Origin: Candidatus Omnitrophota bacterium
GTDB lineage: Bacteria; Omnitrophota; Gorgyraeia; Zapsychrales; JANLHA01
DNA length: 64,000 bases
NCBI GenBank assembly: GCA_029560465.1
Contig: JAKQKX010000092.1
Span: 1,321 to 65,320, forward strand
Reading direction: 5' to 3'
Shown here: positions 1 to 64,000 of the stretch, in pieces
How positions within the stretch are numbered: position 1 is the stretch's first letter
How the letters are laid out: each line of letters starts with the position of its first letter
Translations under genes and position numbers: made by a program
The notes under the pieces: model-generated
Seen by the model: the letters and a program-made list of their open reading frames with translations, nothing else
The model's database searches: none
What the model was told of the DNA's origin: nothing

Positions 1-36
1 TCGGCCACTAGAATTAAGGATAGAATAGAAATAATA

Positions 37-2640
37 ATGAAATTCTTAAGAATTGCTATTTTAATTTGCCTTGTTTTTTCGTCGTCCAGTTTTGCCCAGA
101 CGGAAGAAAGTATCCCGATGACGGGGCCTGAAGGAGATACGGCTGATAAACAGGAGGGGGAAGTTCTCGGTGAGGGGGCCCCGAGACCTCTTCAGGAGTC
201 CCCTCGCAAAAAAGCTCAAGCGGCGTCGGCATCTCAGCTGGACATTAAAACAGAAACATACGAAAACGGTAAAATAAAGCGGCAAATCATAACGGACACC
301 AAGACGGGAGAAGTCGTTTTAAAAAAGTATTTCCGTGAAGGAGCTTTGCAAACACACGCTGTTTACGTGAACGGGAAGCTGGACGGCCCGTATCATGAGT
401 ATTATGAACATGGGCAGTTGGCCCTAAGCATCAATTTTGTCGCCGGTAAAGAGCATGGGCAGTATGTGCGGTATTATCCGACGGGATTTTTGAAGGAGAA
501 AGGGGAATTTTACCTTGGCAATGGCCAGGGGCTGTTTATTTATTTCTACGAAGACGGGCAGTTATCCAAAGAGGTTACGTATAAAGATGGCCGGGCCGAG
601 GGCGTTGCCAGGACATATTATTCTAATGGCCAGCTTGCGACAGAAAATCAATATAAATTAGGCCAGCCGTTTGGGTTGAATCGGTCTTATTTTGATAACG
701 GCCAACTTAAAGATACTGTCATTTATCAAAATGGTTTGCGTAACGGAGAGTTTACTGTTTTTGACCGTGACGGGCATATAGAAATGTACGGGCATTTTGT
801 GGATGATGTCCTCGCCGGGACCGTTGTTTCTTTTTACAAGACGGGCATTATGAAATCCGCCATTGACTATAAAGGAGGGAAGATCCACGGATATTCGCGC
901 GAGTATTATACCAATGGGCTCCTGAAAAATTTGGATTCTTATAATAACGGCTTTATCAGCAATCAAATTAAGTATGATAAAGATGGGAAAATGCTTAAAG
1001 ATAAAGTTTATATCAAAGGGGATCTCGCCTTCCCAAATTTTGATGAATGGCATTTCAGGTTAGCCGGGCTCGCGTTTCTCTGCGGCATTTTGTTTCCCAT
1101 TCTTGTTTACCGCATATTCGGGAAGAAACTCAAGAAGGCGGGAGCTCAGGCCGTCACCCCGGCGGCTCTACGGGTGTTGAATCAAGCCGAGATTAAATTA
1201 AGCCGGAAGAACAAAGAATTTAACCTGCTGCATTCCGAGTCCGAGCGGATGTACCGCCGCATGGTTGAAACAGTCAGCAACGGCCTTTTCCTGGCGGACG
1301 CGAAGGGGGTCCTCAGTTACGTTAATTTCGCTTTTGCCCAAATCATGGGATTCTGCAGTAAGACCGATATGATTGGCTCTAATATTAAAGATTTCTTCCA
1401 GGATGAGAAGCAGGAATTCTGGAAACTGTTGCATGAAAAGAATGTCGTGAAAGATTATGTTTTGGAAGGCCTTGTCCAGGAGGGGAAGAAGCTGGTCCTC
1501 TCTGTTTCGGCAAATTTACTATGGGATGAGCGGGGCACGGTGAACGGTATCGAGGGGGTTGTCAATGATATTACCTTAAAACAAAAGCTGGAAGACGAGA
1601 TACATGTCGAGAAACGCAAGATGGAGCTTATTATCGGATTTTATGAAAAGATTGATACCGTTAGGGATATGCAGGTTTTGGTGAACTTTACGGTTGAAGA
1701 AATTTCTAATATCCTCGAAGCCAAACGCTGTTCCCTTATGATGGAAGATCCCAAAACCGGGTGCCTGGCCATTTTGGGTGCCAAGGGGGTTTCCGACGAC
1801 GTTATAACAAAAACACAAATTAAAATGGGGGAACAGATTTGCGGGCATGTGGCTTTAAAGGGCGAGGCGGTCCTGGTAAAAAATATTGAGTATGACGAAA
1901 GATTCTCGAGGGCGAAATTGCCATATTATCTTGGGCGGTCCTTTATGGTTATGCCGTTTCGGGTGAATGACAAGCTGGCGGGGGTCATTAACGTGGCCGA
2001 CAAAAGTAGCGCTGTCAATCTGGAGGAGCCTTTTAGCGATATGGATTTTAAAATCCTGCGCATTATGGCGAAACGGATATCGACCGCCATGGAAAACGTG
2101 AGTTTATTTAAAGAGCTCAACCTACAGACGGTCACTGACCCTATTACGCAGATATATAACTACCGTTTGTTCTCCGAGTCTTTGGATCAGGAGATTCGGC
2201 GGCTGAAAAGGAATAAGACAGACCTTTGCGTAAGTATGATTGATATGGACCATTTTAAATCTTACAATGACACATTTGGGCATGTGGCGGGAGACGAGCT
2301 TCTTCGAACTTTTGGGGAGATGCTGAAATCAAACTTGCGGGACACGGATATTGTCTGCCGTTATGCGGGAGACGAGTTTTGCGTGGTGTTTCCCAACACG
2401 AATATCCAGGGCGCTTATCTGGCCGCGGAAAAGGTCAGGAAAGTTGTTGAGGAACATCCCTTCCAGCAGCAGATCACGTTGAGTATCGGTATTGCCCAAT
2501 ACCGGGACGGAATGAGTAAGAAGGACCTTATCCTCAAGGCGGATGAAGCGCTTTACAAGGCCAAGAAAAACGGACGGAACCAGGTTGTCTTGGCTGAAGA
2601 TGATTTTGCCCCGGGTCCCTCCTCCGAGAAGGATGAATGA
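37..2640 (+). CDS. Signalling protein with N-terminal MORN-like repeats, a TM segment, PAS, GAF and a C-terminal GGDEF (diguanylate cyclase) domain
   Basis: Repeated YxNGxL MORN-like units after a signal/TM segment; a hydrophobic segment near aa 350; GGDEF-domain signature RYAGDEF with a downstream KAKKNGRN motif; PAS and GAF-like regions lie between. Confidence 0.85.
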   Translation: MKFLRIAILICLVFSSSSFAQTEESIPMTGPEGDTADKQEGEVLGEGAPRPLQESPRKKAQAASASQLDIKTETYENGKIKRQIITDTKTGEVVLKKYFREGALQTHAVYVNGKLDGPYHEYYEHGQLALSINFVAGKEHGQYVRYYPTGFLKEKGEFYLGNGQGLFIYFYEDGQLSKEVTYKDGRAEGVARTYYSNGQLATENQYKLGQPFGLNRSYFDNGQLKDTVIYQNGLRNGEFTVFDRDGHIEMYGHFVDDVLAGTVVSFYKTGIMKSAIDYKGGKIHGYSREYYTNGLLKNLDSYNNGFISNQIKYDKDGKMLKDKVYIKGDLAFPNFDEWHFRLAGLAFLCGILFPILVYRIFGKKLKKAGAQAVTPAALRVLNQAEIKLSRKNKEFNLLHSESERMYRRMVETVSNGLFLADAKGVLSYVNFAFAQIMGFCSKTDMIGSNIKDFFQDEKQEFWKLLHEKNVVKDYVLEGLVQEGKKLVLSVSANLLWDERGTVNGIEGVVNDITLKQKLEDEIHVEKRKMELIIGFYEKIDTVRDMQVLVNFTVEEISNILEAKRCSLMMEDPKTGCLAILGAKGVSDDVITKTQIKMGEQICGHVALKGEAVLVKNIEYDERFSRAKLPYYLGRSFMVMPFRVNDKLAGVINVADKSSAVNLEEPFSDMDFKILRIMAKRISTAMENVSLFKELNLQTVTDPITQIYNYRLFSESLDQEIRRLKRNKTDLCVSMIDMDHFKSYNDTFGHVAGDELLRTFGEMLKSNLRDTDIVCRYAGDEFCVVFPNTNIQGAYLAAEKVRKVVEEHPFQQQITLSIGIAQYRDGMSKKDLILKADEALYKAKKNGRNQVVLAEDDFAPGPSSEKDE

Positions 2641-2714
2641 ACAACCTCCTTTGAAATCCCGTCTGGGAGGCCCTTGGCCTTCCGTTTACAAAAGCATCCT
2701 GTGGGGGAGGGGCT

Positions 2715-3167
2715 TTAGCCTTCCTGCTGGTTTTCCCAAAGGCGACTAAACGCATATTTTGTTAGAGCGATATAGGAGGGGAGCAAAAGTATAACCGCCA
2801 GCATCAGGACGTCCTTCCCGAGGGTGATGTTCTGGTGGAATAAGGATTTGATGATTTTGATCTCATAAATCCGGCCTGTGACATCGCTGAGCAAGCGCAA
2901 CATCAGAAATCCTTGCCAGAAATTTTTTGACAACCATCGGATCTGGCGCAGGAATAGATAGAAGGATACGATGGCCAAAGCATTGAGGATGACAGACAGC
3001 GCGTTCCTGAGGTAGTCCAGGATATAACCCAGGTTATATGCGATGAGGATATGGTAGTATGTGTTGATGTTGGAATCAATGATGATAAACTGCCATATCT
3101 GATATGCCGTGACAGCACAATAGATGACAAAATAAAAACTCCAAATCCAGCTGGGTTTCTTCGACAT
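2715..3167 (-). CDS. Hypothetical small integral membrane protein
   Basis: 150-aa ORF with several hydrophobic helices and no recognisable catalytic motif. It is convergent with the upstream GGDEF gene. Confidence 0.45.
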   Translation of the reverse strand: MSKKPSWIWSFYFVIYCAVTAYQIWQFIIIDSNINTYYHILIAYNLGYILDYLRNALSVILNALAIVSFYLFLRQIRWLSKNFWQGFLMLRLLSDVTGRIYEIKIIKSLFHQNITLGKDVLMLAVILLLPSYIALTKYAFSRLWENQQEG

Positions 3168-3326
3168 GGAGTTATTATGACAAATTTTGCCTTTTAAATC
3201 ATTACGTATTTATTTTTTCTTTGAAGATTCTGCGTGCGAAAGAAACAAATGAGCAAGGGAGAAAGATTTGGGAACGTTTTTGAATAAATTTTTGATAGGA
3301 AGATATTATTTTGCTACAATAAAGAC

Positions 3327-3719
3327 ATGAAACAAGAACTGGATGATATGTTGCTTGAGATTTGTGAACGAGACCCGCGCTATAAAGATGACGCCTATGA
3401 ATTTGTGCTTGAAGCGTTGTCTTATACTCAAAAGAGGTTGCGGCGTTCCCGGCATGTGACCGGTAAGGAATTGCTGGAGGGGATCAAGGACCTTTTGATC
3501 GAAAAGTTCGGGCCGTTGACTTTGACCGTTTTACAGCATTGGGGGATTAAGACGACGGAGGATTTCGGGTATATTGTATTTAACATGGTTGAGAAAAAGA
3601 TCCTCAGTAAGACCGAAGAAGATAATATTGAAAGTTTTAAAGACGTCTATGATTTTGAGGCCGTTTTCAATAAACGTTACCGGGACCGGTTGGCTAAACA
3701 GATTAGCCGGTTGAGGTGA
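3327..3719 (+). CDS. Conserved hypothetical protein
   Basis: 130-aa ORF in the coding-dense region upstream of recG. No motif recognised. Confidence 0.5.
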   Translation: MKQELDDMLLEICERDPRYKDDAYEFVLEALSYTQKRLRRSRHVTGKELLEGIKDLLIEKFGPLTLTVLQHWGIKTTEDFGYIVFNMVEKKILSKTEEDNIESFKDVYDFEAVFNKRYRDRLAKQISRLR

Positions 3720-3873
3720 ATCTTCGGGATGCCCGTCCCTGGAAATCAGTAAAGGGATGCTGGATGAAGGGTGCTTGAAACAGGCAGGGTTAAGAAGGAA
3801 CCTTGCCTTTTTTATGAAGGGGACAATGCGTGCTCGCTGGAGTCTGCTGTTGAAATGGATATGATGGGGAGTT

Positions 3874-5958
3874 ATGCAACCGCTTAAGGAGATTTCGGTC
3901 CAGTTTATTAAAGGCGTCGGCCCATCCAAGAAAAAACTGTTTGAGAAGTTAGGGGTCGAAACAATCGAAGACCTGCTTTATTTCTTCCCCCGCCGGTATG
4001 AAGACCGCACCCAGATGACTCCTTTGTCTGAAGTGAAGCCGGGGGACACGCTGACTGTGACCGGGAAGGTCATGGCCCGGGGGGCGAGGCAGAGTTGGTA
4101 CACGCGCAAGCATGTCTATGAGATGGCTGTAGATGATGGGCGCGGGCGGTTGTTTGTCGTTTGGTTTAATCAGCCATATCTGGATAAATATTTCTCGGTG
4201 GGGACCCCGGTTGTCCTTTATGGCAGGGTTGAGCTTTATAAAGACCGTTTGCAGATGGTGTCTCCCGAGTATGAAATTATTGATAAGGAGGACGACCTGA
4301 ACCTGAACATGGGGAGGATCGTTCCGGTATATCCTTTAACAAAAGGGTTTTCCCAGCGCACTATGAGAAAAGTGATTTATCGCTGCCTGGAAAATTATCT
4401 GCCTGAATTGCCGGATGTCCTGCCGGTCTGGGTGCGTAATAAATACCGTCTTCCCAACATTCGCCGCAGCCTTGCGCAGATCCATTTCCCGGAAACCATG
4501 GCGTTTCAGGAGAGCGCCCATCGACGGGTATCTTTTGAAGAATTTTTTCTTTTTCAGATATCCGTTATAAAGCGTCGGATGAGTATTGCCGGCCAACAGG
4601 GATTTGCGCATCGTATCGGGCTTGATTTTGTTTCGCAATTTGCCGGGATGTTTCCGTTCCCCCTCACCGGCGCTCAGCAGAGGGTTATCCGTGAGATTGC
4701 CGGAGACATGCAACGGGATTACCCCATGATGCGGCTTTTGCACGGGGATGTCGGTTCCGGGAAGACGGTTGTCGCGTTGTTCGGCTGCCTGGCGGCTGTC
4801 GCCAACGGTGCCCAGGCCGCCTTGATGGCCCCGACCGAAATCCTGGCACGCCAGCATTATCAGTCGATCCTAACGTTCCTGTCGGGGGGGCCGTTTGCGG
4901 ACGTGCCGGTTGAATTGGTCGTGAGCGGCCTCTCCAAGAAATCGAAAGAAGAGGTTTGCCGACGGATCAGAGCCGGGGAGTCAAAAATTGTGGTTGGCAC
5001 ACACGCGCTGTTAAGCGAGGATATCAGTTTTAAGAAATTAACTTATGTTGTGATTGACGAACAACATAAATTTGGGGTCCAACAGAGGGCGCTTTTATCA
5101 TCAAAAGGCGCTAGCCCGGACGTGCTGGTGATGACCGCGACCCCGATCCCCCGGACGTTGAGCCTGACGCTTTTTGGCGATCTTGATGTTTCCGTCCTGG
5201 ATGAAATGCCGAAGAACCGGGGGCGCGTTATCACGGAAGTTTTTTTAAGTGAAAACGCGCCAGAGGTGTATCGGGCGGTGCGCGAGAAAGTCCTGCAGGG
5301 AGAACAGGCATATATCGTTTATCCTATTGTTGAAGAATCGGAAAACTTGAATTTGAAAGCAGCCCAAACCATGTTTGAGCGGTTTCAAAAACATGATTTT
5401 AACGGGATTCAGGTTGGGCTGGTTCACGGACAAATGAAACGCGCCCAGAGTGACGAAGTGATCTCCCGTTTTAAGAATAATGAGCTTCGTATCCTGGTCG
5501 CGACGAGCGTGCTGGAAGTCGGGATTGACGTCCCGAATGCCAGTATTATGGTGATCGAACACGCGGAGTGCTTCGGCCTGGCCCAGCTCCACCAATTAAG
5601 GGGCCGGGTGGGACGGGGGCGGAAGAACGGTTGCTGTTATTTGATCGCGGACCCATCGACCGACGACGGCCGGGCCAGGCTGGAGGCCATCCGGTCATCA
5701 ACGGACGGGTTTAAAATCGCCGAACAAGATTTGCTGATCCGCGGCCCGGGACAGTATTTCGGCCGGCATCAGCATGGGTTGAACGAGCTGAAGTTTGCCA
5801 ACCCGGCCACGCAGATCGATATCCTTGAGCTGGCGCGAAAGGAAGCCCAGGAAATGACGCACCGTGACCCCGACTTGGCGGACCCGCGGCATATCCCGTT
5901 GCGTGACGCTGTGAAGGAGCGGTATCCAACATATTTGAGCCATATTCAGGCGGGATGA
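3874..5958 (+). CDS. recG: ATP-dependent DNA helicase RecG
   Basis: N-terminal wedge-domain pattern (GVGPSKKKLFEKLGVETIEDLL...PRRYEDRT); Walker A GDVGSGKT; DEQH box (VIDEQHKFGV); helicase C-terminal motifs (QLHQLRGRVGRG). Length 694 aa is typical for RecG. Confidence 0.93.
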   Translation: MQPLKEISVQFIKGVGPSKKKLFEKLGVETIEDLLYFFPRRYEDRTQMTPLSEVKPGDTLTVTGKVMARGARQSWYTRKHVYEMAVDDGRGRLFVVWFNQPYLDKYFSVGTPVVLYGRVELYKDRLQMVSPEYEIIDKEDDLNLNMGRIVPVYPLTKGFSQRTMRKVIYRCLENYLPELPDVLPVWVRNKYRLPNIRRSLAQIHFPETMAFQESAHRRVSFEEFFLFQISVIKRRMSIAGQQGFAHRIGLDFVSQFAGMFPFPLTGAQQRVIREIAGDMQRDYPMMRLLHGDVGSGKTVVALFGCLAAVANGAQAALMAPTEILARQHYQSILTFLSGGPFADVPVELVVSGLSKKSKEEVCRRIRAGESKIVVGTHALLSEDISFKKLTYVVIDEQHKFGVQQRALLSSKGASPDVLVMTATPIPRTLSLTLFGDLDVSVLDEMPKNRGRVITEVFLSENAPEVYRAVREKVLQGEQAYIVYPIVEESENLNLKAAQTMFERFQKHDFNGIQVGLVHGQMKRAQSDEVISRFKNNELRILVATSVLEVGIDVPNASIMVIEHAECFGLAQLHQLRGRVGRGRKNGCCYLIADPSTDDGRARLEAIRSSTDGFKIAEQDLLIRGPGQYFGRHQHGLNELKFANPATQIDILELARKEAQEMTHRDPDLADPRHIPLRDAVKERYPTYLSHIQAG

Positions 5959-6038
5959 TTGTTTATCCGGTGTATGCTCACGGAGGCGAGGGAAATAATG
6001 AATAAAGATAGTCTAATGGTTATAAATTTATACGGATT

Positions 6039-6602
6039 ATGAAAATACTGACAGGAGCTTATAGAGGGCGTAATTTCTACATGCCGGTGGATATCCGGCC
6101 GACTCAAAATATGACCCGCAAAGCGATTTTTGACCTGATCGGGCATGATTTGAGCGGCCTGACGGTTTTAGACCTGTATGCCGGCAGCGGAGCGGTGGGG
6201 CTGGAGGCTTTATCCCTGGGGGCGGGCAAGGTGACCTTTGTGGAAAAGGCGCCCAAGTGTGTGGACACGATCGCTGAAAATTTAACCCTTCTGGGCTTGA
6301 AGAACGGCAATGACTTTGACAATCGCTGTGAACTCCTGCAGGCGGATGCCTTGGCGGCGATCAAGGCTTTTGGCGTGAAAAAGAGGTCTTTTCATATCGT
6401 GTTCCTTGACCCGCCGTATGACCGCGGGTTGGTAAAAAAAACCTTGAAAACCCTAAGTGCCTATGATATAGTACACCCCGTTTCTTTTATCATTGTACAA
6501 TATGGCAAGTCTGAGTATCTTCCGGAAAAACAGGAGGGTTTTTCCCTCATCAAGCGCCAGCGGTATGGAAAATCTTTCCTTGCTATTTTTCAAAAGAAAT
6601 AA
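6039..6602 (+). CDS. rsmD: 16S rRNA (guanine966-N2)-methyltransferase RsmD
   Basis: SAM-binding motif VLDLYAGSGAVGLEALSLGA and the DPPY motif (FLDPPYDRG). Size is about 187 aa, and it lies directly upstream of coaD as in many genomes. Confidence 0.85.
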   Translation: MKILTGAYRGRNFYMPVDIRPTQNMTRKAIFDLIGHDLSGLTVLDLYAGSGAVGLEALSLGAGKVTFVEKAPKCVDTIAENLTLLGLKNGNDFDNRCELLQADALAAIKAFGVKKRSFHIVFLDPPYDRGLVKKTLKTLSAYDIVHPVSFIIVQYGKSEYLPEKQEGFSLIKRQRYGKSFLAIFQKK

Positions 6603-6631
6603 TAGTATTATTAGATATATTTAAAAAGATT

Positions 6632-7114
6632 ATGGCCAAATCCGCTATATACCCTGGGACTTTTGATCCTGTGACTTTCGGGCATCTCGACCTTATTCAG
6701 CGCGCTACGGAAATTTTTGATAATGTCATTGTCGCGGTTGCCCGAAACGGTTACAAGCACCCCCTGTTCACCCTTGAGGAGCGGTTTGATATGCTCCAAG
6801 AGGCGACCCGGGGGATGAGTCATCTGACGGTTGTATCTTTTGAGGGATTGGTGGTTGATTTTGCGCGGAAGCAGGGGGTCAATGTCCTTATCCGGGGCTT
6901 AAGGATGTTTTCGGATTTTGAATATGAGTTTCAAATGGCGTTGACAAACAGGCGGCTGGCTTCGGATATTGAAACGGTTTTTCTTATGCCTTCGGAAAAT
7001 TATTCTTTTTTGTCATCGACGCTGATTAAAGAAACGGCGACGCTTGGGGCGGATATTTCCAGTTTTGTTCCTGATTTTGTGGCGCTGAAGTTAAAGGACA
7101 AACGGCGTCCATGA
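6632..7114 (+). CDS. coaD: Phosphopantetheine adenylyltransferase CoaD
   Basis: N-terminal GTFDPVTFGHLD (T/HxGH nucleotidyltransferase motif). The 160-aa size is canonical. Confidence 0.93.
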   Translation: MAKSAIYPGTFDPVTFGHLDLIQRATEIFDNVIVAVARNGYKHPLFTLEERFDMLQEATRGMSHLTVVSFEGLVVDFARKQGVNVLIRGLRMFSDFEYEFQMALTNRRLASDIETVFLMPSENYSFLSSTLIKETATLGADISSFVPDFVALKLKDKRRP

Positions 7115-7593
7115 AAATTTATTTGCGGGCCATCCCCCCGGAGGGGTTGGTTATTGAAAAATCCATTCCGGCCGAGGAGGCCGGGTGGGGGGATAAAAAT
7201 TTTGAGATTCTTTCCCCCATTCACTTGAACGTCAAGGCCGTCAAGGCCGGGGACGAATTATGCGTTTCTGTGAACGCCAAAGCGCTCTGCGGGTATGCTT
7301 GCGCCCGTTGCTTGGTGGAAGTCAAAATAGAACGGTCCGACACGTTTGATATATATTGTGATATTAACTCAAAGACGGAATTTGTCGATATTTCAGAAGA
7401 TATCCGGCAAGAGTTGATGCTGGCGATTTCTTCGGGTATCATTTTGTGCAAACCGGAGTGCAAAGGGATCTGTCCTAATTGCGGCGTAAATCTGAACGAG
7501 CAACAATGCCAGTGCCCCCAGGACTTAAAGAATCCGGTCGTCATGCGGATGGACGATGACCCTGAAGACAAACCAAGACGCCTGCCTTTGTAA
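7111..7593 (+). CDS. yceD: YceD/DUF177 family protein (large-subunit rRNA accumulation protein)
   Basis: C-terminal paired-Cys motifs (CKPECKGICPNCGVNLN..CQC). It lies immediately upstream of rpmF-plsX-fabH-fabD, the conserved yceD-rpmF-plsX operon context. Confidence 0.8.
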   Translation: MKIYLRAIPPEGLVIEKSIPAEEAGWGDKNFEILSPIHLNVKAVKAGDELCVSVNAKALCGYACARCLVEVKIERSDTFDIYCDINSKTEFVDISEDIRQELMLAISSGIILCKPECKGICPNCGVNLNEQQCQCPQDLKNPVVMRMDDDPEDKPRRLPL

Positions 7594-7627
7594 GAAAATA
7601 TCCGGAAATCATTAAGGAGTCATTATT

Positions 7628-7825
7628 ATGCCAAATCCTAAGAGACAGCATTCCAAGCAGAGGGGACGCAAGAGGCGGACGCACTGGAAAATCAGTGTGC
7701 CGAGCCTTGGGGAGTGTCCGAATTGCAAGAAGCCGATCATCTCGCACCGGGTTTGCCCTTTCTGCGGTTTTTATAAAGGCAAAACTGTCGTCGAGATTCA
7801 AGTCAAAGAAAAGAAAGCCAAATAA
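7628..7825 (+). CDS. rpmF: 50S ribosomal protein L32
   Basis: MPNPKRQHSKQRGRKRRTHWK... with a CPNC...CPFCG zinc-ribbon. RBS AAGGAG 8 nt upstream. Size 65 aa. Confidence 0.9.
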   Translation: MPNPKRQHSKQRGRKRRTHWKISVPSLGECPNCKKPIISHRVCPFCGFYKGKTVVEIQVKEKKAK

Positions 7826-7949
7826 ATTTCGCCCCAGATTTTTCTGGCCGATAAGCCCTTTGAAAGTCCGCCTTGATCCAAGGAGGCGGCCGGGCCACTT
7901 GGAAACACATTTTGTCAATACAAAATCGTTTTATCCGGGGGGAGAACAC

Positions 7950-8939
7950 TTGAAAATTGTCGTTGATGCTATGGGGGGGGATTACGCGCCGGCCGCTATC
8001 GTGGAAGGCGTGGTGGACGCGATCAAGGAATTAGATGTCAATGTTGTTCTTATCGGCCTTCAGGACCAGGTTGAGGCCCAACTGCAGAAATATTCTTACC
8101 CGCCGGAACGCCTGAGCGTCATGCACGCGCCGGAAGTGATCAGCATGCATGAAGCCGCGACCATCAGTGTCCGGAAAAAACGGCATTCCTCCATCACGTT
8201 AGGGGTCAAACTTTTAAAAGAGCCTGGATTCGACGCTTTTATCAGCGCCGGGAATACCGGGGCTGTTGTCGCCGCGTCAACGGTTCATCTGGGCATGCTT
8301 CCCGGCGTTGAGCGTCCGGGCATCGGATTGCTTATCCCGCAACTGAACGGGTTTTCTTTTATCATCGACGTGGGCGCGAATTCCGAAGCGAAAGCCAAGC
8401 ATCTTTTGCAATCATCTCTGATGGCGGTCGTGTATGTCCGGGAGGTGTTGGGGGTACAGAATCCGAGGGTTGGGATTTTGAACATTGGGGAAGAGGAATC
8501 AAAGGGCAACGATTTTGTGAAAGAAACACACCGGATGATGGCAGCCCGGTTGGCAAATTTTGTCGGCAATATAGAAGCGAACGATATTTTTTCCGGTCGC
8601 TGTGACTGCATCATTTGTGACGGGTTTACCGGTAATATCGTGATTAAGGTTTCGGAGCACCTCATGGAGTCTGCCGGAACGCTGATCAAGAGGGAAATTA
8701 AGAAAAGCAAAATCGCTCAACTCGGGGCTTTTCTGATGCGGAACCAGTTGAAGCAGGTGCTGCGGCACGCGGATTATTCGGAATACGGGGGAGCCCCGTT
8801 GTTAGGCGTGAACGGTCTGGTGATGATCAGCCACGGGCGATCCAACCCCAAAGCGATCAAGAACGCGATACGGGCCACGTTAAGGGAGATTGAGCATAAT
8901 ATTATTTCGACTATGATAAAGGAGATCAGTTCCAAATGA
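7950..8939 (+). CDS. plsX: Phosphate acyltransferase PlsX
   Basis: The ORF-track frame from 7695 is an N-terminal over-extension that overlaps rpmF. The conserved PlsX N-terminus (LKIVVDAMGGDYAP) begins at an in-frame TTG at 7950, preceded by GGGGGGAGAA (RBS). The C-terminus ends ...ISTMIKEISSK. Confidence 0.88.
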   Translation: MKIVVDAMGGDYAPAAIVEGVVDAIKELDVNVVLIGLQDQVEAQLQKYSYPPERLSVMHAPEVISMHEAATISVRKKRHSSITLGVKLLKEPGFDAFISAGNTGAVVAASTVHLGMLPGVERPGIGLLIPQLNGFSFIIDVGANSEAKAKHLLQSSLMAVVYVREVLGVQNPRVGILNIGEEESKGNDFVKETHRMMAARLANFVGNIEANDIFSGRCDCIICDGFTGNIVIKVSEHLMESAGTLIKREIKKSKIAQLGAFLMRNQLKQVLRHADYSEYGGAPLLGVNGLVMISHGRSNPKAIKNAIRATLREIEHNIISTMIKEISSK

Positions 8940-9913
8940 GCAATGTCGGGATTGTGGCCACCGGGTCTTTTGTGCCGGGGAAGATATTAACTAACGCCGA
9001 GCTGGAACGCATGGTGGACACGTCGGATGAGTGGATTGTAACGCGCACGGGAATTAAAGAACGCCGTATCGCCGAAAAACATGAACGCACCAGTTTCCTG
9101 GCCAGTCAGTCGGCGAAAGATGCGTTGTCGCGGTCGTCGGTTAAAGCGGAAGATGTCGAATTGATTGTCGTGGCCACGACCACCCCTGACAGCCCGTTCC
9201 CGTCGGTCGCCTGTCTGGTGCAGAAGGAAATCGGGGCCAAAAAAGCCGCGGCCTTTGACGTGAGCGCGGCGTGCTCCGGGTTTCTGTTTGCCCTGACAAC
9301 GGCCAAACAATATATACAAACCGGTCTTTATAAAAACGCCCTTGTGATCGCCGCGGAGAAGTTCACGTCTTTCATTGATTGGAACGACCGCAACACCTGC
9401 GTCCTGTTCGGAGACGGGGCCGGAGCGTGCCTGCTTGCGCCGGTCGAAGATGGAAAGGGGATTCTGTCGGACTGCCTGTTTTCCCAGGGGGAGCAGGCGG
9501 AGCTGATGTCGGTTATTGTTCAGGACCGCGAGCCGCTGGATCAGCAGAACACGATGATGCGCATCCCCTATGTGGAAATGCGGGGCCAGGAGCTTTTTAA
9601 AATGGCCGTGACTTCCATGGCGGAAATCGGGACGAGGGCTGTCCAGAAGGCGGGGGTAGCGATTGAAGATATTGATTGTGTCGTCCCGCACCAGGCCAAT
9701 GACCGGATCATCTCTGCTGTCGCCAAGAAGATGGGGATCCCGAAGGAAAAATTTTATATTAACATCCATCGTTACGGGAATATGTCGGCCGCGTCGTTGG
9801 TCGTGGCTCTGCATGAAGCGATCGAAGAGAAAGTCATTAAAGAAGGCAGCACCGCGCTCTTCGCCGCGTTCGGCGCTGGGTTGGTTTCTGCGGCGAATGT
9901 CGTCCAGTTTTGA
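8936..9913 (+). CDS. fabH: 3-oxoacyl-ACP synthase III FabH
   Basis: Active-site Cys context AAFDVSAACSGFLFAL, His (VPHQANDRII) and Asn (NIHRYGNMSAASL). Start overlaps the plsX stop (ATGA). Confidence 0.93.
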   Translation: MSNVGIVATGSFVPGKILTNAELERMVDTSDEWIVTRTGIKERRIAEKHERTSFLASQSAKDALSRSSVKAEDVELIVVATTTPDSPFPSVACLVQKEIGAKKAAAFDVSAACSGFLFALTTAKQYIQTGLYKNALVIAAEKFTSFIDWNDRNTCVLFGDGAGACLLAPVEDGKGILSDCLFSQGEQAELMSVIVQDREPLDQQNTMMRIPYVEMRGQELFKMAVTSMAEIGTRAVQKAGVAIEDIDCVVPHQANDRIISAVAKKMGIPKEKFYINIHRYGNMSAASLVVALHEAIEEKVIKEGSTALFAAFGAGLVSAANVVQF

Positions 9914-10003
9914 TTTTTATGAGAATAACCTTGCCGGTAATGTGTCTTTGATTTCTCTGTGTCCCTGATATGGACGCGGAGATTTTTTTTGAAAGGAACC
10001 GCC

Positions 10004-10915
10004 ATGAGCAAAGTCGCTTTTATTTTCCCGGGCCAGGGGGCCCAATATGTCGGGATGGGGAAGTCGTTGTATGAGCATTCTTCGGAGGCGAAGGCTGTGT
10101 TTGATCAGGCGGATGAGATCCTCGGCAAGAATCTGAAAGATATTATTTTTGAGGGCCCGGTTGAAACCCTGACGTCGACGGCTTACTGTCAACCGGCGAT
10201 CCTTACGACAAGTTTTGCCGCTTATAAAGCTTTGTCCGGCCGCGGAATTCAGCCGGCTTTCCTGGCTGGCTTGAGCTTGGGGGAATTGACGGCGGTGGCT
10301 GTCAGCGGTGCGTTGAGCTTTGAGGACACTCTGAAACTTGTCGAGCGGAGGGCCGCTTTTATGGAGGAGGCGACCAGGCTTAACGATGGCAAAATGGCCG
10401 CGGTTATCGGATTGGATAAGGAAACGATCATCGGGATTTGCCAAAAAGCGGGGGCGGAGGTTGCAAACTTTAACTCTCCTCAACAGATTGTCATCACTGG
10501 CCACGCGGAAAAAGTGGCTGATGCGTGCTGCTTACTGAAAGCTGCCGGCGCGAAAAATGTGGTGCCTTTGGAGGTTTCCGGGGCTTTCCATTCCAGCCTT
10601 ATGCGCGCCGCGGAAGAAAAGTTTAAGCAGGAATTAGAGCGATATGCGTTTAAGGACACGGAAGTTCCCCTTGTGTCGAACGTCAATGCCAAGCCGGCGA
10701 CACAGGCGGAGGTGGTGCGAGGGAACCTTTCAAGGCAGATCACTTCGAGTGTCCAGTGGGTGGATTCAATCAATTTTATGGAGAGGGAGGGTGTCATAAA
10801 TTTTGTTGAAATAGGCCCGGGGAAAGTCTTAAAAGGACTGCTCCGCAAGATTAATGCCCAGTTTCAAGTCATTAATGTTGATAAATTTGAAGATATTGAA
10901 GCTGTTAATTTCTAG
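10004..10915 (+). CDS. fabD: Malonyl-CoA:ACP transacylase FabD
   Basis: GQGAQY start, active-site GLSLGE, and downstream GAFHS. ATG at 10004 with RBS GAAAGGAAC upstream. The GTG-initiated frame from 9959 is probably an over-extension. Confidence 0.92.
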   Translation: MSKVAFIFPGQGAQYVGMGKSLYEHSSEAKAVFDQADEILGKNLKDIIFEGPVETLTSTAYCQPAILTTSFAAYKALSGRGIQPAFLAGLSLGELTAVAVSGALSFEDTLKLVERRAAFMEEATRLNDGKMAAVIGLDKETIIGICQKAGAEVANFNSPQQIVITGHAEKVADACCLLKAAGAKNVVPLEVSGAFHSSLMRAAEEKFKQELERYAFKDTEVPLVSNVNAKPATQAEVVRGNLSRQITSSVQWVDSINFMEREGVINFVEIGPGKVLKGLLRKINAQFQVINVDKFEDIEAVNF

Positions 10916-11067
10916 GATGGGTGACCATCAGAGATCCTTTATATCCAGCTTTTCTCTACAGTATTTTGCCTGAATATATTAAAACTGCGTGTTTTAGCTG
11001 ATTTTTTATGCTCTTTCTATTCCCAATTAACTTTTTCCCAACCTTTTTTAAATAAATTTTACATATT

Positions 11068-11099
11068 TTTGTTTAAAGACCGAAAAGTTTGCTATAATT
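11068..11099 (+). promoter_or_regulatory. Putative sigma70-type promoter with extended -10 (TGCTATAAT) upstream of the FabZ-like/KAS/AAR operon
   Basis: TATAAT at 11094-11099 is preceded by TGC (extended -10). A weak -35-like TTTAAA lies 16 bp upstream. It sits in a 230-bp AT-rich intergenic gap after fabD. Confidence 0.3.
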
Positions 11100-11147
11100 A
11101 ATTATCAAAGTCATTAAGAGAATGAGTGTAAGTAATATAATTATAAT

Positions 11148-11624
11148 ATGTTACCGAAATTCCGGGGCATGCCGATACTCGTTAACAACAATGATTTGCA
11201 GAAAGCCCTCCCGTATGAATACCCTTTTTTATTAATAGACCAGATTGAAGATTATATTCTCGGGAAAAGCATTACAGCGATAAAAAATCTTACAATAAAT
11301 GAATGGCCGTTTGCGGCCGCTGATTCCCAAAATAACTGTTATCCGGAAACACTTTTAATTGAAGCGGCGGCGCAGGCAGCTTTGGCCTTGTATCACCTGA
11401 CGTTCGCTGATGATTGTCAACGGTCTTCACCTGTTATTGGCAGGGTTTATGCGGATTTTTCAGCGCAAGTTAACGCCGGAGACCGCCTTAAGTTTACTGT
11501 GCTGGCGGGGAAGTTCATGCGTCAGGGCGGATATGCGACAATCGGAATTTTTTCCCAGGAAAGCAAGTGCGCGGAGGTTAAACTGGTGTACGGCGTAGTG
11601 CCTCGGAGCCCAACGAGATGGTAA
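11148..11624 (+). CDS. FabZ/FabA-like hotdog-fold protein, an active-site variant lacking the conserved catalytic His
   Basis: Aligns by eye to FabZ (LPYEYPFLLIDQI ~ LPHRFPFLLVDRV; IKNLTINEWPF ~ VKNVSVNEPFF; LLIEAAAQA ~ LILEAMAQA). The canonical GHFP His is replaced (FAAADS). The catalytic Glu equivalent is retained. Confidence 0.7.
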   Translation: MLPKFRGMPILVNNNDLQKALPYEYPFLLIDQIEDYILGKSITAIKNLTINEWPFAAADSQNNCYPETLLIEAAAQAALALYHLTFADDCQRSSPVIGRVYADFSAQVNAGDRLKFTVLAGKFMRQGGYATIGIFSQESKCAEVKLVYGVVPRSPTRW

Positions 11625-12844
11625 AACAAAATCAGCCAAATCAAAGACGGGTTGTCGTGACAGGGCTTGGAGTTGTGTCTTCTGTCGGGATCGGCTGGCA
11701 GGAATTTTGGAAAAATCTCCTTGCCGGCAAAAGCGGGATCAGTGAGGTGACGGCGTTTGATACGTCGAAGCATGATATCCATCTTGCTGGTGAAGTAAAA
11801 GGATTTAATCCCGATGATTTTATCAGCCATAATAAAATGAAAGGCCTGCCTCGAGGATCAAGATTTGCGATCGCCGCCTCCCGTTTGGCATTAAAAGATG
11901 CGTGCTTAAAGGAGCATGATTTGAGGAAGAAATGCGCCGGAGTCGTTTTGGGGACGACCATGGGTGAAATTCAAGTCGTCGAACAAATGGTAAAACATTT
12001 GTATGTCACCCAGAAAGGGTTTAAGGCCATCCGCGCTTTAATGTATCCTTGTAATTTAATCCCCAGCAATGTCGCCCATTATTTCAGGGTGACAGGACAA
12101 AATAGGATTCTTGGGAACGCTTGCGCGGCTGGTAACTTTGCCATTGGATACAGTTTTGATTTAATCAGGCAGGGTAATGCGGACTATATGCTTGCCGGAG
12201 GCGTGGATGTCCTTTCCCGGATAGCGTTTTCGGGGTTTGTTCGCTTATTTGCCATGTCAAAAGATAAATGTCAGCCTTTTGATAAAAACCGGAAAGGGAT
12301 GATGTTGGGGGAAGGGGCGGGTGTCCTTATTCTTGAATCTCTGGAGAATGCGTTGGAACGCGGGGCTAAGATTTACGCGGAGGTATTAGGGTATGGGGTG
12401 TCCTGTGATGCCAATCATATGACACATCCTTTAGTGAGCGGGGTGGAAAAAGCGGTCTGGAAGTCATTGCGAAATTCTAGTGTTGACATTACCGATGTCG
12501 ATTATATAAACGCGCATGGAACCGGGACAACGGAAAATGATAAGGCAGAATGTCAAGCTTTTCATAACGTCTTTGGCGAAAGGTTGCCCCATATCCCAGT
12601 GAGTTCAATAAAGTCCATGCTGGGACATTCAATGGGGGCAGCGTCGGCATTGGAGGCCGTTGTTTGTTGTTTAAGCATCGACCGATCTGAAATTCCACCC
12701 ACAATTAATTATGAAGAAAAAGATCCGGAATGTGAAATTGATTGTGTGCCTAATATAAGTAGAAAACATCCTGTTAAACTTGCTCTTAACAATTCCCAGG
12801 CTTTTGGGGGGAATAATTGTAGTGTAATTTTAGGTAAATATTAA
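11618..12844 (+). CDS. Beta-ketoacyl-ACP synthase (KAS I/II family, FabF/FabB-like)
   Basis: Active-site Cys (NACAAGNFAIGY), His-His pair (NAHGTGT...ND; GHSMGAAS), and a C-terminal ...AFGGNNCSVILGKY. Overlaps the upstream hotdog gene by 7 nt, suggesting translational coupling. Confidence 0.88.
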   Translation: MVKQNQPNQRRVVVTGLGVVSSVGIGWQEFWKNLLAGKSGISEVTAFDTSKHDIHLAGEVKGFNPDDFISHNKMKGLPRGSRFAIAASRLALKDACLKEHDLRKKCAGVVLGTTMGEIQVVEQMVKHLYVTQKGFKAIRALMYPCNLIPSNVAHYFRVTGQNRILGNACAAGNFAIGYSFDLIRQGNADYMLAGGVDVLSRIAFSGFVRLFAMSKDKCQPFDKNRKGMMLGEGAGVLILESLENALERGAKIYAEVLGYGVSCDANHMTHPLVSGVEKAVWKSLRNSSVDITDVDYINAHGTGTTENDKAECQAFHNVFGERLPHIPVSSIKSMLGHSMGAASALEAVVCCLSIDRSEIPPTINYEEKDPECEIDCVPNISRKHPVKLALNNSQAFGGNNCSVILGKY

Positions 12845-12871
12845 TAAATAAAAAAAGAGGTATTGGTAAAA

Positions 12872-12952
12872 GTGAATAAATTTGCTTTTATAGGCCACCC
12901 AATTAATATGCAACATCTGTTAAATTTATTTGATCGTTTCAGGTCTTATTAA
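12872..12952 (+). pseudogene. 26-codon remnant resembling the N-terminus of an AAR-family acyl-ACP reductase (gene fragment)
   Basis: GTG-initiated mini-ORF VNKFAFIGHPINMQHLLNLFDRFRSY* with RBS AAGAGG upstream. It resembles the N-terminus of cyanobacterial AAR (MFGLIGHLTSLEQA...) and of the full-length AAR-like gene at 14406 (IAFMVHPVNVEGL). Confidence 0.4.
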
Positions 12953-12955
12953 AAT

Positions 12956-14395
12956 ATGGCTGAGAGAAAGGAGAAGATGAGAGAGGGCTCGTTTGATGTC
13001 ATTATTATAGGTGCTGGTATCAGTGGTTTAGTGACCGGGTGCTATTTAACTCAAGCGGGCTTGAAAGTCCTTTTGATTGAGCAGAGGAAAGAAGTTGGGG
13101 GTTATTGTCGCTCGTTTGTTTTAAAAAATAATTTAAGGTTTGATGCTTGTGTACATTCTTTAGCTAGTTGTAGAGGGGGAGGTACCCTCGGTGAAATTAT
13201 TAATGATTTAAATTTAAAGAAGTTTTTAATAATTACTGAAACAGCCATTCCCAATATTATTATTTTTGGAGAAAAGAAGATTAGGTTCTACCGGGATTTG
13301 GGGAAGACAATCGATGAATTTATTCGCTCCTTTCCAGGCGAAGAGGCAAACATAATATCCTTTTTCCAATTTGTTTCTAACTCTGATCCGTTACTTTTTG
13401 CTCGATTAAGGAATAAAACATTTTGTGAGTTTTTAGATGGCTTGTTTAAAGATAAGTCACTTAAAAGAATAATCGAGAGAATAATTCTAATTAGTACTGG
13501 GGTTCTTCCGGAAGATTTGTCTGCTTTTATCGGATGCTCAACATTTAAGGAGTATGTGTTAGATTCTGGATATTATCCTATAGGAGGGATGCAATCTTTT
13601 TCTGATGCTTTGGCTAAAATTGTTGTGTCAACTGGCGGGGTAATTAAGTGTGGGGATAAGGTTGAAGAAATTGTCTTGAGAGAAGGGCGCGTTGCTGGAG
13701 TATTGTTGAAGAACGGGGTATTTTTAAAAAGTCCGCGTGTCGTATCAAGTGGTGATGTGTATCAAACTTTTGTTAATTTAATTCGTAACTGTAAGGTAAA
13801 TAAATATTGGAAATCAAAAATTAATTGTATGATCCCATCTATGTCTGCAATATGTGTATATTTAAGTGTGGAAAGAGAAATTGAAAAAGATATAGATTTC
13901 CAATCAACTTTGTATTTTCTTAATAATTCAATTAGTAGGGATAGTGAAGAATCAATTCAGGACCACAAGAGAAGCTCTTTTCTTGTAAGTTGTCCGAGTC
14001 TGCTCGATAAAACAATATCTAATAGTTCGAGGATCCCTGTTCTTGCGTTAACTAACGCATTTTTCAAATCTCGTGACTTTTGGTCTTTTAATAAAAAATT
14101 TTTTGTAACCGAAATAATAAATATATTGAAAAGTGGATATCCAGAATTCTTTAAGACTGTTAGCTGTTGTGGTGTTGCAACTCCGCAGATTTTATATAAT
14201 TGGACATTGAATTATAGAGGGGCGGCTTACGGTTGGGCGGGTATACCTAGTCAACTTGGAGATGCGGATTTAAAAATTAAAAACGATATTAAAGGTTTAT
14301 ATCTGTCTGGTCATTGGATTACTAAAGCACATGGCATAATATCTGCAGCTTATTCTGGGAAAAGAGCGGCAAAGCAAATTTTGAAGGATTGTTAA
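12956..14395 (+). CDS. FAD-dependent oxidoreductase (phytoene-desaturase/amine-oxidase-like fold)
   Basis: N-terminal Rossmann dinucleotide-binding motif DVIIIGAGISGLVTGCYL...LLIEQRKEVGGY. Size 479 aa. Markedly AT-rich relative to flanking housekeeping genes. Confidence 0.75.
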   Translation: MAERKEKMREGSFDVIIIGAGISGLVTGCYLTQAGLKVLLIEQRKEVGGYCRSFVLKNNLRFDACVHSLASCRGGGTLGEIINDLNLKKFLIITETAIPNIIIFGEKKIRFYRDLGKTIDEFIRSFPGEEANIISFFQFVSNSDPLLFARLRNKTFCEFLDGLFKDKSLKRIIERIILISTGVLPEDLSAFIGCSTFKEYVLDSGYYPIGGMQSFSDALAKIVVSTGGVIKCGDKVEEIVLREGRVAGVLLKNGVFLKSPRVVSSGDVYQTFVNLIRNCKVNKYWKSKINCMIPSMSAICVYLSVEREIEKDIDFQSTLYFLNNSISRDSEESIQDHKRSSFLVSCPSLLDKTISNSSRIPVLALTNAFFKSRDFWSFNKKFFVTEIINILKSGYPEFFKTVSCCGVATPQILYNWTLNYRGAAYGWAGIPSQLGDADLKIKNDIKGLYLSGHWITKAHGIISAAYSGKRAAKQILKDC

Positions 14396-14405
14396 TTCTA
14401 AATAT

Positions 14406-15503
14406 ATGGAACATAATGATAAAATTGCTTTTATGGTTCACCCGGTGAATGTCGAGGGTTTGTATTTTATACTTGGGCGTTATTTTCCATTTGTTCAAAG
14501 AATACCGTTGTTTTATTTAAAAGGTTTGATTCAAAAGTTGCCCCCATTTAAATTTTTAAATATTAGAAGGATTAAATCAACCACAGGGAAGACAGTTGAT
14601 GGGATTATTGTTGTTTGCCCATTATTGCCGGAACATTTTGTTTCAATGCCGCAACAGGTCGTGATAAATAAGATTTTGCGTGGGGCTCAAATTTCTCAGG
14701 AATTGGGCGCTAAGATTCTTTCGTTAGGGGGATTTACTTCGATCTTCTCTAATCAGGGGCTGGATATTTGTAATAAATTAGAGATAGCTATTACAACTGG
14801 TAATTCTTATACAGCTAGCTTGGTGGTTGAGGCGATTTTAAAGGCTTCTAATTTTATGAATATTGATTTGTCAAAATCCTCTCTGACAATTTTAGGAGGA
14901 ACGGGGGATATTGGGAAAGCCTGCGCTCAAGTACTAGGTAGAAAGGTGAACTCGATGAATTTGATAGCTAGAGATCAAGATGCATTGGCGGATGTAAGGA
15001 GAGAACTCGAGAATGTTTGTTCTGCAAGAATAAATATTGGGAGACTGGAGGATAAGTATTTGGAAAATGCTGATATAATTATTTGTTCAACAAGTTCCAT
15101 CACAACTCTTATTGATTCACAAGAGTTGAAAAGAGGTGCTTTGCTTTGTGATGTCTCTCTCCCACCCAATGTTGCCAGAAACATAAAGAAAAAAAGAAAA
15201 GATATCTTTGTCTTTGAGGGGGGGTATGCAAAATTGCCGTTTTATAATGAAATTGACAATGTGATATTTAAAAAATATTTTATTCATGAGAATATTTTTG
15301 GATGTTTAGCAGAATCTATAATTTTGGCTTTAGAAGGAAATTTTGTTAATTATTCTTTAGGGAGAGGTAATATTACGGTGGAGAAAATGAACCATATTAA
15401 TTTGTTGGGGAAAAAACATGGCGTTCATTTGGCGCCATTCTTTTGTTCTAATCAAGTTTTTCAAGATGATGACTTGCGTTCTTTTTCGCAAGCGATAAAT
15501 TAA
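14406..15503 (+). CDS. Long-chain acyl-ACP reductase (AAR) family protein
   Basis: Blocks shared with cyanobacterial AAR recalled from memory: SLGGFTSI, ITTGNSYTA, LGGTGDIGKACAQVL (NAD(P)-binding), VFEGGY, FGCLAE, LGRGNITVEKMN..G..HG. Length 365 aa, close to AAR (~340 aa). Confidence 0.7.
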   Translation: MEHNDKIAFMVHPVNVEGLYFILGRYFPFVQRIPLFYLKGLIQKLPPFKFLNIRRIKSTTGKTVDGIIVVCPLLPEHFVSMPQQVVINKILRGAQISQELGAKILSLGGFTSIFSNQGLDICNKLEIAITTGNSYTASLVVEAILKASNFMNIDLSKSSLTILGGTGDIGKACAQVLGRKVNSMNLIARDQDALADVRRELENVCSARINIGRLEDKYLENADIIICSTSSITTLIDSQELKRGALLCDVSLPPNVARNIKKKRKDIFVFEGGYAKLPFYNEIDNVIFKKYFIHENIFGCLAESIILALEGNFVNYSLGRGNITVEKMNHINLLGKKHGVHLAPFFCSNQVFQDDDLRSFSQAIN

Positions 15504-15507
15504 TAAT

Positions 15508-17685
15508 ATGAATATTCCTTGTCTGTTCCCCCTGTTTACTGGACTGCTTGTTTTCTTTGTCGGGGTTATTGCATATACAAAAAGTCATTTTAATCAAATA
15601 AGTAAAAATTTTTTTATTTTTTGCCTTACGATATTCTTGTGGCAATTCTCTTACGGTATAGCGTTTTATTTAAACAGCAAGCCTATCAGTTTCTTATGGC
15701 TTAAAATTGGTTATACAGGTGTTATTTTTACATCTGCTGCTCTTTGCCCATTTGCATTAGAACTATTAAATAATTTTTATAGGAATAAATTGAGTTTCGT
15801 CTTTTATTCCATATCATCTCTTTTCTCTGCGGCCCTTTGGTTCACTAATTATTTTATCTCTGCTGAATATTATGAATACTTTTGGGGGATATATCCCAAG
15901 GCAGCGATAATGCACCCTTTTTTCGTTTTATATATGAACTTAATTTTTTCTGGGATTATTTTCCTTTTGCTCTTTGAATCATTTCGAGAGAAGAATAAGC
16001 AATTGCATACACAAAGACTTAGATATGTTGGAGGTGCATTAAGTATTGGCGCTTTTGCTTCAATAGATTTTGTCGCAAACTATGGATATGAAATATACCC
16101 TTGTGGTTGGATATTTGTAATTTCTTATATTTTAATTATTGCATATACAATAATTAAATACCGATTAATGGATATAAATTTAATCTTAACAAGAACAAGT
16201 ATTTTTATTGTTGTTTATTCCTTCGTCCTTGGAATACCCTTCGCCATAGCTTTCGGCTGGAAAGAACGCCTTATTTATATTATCGGTGATAATTGGTGGC
16301 TTGTGCCGTTGATAAGTTCTACAGTTTTGGCTACCGCAGGGCCGTTTATCTATTTGTATATTCAGAAACGGGCGGAAGCCCGGTTATTCCAGGAGCAAAA
16401 ACGATATCAGGCCACTTTGCGGCAGGCTTCCGCGGGGATGGGGCGGATTAAAGACATTACCCGCCTTGTGAACCTGATTGTCCATATCGTCAGCCGGACC
16501 GTGCGTCTTGAGCATACGTTGGTCTATTTGTTTGACCCTGAAACAAAATTATATCATTTGCGCGCTTCCCGCGCCCGGTCCGCAAGATTTAAAACACAAA
16601 ACACGATCGAAAATATTTCACCGATTGTAAAGTATCTCATCCGTACGCGTAACCCGATAGTTTATGAAGAGATTAAGCAGCAAACCCAGGATTATGGGGA
16701 TATGAATTTGGCCCGTTTGGAATCTGAACTGGTCGCAGTGAATGCCGAGTTGGTCGTCCCGTGTTTTATCGATGATAAGTTGTTGGCGGTTATTGTCCTA
16801 GGTAAGAAAATATCAAATAGTCTATACTCTGAAAGTGATTTGGCGGTTTTCTCGATCCTTGCCAATCAGGCCGCGTTGGCTATGGAGAATGCCATGTTTT
16901 ATGAAGAAATGAAAAATACCCATGCTCAATTAATGAAGGCTGAGAAAATGGCAACGATCGGCACGATGGCTGACGGCCTGTCGCATCAGATTAATAACCG
17001 GCTTCACGCTTTGGGTTTTATAGCGGGAGACGCTCTAGACACGATTAAATTAAAAAAAGATGTGTTCGTGTCGCCGGAAGTAAAAGAGGTGATGATCGAC
17101 CTGGAGCATGCGTTGCATCGAATAGAGGACAATGTCACGCAAGGGGGGGAAATCGTCCGCGGCTTGCTTAAATATACCCGGAAGGGAGAAGAGGGGTTTT
17201 CCGAGCTTGAGTTTGACCAGTTGGTGAATGCCGCCGTTGAGATGACGCAGTTTAAAATTAAGCCTGGGGAAATTCAAATAGTCAAAGAATATGGTAAGGA
17301 TACGCCTAAAATTAACGGAAATTTTACTCAACTTCAGGAAGTGTTTTTTAATCTGATTGATAATGCGTATGACGCGATGATGCAACGGAAGAATGAATTA
17401 AAAGAGAAGGGGTACAGTCCTGTTATAAAAATTTATGCCGAAGGAGATCATAACGGCCGGGTTAATATCCGTTTTGAAGATAACGGAATCGGGATTAAAG
17501 AGGAGGATAAGACAAGGCTTTTTACCCCATTTTTTACGACGAAATTATCAAGCAAAAAGGGCACCGGGTTGGGGCTTTACGTCATTCAAAAACTGATAGA
17601 AGAGAACCATAACGGGAAAGTGGTTTACAACTCGGTTTATAAACAGGGCACAAATGTTTTAATTTCGCTTCATGCTCTCCGGTGA
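15508..17685 (+). CDS. Sensor histidine kinase with multi-pass membrane sensor domain, GAF, HisKA and HATPase domains
   Basis: About 8 N-terminal hydrophobic helices; GAF-like region; H-box (ADGLSHQINNRL); N-box (NLIDNAYDAM); G-boxes (DNGIGI, GTGLGLYV). The start ATG overlaps the AAR-like stop (TAATAATATG). Confidence 0.85.
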   Translation: MNIPCLFPLFTGLLVFFVGVIAYTKSHFNQISKNFFIFCLTIFLWQFSYGIAFYLNSKPISFLWLKIGYTGVIFTSAALCPFALELLNNFYRNKLSFVFYSISSLFSAALWFTNYFISAEYYEYFWGIYPKAAIMHPFFVLYMNLIFSGIIFLLLFESFREKNKQLHTQRLRYVGGALSIGAFASIDFVANYGYEIYPCGWIFVISYILIIAYTIIKYRLMDINLILTRTSIFIVVYSFVLGIPFAIAFGWKERLIYIIGDNWWLVPLISSTVLATAGPFIYLYIQKRAEARLFQEQKRYQATLRQASAGMGRIKDITRLVNLIVHIVSRTVRLEHTLVYLFDPETKLYHLRASRARSARFKTQNTIENISPIVKYLIRTRNPIVYEEIKQQTQDYGDMNLARLESELVAVNAELVVPCFIDDKLLAVIVLGKKISNSLYSESDLAVFSILANQAALAMENAMFYEEMKNTHAQLMKAEKMATIGTMADGLSHQINNRLHALGFIAGDALDTIKLKKDVFVSPEVKEVMIDLEHALHRIEDNVTQGGEIVRGLLKYTRKGEEGFSELEFDQLVNAAVEMTQFKIKPGEIQIVKEYGKDTPKINGNFTQLQEVFFNLIDNAYDAMMQRKNELKEKGYSPVIKIYAEGDHNGRVNIRFEDNGIGIKEEDKTRLFTPFFTTKLSSKKGTGLGLYVIQKLIEENHNGKVVYNSVYKQGTNVLISLHALR

Positions 17686-17733
17686 TGTGTGCTATCATAA
17701 TTTACAGCTTTTATTACGGGAAAGGATGTCGGT

Positions 17734-18096
17734 ATGTCTAAGCTTTTGATTGTCGATGATGAAATAGATATCAGAGAATTCGCTAGGAATTTTTTTAAAA
17801 AAAGAGGGATTGAAGTGTTTACCGCCAGCGGCGGCAGCGACGCACAAGAGATTATCGAGCATGAGAATCCTAACCTGGTGCTTTTAGATGTGCGCATGGA
17901 AGAAATTACTGGCGTGGAATTATTAAGGAATGTCCGGGAAAAGGGCAATAATGTTAAAGTTATTATGGTGAGCGGGGTCGAGGATGAATCGGTTATTGAT
18001 GAAGCGCATAACCTCGGGATTTTGGGCTTTATACACAAGCCGCTTGTTTTAGATGAGTTGGAAAAGATTGTCTTGAAAGAACTCCACCCAGAATAG
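17734..18096 (+). CDS. Single-domain response regulator (CheY-like receiver)
   Basis: LLIVDDE...; phospho-acceptor context LVLLDVRM; a conserved Ser/Thr/Lys pattern (IMVSG...FIHKP). 120 aa. Confidence 0.85.
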   Translation: MSKLLIVDDEIDIREFARNFFKKRGIEVFTASGGSDAQEIIEHENPNLVLLDVRMEEITGVELLRNVREKGNNVKVIMVSGVEDESVIDEAHNLGILGFIHKPLVLDELEKIVLKELHPE

Positions 18097-18138
18097 CCTG
18101 CCGCAGCACAGATAGTGTCTTCACGTTAAAGTTGTCAT

Positions 18139-19362
18139 TTGTACATAATTTACTTAATGAATCGTATGGTTACGGCACAACACAGAAAAATTGATTATAA
18201 GCGGGAACTGGAGACGGCCAGTAAAGGCATGATCATGATCCATGACCCGAAGCTTTTGATTAAGCTGATCGTGCGCATGATTGTGAGTAAGGTCATGATT
18301 AAGCACGCGGGCATGATCCTTTATGAGCCGGACAAAGATGCTTATATCTTGAGTATCTCAAGGGGAGAAACCGGATTCAAGGTCCCGGCTGGGTTTGCGC
18401 GTTTCAGTAAGAATCATTCTATTATTAAATTGTTCACTGAAAAAGAATATCGGGCCCTAACAATCAATAAGAATGCGATTCTTGTCCAGGATTTAAATCG
18501 GCTGATTTGGCAGGAGAGTGTCCTCAATAATAAAAACGGCAATCAGCAGTTATTGCATGACGTTGGGGAACAAATGCAGATGTTCAATGCCGTTGCTGGC
18601 GTCCCGGCCTATTACCAGGATAAGCTGCTCGCTGTTTTGCTGCTTGGGGAAAAGCACGACGGCTTTGGTTTTGATCAACAGGAACTGGATTTTTTTGCTG
18701 CTTTGGCTTCTGATGTGGCCATGGCCATACGGAATGCCCAGCTTTTTATGGATTTGAAGAAAGAGGCGGACAAGAACCATGACCTTTTTATCCGCACGAT
18801 GGTTGTTTTAAGCCAGGCTATTGAAGTTAAGGATAAGTATACGCACGGGCACACCAAGCGGGTGACGGATATCGCTGTTTTGGTTGCCCGGCAGATGGCT
18901 TTAAATGAGTCGGCGGATTTTGAGGAGGAGTTTTATGAAAATTTATACATTGCGAGCATGCTGCATGATATCGGAAAAATCGGGGTCCCCGAAGAAGTTC
19001 TGAATAAAAATGGCACGTTAACTAAAGAAGAATATCAGATTGTCCAGCTTCATCCCCGTCACGGGGTTGAGATATTGTCTCCATTGTCCGAGTTGAAGGA
19101 AAGCCTGGATGGAGTGAAGTATCACCACGAACGATATGACGGGAAGGGGTATCCGGAAGGCTTAAGCGGGGAGGGGATTCCTATTATCGCGGCGATTATT
19201 TCTGTGGCGGATGCTTTTGACGCCATGATCACGGACCGCTCGTACAGGCCCGGGATGACAAAAGCACAGGCAGTTGAAGAAGTAAAAAGGAATGCCGGCA
19301 CCCAGTTTCACCCTGTTCCGGTTAAAGCTTTGGTTGAACTGTATGAGAAAGGCCGGCTGTGA
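18139..19362 (+). CDS. GAF-domain HD-GYP phosphodiesterase (c-di-GMP hydrolase family)
   Basis: HD motif (MLHDIGKIGVP) and HHERYDGKGYPEGL (the GYP signature), downstream of GAF-like regions. Confidence 0.85.
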   Translation: MYIIYLMNRMVTAQHRKIDYKRELETASKGMIMIHDPKLLIKLIVRMIVSKVMIKHAGMILYEPDKDAYILSISRGETGFKVPAGFARFSKNHSIIKLFTEKEYRALTINKNAILVQDLNRLIWQESVLNNKNGNQQLLHDVGEQMQMFNAVAGVPAYYQDKLLAVLLLGEKHDGFGFDQQELDFFAALASDVAMAIRNAQLFMDLKKEADKNHDLFIRTMVVLSQAIEVKDKYTHGHTKRVTDIAVLVARQMALNESADFEEEFYENLYIASMLHDIGKIGVPEEVLNKNGTLTKEEYQIVQLHPRHGVEILSPLSELKESLDGVKYHHERYDGKGYPEGLSGEGIPIIAAIISVADAFDAMITDRSYRPGMTKAQAVEEVKRNAGTQFHPVPVKALVELYEKGRL

Positions 19363-19381
19363 TGTGAAAAAAGGAAGGATA

Positions 19382-21010
19382 TTAACTGCGAGAGTATAAA
19401 GGAAGTTCTACTTTGAATTTTGTTCCCACCCCTATTTGAGTTTCAACACTTATTTTTCCCCCGTGCTCCTGAATGATCCCTTGGGTTATCGCCAGGCCCA
19501 GTCCTGTCCCGGTATCTTTCTTTGAGAAAAATGGGTCAAATATATGTTTTATGTCTTCATGGGCGATCCCGGGGCCGGTGTCTTGGATCGAGATACAAAG
19601 AATATCTGAGGCGGTTGTCTTGACTGCGATGCCTATGATGAGTTCTCCTCCATCGTCAGACATAGCTTCTATGGCGTTGAGGAATAAATTGAGCAAGGCT
19701 TGTTTAAATTGATTCTGATCAATTTTTAATAAATGTTGCTCATTTGGATTATATTGCTTAACGATGGAGATGTTATGTTTTATAAAATCGTTATTTAGAA
19801 AAGCGATCGTGTCTTCAATTAAATATTCTACAACAGTATCCTTAAGATTTAATGGGGCGGGTTTAGCAAAATCCAGTAATTGATTAACCAGATTGTCTAT
19901 TCGCCCGACTTCGTTATTAACGATGCGGGCAAATTTGTCCAGAAATTGCGGATCATTTTTCTTTGAAGGGAGATATTCGGTGAAAGTTTTAACCGCGGTA
20001 AGAGGGTTCTTAATTTCGTGAGCCAGCCCGCTTGCTAGCGTGGCGATGGCTTTGAGCCTTTCTTTGTCAGCGATTTCTTTGCGAAGGAAAAGGTTCTCTT
20101 GGGCGATTTCTTCCGTTGAACCTTTATAAAATGCTTTATCAATAATATGTTGAATCTTGTTTTTGATAGGGATAAAAAAGACAGCAATTATAGTTGCATA
20201 AACTAGGCTTATAATAAACGATTGATATCCGAGAAAATTTTGGAAAAGTTTTTCAATGGTTATTATCAAAGTTAAATAAGCAATTGTTAAGGTCGCAATT
20301 AAAAGAGAATAGATTAAGCCTTTTCGAATTACAATATTAACATCGAGTAATTGATGTTTAAGGATCGCATAGCTGATAATAATACTCCAGAATAAAAAGA
20401 ATACAGCACCAAAAGGATAGATATTTACATGATATTTAGGCAGGAAGTCAATGCTTGCAAAAAAGGAGATGAAATAAGCTAAAAAGATGTATTTAATTTG
20501 TTTTAGTTGGTTAGCAGGGAGTAATTTTAACTTTATAGTTGAAAAAAGTTGAAGTAAGCTTCGAGAAATAATTGACATAAAAATGATAATAACATAAATA
20601 TAAAATGGCCCGACTCTTGAATAATAACCAAAATAGTATTTGTATAAACCTGTGTGAAAATATTTTGTGAAAAAGCTAAAAGGTAAATATAACAAAACAA
20701 CATAATATAAAGAAAGAGCAAATTTCTTTTCTTTTTTTTTGTAACAAAGGACGGAAGTAAAATGATAATAAGTTACACTGATAAAAAGTACTGCCGAACA
20801 TCCAATCCATAATAAAATATTAGCCAGTTTTTCATTATCTGTAGAATAACAAATCGAATAACAAAATAACCATAAAAAAACAGCCAATGATGATAAAAAG
20901 AACACCCTGTTGATTTCAGCCTTTATGTTATTAAGGAGTACTAATAAACCTAAGGAAATAGAAACGATACTAGTTGTAAGTGGAAGAATGGAATAAATTG
21001 TAATATGCAT
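19382..21010 (-). CDS. Sensor histidine kinase with multi-pass membrane sensor domain (paralog of the kinase at 15508)
   Basis: AT-rich N-terminal polytopic region; H-box (LASGLAHEIKNPL); N-box (LFLNAIEAM); G-boxes (DTGPGI, GTGLGL). The membrane domain resembles that of the kinase at 15508. Confidence 0.85.
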   Translation of the reverse strand: MHITIYSILPLTTSIVSISLGLLVLLNNIKAEINRVFFLSSLAVFLWLFCYSICYSTDNEKLANILLWIGCSAVLFISVTYYHFTSVLCYKKKEKKFALSLYYVVLLYLPFSFFTKYFHTGLYKYYFGYYSRVGPFYIYVIIIFMSIISRSLLQLFSTIKLKLLPANQLKQIKYIFLAYFISFFASIDFLPKYHVNIYPFGAVFFLFWSIIISYAILKHQLLDVNIVIRKGLIYSLLIATLTIAYLTLIITIEKLFQNFLGYQSFIISLVYATIIAVFFIPIKNKIQHIIDKAFYKGSTEEIAQENLFLRKEIADKERLKAIATLASGLAHEIKNPLTAVKTFTEYLPSKKNDPQFLDKFARIVNNEVGRIDNLVNQLLDFAKPAPLNLKDTVVEYLIEDTIAFLNNDFIKHNISIVKQYNPNEQHLLKIDQNQFKQALLNLFLNAIEAMSDDGGELIIGIAVKTTASDILCISIQDTGPGIAHEDIKHIFDPFFSKKDTGTGLGLAITQGIIQEHGGKISVETQIGVGTKFKVELPLYSRS

Positions 21011-21035
21011 TTAATTTGGCAGTCCTATAAAGAAG

Positions 21036-21395
21036 TTACTTCATCTTTTTCTTAACGACATCCAATATTTCTTCAGCCTTAAAAGGTTTTACGATATACC
21101 CCGACGCCCCAAGCCGCACGGCTTCCGTTGCTGTTTCAACGGATTTATATCCCGTAACAATAATAACGGGTAATTCTGGAGATACATTTTTGATTTTTTG
21201 AAGCACTTCAAGCCCGTTATATCCCGGCATTTTAATGTCGAGCAGCACGAGCCCTATGTCCTGATCGTTTTCAACGCAGTTGAGCCCTTGTCCCGCGTCT
21301 TCCGTTATAATTAGATTATAATAATCACTTAAGATTAGTTTGAGCGATTCTCTTACGCCTTCCACATCGTCAATAATTAACACTTTTTTGGACAT
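21036..21395 (-). CDS. Single-domain response regulator (CheY-like receiver)
   Basis: VLIIDDVE...; LVLLDIKMPG; IIVTGY...YIVKPF. 119 aa. Confidence 0.85.
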   Translation of the reverse strand: MSKKVLIIDDVEGVRESLKLILSDYYNLIITEDAGQGLNCVENDQDIGLVLLDIKMPGYNGLEVLQKIKNVSPELPVIIVTGYKSVETATEAVRLGASGYIVKPFKAEEILDVVKKKMK

Positions 21396-21429
21396 TGAGC
21401 CCTCCGTCTGTAAGACTTGTTATCTTTAT

Positions 21430-21981
21430 TTAGAGTTCAACAGGGGTAATAACGGATATAAGTTTGGCGACTCTGGATCCCGCGTTCTCTATATAGTGTT
21501 TTTGTGAGGAATTAAAATACAATGTGTCATTGGCCTTGAGGGCGTGGGCGCGTTCTCCGATATGCACGCTGACAAGCCCTTCCAGCACAAAAATAAATTT
21601 TTCTGATCCCGGTTGATTTTGCTCTATGGAGGTTTTCCCCCCAACATCAATGCGCAAAACAACCGGGAGCATTTTTTTGTTCACGATATTCCCGGTTAAT
21701 ATTTCGGAGGAAGCTTTTTCATTGTATGAAAAAGTTTCCGGTGCGTCTCCTAATTCAACTTTTTCTAGGGAATCGTTCGTCGTATGAACCCCTTTATATA
21801 AATCTATCAGTTCAACGCCAAGCGCTTGGGCGATTCGTATGTGTGATTCCAGAGTGCCTGTCATTTTCAAGTGTTCAATGCGGCTGAGGGTGGCGATTTG
21901 TATGCCGCTTTTTTCGGCAAGGTCTGTTAATTTCATGTTTTTAGCTTTTCTCAAGTCTCTAATTTTTTTCCCTAATTCCAT
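21430..21981 (-). CDS. XRE-family HTH transcriptional regulator with C-terminal cupin domain
   Basis: N-terminal HTH (LRKAKNMKLTDLAEKSGIQIATLSRIE). C-terminal cupin-like beta-barrel region (FIFVLEG...HIGE...YFNS). Confidence 0.8.
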   Translation of the reverse strand: MELGKKIRDLRKAKNMKLTDLAEKSGIQIATLSRIEHLKMTGTLESHIRIAQALGVELIDLYKGVHTTNDSLEKVELGDAPETFSYNEKASSEILTGNIVNKKMLPVVLRIDVGGKTSIEQNQPGSEKFIFVLEGLVSVHIGERAHALKANDTLYFNSSQKHYIENAGSRVAKLISVITPVEL

Positions 21982-22158
21982 TGGGTGCTCCTTTTTATTT
22001 TAGAATTTATAAGGAAATAGGCTTAGTTTTAGTTTAACATAATTTGATTAAATGTCAAATAGATTGTTTTATGAATAAACAAATATTGATATTTTTATGT
22101 AATTTTATGTTATTAATTGTATAAGATGAAATAAAATTGAAAAATTTGCAAAATATGT

Positions 22159-22187
22159 TTGACAAAAAATCAAAATCGTGTTATCCT
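22159..22187 (+). promoter_or_regulatory. Putative sigma70 promoter (TTGACA-17-TATCCT) in a divergent AT-rich intergenic region
   Basis: Perfect -35 TTGACA at 22159-22164, a 17-nt spacer, and a -10-like TATCCT at 22182-22187, about 40 nt upstream of the ORF at 22230. Confidence 0.35.
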
Positions 22188-22229
22188 GTTTTAGTCAGAA
22201 GTTAATAAAAAAGAAAAGAGGACTTCAGC

Positions 22230-22502
22230 ATGAATAATGAAACTCCACAAAAACCCTTCAATATTCCCCAAGTGTTGCCATTATTAAAGCAGGAAAATAT
22301 TGTCGCGATTTATGTTGTCCTTTTAGTTTTAAAAAAGATGCGGATGGAATTAGGGCTGGAGCCCATGCATGAATATATGGATGCCTACATAAATATTATC
22401 GAACGGCATAATCATCGATTGAAACGAGTTGTTGCCCAATTATTAACCGTATTAAATGTGGATAAAATTTATCGGGACTGTATAGACCATGAAAATTCGT
22501 AA
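22230..22502 (+). CDS. Hypothetical protein
   Basis: 90-aa ORF with RBS-like AAGAGGA upstream. No recognisable motif. Confidence 0.4.
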   Translation: MNNETPQKPFNIPQVLPLLKQENIVAIYVVLLVLKKMRMELGLEPMHEYMDAYINIIERHNHRLKRVVAQLLTVLNVDKIYRDCIDHENS

Positions 22503-24165
22503 TATTTTTACAATAATTGTAATATGTTTGTCCTTGACTTCTGATGTTTTCTCGGCGCAAGGATCGTGGCGAAGGGAAACAGGTTATATAAGGGAAAAGA
22601 TAACCCGGCTTTTTGTCCATCCAGAAGACGCGCAGAATTTGTTCATTGGTACCGAGAATACCATATATGTTTTAGACCTTGCCGGGCAGAAATTGACCCC
22701 TTCATTAATTGCGGGCGGAAGCAAATTAAAAGTCTATGCGTTTGAGTTTATCCCGGGCCCTTTAGCGCACATATTGGCCGCGACAGACAAAGGGTTATAT
22801 TCAAGCCAAGATAAAGGACGGAGCTGGCAAAAGCAGAATTTGGGGTTAGATCTTCAGTCACAACAATGTTTTTCTCTCCTTTATGATCCCCAGTACCGGA
22901 AATTATACATAGGAACAGCCCATGGGTTGTATATTCGAAAAACAGAAAAAGGCGATTTTGAAAAAGAAGACAGTGTCGCTTCCAACACGCCTGTTTATAA
23001 AATACAGAGCGATTCTGATTTTTTCTATATTGTTACGCATCAGGAAGTGATTCGGTTTGGAAGACTTGATCCTGGTTTTGGAGAAACGATATATAGGGTA
23101 TTCGATAAGGAGGAGGAAGGGGAGGAATATTTAGAAAATCTGCCGAGTATAAATGATTTTGTTGTTTCACCTCAGAAGGATTCTCTTTTTATGGCTGTGC
23201 CTGCTCACGGGATTCTTAAAAGCGATGACCATGGCCGGGAATGGCAAGAACTCCCTTCTTTGGGGGTTCCGGTGAAGGATGTTAATCAGGTGACCTTTTG
23301 CCCGGGGATATATTCAGGTGCCCATCCGGGCGTGTCCTCTCCTGGCCTATCACCGGTTTGTGCCGCGACAGAAACCGGCGTGTATGTTTTTCAAAATAAG
23401 GCCTGGGTTCGGTTTGACCAGGGGATAACCACACAAGCCATAACGGCTTTAGCCGCCGGTTTTCAAGGAACTATTTACGCGGCGGCAGATACGGGAATAT
23501 ATTCCATGCCCGGGCTTCCATTATTAGTGAAAGAGGGGGCATCGTTAAATCAAGAGGGGGTCGATAACCATGCTTGTTTACGGGAAGAGAAGCTGTCGGA
23601 CGAAAGTCCTGTCTTGAGGGATGTAAAATCAGCTTACGATGATTATGCCAGGTATGTGGAACAAGAACCGGCTATCCAGGACGTCCATCGGATGGTTATT
23701 GAATATGCGGACGTGAGCCCAGATAAAATAAGAAATTGGAAAGGGAAAGCCAGGATGAAATCACTGCTTCCGAGTCTTTCTGTCGGGCTTGACAGGATGG
23801 GGACCAATCTTTTTCACTGGAATACGGCGGCTGACCCGGATGAGTTGCAGAAAGGCCGGGAGTATTTGGGGTGGGATGTTTCTTTGTCCTGGGATTTTTC
23901 CGATCTAATCTGGAGTTCCGATCAAACATCAATTGATTCCAGGGCCAAGTTAATGGTGGAGTTAAGGGAGGATCTGCTGTCGCACGTTACGAGAATATAT
24001 TTTGAACGGCGTCGAATTCAAATGGAAATTTTTAAAGAAAATATATCGCCGGTTGAAGGGGACGCTTCTTTTGAACGTCATCTCAGGGTTGCAGAGCTGA
24101 CAGCGATCATAGACGCTATGACAGGGGGCATGTTTAGTAAAAGAATCTCGCAATATGCGCGATGA
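22489..24165 (+). CDS. Secreted BNR/Asp-box repeat protein (beta-propeller-like)
   Basis: N-terminal signal peptide. Asp-box-like motifs SQDKGRSWQ and SDDHGREWQ. Confidence 0.6.
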   Translation: MKIRNIFTIIVICLSLTSDVFSAQGSWRRETGYIREKITRLFVHPEDAQNLFIGTENTIYVLDLAGQKLTPSLIAGGSKLKVYAFEFIPGPLAHILAATDKGLYSSQDKGRSWQKQNLGLDLQSQQCFSLLYDPQYRKLYIGTAHGLYIRKTEKGDFEKEDSVASNTPVYKIQSDSDFFYIVTHQEVIRFGRLDPGFGETIYRVFDKEEEGEEYLENLPSINDFVVSPQKDSLFMAVPAHGILKSDDHGREWQELPSLGVPVKDVNQVTFCPGIYSGAHPGVSSPGLSPVCAATETGVYVFQNKAWVRFDQGITTQAITALAAGFQGTIYAAADTGIYSMPGLPLLVKEGASLNQEGVDNHACLREEKLSDESPVLRDVKSAYDDYARYVEQEPAIQDVHRMVIEYADVSPDKIRNWKGKARMKSLLPSLSVGLDRMGTNLFHWNTAADPDELQKGREYLGWDVSLSWDFSDLIWSSDQTSIDSRAKLMVELREDLLSHVTRIYFERRRIQMEIFKENISPVEGDASFERHLRVAELTAIIDAMTGGMFSKRISQYAR

Positions 24166-24275
24166 GGGTTTGGTATCCGGGAGAGATGCTGTCAGCTTAA
24201 TATTTTTGATAACTCGGGGCAGCGACGCTGCGGAATTAACGCTAACGGTTAGGGTGATATGAAAGGAGCAGTCTT

Positions 24276-24542
24276 ATGTTGAAGAAGCTTGTTTTGGTTG
24301 GTATGTGCATCGCGGTGCTTTCCGTCGCGACAGTTTCCTTTGCGGAGGATGTGTATATAACGCCCAAAGGGAGGAAGTATCACAAGGCGGAGTGCCGTCT
24401 TTTAAAAGACAGCGAAACAGAGGTGTTGGATAAAGCGGTGGCGATTGAAAAAGGATACGAGCCTTGTTCCGTCTGCATGAAGGATGATGACCCCCAGTCC
24501 TCCAAAAAACTCCAGAATAAAAAGAATAAAAAAGATAAATAA
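24276..24542 (+). CDS. Small secreted Cys-containing protein with a Lys-rich C-terminal tail
   Basis: RBS AAAGGAG. Signal peptide (MLKKLVLVGMCIAVLSVATVSFA). CxxxxxC...CSVC motif. Tail SSKKLQNKKNKKDK. Confidence 0.55.
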   Translation: MLKKLVLVGMCIAVLSVATVSFAEDVYITPKGRKYHKAECRLLKDSETEVLDKAVAIEKGYEPCSVCMKDDDPQSSKKLQNKKNKKDK

Positions 24543-24605
24543 GAATCAACGGTACAGTCACCCCATATACATTAAATAACCCGAGCTGATTCCGTTAGCT
24601 TAATA

Positions 24606-24710
24606 AAAATACCGGGAGCGCTTATATGCGCAGGTCTCTTATGCTGCTGGGGTACAGCTAAGAGACGTTAAGGGGAAAAAGGGGAAAGAGCCAAGGCGCT
24701 CCCGGTATTA
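24606..24710. repeat. About 105-bp imperfect palindrome (nested stem-loops) immediately upstream of the first IS200-like gene
   Basis: Outer arms AAAATACCGGGAGCGC (24606-24621) and GCGCTCCCGGTATT (24696-24709) are exact reverse complements. Inner arms GGTCTCTTA and TAAGAGACG nearly so. Followed by a T-rich tract. Confidence 0.5.
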
Positions 24711-24719
24711 ATTTTATTC

Positions 24720-25226
24720 TTGAAAGGACCTGTTATGCGAGACACTTCGGCATTCTTGGACGGCAGTGTATGTTTTTTGGTTAAGTTCAGCCCTTTAAGC
24801 AATCGAACTCTTTTTAAGAGGGATGATGATTATAAATATTATTTGTATTTGTTAAGGAAGTACAAGGCGCGGTATCAAATAAAACTTTTCGCCTTTTGTT
24901 TGACTCCCAAAAGGGCCTCCCTGATCGTCCAGCCATACGAAGAGGAAGGGCTTAATATTTTTCTTCATCACTTGAGTGAATCTTACATGAATTATTATAA
25001 TGAAAATTATGATGAATTTGAACCTTTGAAAGCGGGCCGGTATCGTAAGCTGACTTTAAATGATAACCAGACGTTAATCTCCTGTATCAAAGAAATGGAG
25101 TCCCTCCCCGTTAAGCAACTGCTGTCGGACTCCCCGGTGGAATACCCCTACAGCAGTTATTGCGCGCGTGTCGGCTCCCGCCAGAATGGGCTGCTCGACA
25201 GAGATGCGTATTTAAAAAGCAACTGA
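24720..25226 (+). CDS. IS200-like / REP-associated Y1 (HUH) transposase homolog, probably degenerate
   Basis: Shares block order with the intact copy at 34068 (...LFAFCLTPKRASLIV... and a C-terminal ...VEYPYSSY). The HxH motif (HVHMV in the intact copy) is replaced by ASLIV. Confidence 0.55.
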   Translation: MKGPVMRDTSAFLDGSVCFLVKFSPLSNRTLFKRDDDYKYYLYLLRKYKARYQIKLFAFCLTPKRASLIVQPYEEEGLNIFLHHLSESYMNYYNENYDEFEPLKAGRYRKLTLNDNQTLISCIKEMESLPVKQLLSDSPVEYPYSSYCARVGSRQNGLLDRDAYLKSN

Positions 25227-25377
25227 TCCAATCTCCCCTTCCCCCGATTGTTTCTTGTTCGTTGATTTTTATGCCTTGTCCCCTGATCAATAGATCCCCG
25301 ATGAAGGTTGCGAAGGATGCGGCTGTTAATACCCTTTTTAGAAAGAATTTTATCCGTTCATTTTAAAAGGAGGGAAT

Positions 25378-28300
25378 ATGAGAAATAGGATTTTTGTCCT
25401 CGTCCCGGTCGTGTCGCTGTGCTTGTTTTATATTTCCGTGGGGTATGCCAGTGAAGGGGTGCCTGTGAACGACTTGTTGGGGATTGATCTTGATGCGGAG
25501 AAGCAGAATTATCAGAAGATGTTGGACCGCAGGGAAAGCGATTCAGAAAATATAAAGACGGCATCCGCCCCAGAATCCGGTCCAGCGGTGATGATGTTTG
25601 CCACATCGGAAAGCGGCGCATTGCCTTTGCCGGAGAAAATGATTAAGAATTTTCAGTTTGATCCATATAGCGGCTCCGGCAATATGTCGATACCCATCTA
25701 TACCCCGGCTGGCCGGGCGGGTGTTCAGCCGAATGTCGCGTTAGCATATTCTCACCGGGGAAGCAATGATGTGCTGGGGGTGGGCTGGAGTATAAATTTC
25801 GGGGCGATTGAGCGCTCAACCAAAAACGGGGTGCCGGAATATGACGGCACGGACACATTTATTTGTACCCTAGGGGGCGGTAGCTTTGAATTAGTTAATA
25901 TTGGAGGGAATGAATACCGGGCCAGAGTGGAAGGCGCGTTTATGAAATTCATTTTTGCGGATCCTCATTGGGAGGCCAAAGACAAACAGGGGAATACGTA
26001 TTATTTCGGCCTCGATACATTGCTGGAAGATGATTCCCGGCTGGAAAGCAATAATAAAGTGTTCCGCTGGTATTTAAGTGAAGTAAAGGATATTCATGGG
26101 AACTATTACTTCGTGAGGAATTTTGAGGACGGCAGTTTTGAAATTTTGTATACAGGGGAGCCGGGAACCGACCGGGCCGCCCTGAATGCCGGGACGCAAC
26201 ATTTTGCGCATAAAATTGCCGGTCTCGTTGAGAGCACAGACCGGGACGATATCGGTATGAGCAGTAAATCCGGGATTGAAATCTGGCAGCGGCGACGCTT
26301 GGCATCCATAGAGGTGCAGTCCAACGATATATTACAGAGGAAGTATGAGTTTAGCTATGATTACAGCCAAAGGACGGGCCGGTCTCTTTTGAAAAGCATC
26401 ACCGAATACGGTTCGGACGGGGTGACGGCCATGCCGGCCTTGACGTTTGAATATCAGGAAGACAGTTATCCGGTTTATGACATACAAACAGCGTTCGGGG
26501 ATATTGAGACCGGGGATAACCGGTTTAATATCAGGTTTAATGAAGCTTATGAGGTTGGGAGCGAGAACATTTATACGTTATACCCGATTTACAATGGAGA
26601 CCCCGATTACGGTTTTTTCAGTAGCGGGCATATCGTTCCCTGGGGGCCCAAGCATACGGATCATGTTTATAATTCCGGCGGGATTTATTGGTATCAGGAC
26701 ATACCCTATGGGAATTTAGATTTCAGTGGCCCGGTTGACAGCGCGATGAAAGCCTGGACGTATTTGTTCCTGCGCGATCAGGAAGGCCCGGTTTATTTTA
26801 ATTTTAACCAGTCGGACGTGGGAGCCCTCTACATAAATGGGACATACGGTAACGTTCTTGGCCCCGGGACTTATACTCTTAACCAAGGCTATAACCTGAT
26901 CGAATTTACGGCATATAACCAGAACGATCTCGCCCGGCTCAAGCTGATGTCCCATATTTCGACCCAGGTTGATGTGATGAATTCGACGCAGTTGGTTTTG
27001 CCGCAGCTTTCCGGGGATTTTAACGGTGACGGCCTGGCGGATTTGGCCACGTTTTCATCTATTGAGGGAAAGGCCTTGGTTGCCCTTTCCCAAGGGGAGA
27101 CCTTTTTACCCAAGACGGAATGGATTACCAATTTCGGCGTTGACAGCCAGATATTTCTTGGGGATTTTAACGGCGACGGCAGGGTGGACCTTGGGGCATA
27201 TAACCCGGAAACCGACAATGTGCATGTCGCCCTGTCAACCGGCAGCGGATTTGCAGATGCGGGTATTTGGGCAAATATGATTTCTTATTATCCTGTTGTA
27301 AGCGCGGGCGATGTCAATGGGGATGGATTAAGCGATTTAGTGATGTTTTTCTATAACAATGTGAACTACTGTTATTATCAGGTTTATTACAGCGATGGGG
27401 CATCTTTTTATACCTGGAATTATAACGACCAGTATGCCGGGGCGCTTAATGATAATTTTTTTACGGGTGATTTTAACGGTGACGGGTTAAGCGATTTTGG
27501 CCGATTCACGAGGTCCACAGGGAATTGGGAAATACGCTACAATTTAACGGATTCCTCCGGGATCCCGCAGACGCTCCTTACGACCGTTTCAGGGTTTGGG
27601 CAAAACCGCAACTTCACAGTATCTGATTTCAATGACGATGGCCTACTTGATATTGGTTATTACGAGCATTTGACCGGGAATATCATCTACCGGCCGTCAA
27701 AGGGGATGAGCTTTTCCTCAACAGACCACAGCCTGCCGTTTGTTTTTACTATTTATGACGAAACCGCGCAGGTGCAGAGCTCTGATTATAACGGTGACGG
27801 TTTGACGGATTTTATCCTTTATACAGAACTGGCCAATGAACAATACGCCTACAGCACGCAAGGGAAACACGCGGACCTTCTGGCTAAAAGCAAAAATGGT
27901 CTTGGGGGAGAGACATCGTTTGTGTATGGATCATCCATATACTACGACAATTCCTATTTACCGTTTAATTTTCCGGTGATAACGTCGGTGAATGTCTCCA
28001 ACTGTCTGGGGGATGAATATACAACTGCGTATTCCTATGGCCAGGGATTGTGGGAGGCGGGCGAACGGGAATTTTACGGGTTTGGATACACGAAGGTCAC
28101 GGACCCGGAAGGGAATTACGCCGAATCTTATTTCCGGCAGGACAATGTGTATATGCGCGGCCGGCCGGACCGGCAGGAACAATATGATGCCCAGGGGAAT
28201 CTTTATTCAAAGAGCACGAACACCTGGGAAACGGAGGATATTTATCCGTCCACGACCCCGCCGGTTAAATTCGTGAAATTAAGCCGCACGGACAATTATG

Positions 28301-36456: not shown

Positions 36457-36951
36457 ATGGGGCGCTCAACAGGGAGGATGAATCATTTCCAAGCCATGTT
36501 TAGAAACCTGATTAAGAAGATTTTTTCTGTCGGCCGACGTGGCCAGGTAGATTATTCCAGTAAAAATGTTTTGGTGGTTGATGACGGAGAAGTGGAGAGG
36601 AAATTCGTTTCACATTCTTTGGAGCGGTTGGGCTTTAAAGTTGTGACCGTTGAAGACGGGTTTATCGCTTTGGATGTCATTAAAAAGCAGCCGGTTGACT
36701 TGGTCATCTTGGATTTCTATATGCCTAAGATGAACGGCAAGGCGATATGCAGCGCTTTAAAAGCAGATCCTCAAACCAGAAATATCCCGGTGATTTTCCT
36801 GACTGGCAGCGCCTCGCCCAAAGATATTATTGACTGTTACGAGGTGGGGGCGGAATATTTTCTGACGAAACCCATCAGTTCTAACCAACTGGTCAAGCAG
36901 GTTGAATCCATCTTTTCTGAACTGCAGGCCGATGTTGATCCTGTGTTATAA
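36457..36951 (+). CDS. Single-domain response regulator (receiver)
   Basis: NVLVVDDGEVERKF...; phospho-acceptor context LVILDFYMPKMNG; ...TKPIS. The true start may be an internal Met (MFRNL...). Confidence 0.8.
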   Translation: MGRSTGRMNHFQAMFRNLIKKIFSVGRRGQVDYSSKNVLVVDDGEVERKFVSHSLERLGFKVVTVEDGFIALDVIKKQPVDLVILDFYMPKMNGKAICSALKADPQTRNIPVIFLTGSASPKDIIDCYEVGAEYFLTKPISSNQLVKQVESIFSELQADVDPVL

Positions 36952-36966
36952 TTTTTCTGATTATTT

Positions 36967-38241
36967 ATGCTTGATATTAAATTGATTAGGGAAAAGGCGT
37001 CGTTTGCCGAGAAAGGACTGTCCGCCAAGAATGCCCGCGTGGACCTGCCGGGCCTTTTGCGTCTGGATGAACAGAGGCGTGAATTATTAACCCGCGTTGA
37101 CGGTCTGAGAGCGAAGAAGAACGAGGCGAATGATGAGATTAGCCGCTGTATTAAGGAAAAGCGGAATCCTCAGGAAAAAATCGCGGCGATGAAGGACATT
37201 GCCGTTGAGATTGACCAGTTGGAGCCGCAGGTTAAACAGCTGGAATCCGAGATTTACAATATTCTTTTGGCCATCCCCAACATCCCGCATGACAGCGTCC
37301 CTGTCGGCGGGCCGGACAAGAATGCCATCGTACGCAGTTGGGGAGAGCCGCGGAAGCTGGATTTTCCTCCGCAAGACCATATCGCGCTGGCAGAGTCGTT
37401 GGATATCATTGATTTCAAGCGCGGCTCAAAGTTGAGCGGTTCACATTTCATCCTGTATAAGAATGACGGCGCCCTGCTGGAACGGGCGTTGATCAATTTT
37501 ATGCTTGATTTGCATACCCGTGAGCATGGTTATCAGGAAATGTTCCCGCCTATCCTGGTGAACACCGCGTCCATGACCGGGACCGGGCAGCTGCCCAAGA
37601 TGAAAGAGGATATGTATTGTCTTGAACAGGATGACCTGTACCTGATCCCCACCGCCGAAGTGCCGGTCACGAATATCCTGAGGGACGAGACCCTTCCTGA
37701 AGAAAAATTGCCGGTTTATTACACGGCCTACACCCCCTGTTTTCGCAGGGAAGCCGGGTCCTATGGGAAAGACACCCGTGGGCTGGTCCGTGTGCATCAG
37801 TTTGACAAGGTGGAGATGGTTAAGTTTGTTAAGCCGGAAACCTCCTACGATGAGTTGGAAAAATTGGTGGGGAACGCTGAAACAGTCCTGCAAATGCTTG
37901 GGCTTCCGTACCGGGTGTTGATGCTGGCCAGCGGGGATTTGAGTTTTGCGGCGGCCAAATGTTATGACTTGGAAGCTTACGCCCTGGGGTTGGACAAATG
38001 GCTGGAAGTTTCGAGCTGTTCTAATTTTGAAGATTTTCAAGCCCGCCGGGCCAACATCCGCTTTAGAAGCCATGAAACCAAGAAAACCGCGTTTGTTCAC
38101 ACCTTAAACGGGTCAGGGGTTGCTTTGGCCCGCACAGTGATTGCGATCCTGGAAAATTATCAGACGGAGCAGGGGGACGTCATGATCCCTGAAGTGCTGC
38201 GCCCGTATATGCATGGCAAAGAAAGATTAACCAGGCGATAA
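36967..38241 (+). CDS. serS: Seryl-tRNA synthetase
   Basis: N-terminal coiled-coil arm (MLDIKLIRE...). Class II motifs ([43 protein letters not shown]). Length 424 aa. Confidence 0.93.
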
Positions 38242-38259
38242 ATTCTAGGCCTTTGATAT

Positions 38260-38844
38260 ATGGTTGAAATCGTTAAATTTATAGTGGCTGTTTTTTTGCT
38301 GCCGGTGGTGGTTGCTGTCATGCAGGGGTTGGGGGAGGAACTTGCCGGCCATGGCGCCATGCGGGATATTTTCTTGTGGGGTGTCCTTAGCTACACATTG
38401 TGGCATCTTTTTGTGTTCAGTTTTGCCCGCCTTTTTGAATTTTTTCAGAAAATTCTCGCTGATATATTCCGTTTTTCTTTATTGGCGCAGTCGGTTATGC
38501 CGCGGGTCATCCCCTGGGGGACAACGTTTCTTTTGCTGGTTTATTTTATTGTGACCCATCTGTTCCGCCTCAAAGGGGCGGAGCCGATTGTCTATTTCCT
38601 GACGGGGTTTTCCTTGGCCTTGCATGTTATCCTGATCGCGGCTGAATTGTATCAGGAGGACCCGCTGTTTTTAAAGCCGCATTATTTTTTCTTCATCTGT
38701 TTGACCTTTATCGGCAATGTGCTGGTTGTCGCTTTGCTCCTTGATCTGAATTTTGAGAAGTTCTCTTTTTTAAGCTTCTGGAAGCACACGGCCGGATACA
38801 CGGTGAGCCTCTATAAATACTTGTTTAATAAATTTGTGTTTTAA
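38260..38844 (+). CDS. Hypothetical integral membrane protein
   Basis: 194-aa ORF with 5-6 hydrophobic helices. No catalytic motif. Confidence 0.5.
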   Translation: MVEIVKFIVAVFLLPVVVAVMQGLGEELAGHGAMRDIFLWGVLSYTLWHLFVFSFARLFEFFQKILADIFRFSLLAQSVMPRVIPWGTTFLLLVYFIVTHLFRLKGAEPIVYFLTGFSLALHVILIAAELYQEDPLFLKPHYFFFICLTFIGNVLVVALLLDLNFEKFSFLSFWKHTAGYTVSLYKYLFNKFVF

Positions 38845-38964
38845 CCCGCCAGTTGTGTCTTTTTTCTTCATTTTCTAACAGGAAAGATCCCTTTTCAACA
38901 GGCTGGTTTTTATTAAAAAGATATAATATAATTGATCCGTTGACCGCGTCGCGAGTTTAATCAT

Positions 38965-41205
38965 ATGAAAAAAAACATACTTTTGGCGGTTTTCATAATT
39001 ATCTTTTTTTGTGTGAATGGCCCTGGCCCGGTTCCTCCGGCCGCGGGGCAAGACCTTCTGGACCTCCCGTCCCCCGGGACCTTTGTCCCTGTGACTCCTG
39101 GATATATTCCGATGCTTTTAAAAGGGCTCAAACTTTATCCTGAGAACCCGTTTCAATTTGATTTTATCATGGATACCGGTCATTTTAACGCGGACGGCCT
39201 GGTTCTGAGGGATGAATCGACCGTGCTCATCAAGTATTTCCTGTCCGCCCTCACAATCCCCGAGGATGAGCTTTGGGTGAATTTATCTCCTTTTGAAAAG
39301 GAGCGCATCATCCCCGAAGTTTTCGGGGAAACGGAGATGGGACGGGATTTATTGGCCCAGGATTATCTGTTAAAACAGCTGACCGCGTCCTTGATGAGCC
39401 CGGACGAGCCGTTGGGCCGCGAATTTTGGGGCCAGGTGTATCAGAAAGCGTTTGAACTTTATGGCACCACGAGTATTCCGGTGAACACTTTTAATAAAAT
39501 ATGGATTATTCCTGATGAGGCGCTTGTGTATGCCGAGGGGGACGCGGTTTTTATTTTAAAAAGCCATTTGAAAGTCCTCCTGGAGGAGGATTACCTGGCC
39601 AACAGGGATGTCGTTGATTCGTCCTTAGGAAGAATCCTTAAAATCCAGGACACACCTGACGCCCTGACAAAAGAACTGCGGGATAATACCGCGGGCATTG
39701 TCCGCGATGTGCTGGTGCCGGCCATTGAGAAGGAGGTCAATGAGGGCAGAAATTTCGCGAAGCTGCGCCAGATTTTTCACGCGGTGATTTTGGCGAAATG
39801 GTATAAACAAAATCTGAAAGAAAGCATATTAAATAGAAAATATTCGGACCAACGTAAAATTGACGGTGTGGATGTTGAAGATAAAGAGATTAAGGAGAAA
39901 ATATATCAGCATTATCTTGCGGCATTCCGCAAGGGGGTGTATTCCCTGATCAAGGAGGACTACGACCCTCATGAACAGAAATTGATCCCCCGCAAATATT
40001 TTTTAGGCGGGTCGTCCATGAAAGTCGCGGTCACGCAGACCAACGACCGGCGGACACTGCGCGACGTCCCTGCCGCCGGCCTGATCCGGGTTTCCAGCGC
40101 CTTGGGGCTTCCGGCCCGGGCGGGAGCGGAAACGCCCCGGGGAGCCCTGTCTGTTTTTTCCCCGGTTGGGGAAGAACAGCCCTTCGCCCCCGGGTTGCCT
40201 GACGATTCCGTGGCCCCGGAGATCGCCCTGGGTGCACGTGTTTCGTCTCCTATCCCCGAGGACAGGGGCCCGGACAACGCTGCCCAGCCAGCCCCCGGGG
40301 TTGTCACCCGGGAGGGGTTCGCGACTTTGGGCGGCATCCAGTATTCTTATGCGGATATCATCCGACTCATGTCCTATGCCAGGGAGGCGTGGCAATCAGG
40401 GGATATGGAGCGTGTCCGGCTGGTAAAAAACAAGATCATCGAGGCTGTTATAAAGAGTTTCACGGAACTGACCATCACGATGGTTGATGAGGTCCTCCGT
40501 TTTACAGGGCAGGACGATGTGCCGGACAGCATCAGGGCTTCGTTGCGGGCCAGTGTCGCGACCGTTGTGGGGATGGCAACGGAAAACGCGATCGACTCAT
40601 ACTATATGCAAAAAACGCTTGAGGAAGAAAACCAACAAGATGAATTGTCTGTCATCGTGCTTATGAGGGAAGAAGAGGGGGCGCTGATTTTTCAGCTGAT
40701 GACCAACGGGTTGTCTTTGGAAGAGTTTGAATTTAGGAAATCCGGCGTAGGGAGGCCGGTCACGCGTTTGGGCGGGATGGGTCAGGGGATGGTTATCGCC
40801 GCCGGAGCCGTTTCTCACTGGAAGGCCACGGTAAATTTGTTTGACCGTAAGGAGCTTGTTGGAGACGAAGACGGTGCGGTCTTTGAACTGCGCATGCCGC
40901 GGCAGGGGTTAGAGGAAAATCTTGCCTTTTTACGTCAATTGTTTTCCAGCAGCCCGCTGGAAGCCGGCCGCCCGGCTCCTGAGGACGTCGGCGGGATCGA
41001 CTTCCACCCCGCGTATTTGAATATCCGGACGGCGGGAAAGGGCATTGATATCCCGTTCGTGCCTGACCCCGGGGTTTTGGACACGATGGACATCCCAGGC
41101 CTGACCCCGTTTATTTTTAATATCACTCCTGTTTATAATTTGCCGTATATTTTAAGCGGGCAGGAAGGCCGCCGTCAGGAATTTTTAAGCCGCCGGCAGA
41201 GATAA
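38965..41205 (+). CDS. Large secreted hypothetical protein with internal GC/Pro-rich low-complexity linker
   Basis: Signal peptide (MKKNILLAVFIIIFFCVNG). 746 aa. A Pro/Ala/Gly-rich segment around nt 40050-40330 has much higher GC than its surroundings. No recognisable catalytic motifs. Confidence 0.55.
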   Translation: MKKNILLAVFIIIFFCVNGPGPVPPAAGQDLLDLPSPGTFVPVTPGYIPMLLKGLKLYPENPFQFDFIMDTGHFNADGLVLRDESTVLIKYFLSALTIPEDELWVNLSPFEKERIIPEVFGETEMGRDLLAQDYLLKQLTASLMSPDEPLGREFWGQVYQKAFELYGTTSIPVNTFNKIWIIPDEALVYAEGDAVFILKSHLKVLLEEDYLANRDVVDSSLGRILKIQDTPDALTKELRDNTAGIVRDVLVPAIEKEVNEGRNFAKLRQIFHAVILAKWYKQNLKESILNRKYSDQRKIDGVDVEDKEIKEKIYQHYLAAFRKGVYSLIKEDYDPHEQKLIPRKYFLGGSSMKVAVTQTNDRRTLRDVPAAGLIRVSSALGLPARAGAETPRGALSVFSPVGEEQPFAPGLPDDSVAPEIALGARVSSPIPEDRGPDNAAQPAPGVVTREGFATLGGIQYSYADIIRLMSYAREAWQSGDMERVRLVKNKIIEAVIKSFTELTITMVDEVLRFTGQDDVPDSIRASLRASVATVVGMATENAIDSYYMQKTLEEENQQDELSVIVLMREEEGALIFQLMTNGLSLEEFEFRKSGVGRPVTRLGGMGQGMVIAAGAVSHWKATVNLFDRKELVGDEDGAVFELRMPRQGLEENLAFLRQLFSSSPLEAGRPAPEDVGGIDFHPAYLNIRTAGKGIDIPFVPDPGVLDTMDIPGLTPFIFNITPVYNLPYILSGQEGRRQEFLSRRQR

Positions 41206-41376
41206 AAGGACTTCCACCGGAGTGAGCACAACTTGACAGGATGTGAATTCAAAGGTATATTAGAAAATCTTTTAAGCACAGTGAATTACTTAAAATAAAG
41301 AATTTGTGGGAGCGGATATCCTGGAATACCGCTTTTTGTGCTATAGTTTTGTCGTACGGATTACTGGCCTTTATAC

Positions 41377-41465
41377 GGAGAGGTGGCAGAGCGGTTGAAT
41401 GCGGCGGTCTTGAAAACCGTTGTGGGTAACTCCCACCCAGAGTTCGAATCTCTGCCTCTCCGCCA
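41377..41465 (+). tRNA. tRNA-Ser (anticodon UGA), class II with long variable arm, CCA encoded
   Basis: GGAGAGG acceptor stem; D-arm GCAGAGCGGTTGAA; anticodon loop CTTGAAA (anticodon TGA); 15-nt variable arm; T-arm CAGAGTTCGAATCTCTG; ...CCTCTCCGCCA 3' end. Confidence 0.85.
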
Positions 41466-41577
41466 TTTGATTCTTGCCTGTTGGCAAGAGATCAGGCGCT
41501 TCCCAAGAAGATTCCCATGCCACGCGGGATGGGACATTTATACACATTTTTTGTGATCGTAAAACGATTTAACAAGA

Positions 41578-42291
41578 ATGTCGACTCAAAAGAGAGCTCT
41601 CCCTATCCTTTATGGAGCGGTTTTTCTGCTCGCCTTCTGCAGTATTGTTTATGAGCTGCTGCTTGCCCAGGCCCTCACGGCCTTTCTTGAGAACACCGTT
41701 TTAAGATACAGCATCACGATCGGATTATATATGTTTTCTCTGGGGATGGGGTCCCTGCTCGCGGAGAGGGCGCTTTCCCGGCATCCCCTCGTGACACTGT
41801 TGGGGGTGGAGACCCTGTTGACCATTTTGGGCGGATTGTCCATTGTTATTGTTTATGGTTTGTACGCGCTGAGCGCAAGCCGTTTCATTTTTAGCGGTGG
41901 TGTGCATCTGCTTATTATATCAATCGGCCTGCTTTCCGGTTTTGAGATGCCGCTGTTGATGGAGATTATACGGCAATATAAACCCGATACGGAGCATCGT
42001 ATCCTTGCGATAAATTATGCCGGGGCTTTTGTCGGCACACAAGTTTTTGCTTTTGTCTTTCTCCCTTCCGTGGGGTTGCTGGCCACATCTTTTACAGTTG
42101 GGCTTGTCAACGCCCTCATGGGGGTGCTGTTCATGGCCTGCGGCAAGATCGTGCCGGAAGAAAGCAGGCGCCGCTTTAAGGGGATGATCGGGGCCTTGGC
42201 GGTCCTTGGCATTATCATTTTTTTGTGCTTATGTTTCGCGGAGACATTGAACCAGGATTTGTCCTCACTGTACCTCAATAAAGGATGGTAG
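41578..42291 (+). CDS. Polytopic membrane protein, paralog of the N-terminal membrane domain of the downstream spermidine-synthase-like fusion protein
   Basis: IVYELLLAQALTAFLEN...GLYMFSLGMGSLLAE aligns with LIYELLLAQTVSYFLES...GLYLAALGVGALSAS of the ORF at 42295. Seven hydrophobic helices. No catalytic domain. Confidence 0.6.
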   Translation: MSTQKRALPILYGAVFLLAFCSIVYELLLAQALTAFLENTVLRYSITIGLYMFSLGMGSLLAERALSRHPLVTLLGVETLLTILGGLSIVIVYGLYALSASRFIFSGGVHLLIISIGLLSGFEMPLLMEIIRQYKPDTEHRILAINYAGAFVGTQVFAFVFLPSVGLLATSFTVGLVNALMGVLFMACGKIVPEESRRRFKGMIGALAVLGIIIFLCLCFAETLNQDLSSLYLNKGW

Positions 42292-42294
42292 GTT

Positions 42295-44133
42295 TTGGTG
42301 TCTGAGAAATCCATTTTTCGTCACAGGAACATCCTGTTTGTTTACTTCGTGACATTTATTCTGGCGGCCTGCAGTCTCATATACGAACTGCTTTTGGCCC
42401 AGACCGTGAGCTATTTTCTGGAAAGCAAGCCCGTCTCTTACAGTGTGATTTTAGGTCTATATTTGGCGGCCTTGGGGGTTGGGGCGTTGTCCGCTTCGAC
42501 CGTGGGGCGACAACAGGACCATTGGAAGCGTTTATTAAAGGTGGAACGGCGTTTAAGCTTCTGGGGGGGGATGGCCGTTGCTGTTATTTATGCCGCTCAT
42601 TTCCTCTATGCCTTGGTTTCCGTTTTTGTTGCCACGCGGTTGGGGATCGTTATATTTATCGCGGTCATCGCGGCGCTTATTATCCGTATCGGTTTCTTGT
42701 CGGGACTGGAAATCCCCCTGCTGATTAAAATCGGGGGCTTCGTGTCAGGAAACGACAAGGTCACCAACAGGGTCTTAGGCCTGGATTATTTCGGCTCTTT
42801 AGCCGGAGGGCTTGTCTTCCCTCTGGTGCTGATGTCCCATTTTGACCTTTTAGCCATCGGCTTCATGACGGCCTTGGTAAACGTGTTGATCGCCGGGATG
42901 ATCTATTGCGCCGTCTTGAGAAAAGAAGAGGGTGCCCCGGGCCGCTCTGTGATTCCTGTCGTGTTATTGGCTGCCGTTTATATTTTGGGCTTCCGTTACG
43001 AACAGGATATCCAGCAATTTTTCCTGAAGATGTATTATCATGGTTATGACATCCCGATTGCCTTAAACGCGCAGACGCCTCCCGTGGAGAGGGTGCACTC
43101 CCCTTATCAGAAGATTGATATTGTTCATTATGACCGGGAAGACCATCGTTTTGAATCGGCCTTATATCCCTTTTACAGCCGGAGGAAGAAGGCGGAGGGC
43201 TTCCCTGGCCAGTACAAGTTGTTCCTCAACTATCAAAATCAATTGAGCTCTGATTTTGAAGACGCGTATCACGAGTATTTCGCGCATATCCCGGTCATCC
43301 TTAACGGACGGGTCCCGGAAGAAGTTTTAGTGCTGGGGGCGGGGGACGGTTTGCTTGTGAGAGAGCTCAAGAAATATCCGCAGGTGAAGAAGATCACGCT
43401 GGTGGAACTCGACGAGAAAATGATCGAGCTGGCAAACGGACATCCCGTGTTTCAAGGGCTCAACGAAGGGGCCCTGCGGGACCCGCGCGTTGAGGTTGTC
43501 ATTGCCGACGCCTTTTCCTATGTCAGGGATTCAAGGGAGACGTATGACGCGGTTTATATTGATTTCCCCTACCACAACAATTATGACCTTTCGAAGTTAT
43601 ACAGCGTCGAGTTTTATGCCTTTGTCCATAAAAGGATGAGAAAAGGCGCTTACGCGGTCTTTGACGCGCCGGGAATGTTTTTCGCTTTGGAGGAAAGGAA
43701 CCCAGAGGTCTGGGTCGATTCCCAGGGCGACTGGCCCGTTTATTGTAATACCTTATTGGCCGCCGGTTTTGAGAACATTGTCCCATATGTCATTAAGCTC
43801 GAAGAACTCGACAGTCAACAAAGGAGCATGTTGTTTGACCGCTTGACAAATGGCGCGGACACCAGGTACAGCCGTGAAGAAAAAGATAGAGTCGCCCAAG
43901 ACCTGCCGTATCTTATTTCTTCTTTTGTCCGGGCCAGGATGATCGGGTTTATTATGATGACAAAGGAGGGGGCGCCGCCCCGGGCGTCGGCTTTCCCGGA
44001 TATCGATTTCAATGTCCTGAATCCGGAGAGGTTCAATGGGGCCTTTCCGAAATATAATGTCATCAAAAACATCTCCAAAATCAATTCTATCATGAGGCCG
44101 ACACTGCCGAGGACAAATGCGTTAATTTGGTGA
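42295..44133 (+). CDS. Fused membrane-domain / spermidine-synthase-like (aminopropyltransferase/SAM-MTase fold) protein
   Basis: N-terminal 7-TM region. C-terminal PABS-like Rossmann block (VLVLGAGDGLLVRELKKYPQVKKITLVELDEKMIEL...DPRVEVVIADAFSYV...YDAVYIDFP). Confidence 0.75.
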   Translation: MVSEKSIFRHRNILFVYFVTFILAACSLIYELLLAQTVSYFLESKPVSYSVILGLYLAALGVGALSASTVGRQQDHWKRLLKVERRLSFWGGMAVAVIYAAHFLYALVSVFVATRLGIVIFIAVIAALIIRIGFLSGLEIPLLIKIGGFVSGNDKVTNRVLGLDYFGSLAGGLVFPLVLMSHFDLLAIGFMTALVNVLIAGMIYCAVLRKEEGAPGRSVIPVVLLAAVYILGFRYEQDIQQFFLKMYYHGYDIPIALNAQTPPVERVHSPYQKIDIVHYDREDHRFESALYPFYSRRKKAEGFPGQYKLFLNYQNQLSSDFEDAYHEYFAHIPVILNGRVPEEVLVLGAGDGLLVRELKKYPQVKKITLVELDEKMIELANGHPVFQGLNEGALRDPRVEVVIADAFSYVRDSRETYDAVYIDFPYHNNYDLSKLYSVEFYAFVHKRMRKGAYAVFDAPGMFFALEERNPEVWVDSQGDWPVYCNTLLAAGFENIVPYVIKLEELDSQQRSMLFDRLTNGADTRYSREEKDRVAQDLPYLISSFVRARMIGFIMMTKEGAPPRASAFPDIDFNVLNPERFNGAFPKYNVIKNISKINSIMRPTLPRTNALIW

Positions 44134-44388
44134 GCCGGCGCGGGAAGGGATTTACGCCCTCGCCGGGACACATCCGGGATTTTGGGTGAAACGGGCCATT
44201 TTTGACGCGTTATAATAATTAAAAGTGCTGGCGGAACGCTGGCGATGGGAATATAATGCCATTCATCCACATGGTTTATGAAGGCGCAGTCTTCCGGAAC
44301 CGGAAACCCTTAAGCCACGATGGATTATTATCCCTTGTCATAACTTCTGGTCCGGGGTTCGGGCCGGCTCAATAAAAAGGAGAGGATC

Positions 44389-44472
44389 ATGGGAGACAAA
44401 GGTAAAAAGGATAAGGACAAGGGGAATAAACAGAAGCAGGCTAAACAGGACAAGAAGTCAAAAGGGAAATAG
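44389..44472 (+). CDS. Putative 28-aa lysine/aspartate-rich peptide (MGDKGKKDKDKGNKQKQAKQDKKSKGK)
   Basis: Strong RBS AAAGGAGAGG 6 nt upstream of the ATG. Not in the ORF track (below 60 aa). Lies between the two spermidine-synthase-like fusion genes. Confidence 0.3.
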   Translation: MGDKGKKDKDKGNKQKQAKQDKKSKGK

Positions 44473-44821
44473 TCTGAGATCAGGGTGTCAGAGAATTGTT
44501 GTGGGCGTGCCTCCGTATTCTTTATGCGTTGCCGCGCCGCTCCATAAAGATATTGCAACCAGAACAGCCAAGGGAAACCTTGGCTGTTCTTTTATTAACG
44601 ATTTTCCGCGTCTTAATCCAACCCCATTGGCGAAAGGAATCCGATATGCAGGTGCCCAACAACCAAATACCCGGCCAGGTTTACGAAAACTTTATTAACA
44701 ATGAGTGTTTACTACCTTTAAAATTTTTTGCTGAATGCGGCACAGGACACGTATCAATAAGCGGCAAAATTTTTTGATCTCGTCAGGGGGCTCTTCCCCA
44801 GAGCCGTTTTCTACAGCTCTA

Positions 44822-47281
44822 TTAACAAAGGGCCTGTTTTATTTTTTTAAACGATATAATGGCCATCCAATAGACGCATAAAGCGAGCATGATAATAAAA
44901 TTGAAACCATAGAATTGCGCCAGGATAATGGATAAAATGGAGCCCAACACGCTAAACCCGCTGTTTAATCCCCACGCCCACGCAATAGACTCATTGTAGT
45001 CCTTCCCTACGAGAGCAAGCCCGGAAGGGAAGAAGCAGCCCAAGCAGACCCCGATAGGGAATAAGAACAGGGCGACAAACAATATCCGGTGGAAAAATGA
45101 TAAATTTATCAGGGCAGCCCCTACCCCCCCCTGCGTCCAATTTAAGGAAAGCAACAATCCGGAGAGGATTACTCCGTTAATAATCAGCAGGAGGCTGGTG
45201 TCGCGTATGAATTTTAGGAATGCCGGGACCAGAGAACTGCCGATGCCTGAAGACAGAAGCAGGATAGCTAGTGTCACGGAAATCGAATGGATGGGGCTTC
45301 CTAATAATAGAGTGAATTTTTGCATCAATGAAATCTCTATAAACATGAATCCAAGGCCAAGGCAGCTGAAATAAATAATGAAAGGGAGGATGGCCGGTGA
45401 AGGCAGGTTGGTGATTCCGGTCCTCTTTTGGACCAATAAAGGGAAGAAGATAAAGAGCACAATGAAAAGCAGGGCCTGAATCAATATCATGAATTGCGTC
45501 ATGAAAATAATAGTGCCGGTATGATGAACGGCTTGCACGAGGAACGGGTTGAAATCTTTTAGTTTGTAATATTTAAAAAAGAAAGGGTTGTTGTCTGTCA
45601 CCACGGAAATATCATAGGGGTAGTCCTTTATAAAATTTTTTTCTTCATGGCGGCTGAACGCATAGGCGTAATGGTCAAAGGAGTTGGCGGGTTGGTTTCG
45701 TGTAACCATCCTGTCAGAAGGGTAAATCAGGGTTGTGTCGTGTGTGCGGAAGTATTCTTCAACCGCGGCTCGCTGGGCAGGGGAAAAGGGGGTCTTTTTT
45801 ATCAAGATTAACGCCCAGCGTTCGTGTTCTCCGATGATGATGTGTTCCCAGGCTCTGTCCGCGCCCATGGCTCTTAAGGCGTCCATGCAAATTCCCATTA
45901 GCCTCAGGCTTTCCCTGGGCTTTTGGCGGAAAAGCCAACGGTTAAAATTTATGGTGCCCTGGTCATTGAGTATCCTGAGGTAATCCAGAACGGCGTCTTT
46001 AGTATATAGGTAGCTTTCGGCGTAGGCGTAGGCGCCGTTGGACAGGCCGGAAAAAGTATCGACCCCGTTTAAAATAACCAGGTCAAACCCGGCGGCGGGC
46101 AATGTTTTGACCAGGTGCCGTCCGTCGAGATTGAAGATGCGGGTATTCGTCCCTGAGTAGACCCCGCCGGAATAATGATGGAATTTGCCTCCCGGAGTGA
46201 GCATCTGATATATAGCGGGATTGATTTCAGCTCCGACGATTTCCTTCGCCTGGTGAGTTTGGGCCATGAAGATATCCCGTCCGCCCCCGGTGCCGATGAT
46301 GCAAACCGCTGGTTTTTTGTAAAGCAGGTACGGGACCTCGAAACCCTGGCTGAAAAGATTGACTTGAGAGTGGTGTTCGGCAAGCCCTTCCTGGTTCAGC
46401 TTGTAGATCGGCGCCCCGCCTAAATAGTTTGTCGATATATACGCGTATTCCGGCAGGGGAGCCACGTTGATTTCCAGGGGGCCTTTCCCCGATTCATAAA
46501 CTTTCAGCCGGGCCTTTTCGTCCAGGATGACGTGAACGTTTGTTTGCCCCAGAGGGTGCCAGACGGAATGGAGATATTGAATATCTTTTTCCTGGACAAA
46601 CGCCGGGCGGCCTTCTCCCATTTTGGACGGATCAATGGTATAGCGGATATCTTTCGGAACCGCGTTTAAAGTCAAGACCGAAAACAGGGCTCCGCAGAAC
46701 AGCACGAAAGTTTTTCTGCTGGGGAACAGAAGCGGTAAGGAAAGGCAGAATATGATCAGCGACAATAAAAGGATGGAACGGAAAACAGCCAATGTGTTGA
46801 TGAGCGGAAAAAACAAGTAAGCCCCGGTCGCCGCACCGATTAAATCGAAAAAATATAATTTGTAGCTACGCACTGGGGCAGAGGAGAAGAGGAAAACGAC
46901 GATGAACCCGATAACAACAAACGGGATTAAAACGACACAGTACGAAAGAAGAAGCATAAAAAGCGCGTTAAATTGGCTCATGACAAAAATGATGTATTCC
47001 ACCTGGATCGGGAAATAAGAGAGAGCCAAGGTCGATGCGATGCTGAAGCCGGATAAGGCCAGCAGGCAAACCCCCAGGAACCGGTTTTTGTCGAATTGAG
47101 CCACCTTTTCTTTTTGCAGTAAATAGGTGTTGGCTCCGATCCCGTAGCCGAGCAGAGAGAAGGATATGATGATGTAGACCACGTGATTCCATGTCTTTAA
47201 GTTGAGGACTTGAGTTAAAAACAATTCCAGGCCGATAGTAAATAGAGAAATAAAGAAAATGAGGGTGTAGTTTAATAACAT
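44822..47281 (-). CDS. Large polytopic membrane protein with embedded spermidine-synthase-like domain (third paralog)
   Basis: N- and C-terminal multi-TM regions flank a Rossmann block (CIIGTGGGRDIFMAQTHQAKEIVGAEINPAIYQ). 819 aa. Confidence 0.75.
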   Translation of the reverse strand: MLLNYTLIFFISLFTIGLELFLTQVLNLKTWNHVVYIIISFSLLGYGIGANTYLLQKEKVAQFDKNRFLGVCLLALSGFSIASTLALSYFPIQVEYIIFVMSQFNALFMLLLSYCVVLIPFVVIGFIVVFLFSSAPVRSYKLYFFDLIGAATGAYLFFPLINTLAVFRSILLLSLIIFCLSLPLLFPSRKTFVLFCGALFSVLTLNAVPKDIRYTIDPSKMGEGRPAFVQEKDIQYLHSVWHPLGQTNVHVILDEKARLKVYESGKGPLEINVAPLPEYAYISTNYLGGAPIYKLNQEGLAEHHSQVNLFSQGFEVPYLLYKKPAVCIIGTGGGRDIFMAQTHQAKEIVGAEINPAIYQMLTPGGKFHHYSGGVYSGTNTRIFNLDGRHLVKTLPAAGFDLVILNGVDTFSGLSNGAYAYAESYLYTKDAVLDYLRILNDQGTINFNRWLFRQKPRESLRLMGICMDALRAMGADRAWEHIIIGEHERWALILIKKTPFSPAQRAAVEEYFRTHDTTLIYPSDRMVTRNQPANSFDHYAYAFSRHEEKNFIKDYPYDISVVTDNNPFFFKYYKLKDFNPFLVQAVHHTGTIIFMTQFMILIQALLFIVLFIFFPLLVQKRTGITNLPSPAILPFIIYFSCLGLGFMFIEISLMQKFTLLLGSPIHSISVTLAILLLSSGIGSSLVPAFLKFIRDTSLLLIINGVILSGLLLSLNWTQGGVGAALINLSFFHRILFVALFLFPIGVCLGCFFPSGLALVGKDYNESIAWAWGLNSGFSVLGSILSIILAQFYGFNFIIMLALCVYWMAIISFKKIKQALC

Positions 47282-47538
47282 GAGTAGAAAAAGTATTTTT
47301 GGGCGTTCCGTTGACTAGAACTGTTGGGAGTTATTTTAGAATCGTCAACAGGTTCAGTCAACCGGTATTTTAAAGAGGCGCTTTTGCTCAGGTCTCTCGG
47401 GATAGCTTATCCTGAGCGCGATGAAGAAAACAGCATGGGCGCGGCCCGGCCCCCGGCCTAAAGGGCCCCTTCAACTTAATAATTGACAACAGGATGTAAA
47501 TATGCTGAAATTTTATCCAACCCTAAATTGGAACGGAT

Positions 47539-48246
47539 ATGTACCGCCACTTGGATTCTGAAAAGATCGTTGCCGCTTTAGACCTCCTCTCCCGAAGAGT
47601 CCGGGAAAGATTCCCCCAGGCAGGACTCACAAAAGTCGTCGAAGAATTGTATAAGACAGGACAGGAAGCCCAGGAGCGGAGTCTTTGGGTGGCCAGGCCC
47701 TTGTGGCATTTCCGCATCCTGATCGGCGCGTTGCTGGTGCTGATCATGGCGAGTTTTGTGCCGGTCGTCGGGACGCTGAAACTGATCAACCATCCCTTAA
47801 CGTTGGGGGAATTTATCCAGGTTCTGGAGTCGGGTATTAACGATGTTGTTTTCTTTGGGATCGGCATTTTTTTCCTGGCGACGCTCGAAACGCGAATGAA
47901 AAGAAAAAGAGTCCTGTCCCTCCTTCATGAATTGCGGGCCCTGGCGCACGTGATCGACATGCATCAGCTGACCAAAGATCCCGAGTCTCTTCTCCGGACC
48001 CATCAAAAAACGAAATCATCGCCTCAGCGGACGATGACGGAGTTCGCGTTACAGCGTTATCTTAATTATTGCAGCGAGATGCTGGCCATGATCAGTAAAA
48101 TCGCCTCGGTATATGTTCAGCATTTCCCTGACACGGAAGTCGTCGATGTCGTGAATGACATCGAGTCCCTGACGCATGGGCTGTCGCGGAATATATGGCA
48201 GAAGATCATGCTTTTGCAATCGCTTTCAAAGGATTCGTCCGGTTAA
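47539..48246 (+). CDS. Hypothetical protein with central TM helices
   Basis: 235-aa ORF divergent from the gene at 44822. Two hydrophobic helices. An alternative minus-strand ORF (47523..47867) overlaps it. The plus strand is preferred on length and context. Confidence 0.45.
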   Translation: MYRHLDSEKIVAALDLLSRRVRERFPQAGLTKVVEELYKTGQEAQERSLWVARPLWHFRILIGALLVLIMASFVPVVGTLKLINHPLTLGEFIQVLESGINDVVFFGIGIFFLATLETRMKRKRVLSLLHELRALAHVIDMHQLTKDPESLLRTHQKTKSSPQRTMTEFALQRYLNYCSEMLAMISKIASVYVQHFPDTEVVDVVNDIESLTHGLSRNIWQKIMLLQSLSKDSSG

Positions 48247-48319
48247 GGTCCGCGGATATTTTAAAATCAATAGCAACGGGATTTTGAGGGAAAAATTTAT
48301 CCATAAGAAAGGGGAGGAG

Positions 48320-48889
48320 ATGGGTCCAGGAATTGTGATTTTAGGTGTTGTGCTGGCTCTGGCATTGTGGGCTGTCAGCGTTTATAACGGATTGGTTAAA
48401 CTTAAAATCAGGGGCGACAACGCCTGGTCAGACATCGACGTCCAGCTGAAACGCCGGTATGATGTGATCCCGAATATCGTCGCGACCGTCGAAGGATACG
48501 CTCAACACGAAAAAACGACGCTTCAGTCTGTCGTTGAGGCGCGGGCGAGAGCAATGAGCGCGGCTGGTGTCGCGGAGAAAGGCCAGGAGGAAAATTCTTT
48601 GACGGACAGCTTGATATCCCTGTTTGCCGTTGTCGAGAAATACCCTGATTTGAAGGCGAACGACGGTTTTTTGAAACTGCACACGACCCTGATCGAGGTC
48701 GAGGAGACCATCCAGGCTGCCCGGCGTTATTATAACGCCGTTGTCCGGGACTTCAACACGATGATCCAGATGTTCCCCGCCTCCATTATCGCCGGCGCGT
48801 TTCATTTTAAACTCAGGGAGTTTTTTCAGTTGAACGTGCCGGACGTAGAGCGCGAGGCGCCGCAAGTGAAACTCGACCTGCAAAATTGA
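48320..48889 (+). CDS. lemA: LemA family protein
   Basis: RBS GGGGAGGAG upstream of the ATG at 48320. N-terminal TM then YNGLVKLKIRGDNAWSDIDVQLKRRYDVIPNIVATVEGYAQHEKTTL..., canonical LemA. The ORF-track start at 48176 is an over-extension. Confidence 0.85.
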   Translation: MGPGIVILGVVLALALWAVSVYNGLVKLKIRGDNAWSDIDVQLKRRYDVIPNIVATVEGYAQHEKTTLQSVVEARARAMSAAGVAEKGQEENSLTDSLISLFAVVEKYPDLKANDGFLKLHTTLIEVEETIQAARRYYNAVVRDFNTMIQMFPASIIAGAFHFKLREFFQLNVPDVEREAPQVKLDLQN

Positions 48890-48902
48890 TGAGGGTTCGT
48901 TC

Positions 48903-50624
48903 ATGTTGAAACGAGGGTGGATTCTGGCGGTTTTTTTTCTCTGCGCGGCGTGCGGGTTTGCTCACGCCTGGGGCATTGAAGACTATAACATCGCAATAAA
49001 ATTACAAAAAGACAGCAGTCTTGTCGTGACCGAGAAAATCAGCGCCGATTTCGGTCCCGAGTCTAAACACGGCATTTACCGGGATATCCCGACGGGTTAC
49101 AATGACGAGAACGGGCGCCCGTATGACATACAATTTGAGGTTTTGAGCGTTGAGGATGAAAACCAAGCCCGGCGGGAATATGTTGAAGAAAATGACGCGA
49201 ACTTCAAGCGGATCAGGATCGGGAGCCCTTACCGGACAGTTTCCGGGAGGCAAGTTTACGTCATCACATATCGGGTGAACGGGGCGATCCTGTTCCTTGA
49301 AGACCATGACGAACTGTACTGGAACGCCGTCGGTTCGCAGTGGGACGTCCTTATCCGGCACGTATTTGTTTCCGTGTCTTTACCGGAAGCTGTTTCTAAA
49401 GAATCAATCAAGCTCGCCACGTATACCGGGGTCCGGGGGACCCGGGCCAGCAACGCCAGGAGTTGGATCGCCGGGGAGGATGCGATCGCATTTGAAAGCG
49501 AAGATTACGCCCCCTATGAGGGCTTTACCATCGTCGTCGGGTTGCCGAAAGGGATCCTCACGCCTTCGCCGTCCCGGCCGCCGGTGACTTATCCAACGGC
49601 CCCGTATCAAGCGTATCAGGATCCGGTGAGCCCCTGGCCGATCGTGATCCCGGTCTTCGTTTTTTTTGCCATGTTGAACCTTTGGTGGCGTTTCGGCAAA
49701 GACCCCCAACTGAACAAAAGCATCGTTGTCGAATATAAAGCGCCGGAGGGCCTTTCGCCCGCGGAAATGGGTGCTGTTATCGATTCCAGAGTTGACCCCA
49801 GGGATATCACATCGACGATCATTGACCTGGCGATCCGGGGGTATATCAAAATCGTCCAACGCCAGGAATCTTTGAGGCGGAAAGATTACAACCTGATCAT
49901 GCTTAAGACGTTCGAGGACGATGCCACCCTCAAGTCTTATGAAAAGAAAATTTTAAAGAGCGTCTTCGGCAGCGGATTAAGGATGTCTGCGGTAAAATTA
50001 TCCGACCTGGAATACAGGTTTTACAGAAGTTTGCCGGGCATCGAAGCGGGGATTAAAGAGAAACTCAAAGCCAAAAGATATCTGGCGGAAAATTTCCAGG
50101 GTGTTGTGGTGCTGTATTCCCTCCTGGGAGTCGCCCTGTTCTTCGCGGGGATCATGACCGGCTCGGATCATTTCTGGATCATGACCGCGCTTATGTTGTC
50201 GGGTCTGATTGTTTTCCTCTTCGGGCTCGTCATGCCCAAACAGTCTCTGGGCCGGGTGGAAATCATGTCGAAAATATTAGGGTTTAAGGAATTCTTGCAG
50301 CGGACGGAAAAAGACCAGATCGAAAGGGCCGGGCAGCAGGATATCTTCGAACGGATGTTGCCTTACGCGATTTGTTTAGGGATCAGCACCAAATGGGCGA
50401 AAAAATTCGAAGGGTTATTCACGGAGCCCCCGCAGTGGTTCACAGGGGATTACGGCAGGGGGTTTGTTTATGACCATTTTATTCACGACCTCAACAGCTC
50501 TTTGAACAGTATGGGCGCCAGCTTTTATTCGTCCCCGCAGGTCGTTTCTTCGGGGGGAGGGTTTTCCTCCGGGGGAGGTTTCGGGGGAGGCGGTTTCGGC
50601 GGGGGAGGCGGGGGGTCTTGGTAA
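48903..50624 (+). CDS. DUF2207-family membrane protein (LemA partner) with Gly-rich C-terminal tail
   Basis: Signal peptide, a large extracytoplasmic domain, 2-3 TM helices, and a terminal GGGFSSGGGFGGGGFGGGGGGSW tail. LemA-DUF2207 adjacency is common. Confidence 0.8.
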   Translation: MLKRGWILAVFFLCAACGFAHAWGIEDYNIAIKLQKDSSLVVTEKISADFGPESKHGIYRDIPTGYNDENGRPYDIQFEVLSVEDENQARREYVEENDANFKRIRIGSPYRTVSGRQVYVITYRVNGAILFLEDHDELYWNAVGSQWDVLIRHVFVSVSLPEAVSKESIKLATYTGVRGTRASNARSWIAGEDAIAFESEDYAPYEGFTIVVGLPKGILTPSPSRPPVTYPTAPYQAYQDPVSPWPIVIPVFVFFAMLNLWWRFGKDPQLNKSIVVEYKAPEGLSPAEMGAVIDSRVDPRDITSTIIDLAIRGYIKIVQRQESLRRKDYNLIMLKTFEDDATLKSYEKKILKSVFGSGLRMSAVKLSDLEYRFYRSLPGIEAGIKEKLKAKRYLAENFQGVVVLYSLLGVALFFAGIMTGSDHFWIMTALMLSGLIVFLFGLVMPKQSLGRVEIMSKILGFKEFLQRTEKDQIERAGQQDIFERMLPYAICLGISTKWAKKFEGLFTEPPQWFTGDYGRGFVYDHFIHDLNSSLNSMGASFYSSPQVVSSGGGFSSGGGFGGGGFGGGGGGSW

Positions 50625-50658
50625 ATATATTCCAACATAATAGACATGAGGAGCGCGT

Positions 50659-50883
50659 ATGGGCATGACGATTCCGATGATCATGACTTTGGTGATCAAT
50701 TTAATTTACACCGTCTTGGCGATCGGGCTGGCTGTTTTTGCCGTCCGGCTGATTGATGAAAAAGTGTTTACGAAAATTGATTTCCAGGAAGAAATTAAAA
50801 AAGGCAACCTCGCAGCCGCTGTCTTGATCGCGGCGCTGTTGATTTTTATAGCCATAGTTGTTTCCGCGGGGCTAAAAGGATAA
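50659..50883 (+). CDS. DUF350-like small membrane protein
   Basis: 74 aa with two hydrophobic helices and a conserved-looking central FTKIDFQEEIKKGNLAAAV. Confidence 0.55.
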   Translation: MGMTIPMIMTLVINLIYTVLAIGLAVFAVRLIDEKVFTKIDFQEEIKKGNLAAAVLIAALLIFIAIVVSAGLKG

Positions 50884-50892
50884 TTCCTGGGA

Positions 50893-51699
50893 ATGAACAA
50901 TTCTTTGGCCTCGTTTGAAAAGTCAATCGCCGGTATTTTAATAGGGCTGGTGGGGCTCTACTGGGCGTTGGATAATTATCTCCCCGCCGTGTTTTATCCC
51001 GAGTTGAATAACGTCCGAGGAGCCCTGACAGCGCCGGTTGATCCCTCTCCCCGCAAAGGGCGGGTTATCCCTGCGGGGGTGGGTGGCGCGTATTTGGCGG
51101 ACCCCGGGGCGTTTTTAAGCCGGGATGGATTCTCGGGGGAGCTGCCCGTGTCTTCTTCTGATGCGACCAAAATTAATTGGTTCGCGAAAAGCACGGATGG
51201 GCAGGTGTACCCCTCTAATGCCTATCTCGTCGGGTTTATCCCGTTTCGTACACGTCAATATTGGCTGCCATTGCTGGCGGTGAGTTTGAGGGTCCGGTAT
51301 ACGCGTGACGATGAAATAACGGTAAATGAAGATATTTGGCAGACAGGCCCCGAGACTTACCTTAGAATGGCGGGGGATTGTGAGGATCATGCCATCCTTT
51401 TGGCGGATTGGATGACCAGTCTTGGTTATGACACTCGCGTTGTTGTGGGCCTGTTTCAGGGAGAACTGCACGCGTGGGTAGAGCTTTTTAAAGATGGGAA
51501 AGAGTATCTTTTGGAAGCGACCGACAAGTCCTCCCGCCGTAGGTATCCGCTGGTGGCCTTTCACCCAGAATATGTGCCGATATTCATGTTTGACCGGGAG
51601 CATTTCTGGGGCGCGGTAACGGAAAAAAAGGGCTGGCGGAACAGAAGCTCAACGCAGGGCTGGATTAAGCTTTCTGATTTTGAAGAGAGGCTTTTTTAA
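50893..51699 (+). CDS. Transglutaminase-like (Cys-His-Asp) superfamily protein, membrane-anchored
   Basis: N-terminal TM helix. GDCEDHAILLADWM (catalytic Cys context) with downstream HAWVEL (His). Confidence 0.7.
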   Translation: MNNSLASFEKSIAGILIGLVGLYWALDNYLPAVFYPELNNVRGALTAPVDPSPRKGRVIPAGVGGAYLADPGAFLSRDGFSGELPVSSSDATKINWFAKSTDGQVYPSNAYLVGFIPFRTRQYWLPLLAVSLRVRYTRDDEITVNEDIWQTGPETYLRMAGDCEDHAILLADWMTSLGYDTRVVVGLFQGELHAWVELFKDGKEYLLEATDKSSRRRYPLVAFHPEYVPIFMFDREHFWGAVTEKKGWRNRSSTQGWIKLSDFEERLF

Positions 51700-52007
51700 A
51701 CTGGCAAGTAAATCCCGTAGCGTGTTTGCGCGTTTAAAAAAATAAACATATGTCATATTTTTCATCATTAAATAGAAAAGAAAGGTATAGAAATTAGAGA
51801 AACATCATTTTTTTATGATGATTTTGGGATTTTTAATTAAGATTATGTGATAATTTGTTAAAGAACGAATAATTTCATAATTCGGCACATTAATTGCTAT
51901 ATTTAAAAAATATAAACAATTTGGATTTATGAAGTAGCGTGAAGTATGAAAAGTTTAAAAAGATTAAGGAATTCCAGTTTAAAAACATCAAAAAGGAGAA
52001 GAGAGTT

Positions 52008-52871
52008 ATGAAACGCGGATTAGGAATTTTGGGTGGGTTACTTGCGGTGGCCTTGATGGTTTCCCCGGCCATGGCCCTCACCGTAAACGTTACCAATGAC
52101 GGGAACGCCCTTGCCCAGGAAATTTTGGGTTCCGGGATCACGATCAGTAACGTTGTTTATGCCGGGGCCAGCGTGGCTTCGGGAACTTTTACCGGAGGCG
52201 TCGGTTCTGGAATAGGGATGGAAGCTGGTATTATTTTAACCAGCGGGGACGCTTCTTACGCGCCCGGGCCTAATAGTCAAGATGCTGTCACTGGGACCAA
52301 CTATTTGTCTGGCGACAGCGATTTAGACAGCCTTATTCCGGGATACAGCACGTATGACGCGACGGTTTTGGAATTTGATTTTGAATCTGCCGGAGGCGAC
52401 CTGTTCTTTAATTACGTTTTTGCTTCTGATGAATATAATGAATATACTAATAGCAGTTATAATGACGTGTTTGGTTTTTTTGTGGATGGGGTTAATATCG
52501 CCTTGATCCCGGGAACCAGCACTCCTGTTTCCATTAATAATGTGAACGGCGGGAACCCTTACGGGAGCAACTCTTCGTATCCTGAATACTATAATAATAA
52601 TGATTTAAATGACGGCGGCGCTTATTATGATTTGGAATACGACGGGTTTACCGATATTTTCATGGCGCAGGTGCTTGGCCTTTCCGCGGGAACGCATCAT
52701 ATTAAGTTGGCTATTGCCGATGCAGGGGATATGCAACTTGATTCCGCAGTTTTTATCCAGGCCGGGTCCTTTTCAGATGAGCCGACCAATCCTTCTATTC
52801 CGGAACCGTCCACAGTGCTTTTATTCAGCGCTGGGATAGTGGGAGCTTTTTTCAGAAGGAAGAATTCATAA
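52008..52871 (+). CDS. Secreted PEP-CTERM protein
   Basis: RBS AAAAGGAG upstream of the ATG at 52008. Signal peptide MKRGLGILGGLLAVALMVSPAMA. C-terminal IPEPSTVLLFSAGIVGAFFRRKNS (PEP motif, TM helix and basic tail). The ORF-track start at 51939 is an over-extension. Confidence 0.75.
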   Translation: MKRGLGILGGLLAVALMVSPAMALTVNVTNDGNALAQEILGSGITISNVVYAGASVASGTFTGGVGSGIGMEAGIILTSGDASYAPGPNSQDAVTGTNYLSGDSDLDSLIPGYSTYDATVLEFDFESAGGDLFFNYVFASDEYNEYTNSSYNDVFGFFVDGVNIALIPGTSTPVSINNVNGGNPYGSNSSYPEYYNNNDLNDGGAYYDLEYDGFTDIFMAQVLGLSAGTHHIKLAIADAGDMQLDSAVFIQAGSFSDEPTNPSIPEPSTVLLFSAGIVGAFFRRKNS

Positions 52872-52898
52872 TTATATAATTTTTCAGGTTTTTAAAAA

Positions 52899-52930
52899 GG
52901 CAACTCATGCTTACGAGTTGCCTTTTTTTT
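52899..52930 (+). terminator. Rho-independent terminator after the PEP-CTERM gene
   Basis: GGCAACTC-ATGCTTAC-GAGTTGCC perfect 8-bp stem followed by TTTTTTTT. Confidence 0.7.
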
Positions 52931-53084
52931 GGGGAGTGGCTCCTTGTTTGACAAATCTTTTTTAAATATGGATAATAAGGTTTTTCCTGTTTATAATACA
53001 CTTCTAATGAAATCTGTCCTGTGCGCTTTTATCGCAGGAGGGGCTTTGGCAACAGCCTTCTCTTTAATATGAAGGAGATGGTCC

Positions 53085-53663
53085 GTGAATCCGTTCCGGA
53101 AAGGCACAAGATTTTCGGTTAAACTGCTTCTTATCGCGGGTATCCTGCTCATCCCGCTTTTTCTCACCGTTCTGATTTGCCGTCCGATCATCACCCGATA
53201 TCTGTCCCGGTCCGTCGTCGTTCAGTATCGTCTTCCGGAAGCCTTCAGTAAATCGGATTTGGAGCAGATCGTGTGGCATATGGGGCGGGAGCCCGAATAT
53301 GCGTTTTATTTTAGGGCGCTATCAGCGGAGGATTTGAAAAATTTTATTGATGATGTCTACCTTCTTTTGGACGCCCACCGGGGGAGGGAGGCTTATCTGA
53401 AACTCCTCCGGGAGACGCAGTCTTCGGTTGAGGATATGGCGGTCTTGATCAACACCATTTCTTTGCCAGACGACATGAACGCGGAATCCCATCCGGACAT
53501 TGTTGTCATTTTCTGGAAGTTTTTCTTGAAAGAATTTCAGACCACGGTGGCCGGCCTTTGTTATAAAGCGACGTATGACCAAGATTTTCGTCTGGAATGG
53601 AGCCCCGAGGCCCGCTCTGCCGCGCGAAAACTGAAAGATGTTTTTTCATCCTTAGAGCGATAA
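53085..53663 (+). CDS. Hypothetical protein with N-terminal TM anchor
   Basis: 192-aa ORF with one N-terminal hydrophobic helix. Confidence 0.45.
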   Translation: MNPFRKGTRFSVKLLLIAGILLIPLFLTVLICRPIITRYLSRSVVVQYRLPEAFSKSDLEQIVWHMGREPEYAFYFRALSAEDLKNFIDDVYLLLDAHRGREAYLKLLRETQSSVEDMAVLINTISLPDDMNAESHPDIVVIFWKFFLKEFQTTVAGLCYKATYDQDFRLEWSPEARSAARKLKDVFSSLER

Positions 53664-53805
53664 CACGCCCCTGTTTTTTATTGTGACAGAGGGAGTCTTC
53701 CTTTTTAAAAAAATCACCAATATTATCGAAAATTCCGCGTTTATATGATATCTTTATCTATTAGAGTAGGTTTTTAAGATTAAAAAAGCACCCAGAGGGG
53801 GAAAG

Positions 53806-64000: not shown

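Follow-up and report, generated by a model that had tools for sequence, protein, structure and literature searches.

Co-varying biosynthetic genes and 7TM sensor domain in an Omnitrophota gene module, a candidate lipid-based signalling system

Between loci, the synthase genes of a lipid-related module vary as one cassette with the sensor (7TM) domain of the kinase encoded downstream. This co-variation was missed in the initial annotation of the window, by which we mean the whole 64,000-nt stretch analysed here (Candidatus Omnitrophota bacterium, GCA_029560465.1, contig JAKQKX010000092.1, positions 1,321-65,320 of the forward strand). From comparative genomics of metagenome assemblies, starting with directly observed gene and domain content, motifs, linkage, cassette limits, co-variation, scars and breaks in dS and GC3, we lean towards an Omnitrophota-wide module whose lipid-derived product would be the ligand of a co-inherited 7TM sensor controlling c-di-GMP. 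The module probably represents a new signalling system based on a lipid, and its product is probably a fatty or unsaturated aldehyde.

Gene content of the locus

The gene content, order and strand given in the initial annotation are borne out by our gene calls and domain matches. The features are as follows.

7628-7825, + strand: rpmF (L32 ORF), seen as an ORF
about 7950-8939, + strand: plsX, NCBIfam match above cut-off
8936-9913, + strand: fabH, NCBIfam match above cut-off
9959-10915, + strand: fabD, NCBIfam match above cut-off
10916-11147, + strand: AT-rich gap of 232 nt between fabD and the hotdog gene
11148-11624, + strand: FabZ-like hotdog (Pfam FabA, 37.7 bits); start possibly at 11169
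11618-12844, + strand: FabF-like ketoacyl-ACP synthase (KAS); Cys169, His300, Lys332 and His337 present
12872-12952, + strand: vestigial 5' end of a reductase gene, 26 codons (VNKFAFIGHPINMQHLLNLFDRFRSY and stop); left recombination scar
about 12953-16152, + strand: hypervariable, AT-rich exchanged cassette comprising the flavoprotein, the reductase and the 7TM-coding part of the kinase gene (first 215 residues)
12956-14395, + strand: FAD-dependent amine-oxidase-fold oxidoreductase of CrtI/CrtD/carotenoid-isomerase type (Pfam Amino_oxidase, 74 bits)
14406-15503, + strand: AAR/PigE-N-like NAD(P)H-dependent thioester reductase, from motifs and family alignments
15508-17685, + strand: sensor histidine kinase, HisKA_7TM-GAF-HATPase, from domain matches
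17734-18096, + strand: stand-alone receiver; D9, D10, D52, S80 and K102 present
18139-19362, + strand: GAF-HD-GYP protein, candidate c-di-GMP phosphodiesterase; HDIGK and HHERYDGKGYP intact, start probably ATG 18157
19382-21010, - strand: second HisKA_7TM kinase, convergent, possibly associated
21036-21395, - strand: receiver, convergent, possibly associated
21430-21981, - strand: HTH-cupin regulator, convergent, possibly associated

The order rpmF-plsX-fabH-fabD is common to L001, L006, L087, L126 and L131. As had been reported, it is not followed by fabG, acpP and fabF, and tblastn of the whole 64-kb window found no fabG, acpP or second KAS. The gap after fabD had been described as containing a promoter; the gap is there, but the promoter-like site within it (TTAAGA-16-TATAAT, 11114-11141) is only a consensus match at background level, with 44 such sites in the region against 34 expected by chance. 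No Rfam elements were found in the gap.

The hotdog and KAS genes overlap by 7 nt, as had been noted, and the description of the hotdog as a FabZ homolog with a replaced catalytic His also stands: in alignments to PDB FabZ structures, Ala occupies the position of E. coli FabZ H54 while the catalytic Glu68 is kept. The His is missing in all nine hotdogs of the window lineage and present in 14 hotdogs of larger modules. The KAS is active as judged by its intact Cys-His-His triad and Lys332. That these two genes are the organism's housekeeping fabZ and fabF, moved away from fabG and acpP, is hardly credible to us, even though they come straight after fabD and the KAS, at 406 bits, clears the PRK07314 subfamily cut-off of 387. 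Against TIGR03150 the KAS reaches 420 of the 494 bits required, and it is only 35-38% identical to the canonical, acpP-adjacent fabF of related genomes holding both (L106, L113, L121), as against 49-60% to module KAS genes. The hotdog lacks its catalytic His, what was its active-site loop varies freely from one relative to another, and it scores 65-67 bits against NCBIfam fabZ models with cut-offs of 113-155.

The flavoprotein scores 84-94 bits against CrtD and CrtI-family models, far under their cut-offs, and its best solved structure is the gamma-carotene desaturase 4rep (1.4e-13). It is the presumed variable tailoring enzyme, and other cassettes have in its stead a methyltransferase, a nitroreductase, one more SDR or no gene at all. 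In the reductase, labelled 'hypothetical protein' in GenBank, the catalytic Cys is residue 300 and the nucleotide-binding motif lies at 164-170 (GGTGDIG in the window protein); the Cys and the GATGDIG-type motif are invariant in family alignments. The strong similarity to AAR claimed for this protein holds for the family and the active site, but the protein is equally near to the PigE N-terminal reductase domain, which matches as strongly as do solved AAR structures (E about 1e-29). It even fits this non-AAR family slightly better, at 171 bits for PigE against 150 for AAR, with neither cut-off reached; assignment as an AAR equivalog was rejected on the TIGR04058 cut-off of 450 bits. The characterised family members, AAR and the PigE N-terminal domain, convert acyl thioesters to aldehydes (PMC8341465), and the retained Cys and motif are consistent with the acyl-ACP reductase chemistry first put forward. 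Nothing indicates an alkane pathway: the reported lack of a visible ADO gene was confirmed by a tblastn search of the window, and no Omnitrophota-type locus has an ADO-like gene.

The reductase and kinase genes had been described as overlapping; the TAA stop of the former is at 15501-15503 and the ATG of the latter at 15508, with four bases in between. Residues 1-215 of the kinase form the hypervariable HisKA_7TM domain, and the conserved part contains two more TM helices (232-283), a GAF domain (316-461), the H-box GLSHQINNRL and the HATPase domain. An AF2 model of the 7TM domain (pLDDT 87.6) predicts seven helices, a beta-hairpin (residues 117-132) and very short exposed loops, and no solved structure matches it significantly. 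The GAF-HD-GYP protein has no receiver domain. Functional motifs are intact in all module parts (KAS, reductase, kinase, receiver and HD-GYP). The 7TM part of the convergent kinase is only 29% identical to that of the operon kinase; L006 lacks this second kinase and has the convergent receiver and regulator.

Distribution and conserved linkage of the module

The module, defined as an AAR-like gene with a KAS neighbour, was found at 47 non-redundant loci, almost all of them in Omnitrophota. By tblastn, the window 7TM domain has a match directly downstream in 23 of the 29 evaluable loci, and in the other six a kinase occupies that position or one close to it. Of 14 loci evaluable for HD-GYP, 13 have such a gene no more than 9 kb away. 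At AAR-like loci without a KAS neighbour, by comparison, a 7TM kinase is nearby in only 3 of 90 evaluable cases. The lipid genes have stayed linked to kinase, receiver and HD-GYP genes at dozens of distant loci; the wiring to c-di-GMP is therefore no chance adjacency, and the coupling to c-di-GMP signalling genes proposed in the initial annotation holds.

Relatives with protein identities as low as about 60% (L001, L006, L087, L126, L131) also have the module in this position, behind fabD. In other Omnitrophota lineages (L106, L113, L121, L143) it lies immediately upstream of fabG-acpP-fabF, a gene order that the initial annotation had itself named beforehand as speaking against its reading. 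Horizontal acquisition, which had been claimed for the operon, does not hold as a recent event for the whole, which is syntenic in relatives; horizontal exchange is confined to the inner flavoprotein-reductase-7TM cassette. In larger Omnitrophota modules a KS is joined by a CLF-like KS that is catalytically dead, by a FabG-type KR, by an ACP and by a FabZ/ApeI-like DH, and enoyl reductase is absent; the window version holds only the KS and the dead DH and has no ACP, KR or CLF-like partner of its own. Components for export or uptake are absent.

Exchange of a synthase-sensor cassette

Between 13 and 16 kb, GC taken per kilobase is 0.32-0.36; between 8 and 11 kb it is 0.50-0.54. The fall in GC that had been placed at 12.9-16.3 kb is thus real, with sharper breaks than claimed, after the KAS (about 12953) and inside the kinase gene (about 16152). 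The right-hand boundary is near kinase residue 216, at the end of the Pfam HisKA_7TM match. Since TM-coding DNA is AT-rich anyway, the raw GC drop is only partly informative in the 7TM part, and GC3 and dS are better evidence. GC3 is 0.29 in the flavoprotein, 0.31 in the reductase and 0.27 in the 7TM part, against 0.48 in the remaining kinase gene and 0.58-0.68 in the fab genes. Nucleotide identity to L006 is about 0.5 in the cassette and 0.65-0.81 in the flanks.

Truncated 5' ends of KAS and reductase genes mark the recombination breakpoints. The 26-codon remnant in the window matches AAR-like N-termini elsewhere (L010, 58% over 24 aa; L100, 85% over 13 aa), and the same remnant of a different reductase allele is also found in L001. 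L006 retains a 40-codon 5' remnant of a window-type KAS, and the left-hand breakpoints vary between loci. The replacement is seen in five pairs of loci (% protein identity).

Window and L006: conserved FabH 84, kinase 86, REC 82, HD-GYP 85, linker 76, GAF 78; replaced hotdog 53, KAS 55, reductase 40, 7TM 31
L126 and L131: conserved FabH 87, kinase 82, HD-GYP 88; replaced reductase 33, 7TM 36
L087 and L139: conserved kinase 75, HD-GYP 78; replaced reductase 34, 7TM 37
L004 and L106: conserved upstream KAS 93, kinase 82, REC-HD-GYP 82; replaced core genes 50-58, 7TM 32
L003 and L090: conserved reductase 72, kinase 77; replaced kinase-adjacent flavoprotein 34, 7TM 35

Between the window and L001, dS is 0.26 in the flavoprotein, 0.24 in the reductase and 0.34 in the 7TM part, against 1.14 in the KAS, 1.30 in the remaining kinase, 1.19 in REC, 1.23 in HD-GYP and 1.1-1.5 in the flanks. 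The break falls at the 7TM boundary again between L122 and L124, with dS of 0.11-0.26 in the cassette and flanks at 1.1 or saturated.

The identity of the 7TM domain follows that of the reductase and not that of the kinase: in partial Mantel tests on 24 loci, reductase against 7TM given the kinase yields r=0.63 (p=0.0002), and 7TM against kinase given the reductase r=-0.01 (p=0.51). The gene that co-varies with the 7TM domain is the one abutting the kinase: in the window lineage this is the reductase gene, in L003, L090 and L101 the flavoprotein gene. Between L003 and L090, the reductase is 4 kb from the kinase and does not co-vary. Physical linkage alone could yield co-variation of reductase and 7TM domain. 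The exchanged tracts always hold at least one product-determining gene.

Proposed mechanism, alternatives and related systems

We infer the following scheme, from the enzyme roles through ligand binding by the 7TM domain and a phosphorelay to the HD-GYP protein to possible action between cells. The KAS would elongate acyl-ACP from the neighbouring FAS II genes, with the His-less hotdog probably serving as a non-catalytic acyl-ACP-binding or gating partner. The reductase may free the chain as an aldehyde, via an acyl-Cys intermediate and NAD(P)H, and the CrtI-like flavoprotein may tailor it, most likely by desaturation. The hydrophobic product would bind the 7TM domain inside the membrane, the kinase would alter phosphorylation of the stand-alone receiver, and the receiver would adjust the c-di-GMP level by tuning the GAF-HD-GYP phosphodiesterase. 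The module would then be a small FAS/type II PKS-like gene set with a downstream 7TM kinase sensing its product. Multi-TM kinases sense hydrophobic signals elsewhere: RpfC senses DSF and has the HD-GYP protein RpfG as its output, and CqsS senses CAI-1.

Membrane-lipid homeostasis would be another explanation: the module's product would be a component of the producing cell's membrane, for example an ether-type or aldehyde-derived lipid, and the 7TM kinase would monitor this lipid or the bilayer and adjust c-di-GMP, with no intercellular signalling. An in-membrane sensor suits lipid sensing, ligand and receptor would co-vary here too, and the module repeatedly adjoins housekeeping FAS II genes, whether after plsX-fabH-fabD (window lineage) or before fabG-acpP-fabF (L106, L113, L121, L143). 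We consider it unlikely, since none of the 47 module loci has an enzyme that would join the product to a head group or to glycerol, the output is c-di-GMP and not transcription of lipid genes, and discrete exchanged allele classes with different tailoring enzymes typify recognition systems, the comparison being with agr and comQXP, and not homeostatic sensors. Diversifying selection could also act on the surface-exposed 7TM domain only, through phage, predators or host contact, with the biosynthetic genes hitch-hiking and their product not a ligand of the kinase. The hypervariable zone does have its centre where the kinase gene begins, the 7TM domain co-varies with whichever gene is next to the kinase, and left-hand breakpoints are not uniform. 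This is quite improbable given the predicted fold, nearly all helix with very short exposed loops, and given that every exchanged tract has a product-determining gene, that tailoring gene content changed in four of the five pairs and that no tract restricted to the 7TM region was seen; the phylum-wide linkage of module and kinase would also be left unexplained.

A further reading, built on the initial annotation, is a one-off acquired operon that turns acyl-ACP into a bulk reduced product (fatty aldehyde, alcohol or alkane) and beside which the signalling genes just happen to lie. The intact active site of the AAR-like reductase, the AT-rich composition and the lack of fabG and acpP in the window agree with it. 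We find it very doubtful: synteny in relatives to about 60% identity largely refutes it, the module is widespread in the phylum, exchange is limited to the inner cassette, the window and Omnitrophota-type loci have no ADO-like gene, and a kinase is at or near the downstream position in 29 of 29 loci and an HD-GYP gene nearby in 13 of 14.

The preferred reading, of a lipid-derived ligand and its co-inherited sensor, has partial precedents. Like the Xanthomonas DSF/Rpf system (RpfF, RpfC, RpfG), the module would combine a FAS-derived fatty molecule with a multi-TM kinase input and an HD-GYP output, and the HD-GYP proteins of L004 and L106 share the REC + HD-GYP architecture of RpfG. Unlike Rpf, it has no crotonase-type RpfF, the synthase being KAS, hotdog and AAR-like reductase; its sensor is HisKA_7TM and not the RpfC input; and in the window the receiver and HD-GYP are separate proteins, the latter with a GAF domain. 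We know of no cassette polymorphism of this kind in Rpf. Staphylococcal agr (agrBDCA) and Bacillus comQXP are polymorphic pherotype loci whose signals are ribosomal peptides. They share with the module hypervariable signal genes and N-terminal multi-TM sensor, a conserved kinase core and response regulator, and discrete, horizontally exchanged allele classes. The module differs in that its variable genes encode lipid-tailoring and lipid-releasing enzymes, its output is c-di-GMP and not a DNA-binding regulator, and its host belongs to an uncultivated phylum.

In CAI-1/CqsA-CqsS and 3-OH-PAME/PhcB-PhcS a hydrophobic signal derived from an acyl thioester, as would be the case here, is paired with a membrane kinase gene beside the synthase, and the L006 cassette has a methyltransferase in place of the window flavoprotein; synthase and receptor families are unrelated to those of the module and the output differs. 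The larger modules resemble aryl polyene (Ape) and flexirubin highly reducing type II PKSs in their KS, CLF-like KS, KR, ACP and DH without enoyl reductase, but their release would be reductive via the AAR-like enzyme, and genes for an aryl starter, for lipid attachment or for export are absent from them. The reductase shares the fold family, Cys, nucleotide motif and expected thioester-to-aldehyde conversion of AAR (TIGR04058; PDB 6jzq) and the PigE N-terminal domain (PDB 4ppm; PMC8341465), but is far under both cut-offs, has neither an ADO partner nor a fused or adjacent aminotransferase, and lies in another genomic context.

As the last biosynthetic genes and the 7TM domain are exchanged as well as inherited as one cassette, strains would carry different matched signal and receptor types. 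The preferred reading would thus join a DSF/Rpf-like logic to a polymorphism like that of agr and comQXP.

Gene order and operon structure

The initial annotation listed the genes from a FabZ-like hotdog gene to a GAF-HD-GYP gene, and this list of seven genes, all co-directional, is upheld here. The genes concerned, with their neighbours, are as follows.

5' of rpmF-plsX-fabH-fabD: recG, rsmD, coaD and yceD
7628-7825: rpmF
7695-8939: plsX, mechanical ORF with a GTG start at 7695, 414 aa
8936-9913, plus strand: fabH
11148-11624: hotdog, FabZ-like, catalytic His lost
11618-12844: KAS, FabF-like, with an active triad
12956-14395: flavoprotein, amine-oxidase fold, CrtI/CrtD type
14406-15503: reductase, AAR/PigE-N-like
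15508-17685: kinase, HisKA_7TM-GAF-HATPase
17734-18096: receiver, stand-alone REC
18139-19362: phosphodiesterase, GAF-HD-GYP
19382-21010, minus strand: second HisKA_7TM kinase

The mechanical plsX ORF runs into rpmF and is too long at its 5' end; from the HMM match and from relatives its start lies near 7950. An AT-rich gap of 232 nt separates fabD from the hotdog gene. From the hotdog gene to the HD-GYP gene there is a 7-nt overlap followed by spacers of 111, 10, 4, 48 and 42 nt. The reductase stop and kinase start, which had been described as overlapping, are 4 bases apart. Promoter and terminator scans gave counts at background level, so the operon structure is taken from spacing only. Two other kinds of element were considered and rejected: for a riboswitch or other RNA element upstream, Rfam returned nothing at E<=1 in 10800-13000 (its sole match is a tRNA at 41377-41462), and for an anti-phage defence system PADLOC gave generic domain matches only.

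Several other features of the window may be mentioned. Between the window and L001, a comparison locus of the same lineage, fabH has a dS of only 0.20 compared with 0.5-1.0 for the adjoining plsX and fabD. Either this is a second tract of recent recombination, or codon usage is under strong constraint (GC3 0.68). There are two very large plus-strand ORFs, at 25378-33570 (2730 aa) and 57740-63388 (1882 aa). A further c-di-GMP gene at 37-2640 encodes a PAS-GGDEF diguanylate cyclase of 867 aa, and an ORF at 53806-55245 has an HD-GYP region 37% identical to that of the operon (tblastn only).

Family assignment of the enzymes and signalling proteins

The hotdog protein aligns to FabZ structures with Ala at the position of the catalytic His (E. 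coli H54) and the Glu (E68) retained. Its FabZ score of 65-67 bits lies below the cut-offs of 113 and 155, which places it outside FabZ. The KAS has the complete FabF/KAS II triad (C169, H300, H337) together with K332. It falls below the cut-off of the fabF equivalog TIGR03150 (420.4 bits, cut-off 493.75), passes the PRK07314 subfamily (405.8 vs 387) and is 35-38% identical to the acpP-linked fabF of related genomes. The housekeeping FabF context next to acpP is absent, as tblastn found no acpP, fabG or second KAS in the 64-kb window. The flavoprotein scores 83.4 bits with the TIGR02734 phytoene desaturase family (cut-off 238), 93.9 with CrtD (cut-off 550), and about 84-94 bits across the CrtI, CrtD and carotenoid isomerase models, whose cut-offs are 238-587. 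Only the Pfam domains Amino_oxidase and NAD_binding_8 pass, and the closest solved structure is 4rep. The flavoprotein is a distant relative of the CrtI/CrtD/carotenoid isomerase enzymes.

The reductase is labelled ‘hypothetical protein’ in GenBank. The suggested check of its identity against TIGR04058, the equivalog for acyl-ACP reductase (AAR), gave 149.9 bits, below the cut-off of 449.7. Among solved structures, it matches AAR (6jzq) and the N-terminal domain of PigE (4ppm) equally well (E ~1e-29). With PigE it scores 170.9 bits (cut-off 850) over profile positions 45-354 of 837 only, and the operon has no aminotransferase, PigE being an N-terminal reductase fused to a class-III aminotransferase. 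Its FGCLAES motif aligns with FACFAEA of 6jzq, so that the catalytic Cys (Cys294 of S. elongatus AAR) is kept, and this residue, C300, is invariant in both of our alignments, A1 and A2. The window protein reads GGTGDIG at a motif with the consensus GATGDIG, in which G164, G167, I169 and G170 are invariant in A1 and A2, and D168 in A2. Characterised AARs convert an acyl thioester to an aldehyde. Reduction of a thioester to an aldehyde has been described for the PigE N-terminal domain (PMC8341465). As an enzyme of the AAR/PigE-N family would release it, the product of the pathway is probably an aldehyde. The partner of AAR in cyanobacterial alkane synthesis, aldehyde-deformylating oxygenase (ADO), had been reported missing from the window, and our tblastn search with ADO agrees: neither the window nor any Omnitrophota-type locus gives a match at E<=10. 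The query recovered ADO-like genes in other loci, one of them confirmed by Pfam.

These other loci are of interest in their own right. On contigs from soil and rhizosphere metagenomes, an AAR-like gene is directly preceded by a distant ADO-like gene (L153, at 9162-10930; also L142, L144, L146, L156, L162, L163 and L166). The ADO-like gene is 21-23% identical to cyanobacterial ADO and scores 52 bits with Pfam Ald_deCOase (PF11266; cut-off 28), and around the L153 pair lie genes for a 4HBT thioesterase, a GNAT protein, DUF3419 and two fatty-acid desaturases. Such loci may represent an ADO/AAR-type hydrocarbon pathway outside the cyanobacteria. In Firmicutes, the genes 5' of the AAR-like homologues encode a class-III aminotransferase and an SRPBCC protein (polyketide cyclase/lipid transport), for example in Tumebacillus avium (L079, 8295-11089), and the other Firmicutes and Armatimonadota loci among L011-L086 probably share this arrangement. 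No lipid-synthase or kinase genes neighbour the Firmicutes-type loci. The arrangement is that of a PigE divided among separate proteins and suggests the formation of fatty amines.

Seven TM helices lie within residues 1-216 of the kinase and another two at 232-283; C-terminal to these are a GAF domain, the H-box GLSHQINNRL and the ATPase domain. The kinase belongs to HisKA_7TM (PF16927; 42.9 bits, cut-off 28.6, residues 9-223), a widespread sensor domain for which we know of no ligand. The AF2 model of the 7TM domain has a pLDDT of 87.6; Foldseek against the PDB found nothing at E<=1e-3 and a weak seven-helix likeness to GPCRs (TM-scores 0.3-0.5), an outcome to which we attach no weight. For the window 7TM allele, only 21 matches came from a word-indexed search among 5.8 billion proteins, the best at 43% identity. 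The receiver has all residues of the phospho-acceptor pocket, and the HD-GYP protein has the motifs HDIGK and HHERYDGKGYP.

The second 7TM kinase, with a receiver and an HTH-cupin regulator (19382-21981, minus strand), converges on the operon. Its 7TM-coding part occupies the kilobase with the lowest GC in the window (0.30, 20-21 kb), and the gene is missing in L006, a 3.36-Mb contig with the same flanks as the window. We considered whether it is an orphan receptor for another cassette type and found no support for this, as its 7TM domain shares no more than 38% identity with any cognate one. Extra HisKA_7TM kinases are common in loci with the module, with three to four each in L116, L122, L124, L129 and L143, and could be additional receptors.

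Distribution of the module and replacement of its cassette

The homologues of the reductase sort into context groups, and the Omnitrophota group comprises 47 non-redundant loci, each with a KAS. The module, that is, the lipid gene set with the downstream 7TM kinase, is therefore kept across the phylum, and the horizontal acquisition proposed in the initial annotation is not supported as a one-off event. Fuller modules add a CLF-like KS, a FabG-type KR, an ACP and a His-containing FabZ/ApeI-like dehydratase; the CLF-like KS is catalytically dead, with Cys replaced by Phe and both His lost. Together these genes make up a type II FAS/PKS of minimal size that has no enoyl reductase, and the lack of this enzyme suggests enals or polyenals as products, to which the CrtI-like flavoproteins would add double bonds or in which they would shift them. 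The window lineage carries a reduced form, in which the KR, ACP and CLF-like KS have been lost (except in L139) along with the dehydratase His, whose position is occupied by A, R, A, D, Q, P, Q, Q and Q in nine loci. In this lineage (L001, L006, L087, L126, L131) the module lies directly 3' of plsX-fabH-fabD, and in L106, L113, L121 and L143 directly 5' of fabG-acpP-fabF. A complete Omnitrophota-type module (CLF-like KS, KR, ACP, DH, KAS, two flavoprotein genes, reductase and 7TM kinase) is also present on a 12-kb contig labelled as a Rhodocyclaceae MAG (L008, VIKE01000106.1), which is either a mis-binned contig or a transfer outside the phylum.

The link to signalling genes is conserved too. 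The window 7TM domain matched a kinase 3' of the module by tblastn in 23 of 29 evaluable loci, and the remaining six have a kinase at or near the same downstream position. An HD-GYP gene lies 3' of the module in 13 of 14 evaluable loci, and in some lineages the protein has the RpfG architecture, REC plus HD-GYP. Among reductase loci without a KAS neighbour, a 7TM kinase is nearby in only 3 of 90 that could be evaluated.

Within this arrangement an AT-rich part, here called the cassette, is hypervariable. Nucleotide identity between the window and L006 is 0.65-0.81 in the flanks and ~0.5 from about 11.5 to 16.15 kb, and a methyltransferase in L006 takes the place of the window flavoprotein. On the right the cassette stops at kinase residue ~216, where the Pfam 7TM match also ends. 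Replacement of this kind recurs independently in four further pairs.

Protein identity (%) in the five pairs of loci with replaced cassettes
Window and L006: FabH 84, kinase core 86, REC 82, HD-GYP 85, linker 76, GAF 78; diverged, hotdog 53, KAS 55, reductase 40, 7TM 31
L126 and L131: FabH 87, kinase 82, HD-GYP 88; diverged, reductase 33, 7TM 36
L087 and L139: kinase 75, HD-GYP 78; diverged, reductase 34, 7TM 37
L004 and L106: upstream KAS 93, kinase 82, REC-HD-GYP 82; diverged, core genes 50-58, 7TM 32
L003 and L090 (reductase distal to the kinase): reductase 72, kinase 77; diverged, kinase-adjoining flavoprotein 34, 7TM 35

Tailoring gene content changed in four of the five pairs. In pairs with kinase cores of 70% identity or more, the 7TM identities are bimodal (26-38% or 54-90%). 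Across 24 loci, 7TM identity is correlated with reductase identity when that of the kinase is controlled for (partial Mantel r=0.63, p=0.0002), and 7TM and kinase identity are uncorrelated given the reductase (r=-0.01, p=0.51).

The converse case, similar cassettes in diverged backgrounds, is also found. Between the window and L001, dS is 0.26 for the flavoprotein, 0.24 for the reductase and 0.34 for the 7TM part; in the flanks it is 1.51 for the hotdog, 1.14 for the KAS, 1.30 for the rest of the kinase gene, 1.19 for the REC and 1.23 for the HD-GYP gene. The dN/dS is 0.15-0.18 in the cassette and 0.02-0.04 in the signalling genes. In L122 and L124 the cassette dS is 0.11-0.26 and the flanks are at 1.1 or saturated, with the break at the 7TM boundary. 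The L006 cassette resembles those of L105, L102 and L108 (reductase 48-54%, 7TM 51-56%), and its flanks are closer to the window. These comparisons show that cassettes move between backgrounds. Within the kinase gene GC3 shifts from 0.27 to 0.48, and in all 24 loci compared the 7TM-coding part is the lower in GC of the two parts of the gene, a difference partly expected from TM codon content.

Remnants of genes are found at the cassette edges. In L006 a 40-codon ORF directly 3' of the hotdog gene encodes the first 34 residues of a window-type KAS and then a stop, and is followed by a methyltransferase-KAS-reductase cassette. The spacer between KAS and flavoprotein in the window (12872-12952) encodes VNKFAFIGHPINMQHLLNLFDRFRSY and a stop. 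This peptide is the N-terminal end of another reductase allele (the family has the consensus NKFAFIxHP), and the remnant is common to the window and L001. We interpret the KAS and reductase 5' remnants as recombination scars. The window cassette therefore extends from ~12953 to ~16152.

A putative lipid signal and its proposed receptor

The conserved linkage, the replacement of product-determining enzymes together with the sensor domain and the change of tailoring genes in four of five replaced pairs are best explained if the product of the pathway is the ligand of the 7TM domain. Pure hitch-hiking of biosynthetic genes beside the 7TM domain is the weaker explanation of these observations. A ligand need not act between cells, and the product may only report on the membrane of its own producer. 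Between-cell action is the bolder reading, which we put forward as possible and short of probable: a hitherto unrecognised class of cell-to-cell signals, in which fatty or polyenoic aldehydes (or tailored derivatives), products of a minimal type II FAS/PKS that ends in AAR-like release, are autoinducers for HisKA_7TM kinases that control c-di-GMP, and in which matched synthase/receptor cassettes, as lipid ‘pherotypes’, diversify and pass from strain to strain. The type II FAS/PKS set would build the chain, the AAR-like enzyme would free it reductively as an aldehyde, and the aldehyde or its tailored derivative would act on the kinase and so on c-di-GMP.

The locus resembles two kinds of known system. 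Like DSF/Rpf it combines a lipid signal (here predicted) with a multi-TM kinase and with an HD-GYP protein as output, whose motifs are intact, but the operon has no crotonase-family domain of the RpfF synthase type. As in agr and comQXP, the genes for synthesis and the sensor domain are hypervariable while the kinase core and regulator are conserved. The locus is not a member of AAR/ADO, PigE, FabZ, housekeeping FabF, CrtI or Rpf. In our assessment it is a two-component signal circuit in which synthase and receptor co-diversify and whose component families had not been put to this use before. We found no description of the module in the literature on Omnitrophota signalling, on HisKA_7TM or on AAR homologues near kinases.

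If the proposal is correct, this would be the first ligand class for the HisKA_7TM sensor domain. Thioester reductases of the AAR family, with alkane synthesis, prodigiosin and the split PigE-like pair as their contexts so far, would gain a fourth. It would also be the first pherotype-style co-diversification of synthase and receptor with a lipid-derived instead of a peptide signal. A circuit of swappable specificity from signal to c-di-GMP is a concrete hypothesis, open to test by heterologous expression, and the matched natural cassettes would then provide a panel of orthogonal signal/receptor pairs. Omnitrophota are an abundant, uncultivated and partly host-dependent phylum of nanobacteria, for which this would be the first communication or kin-discrimination system proposed.
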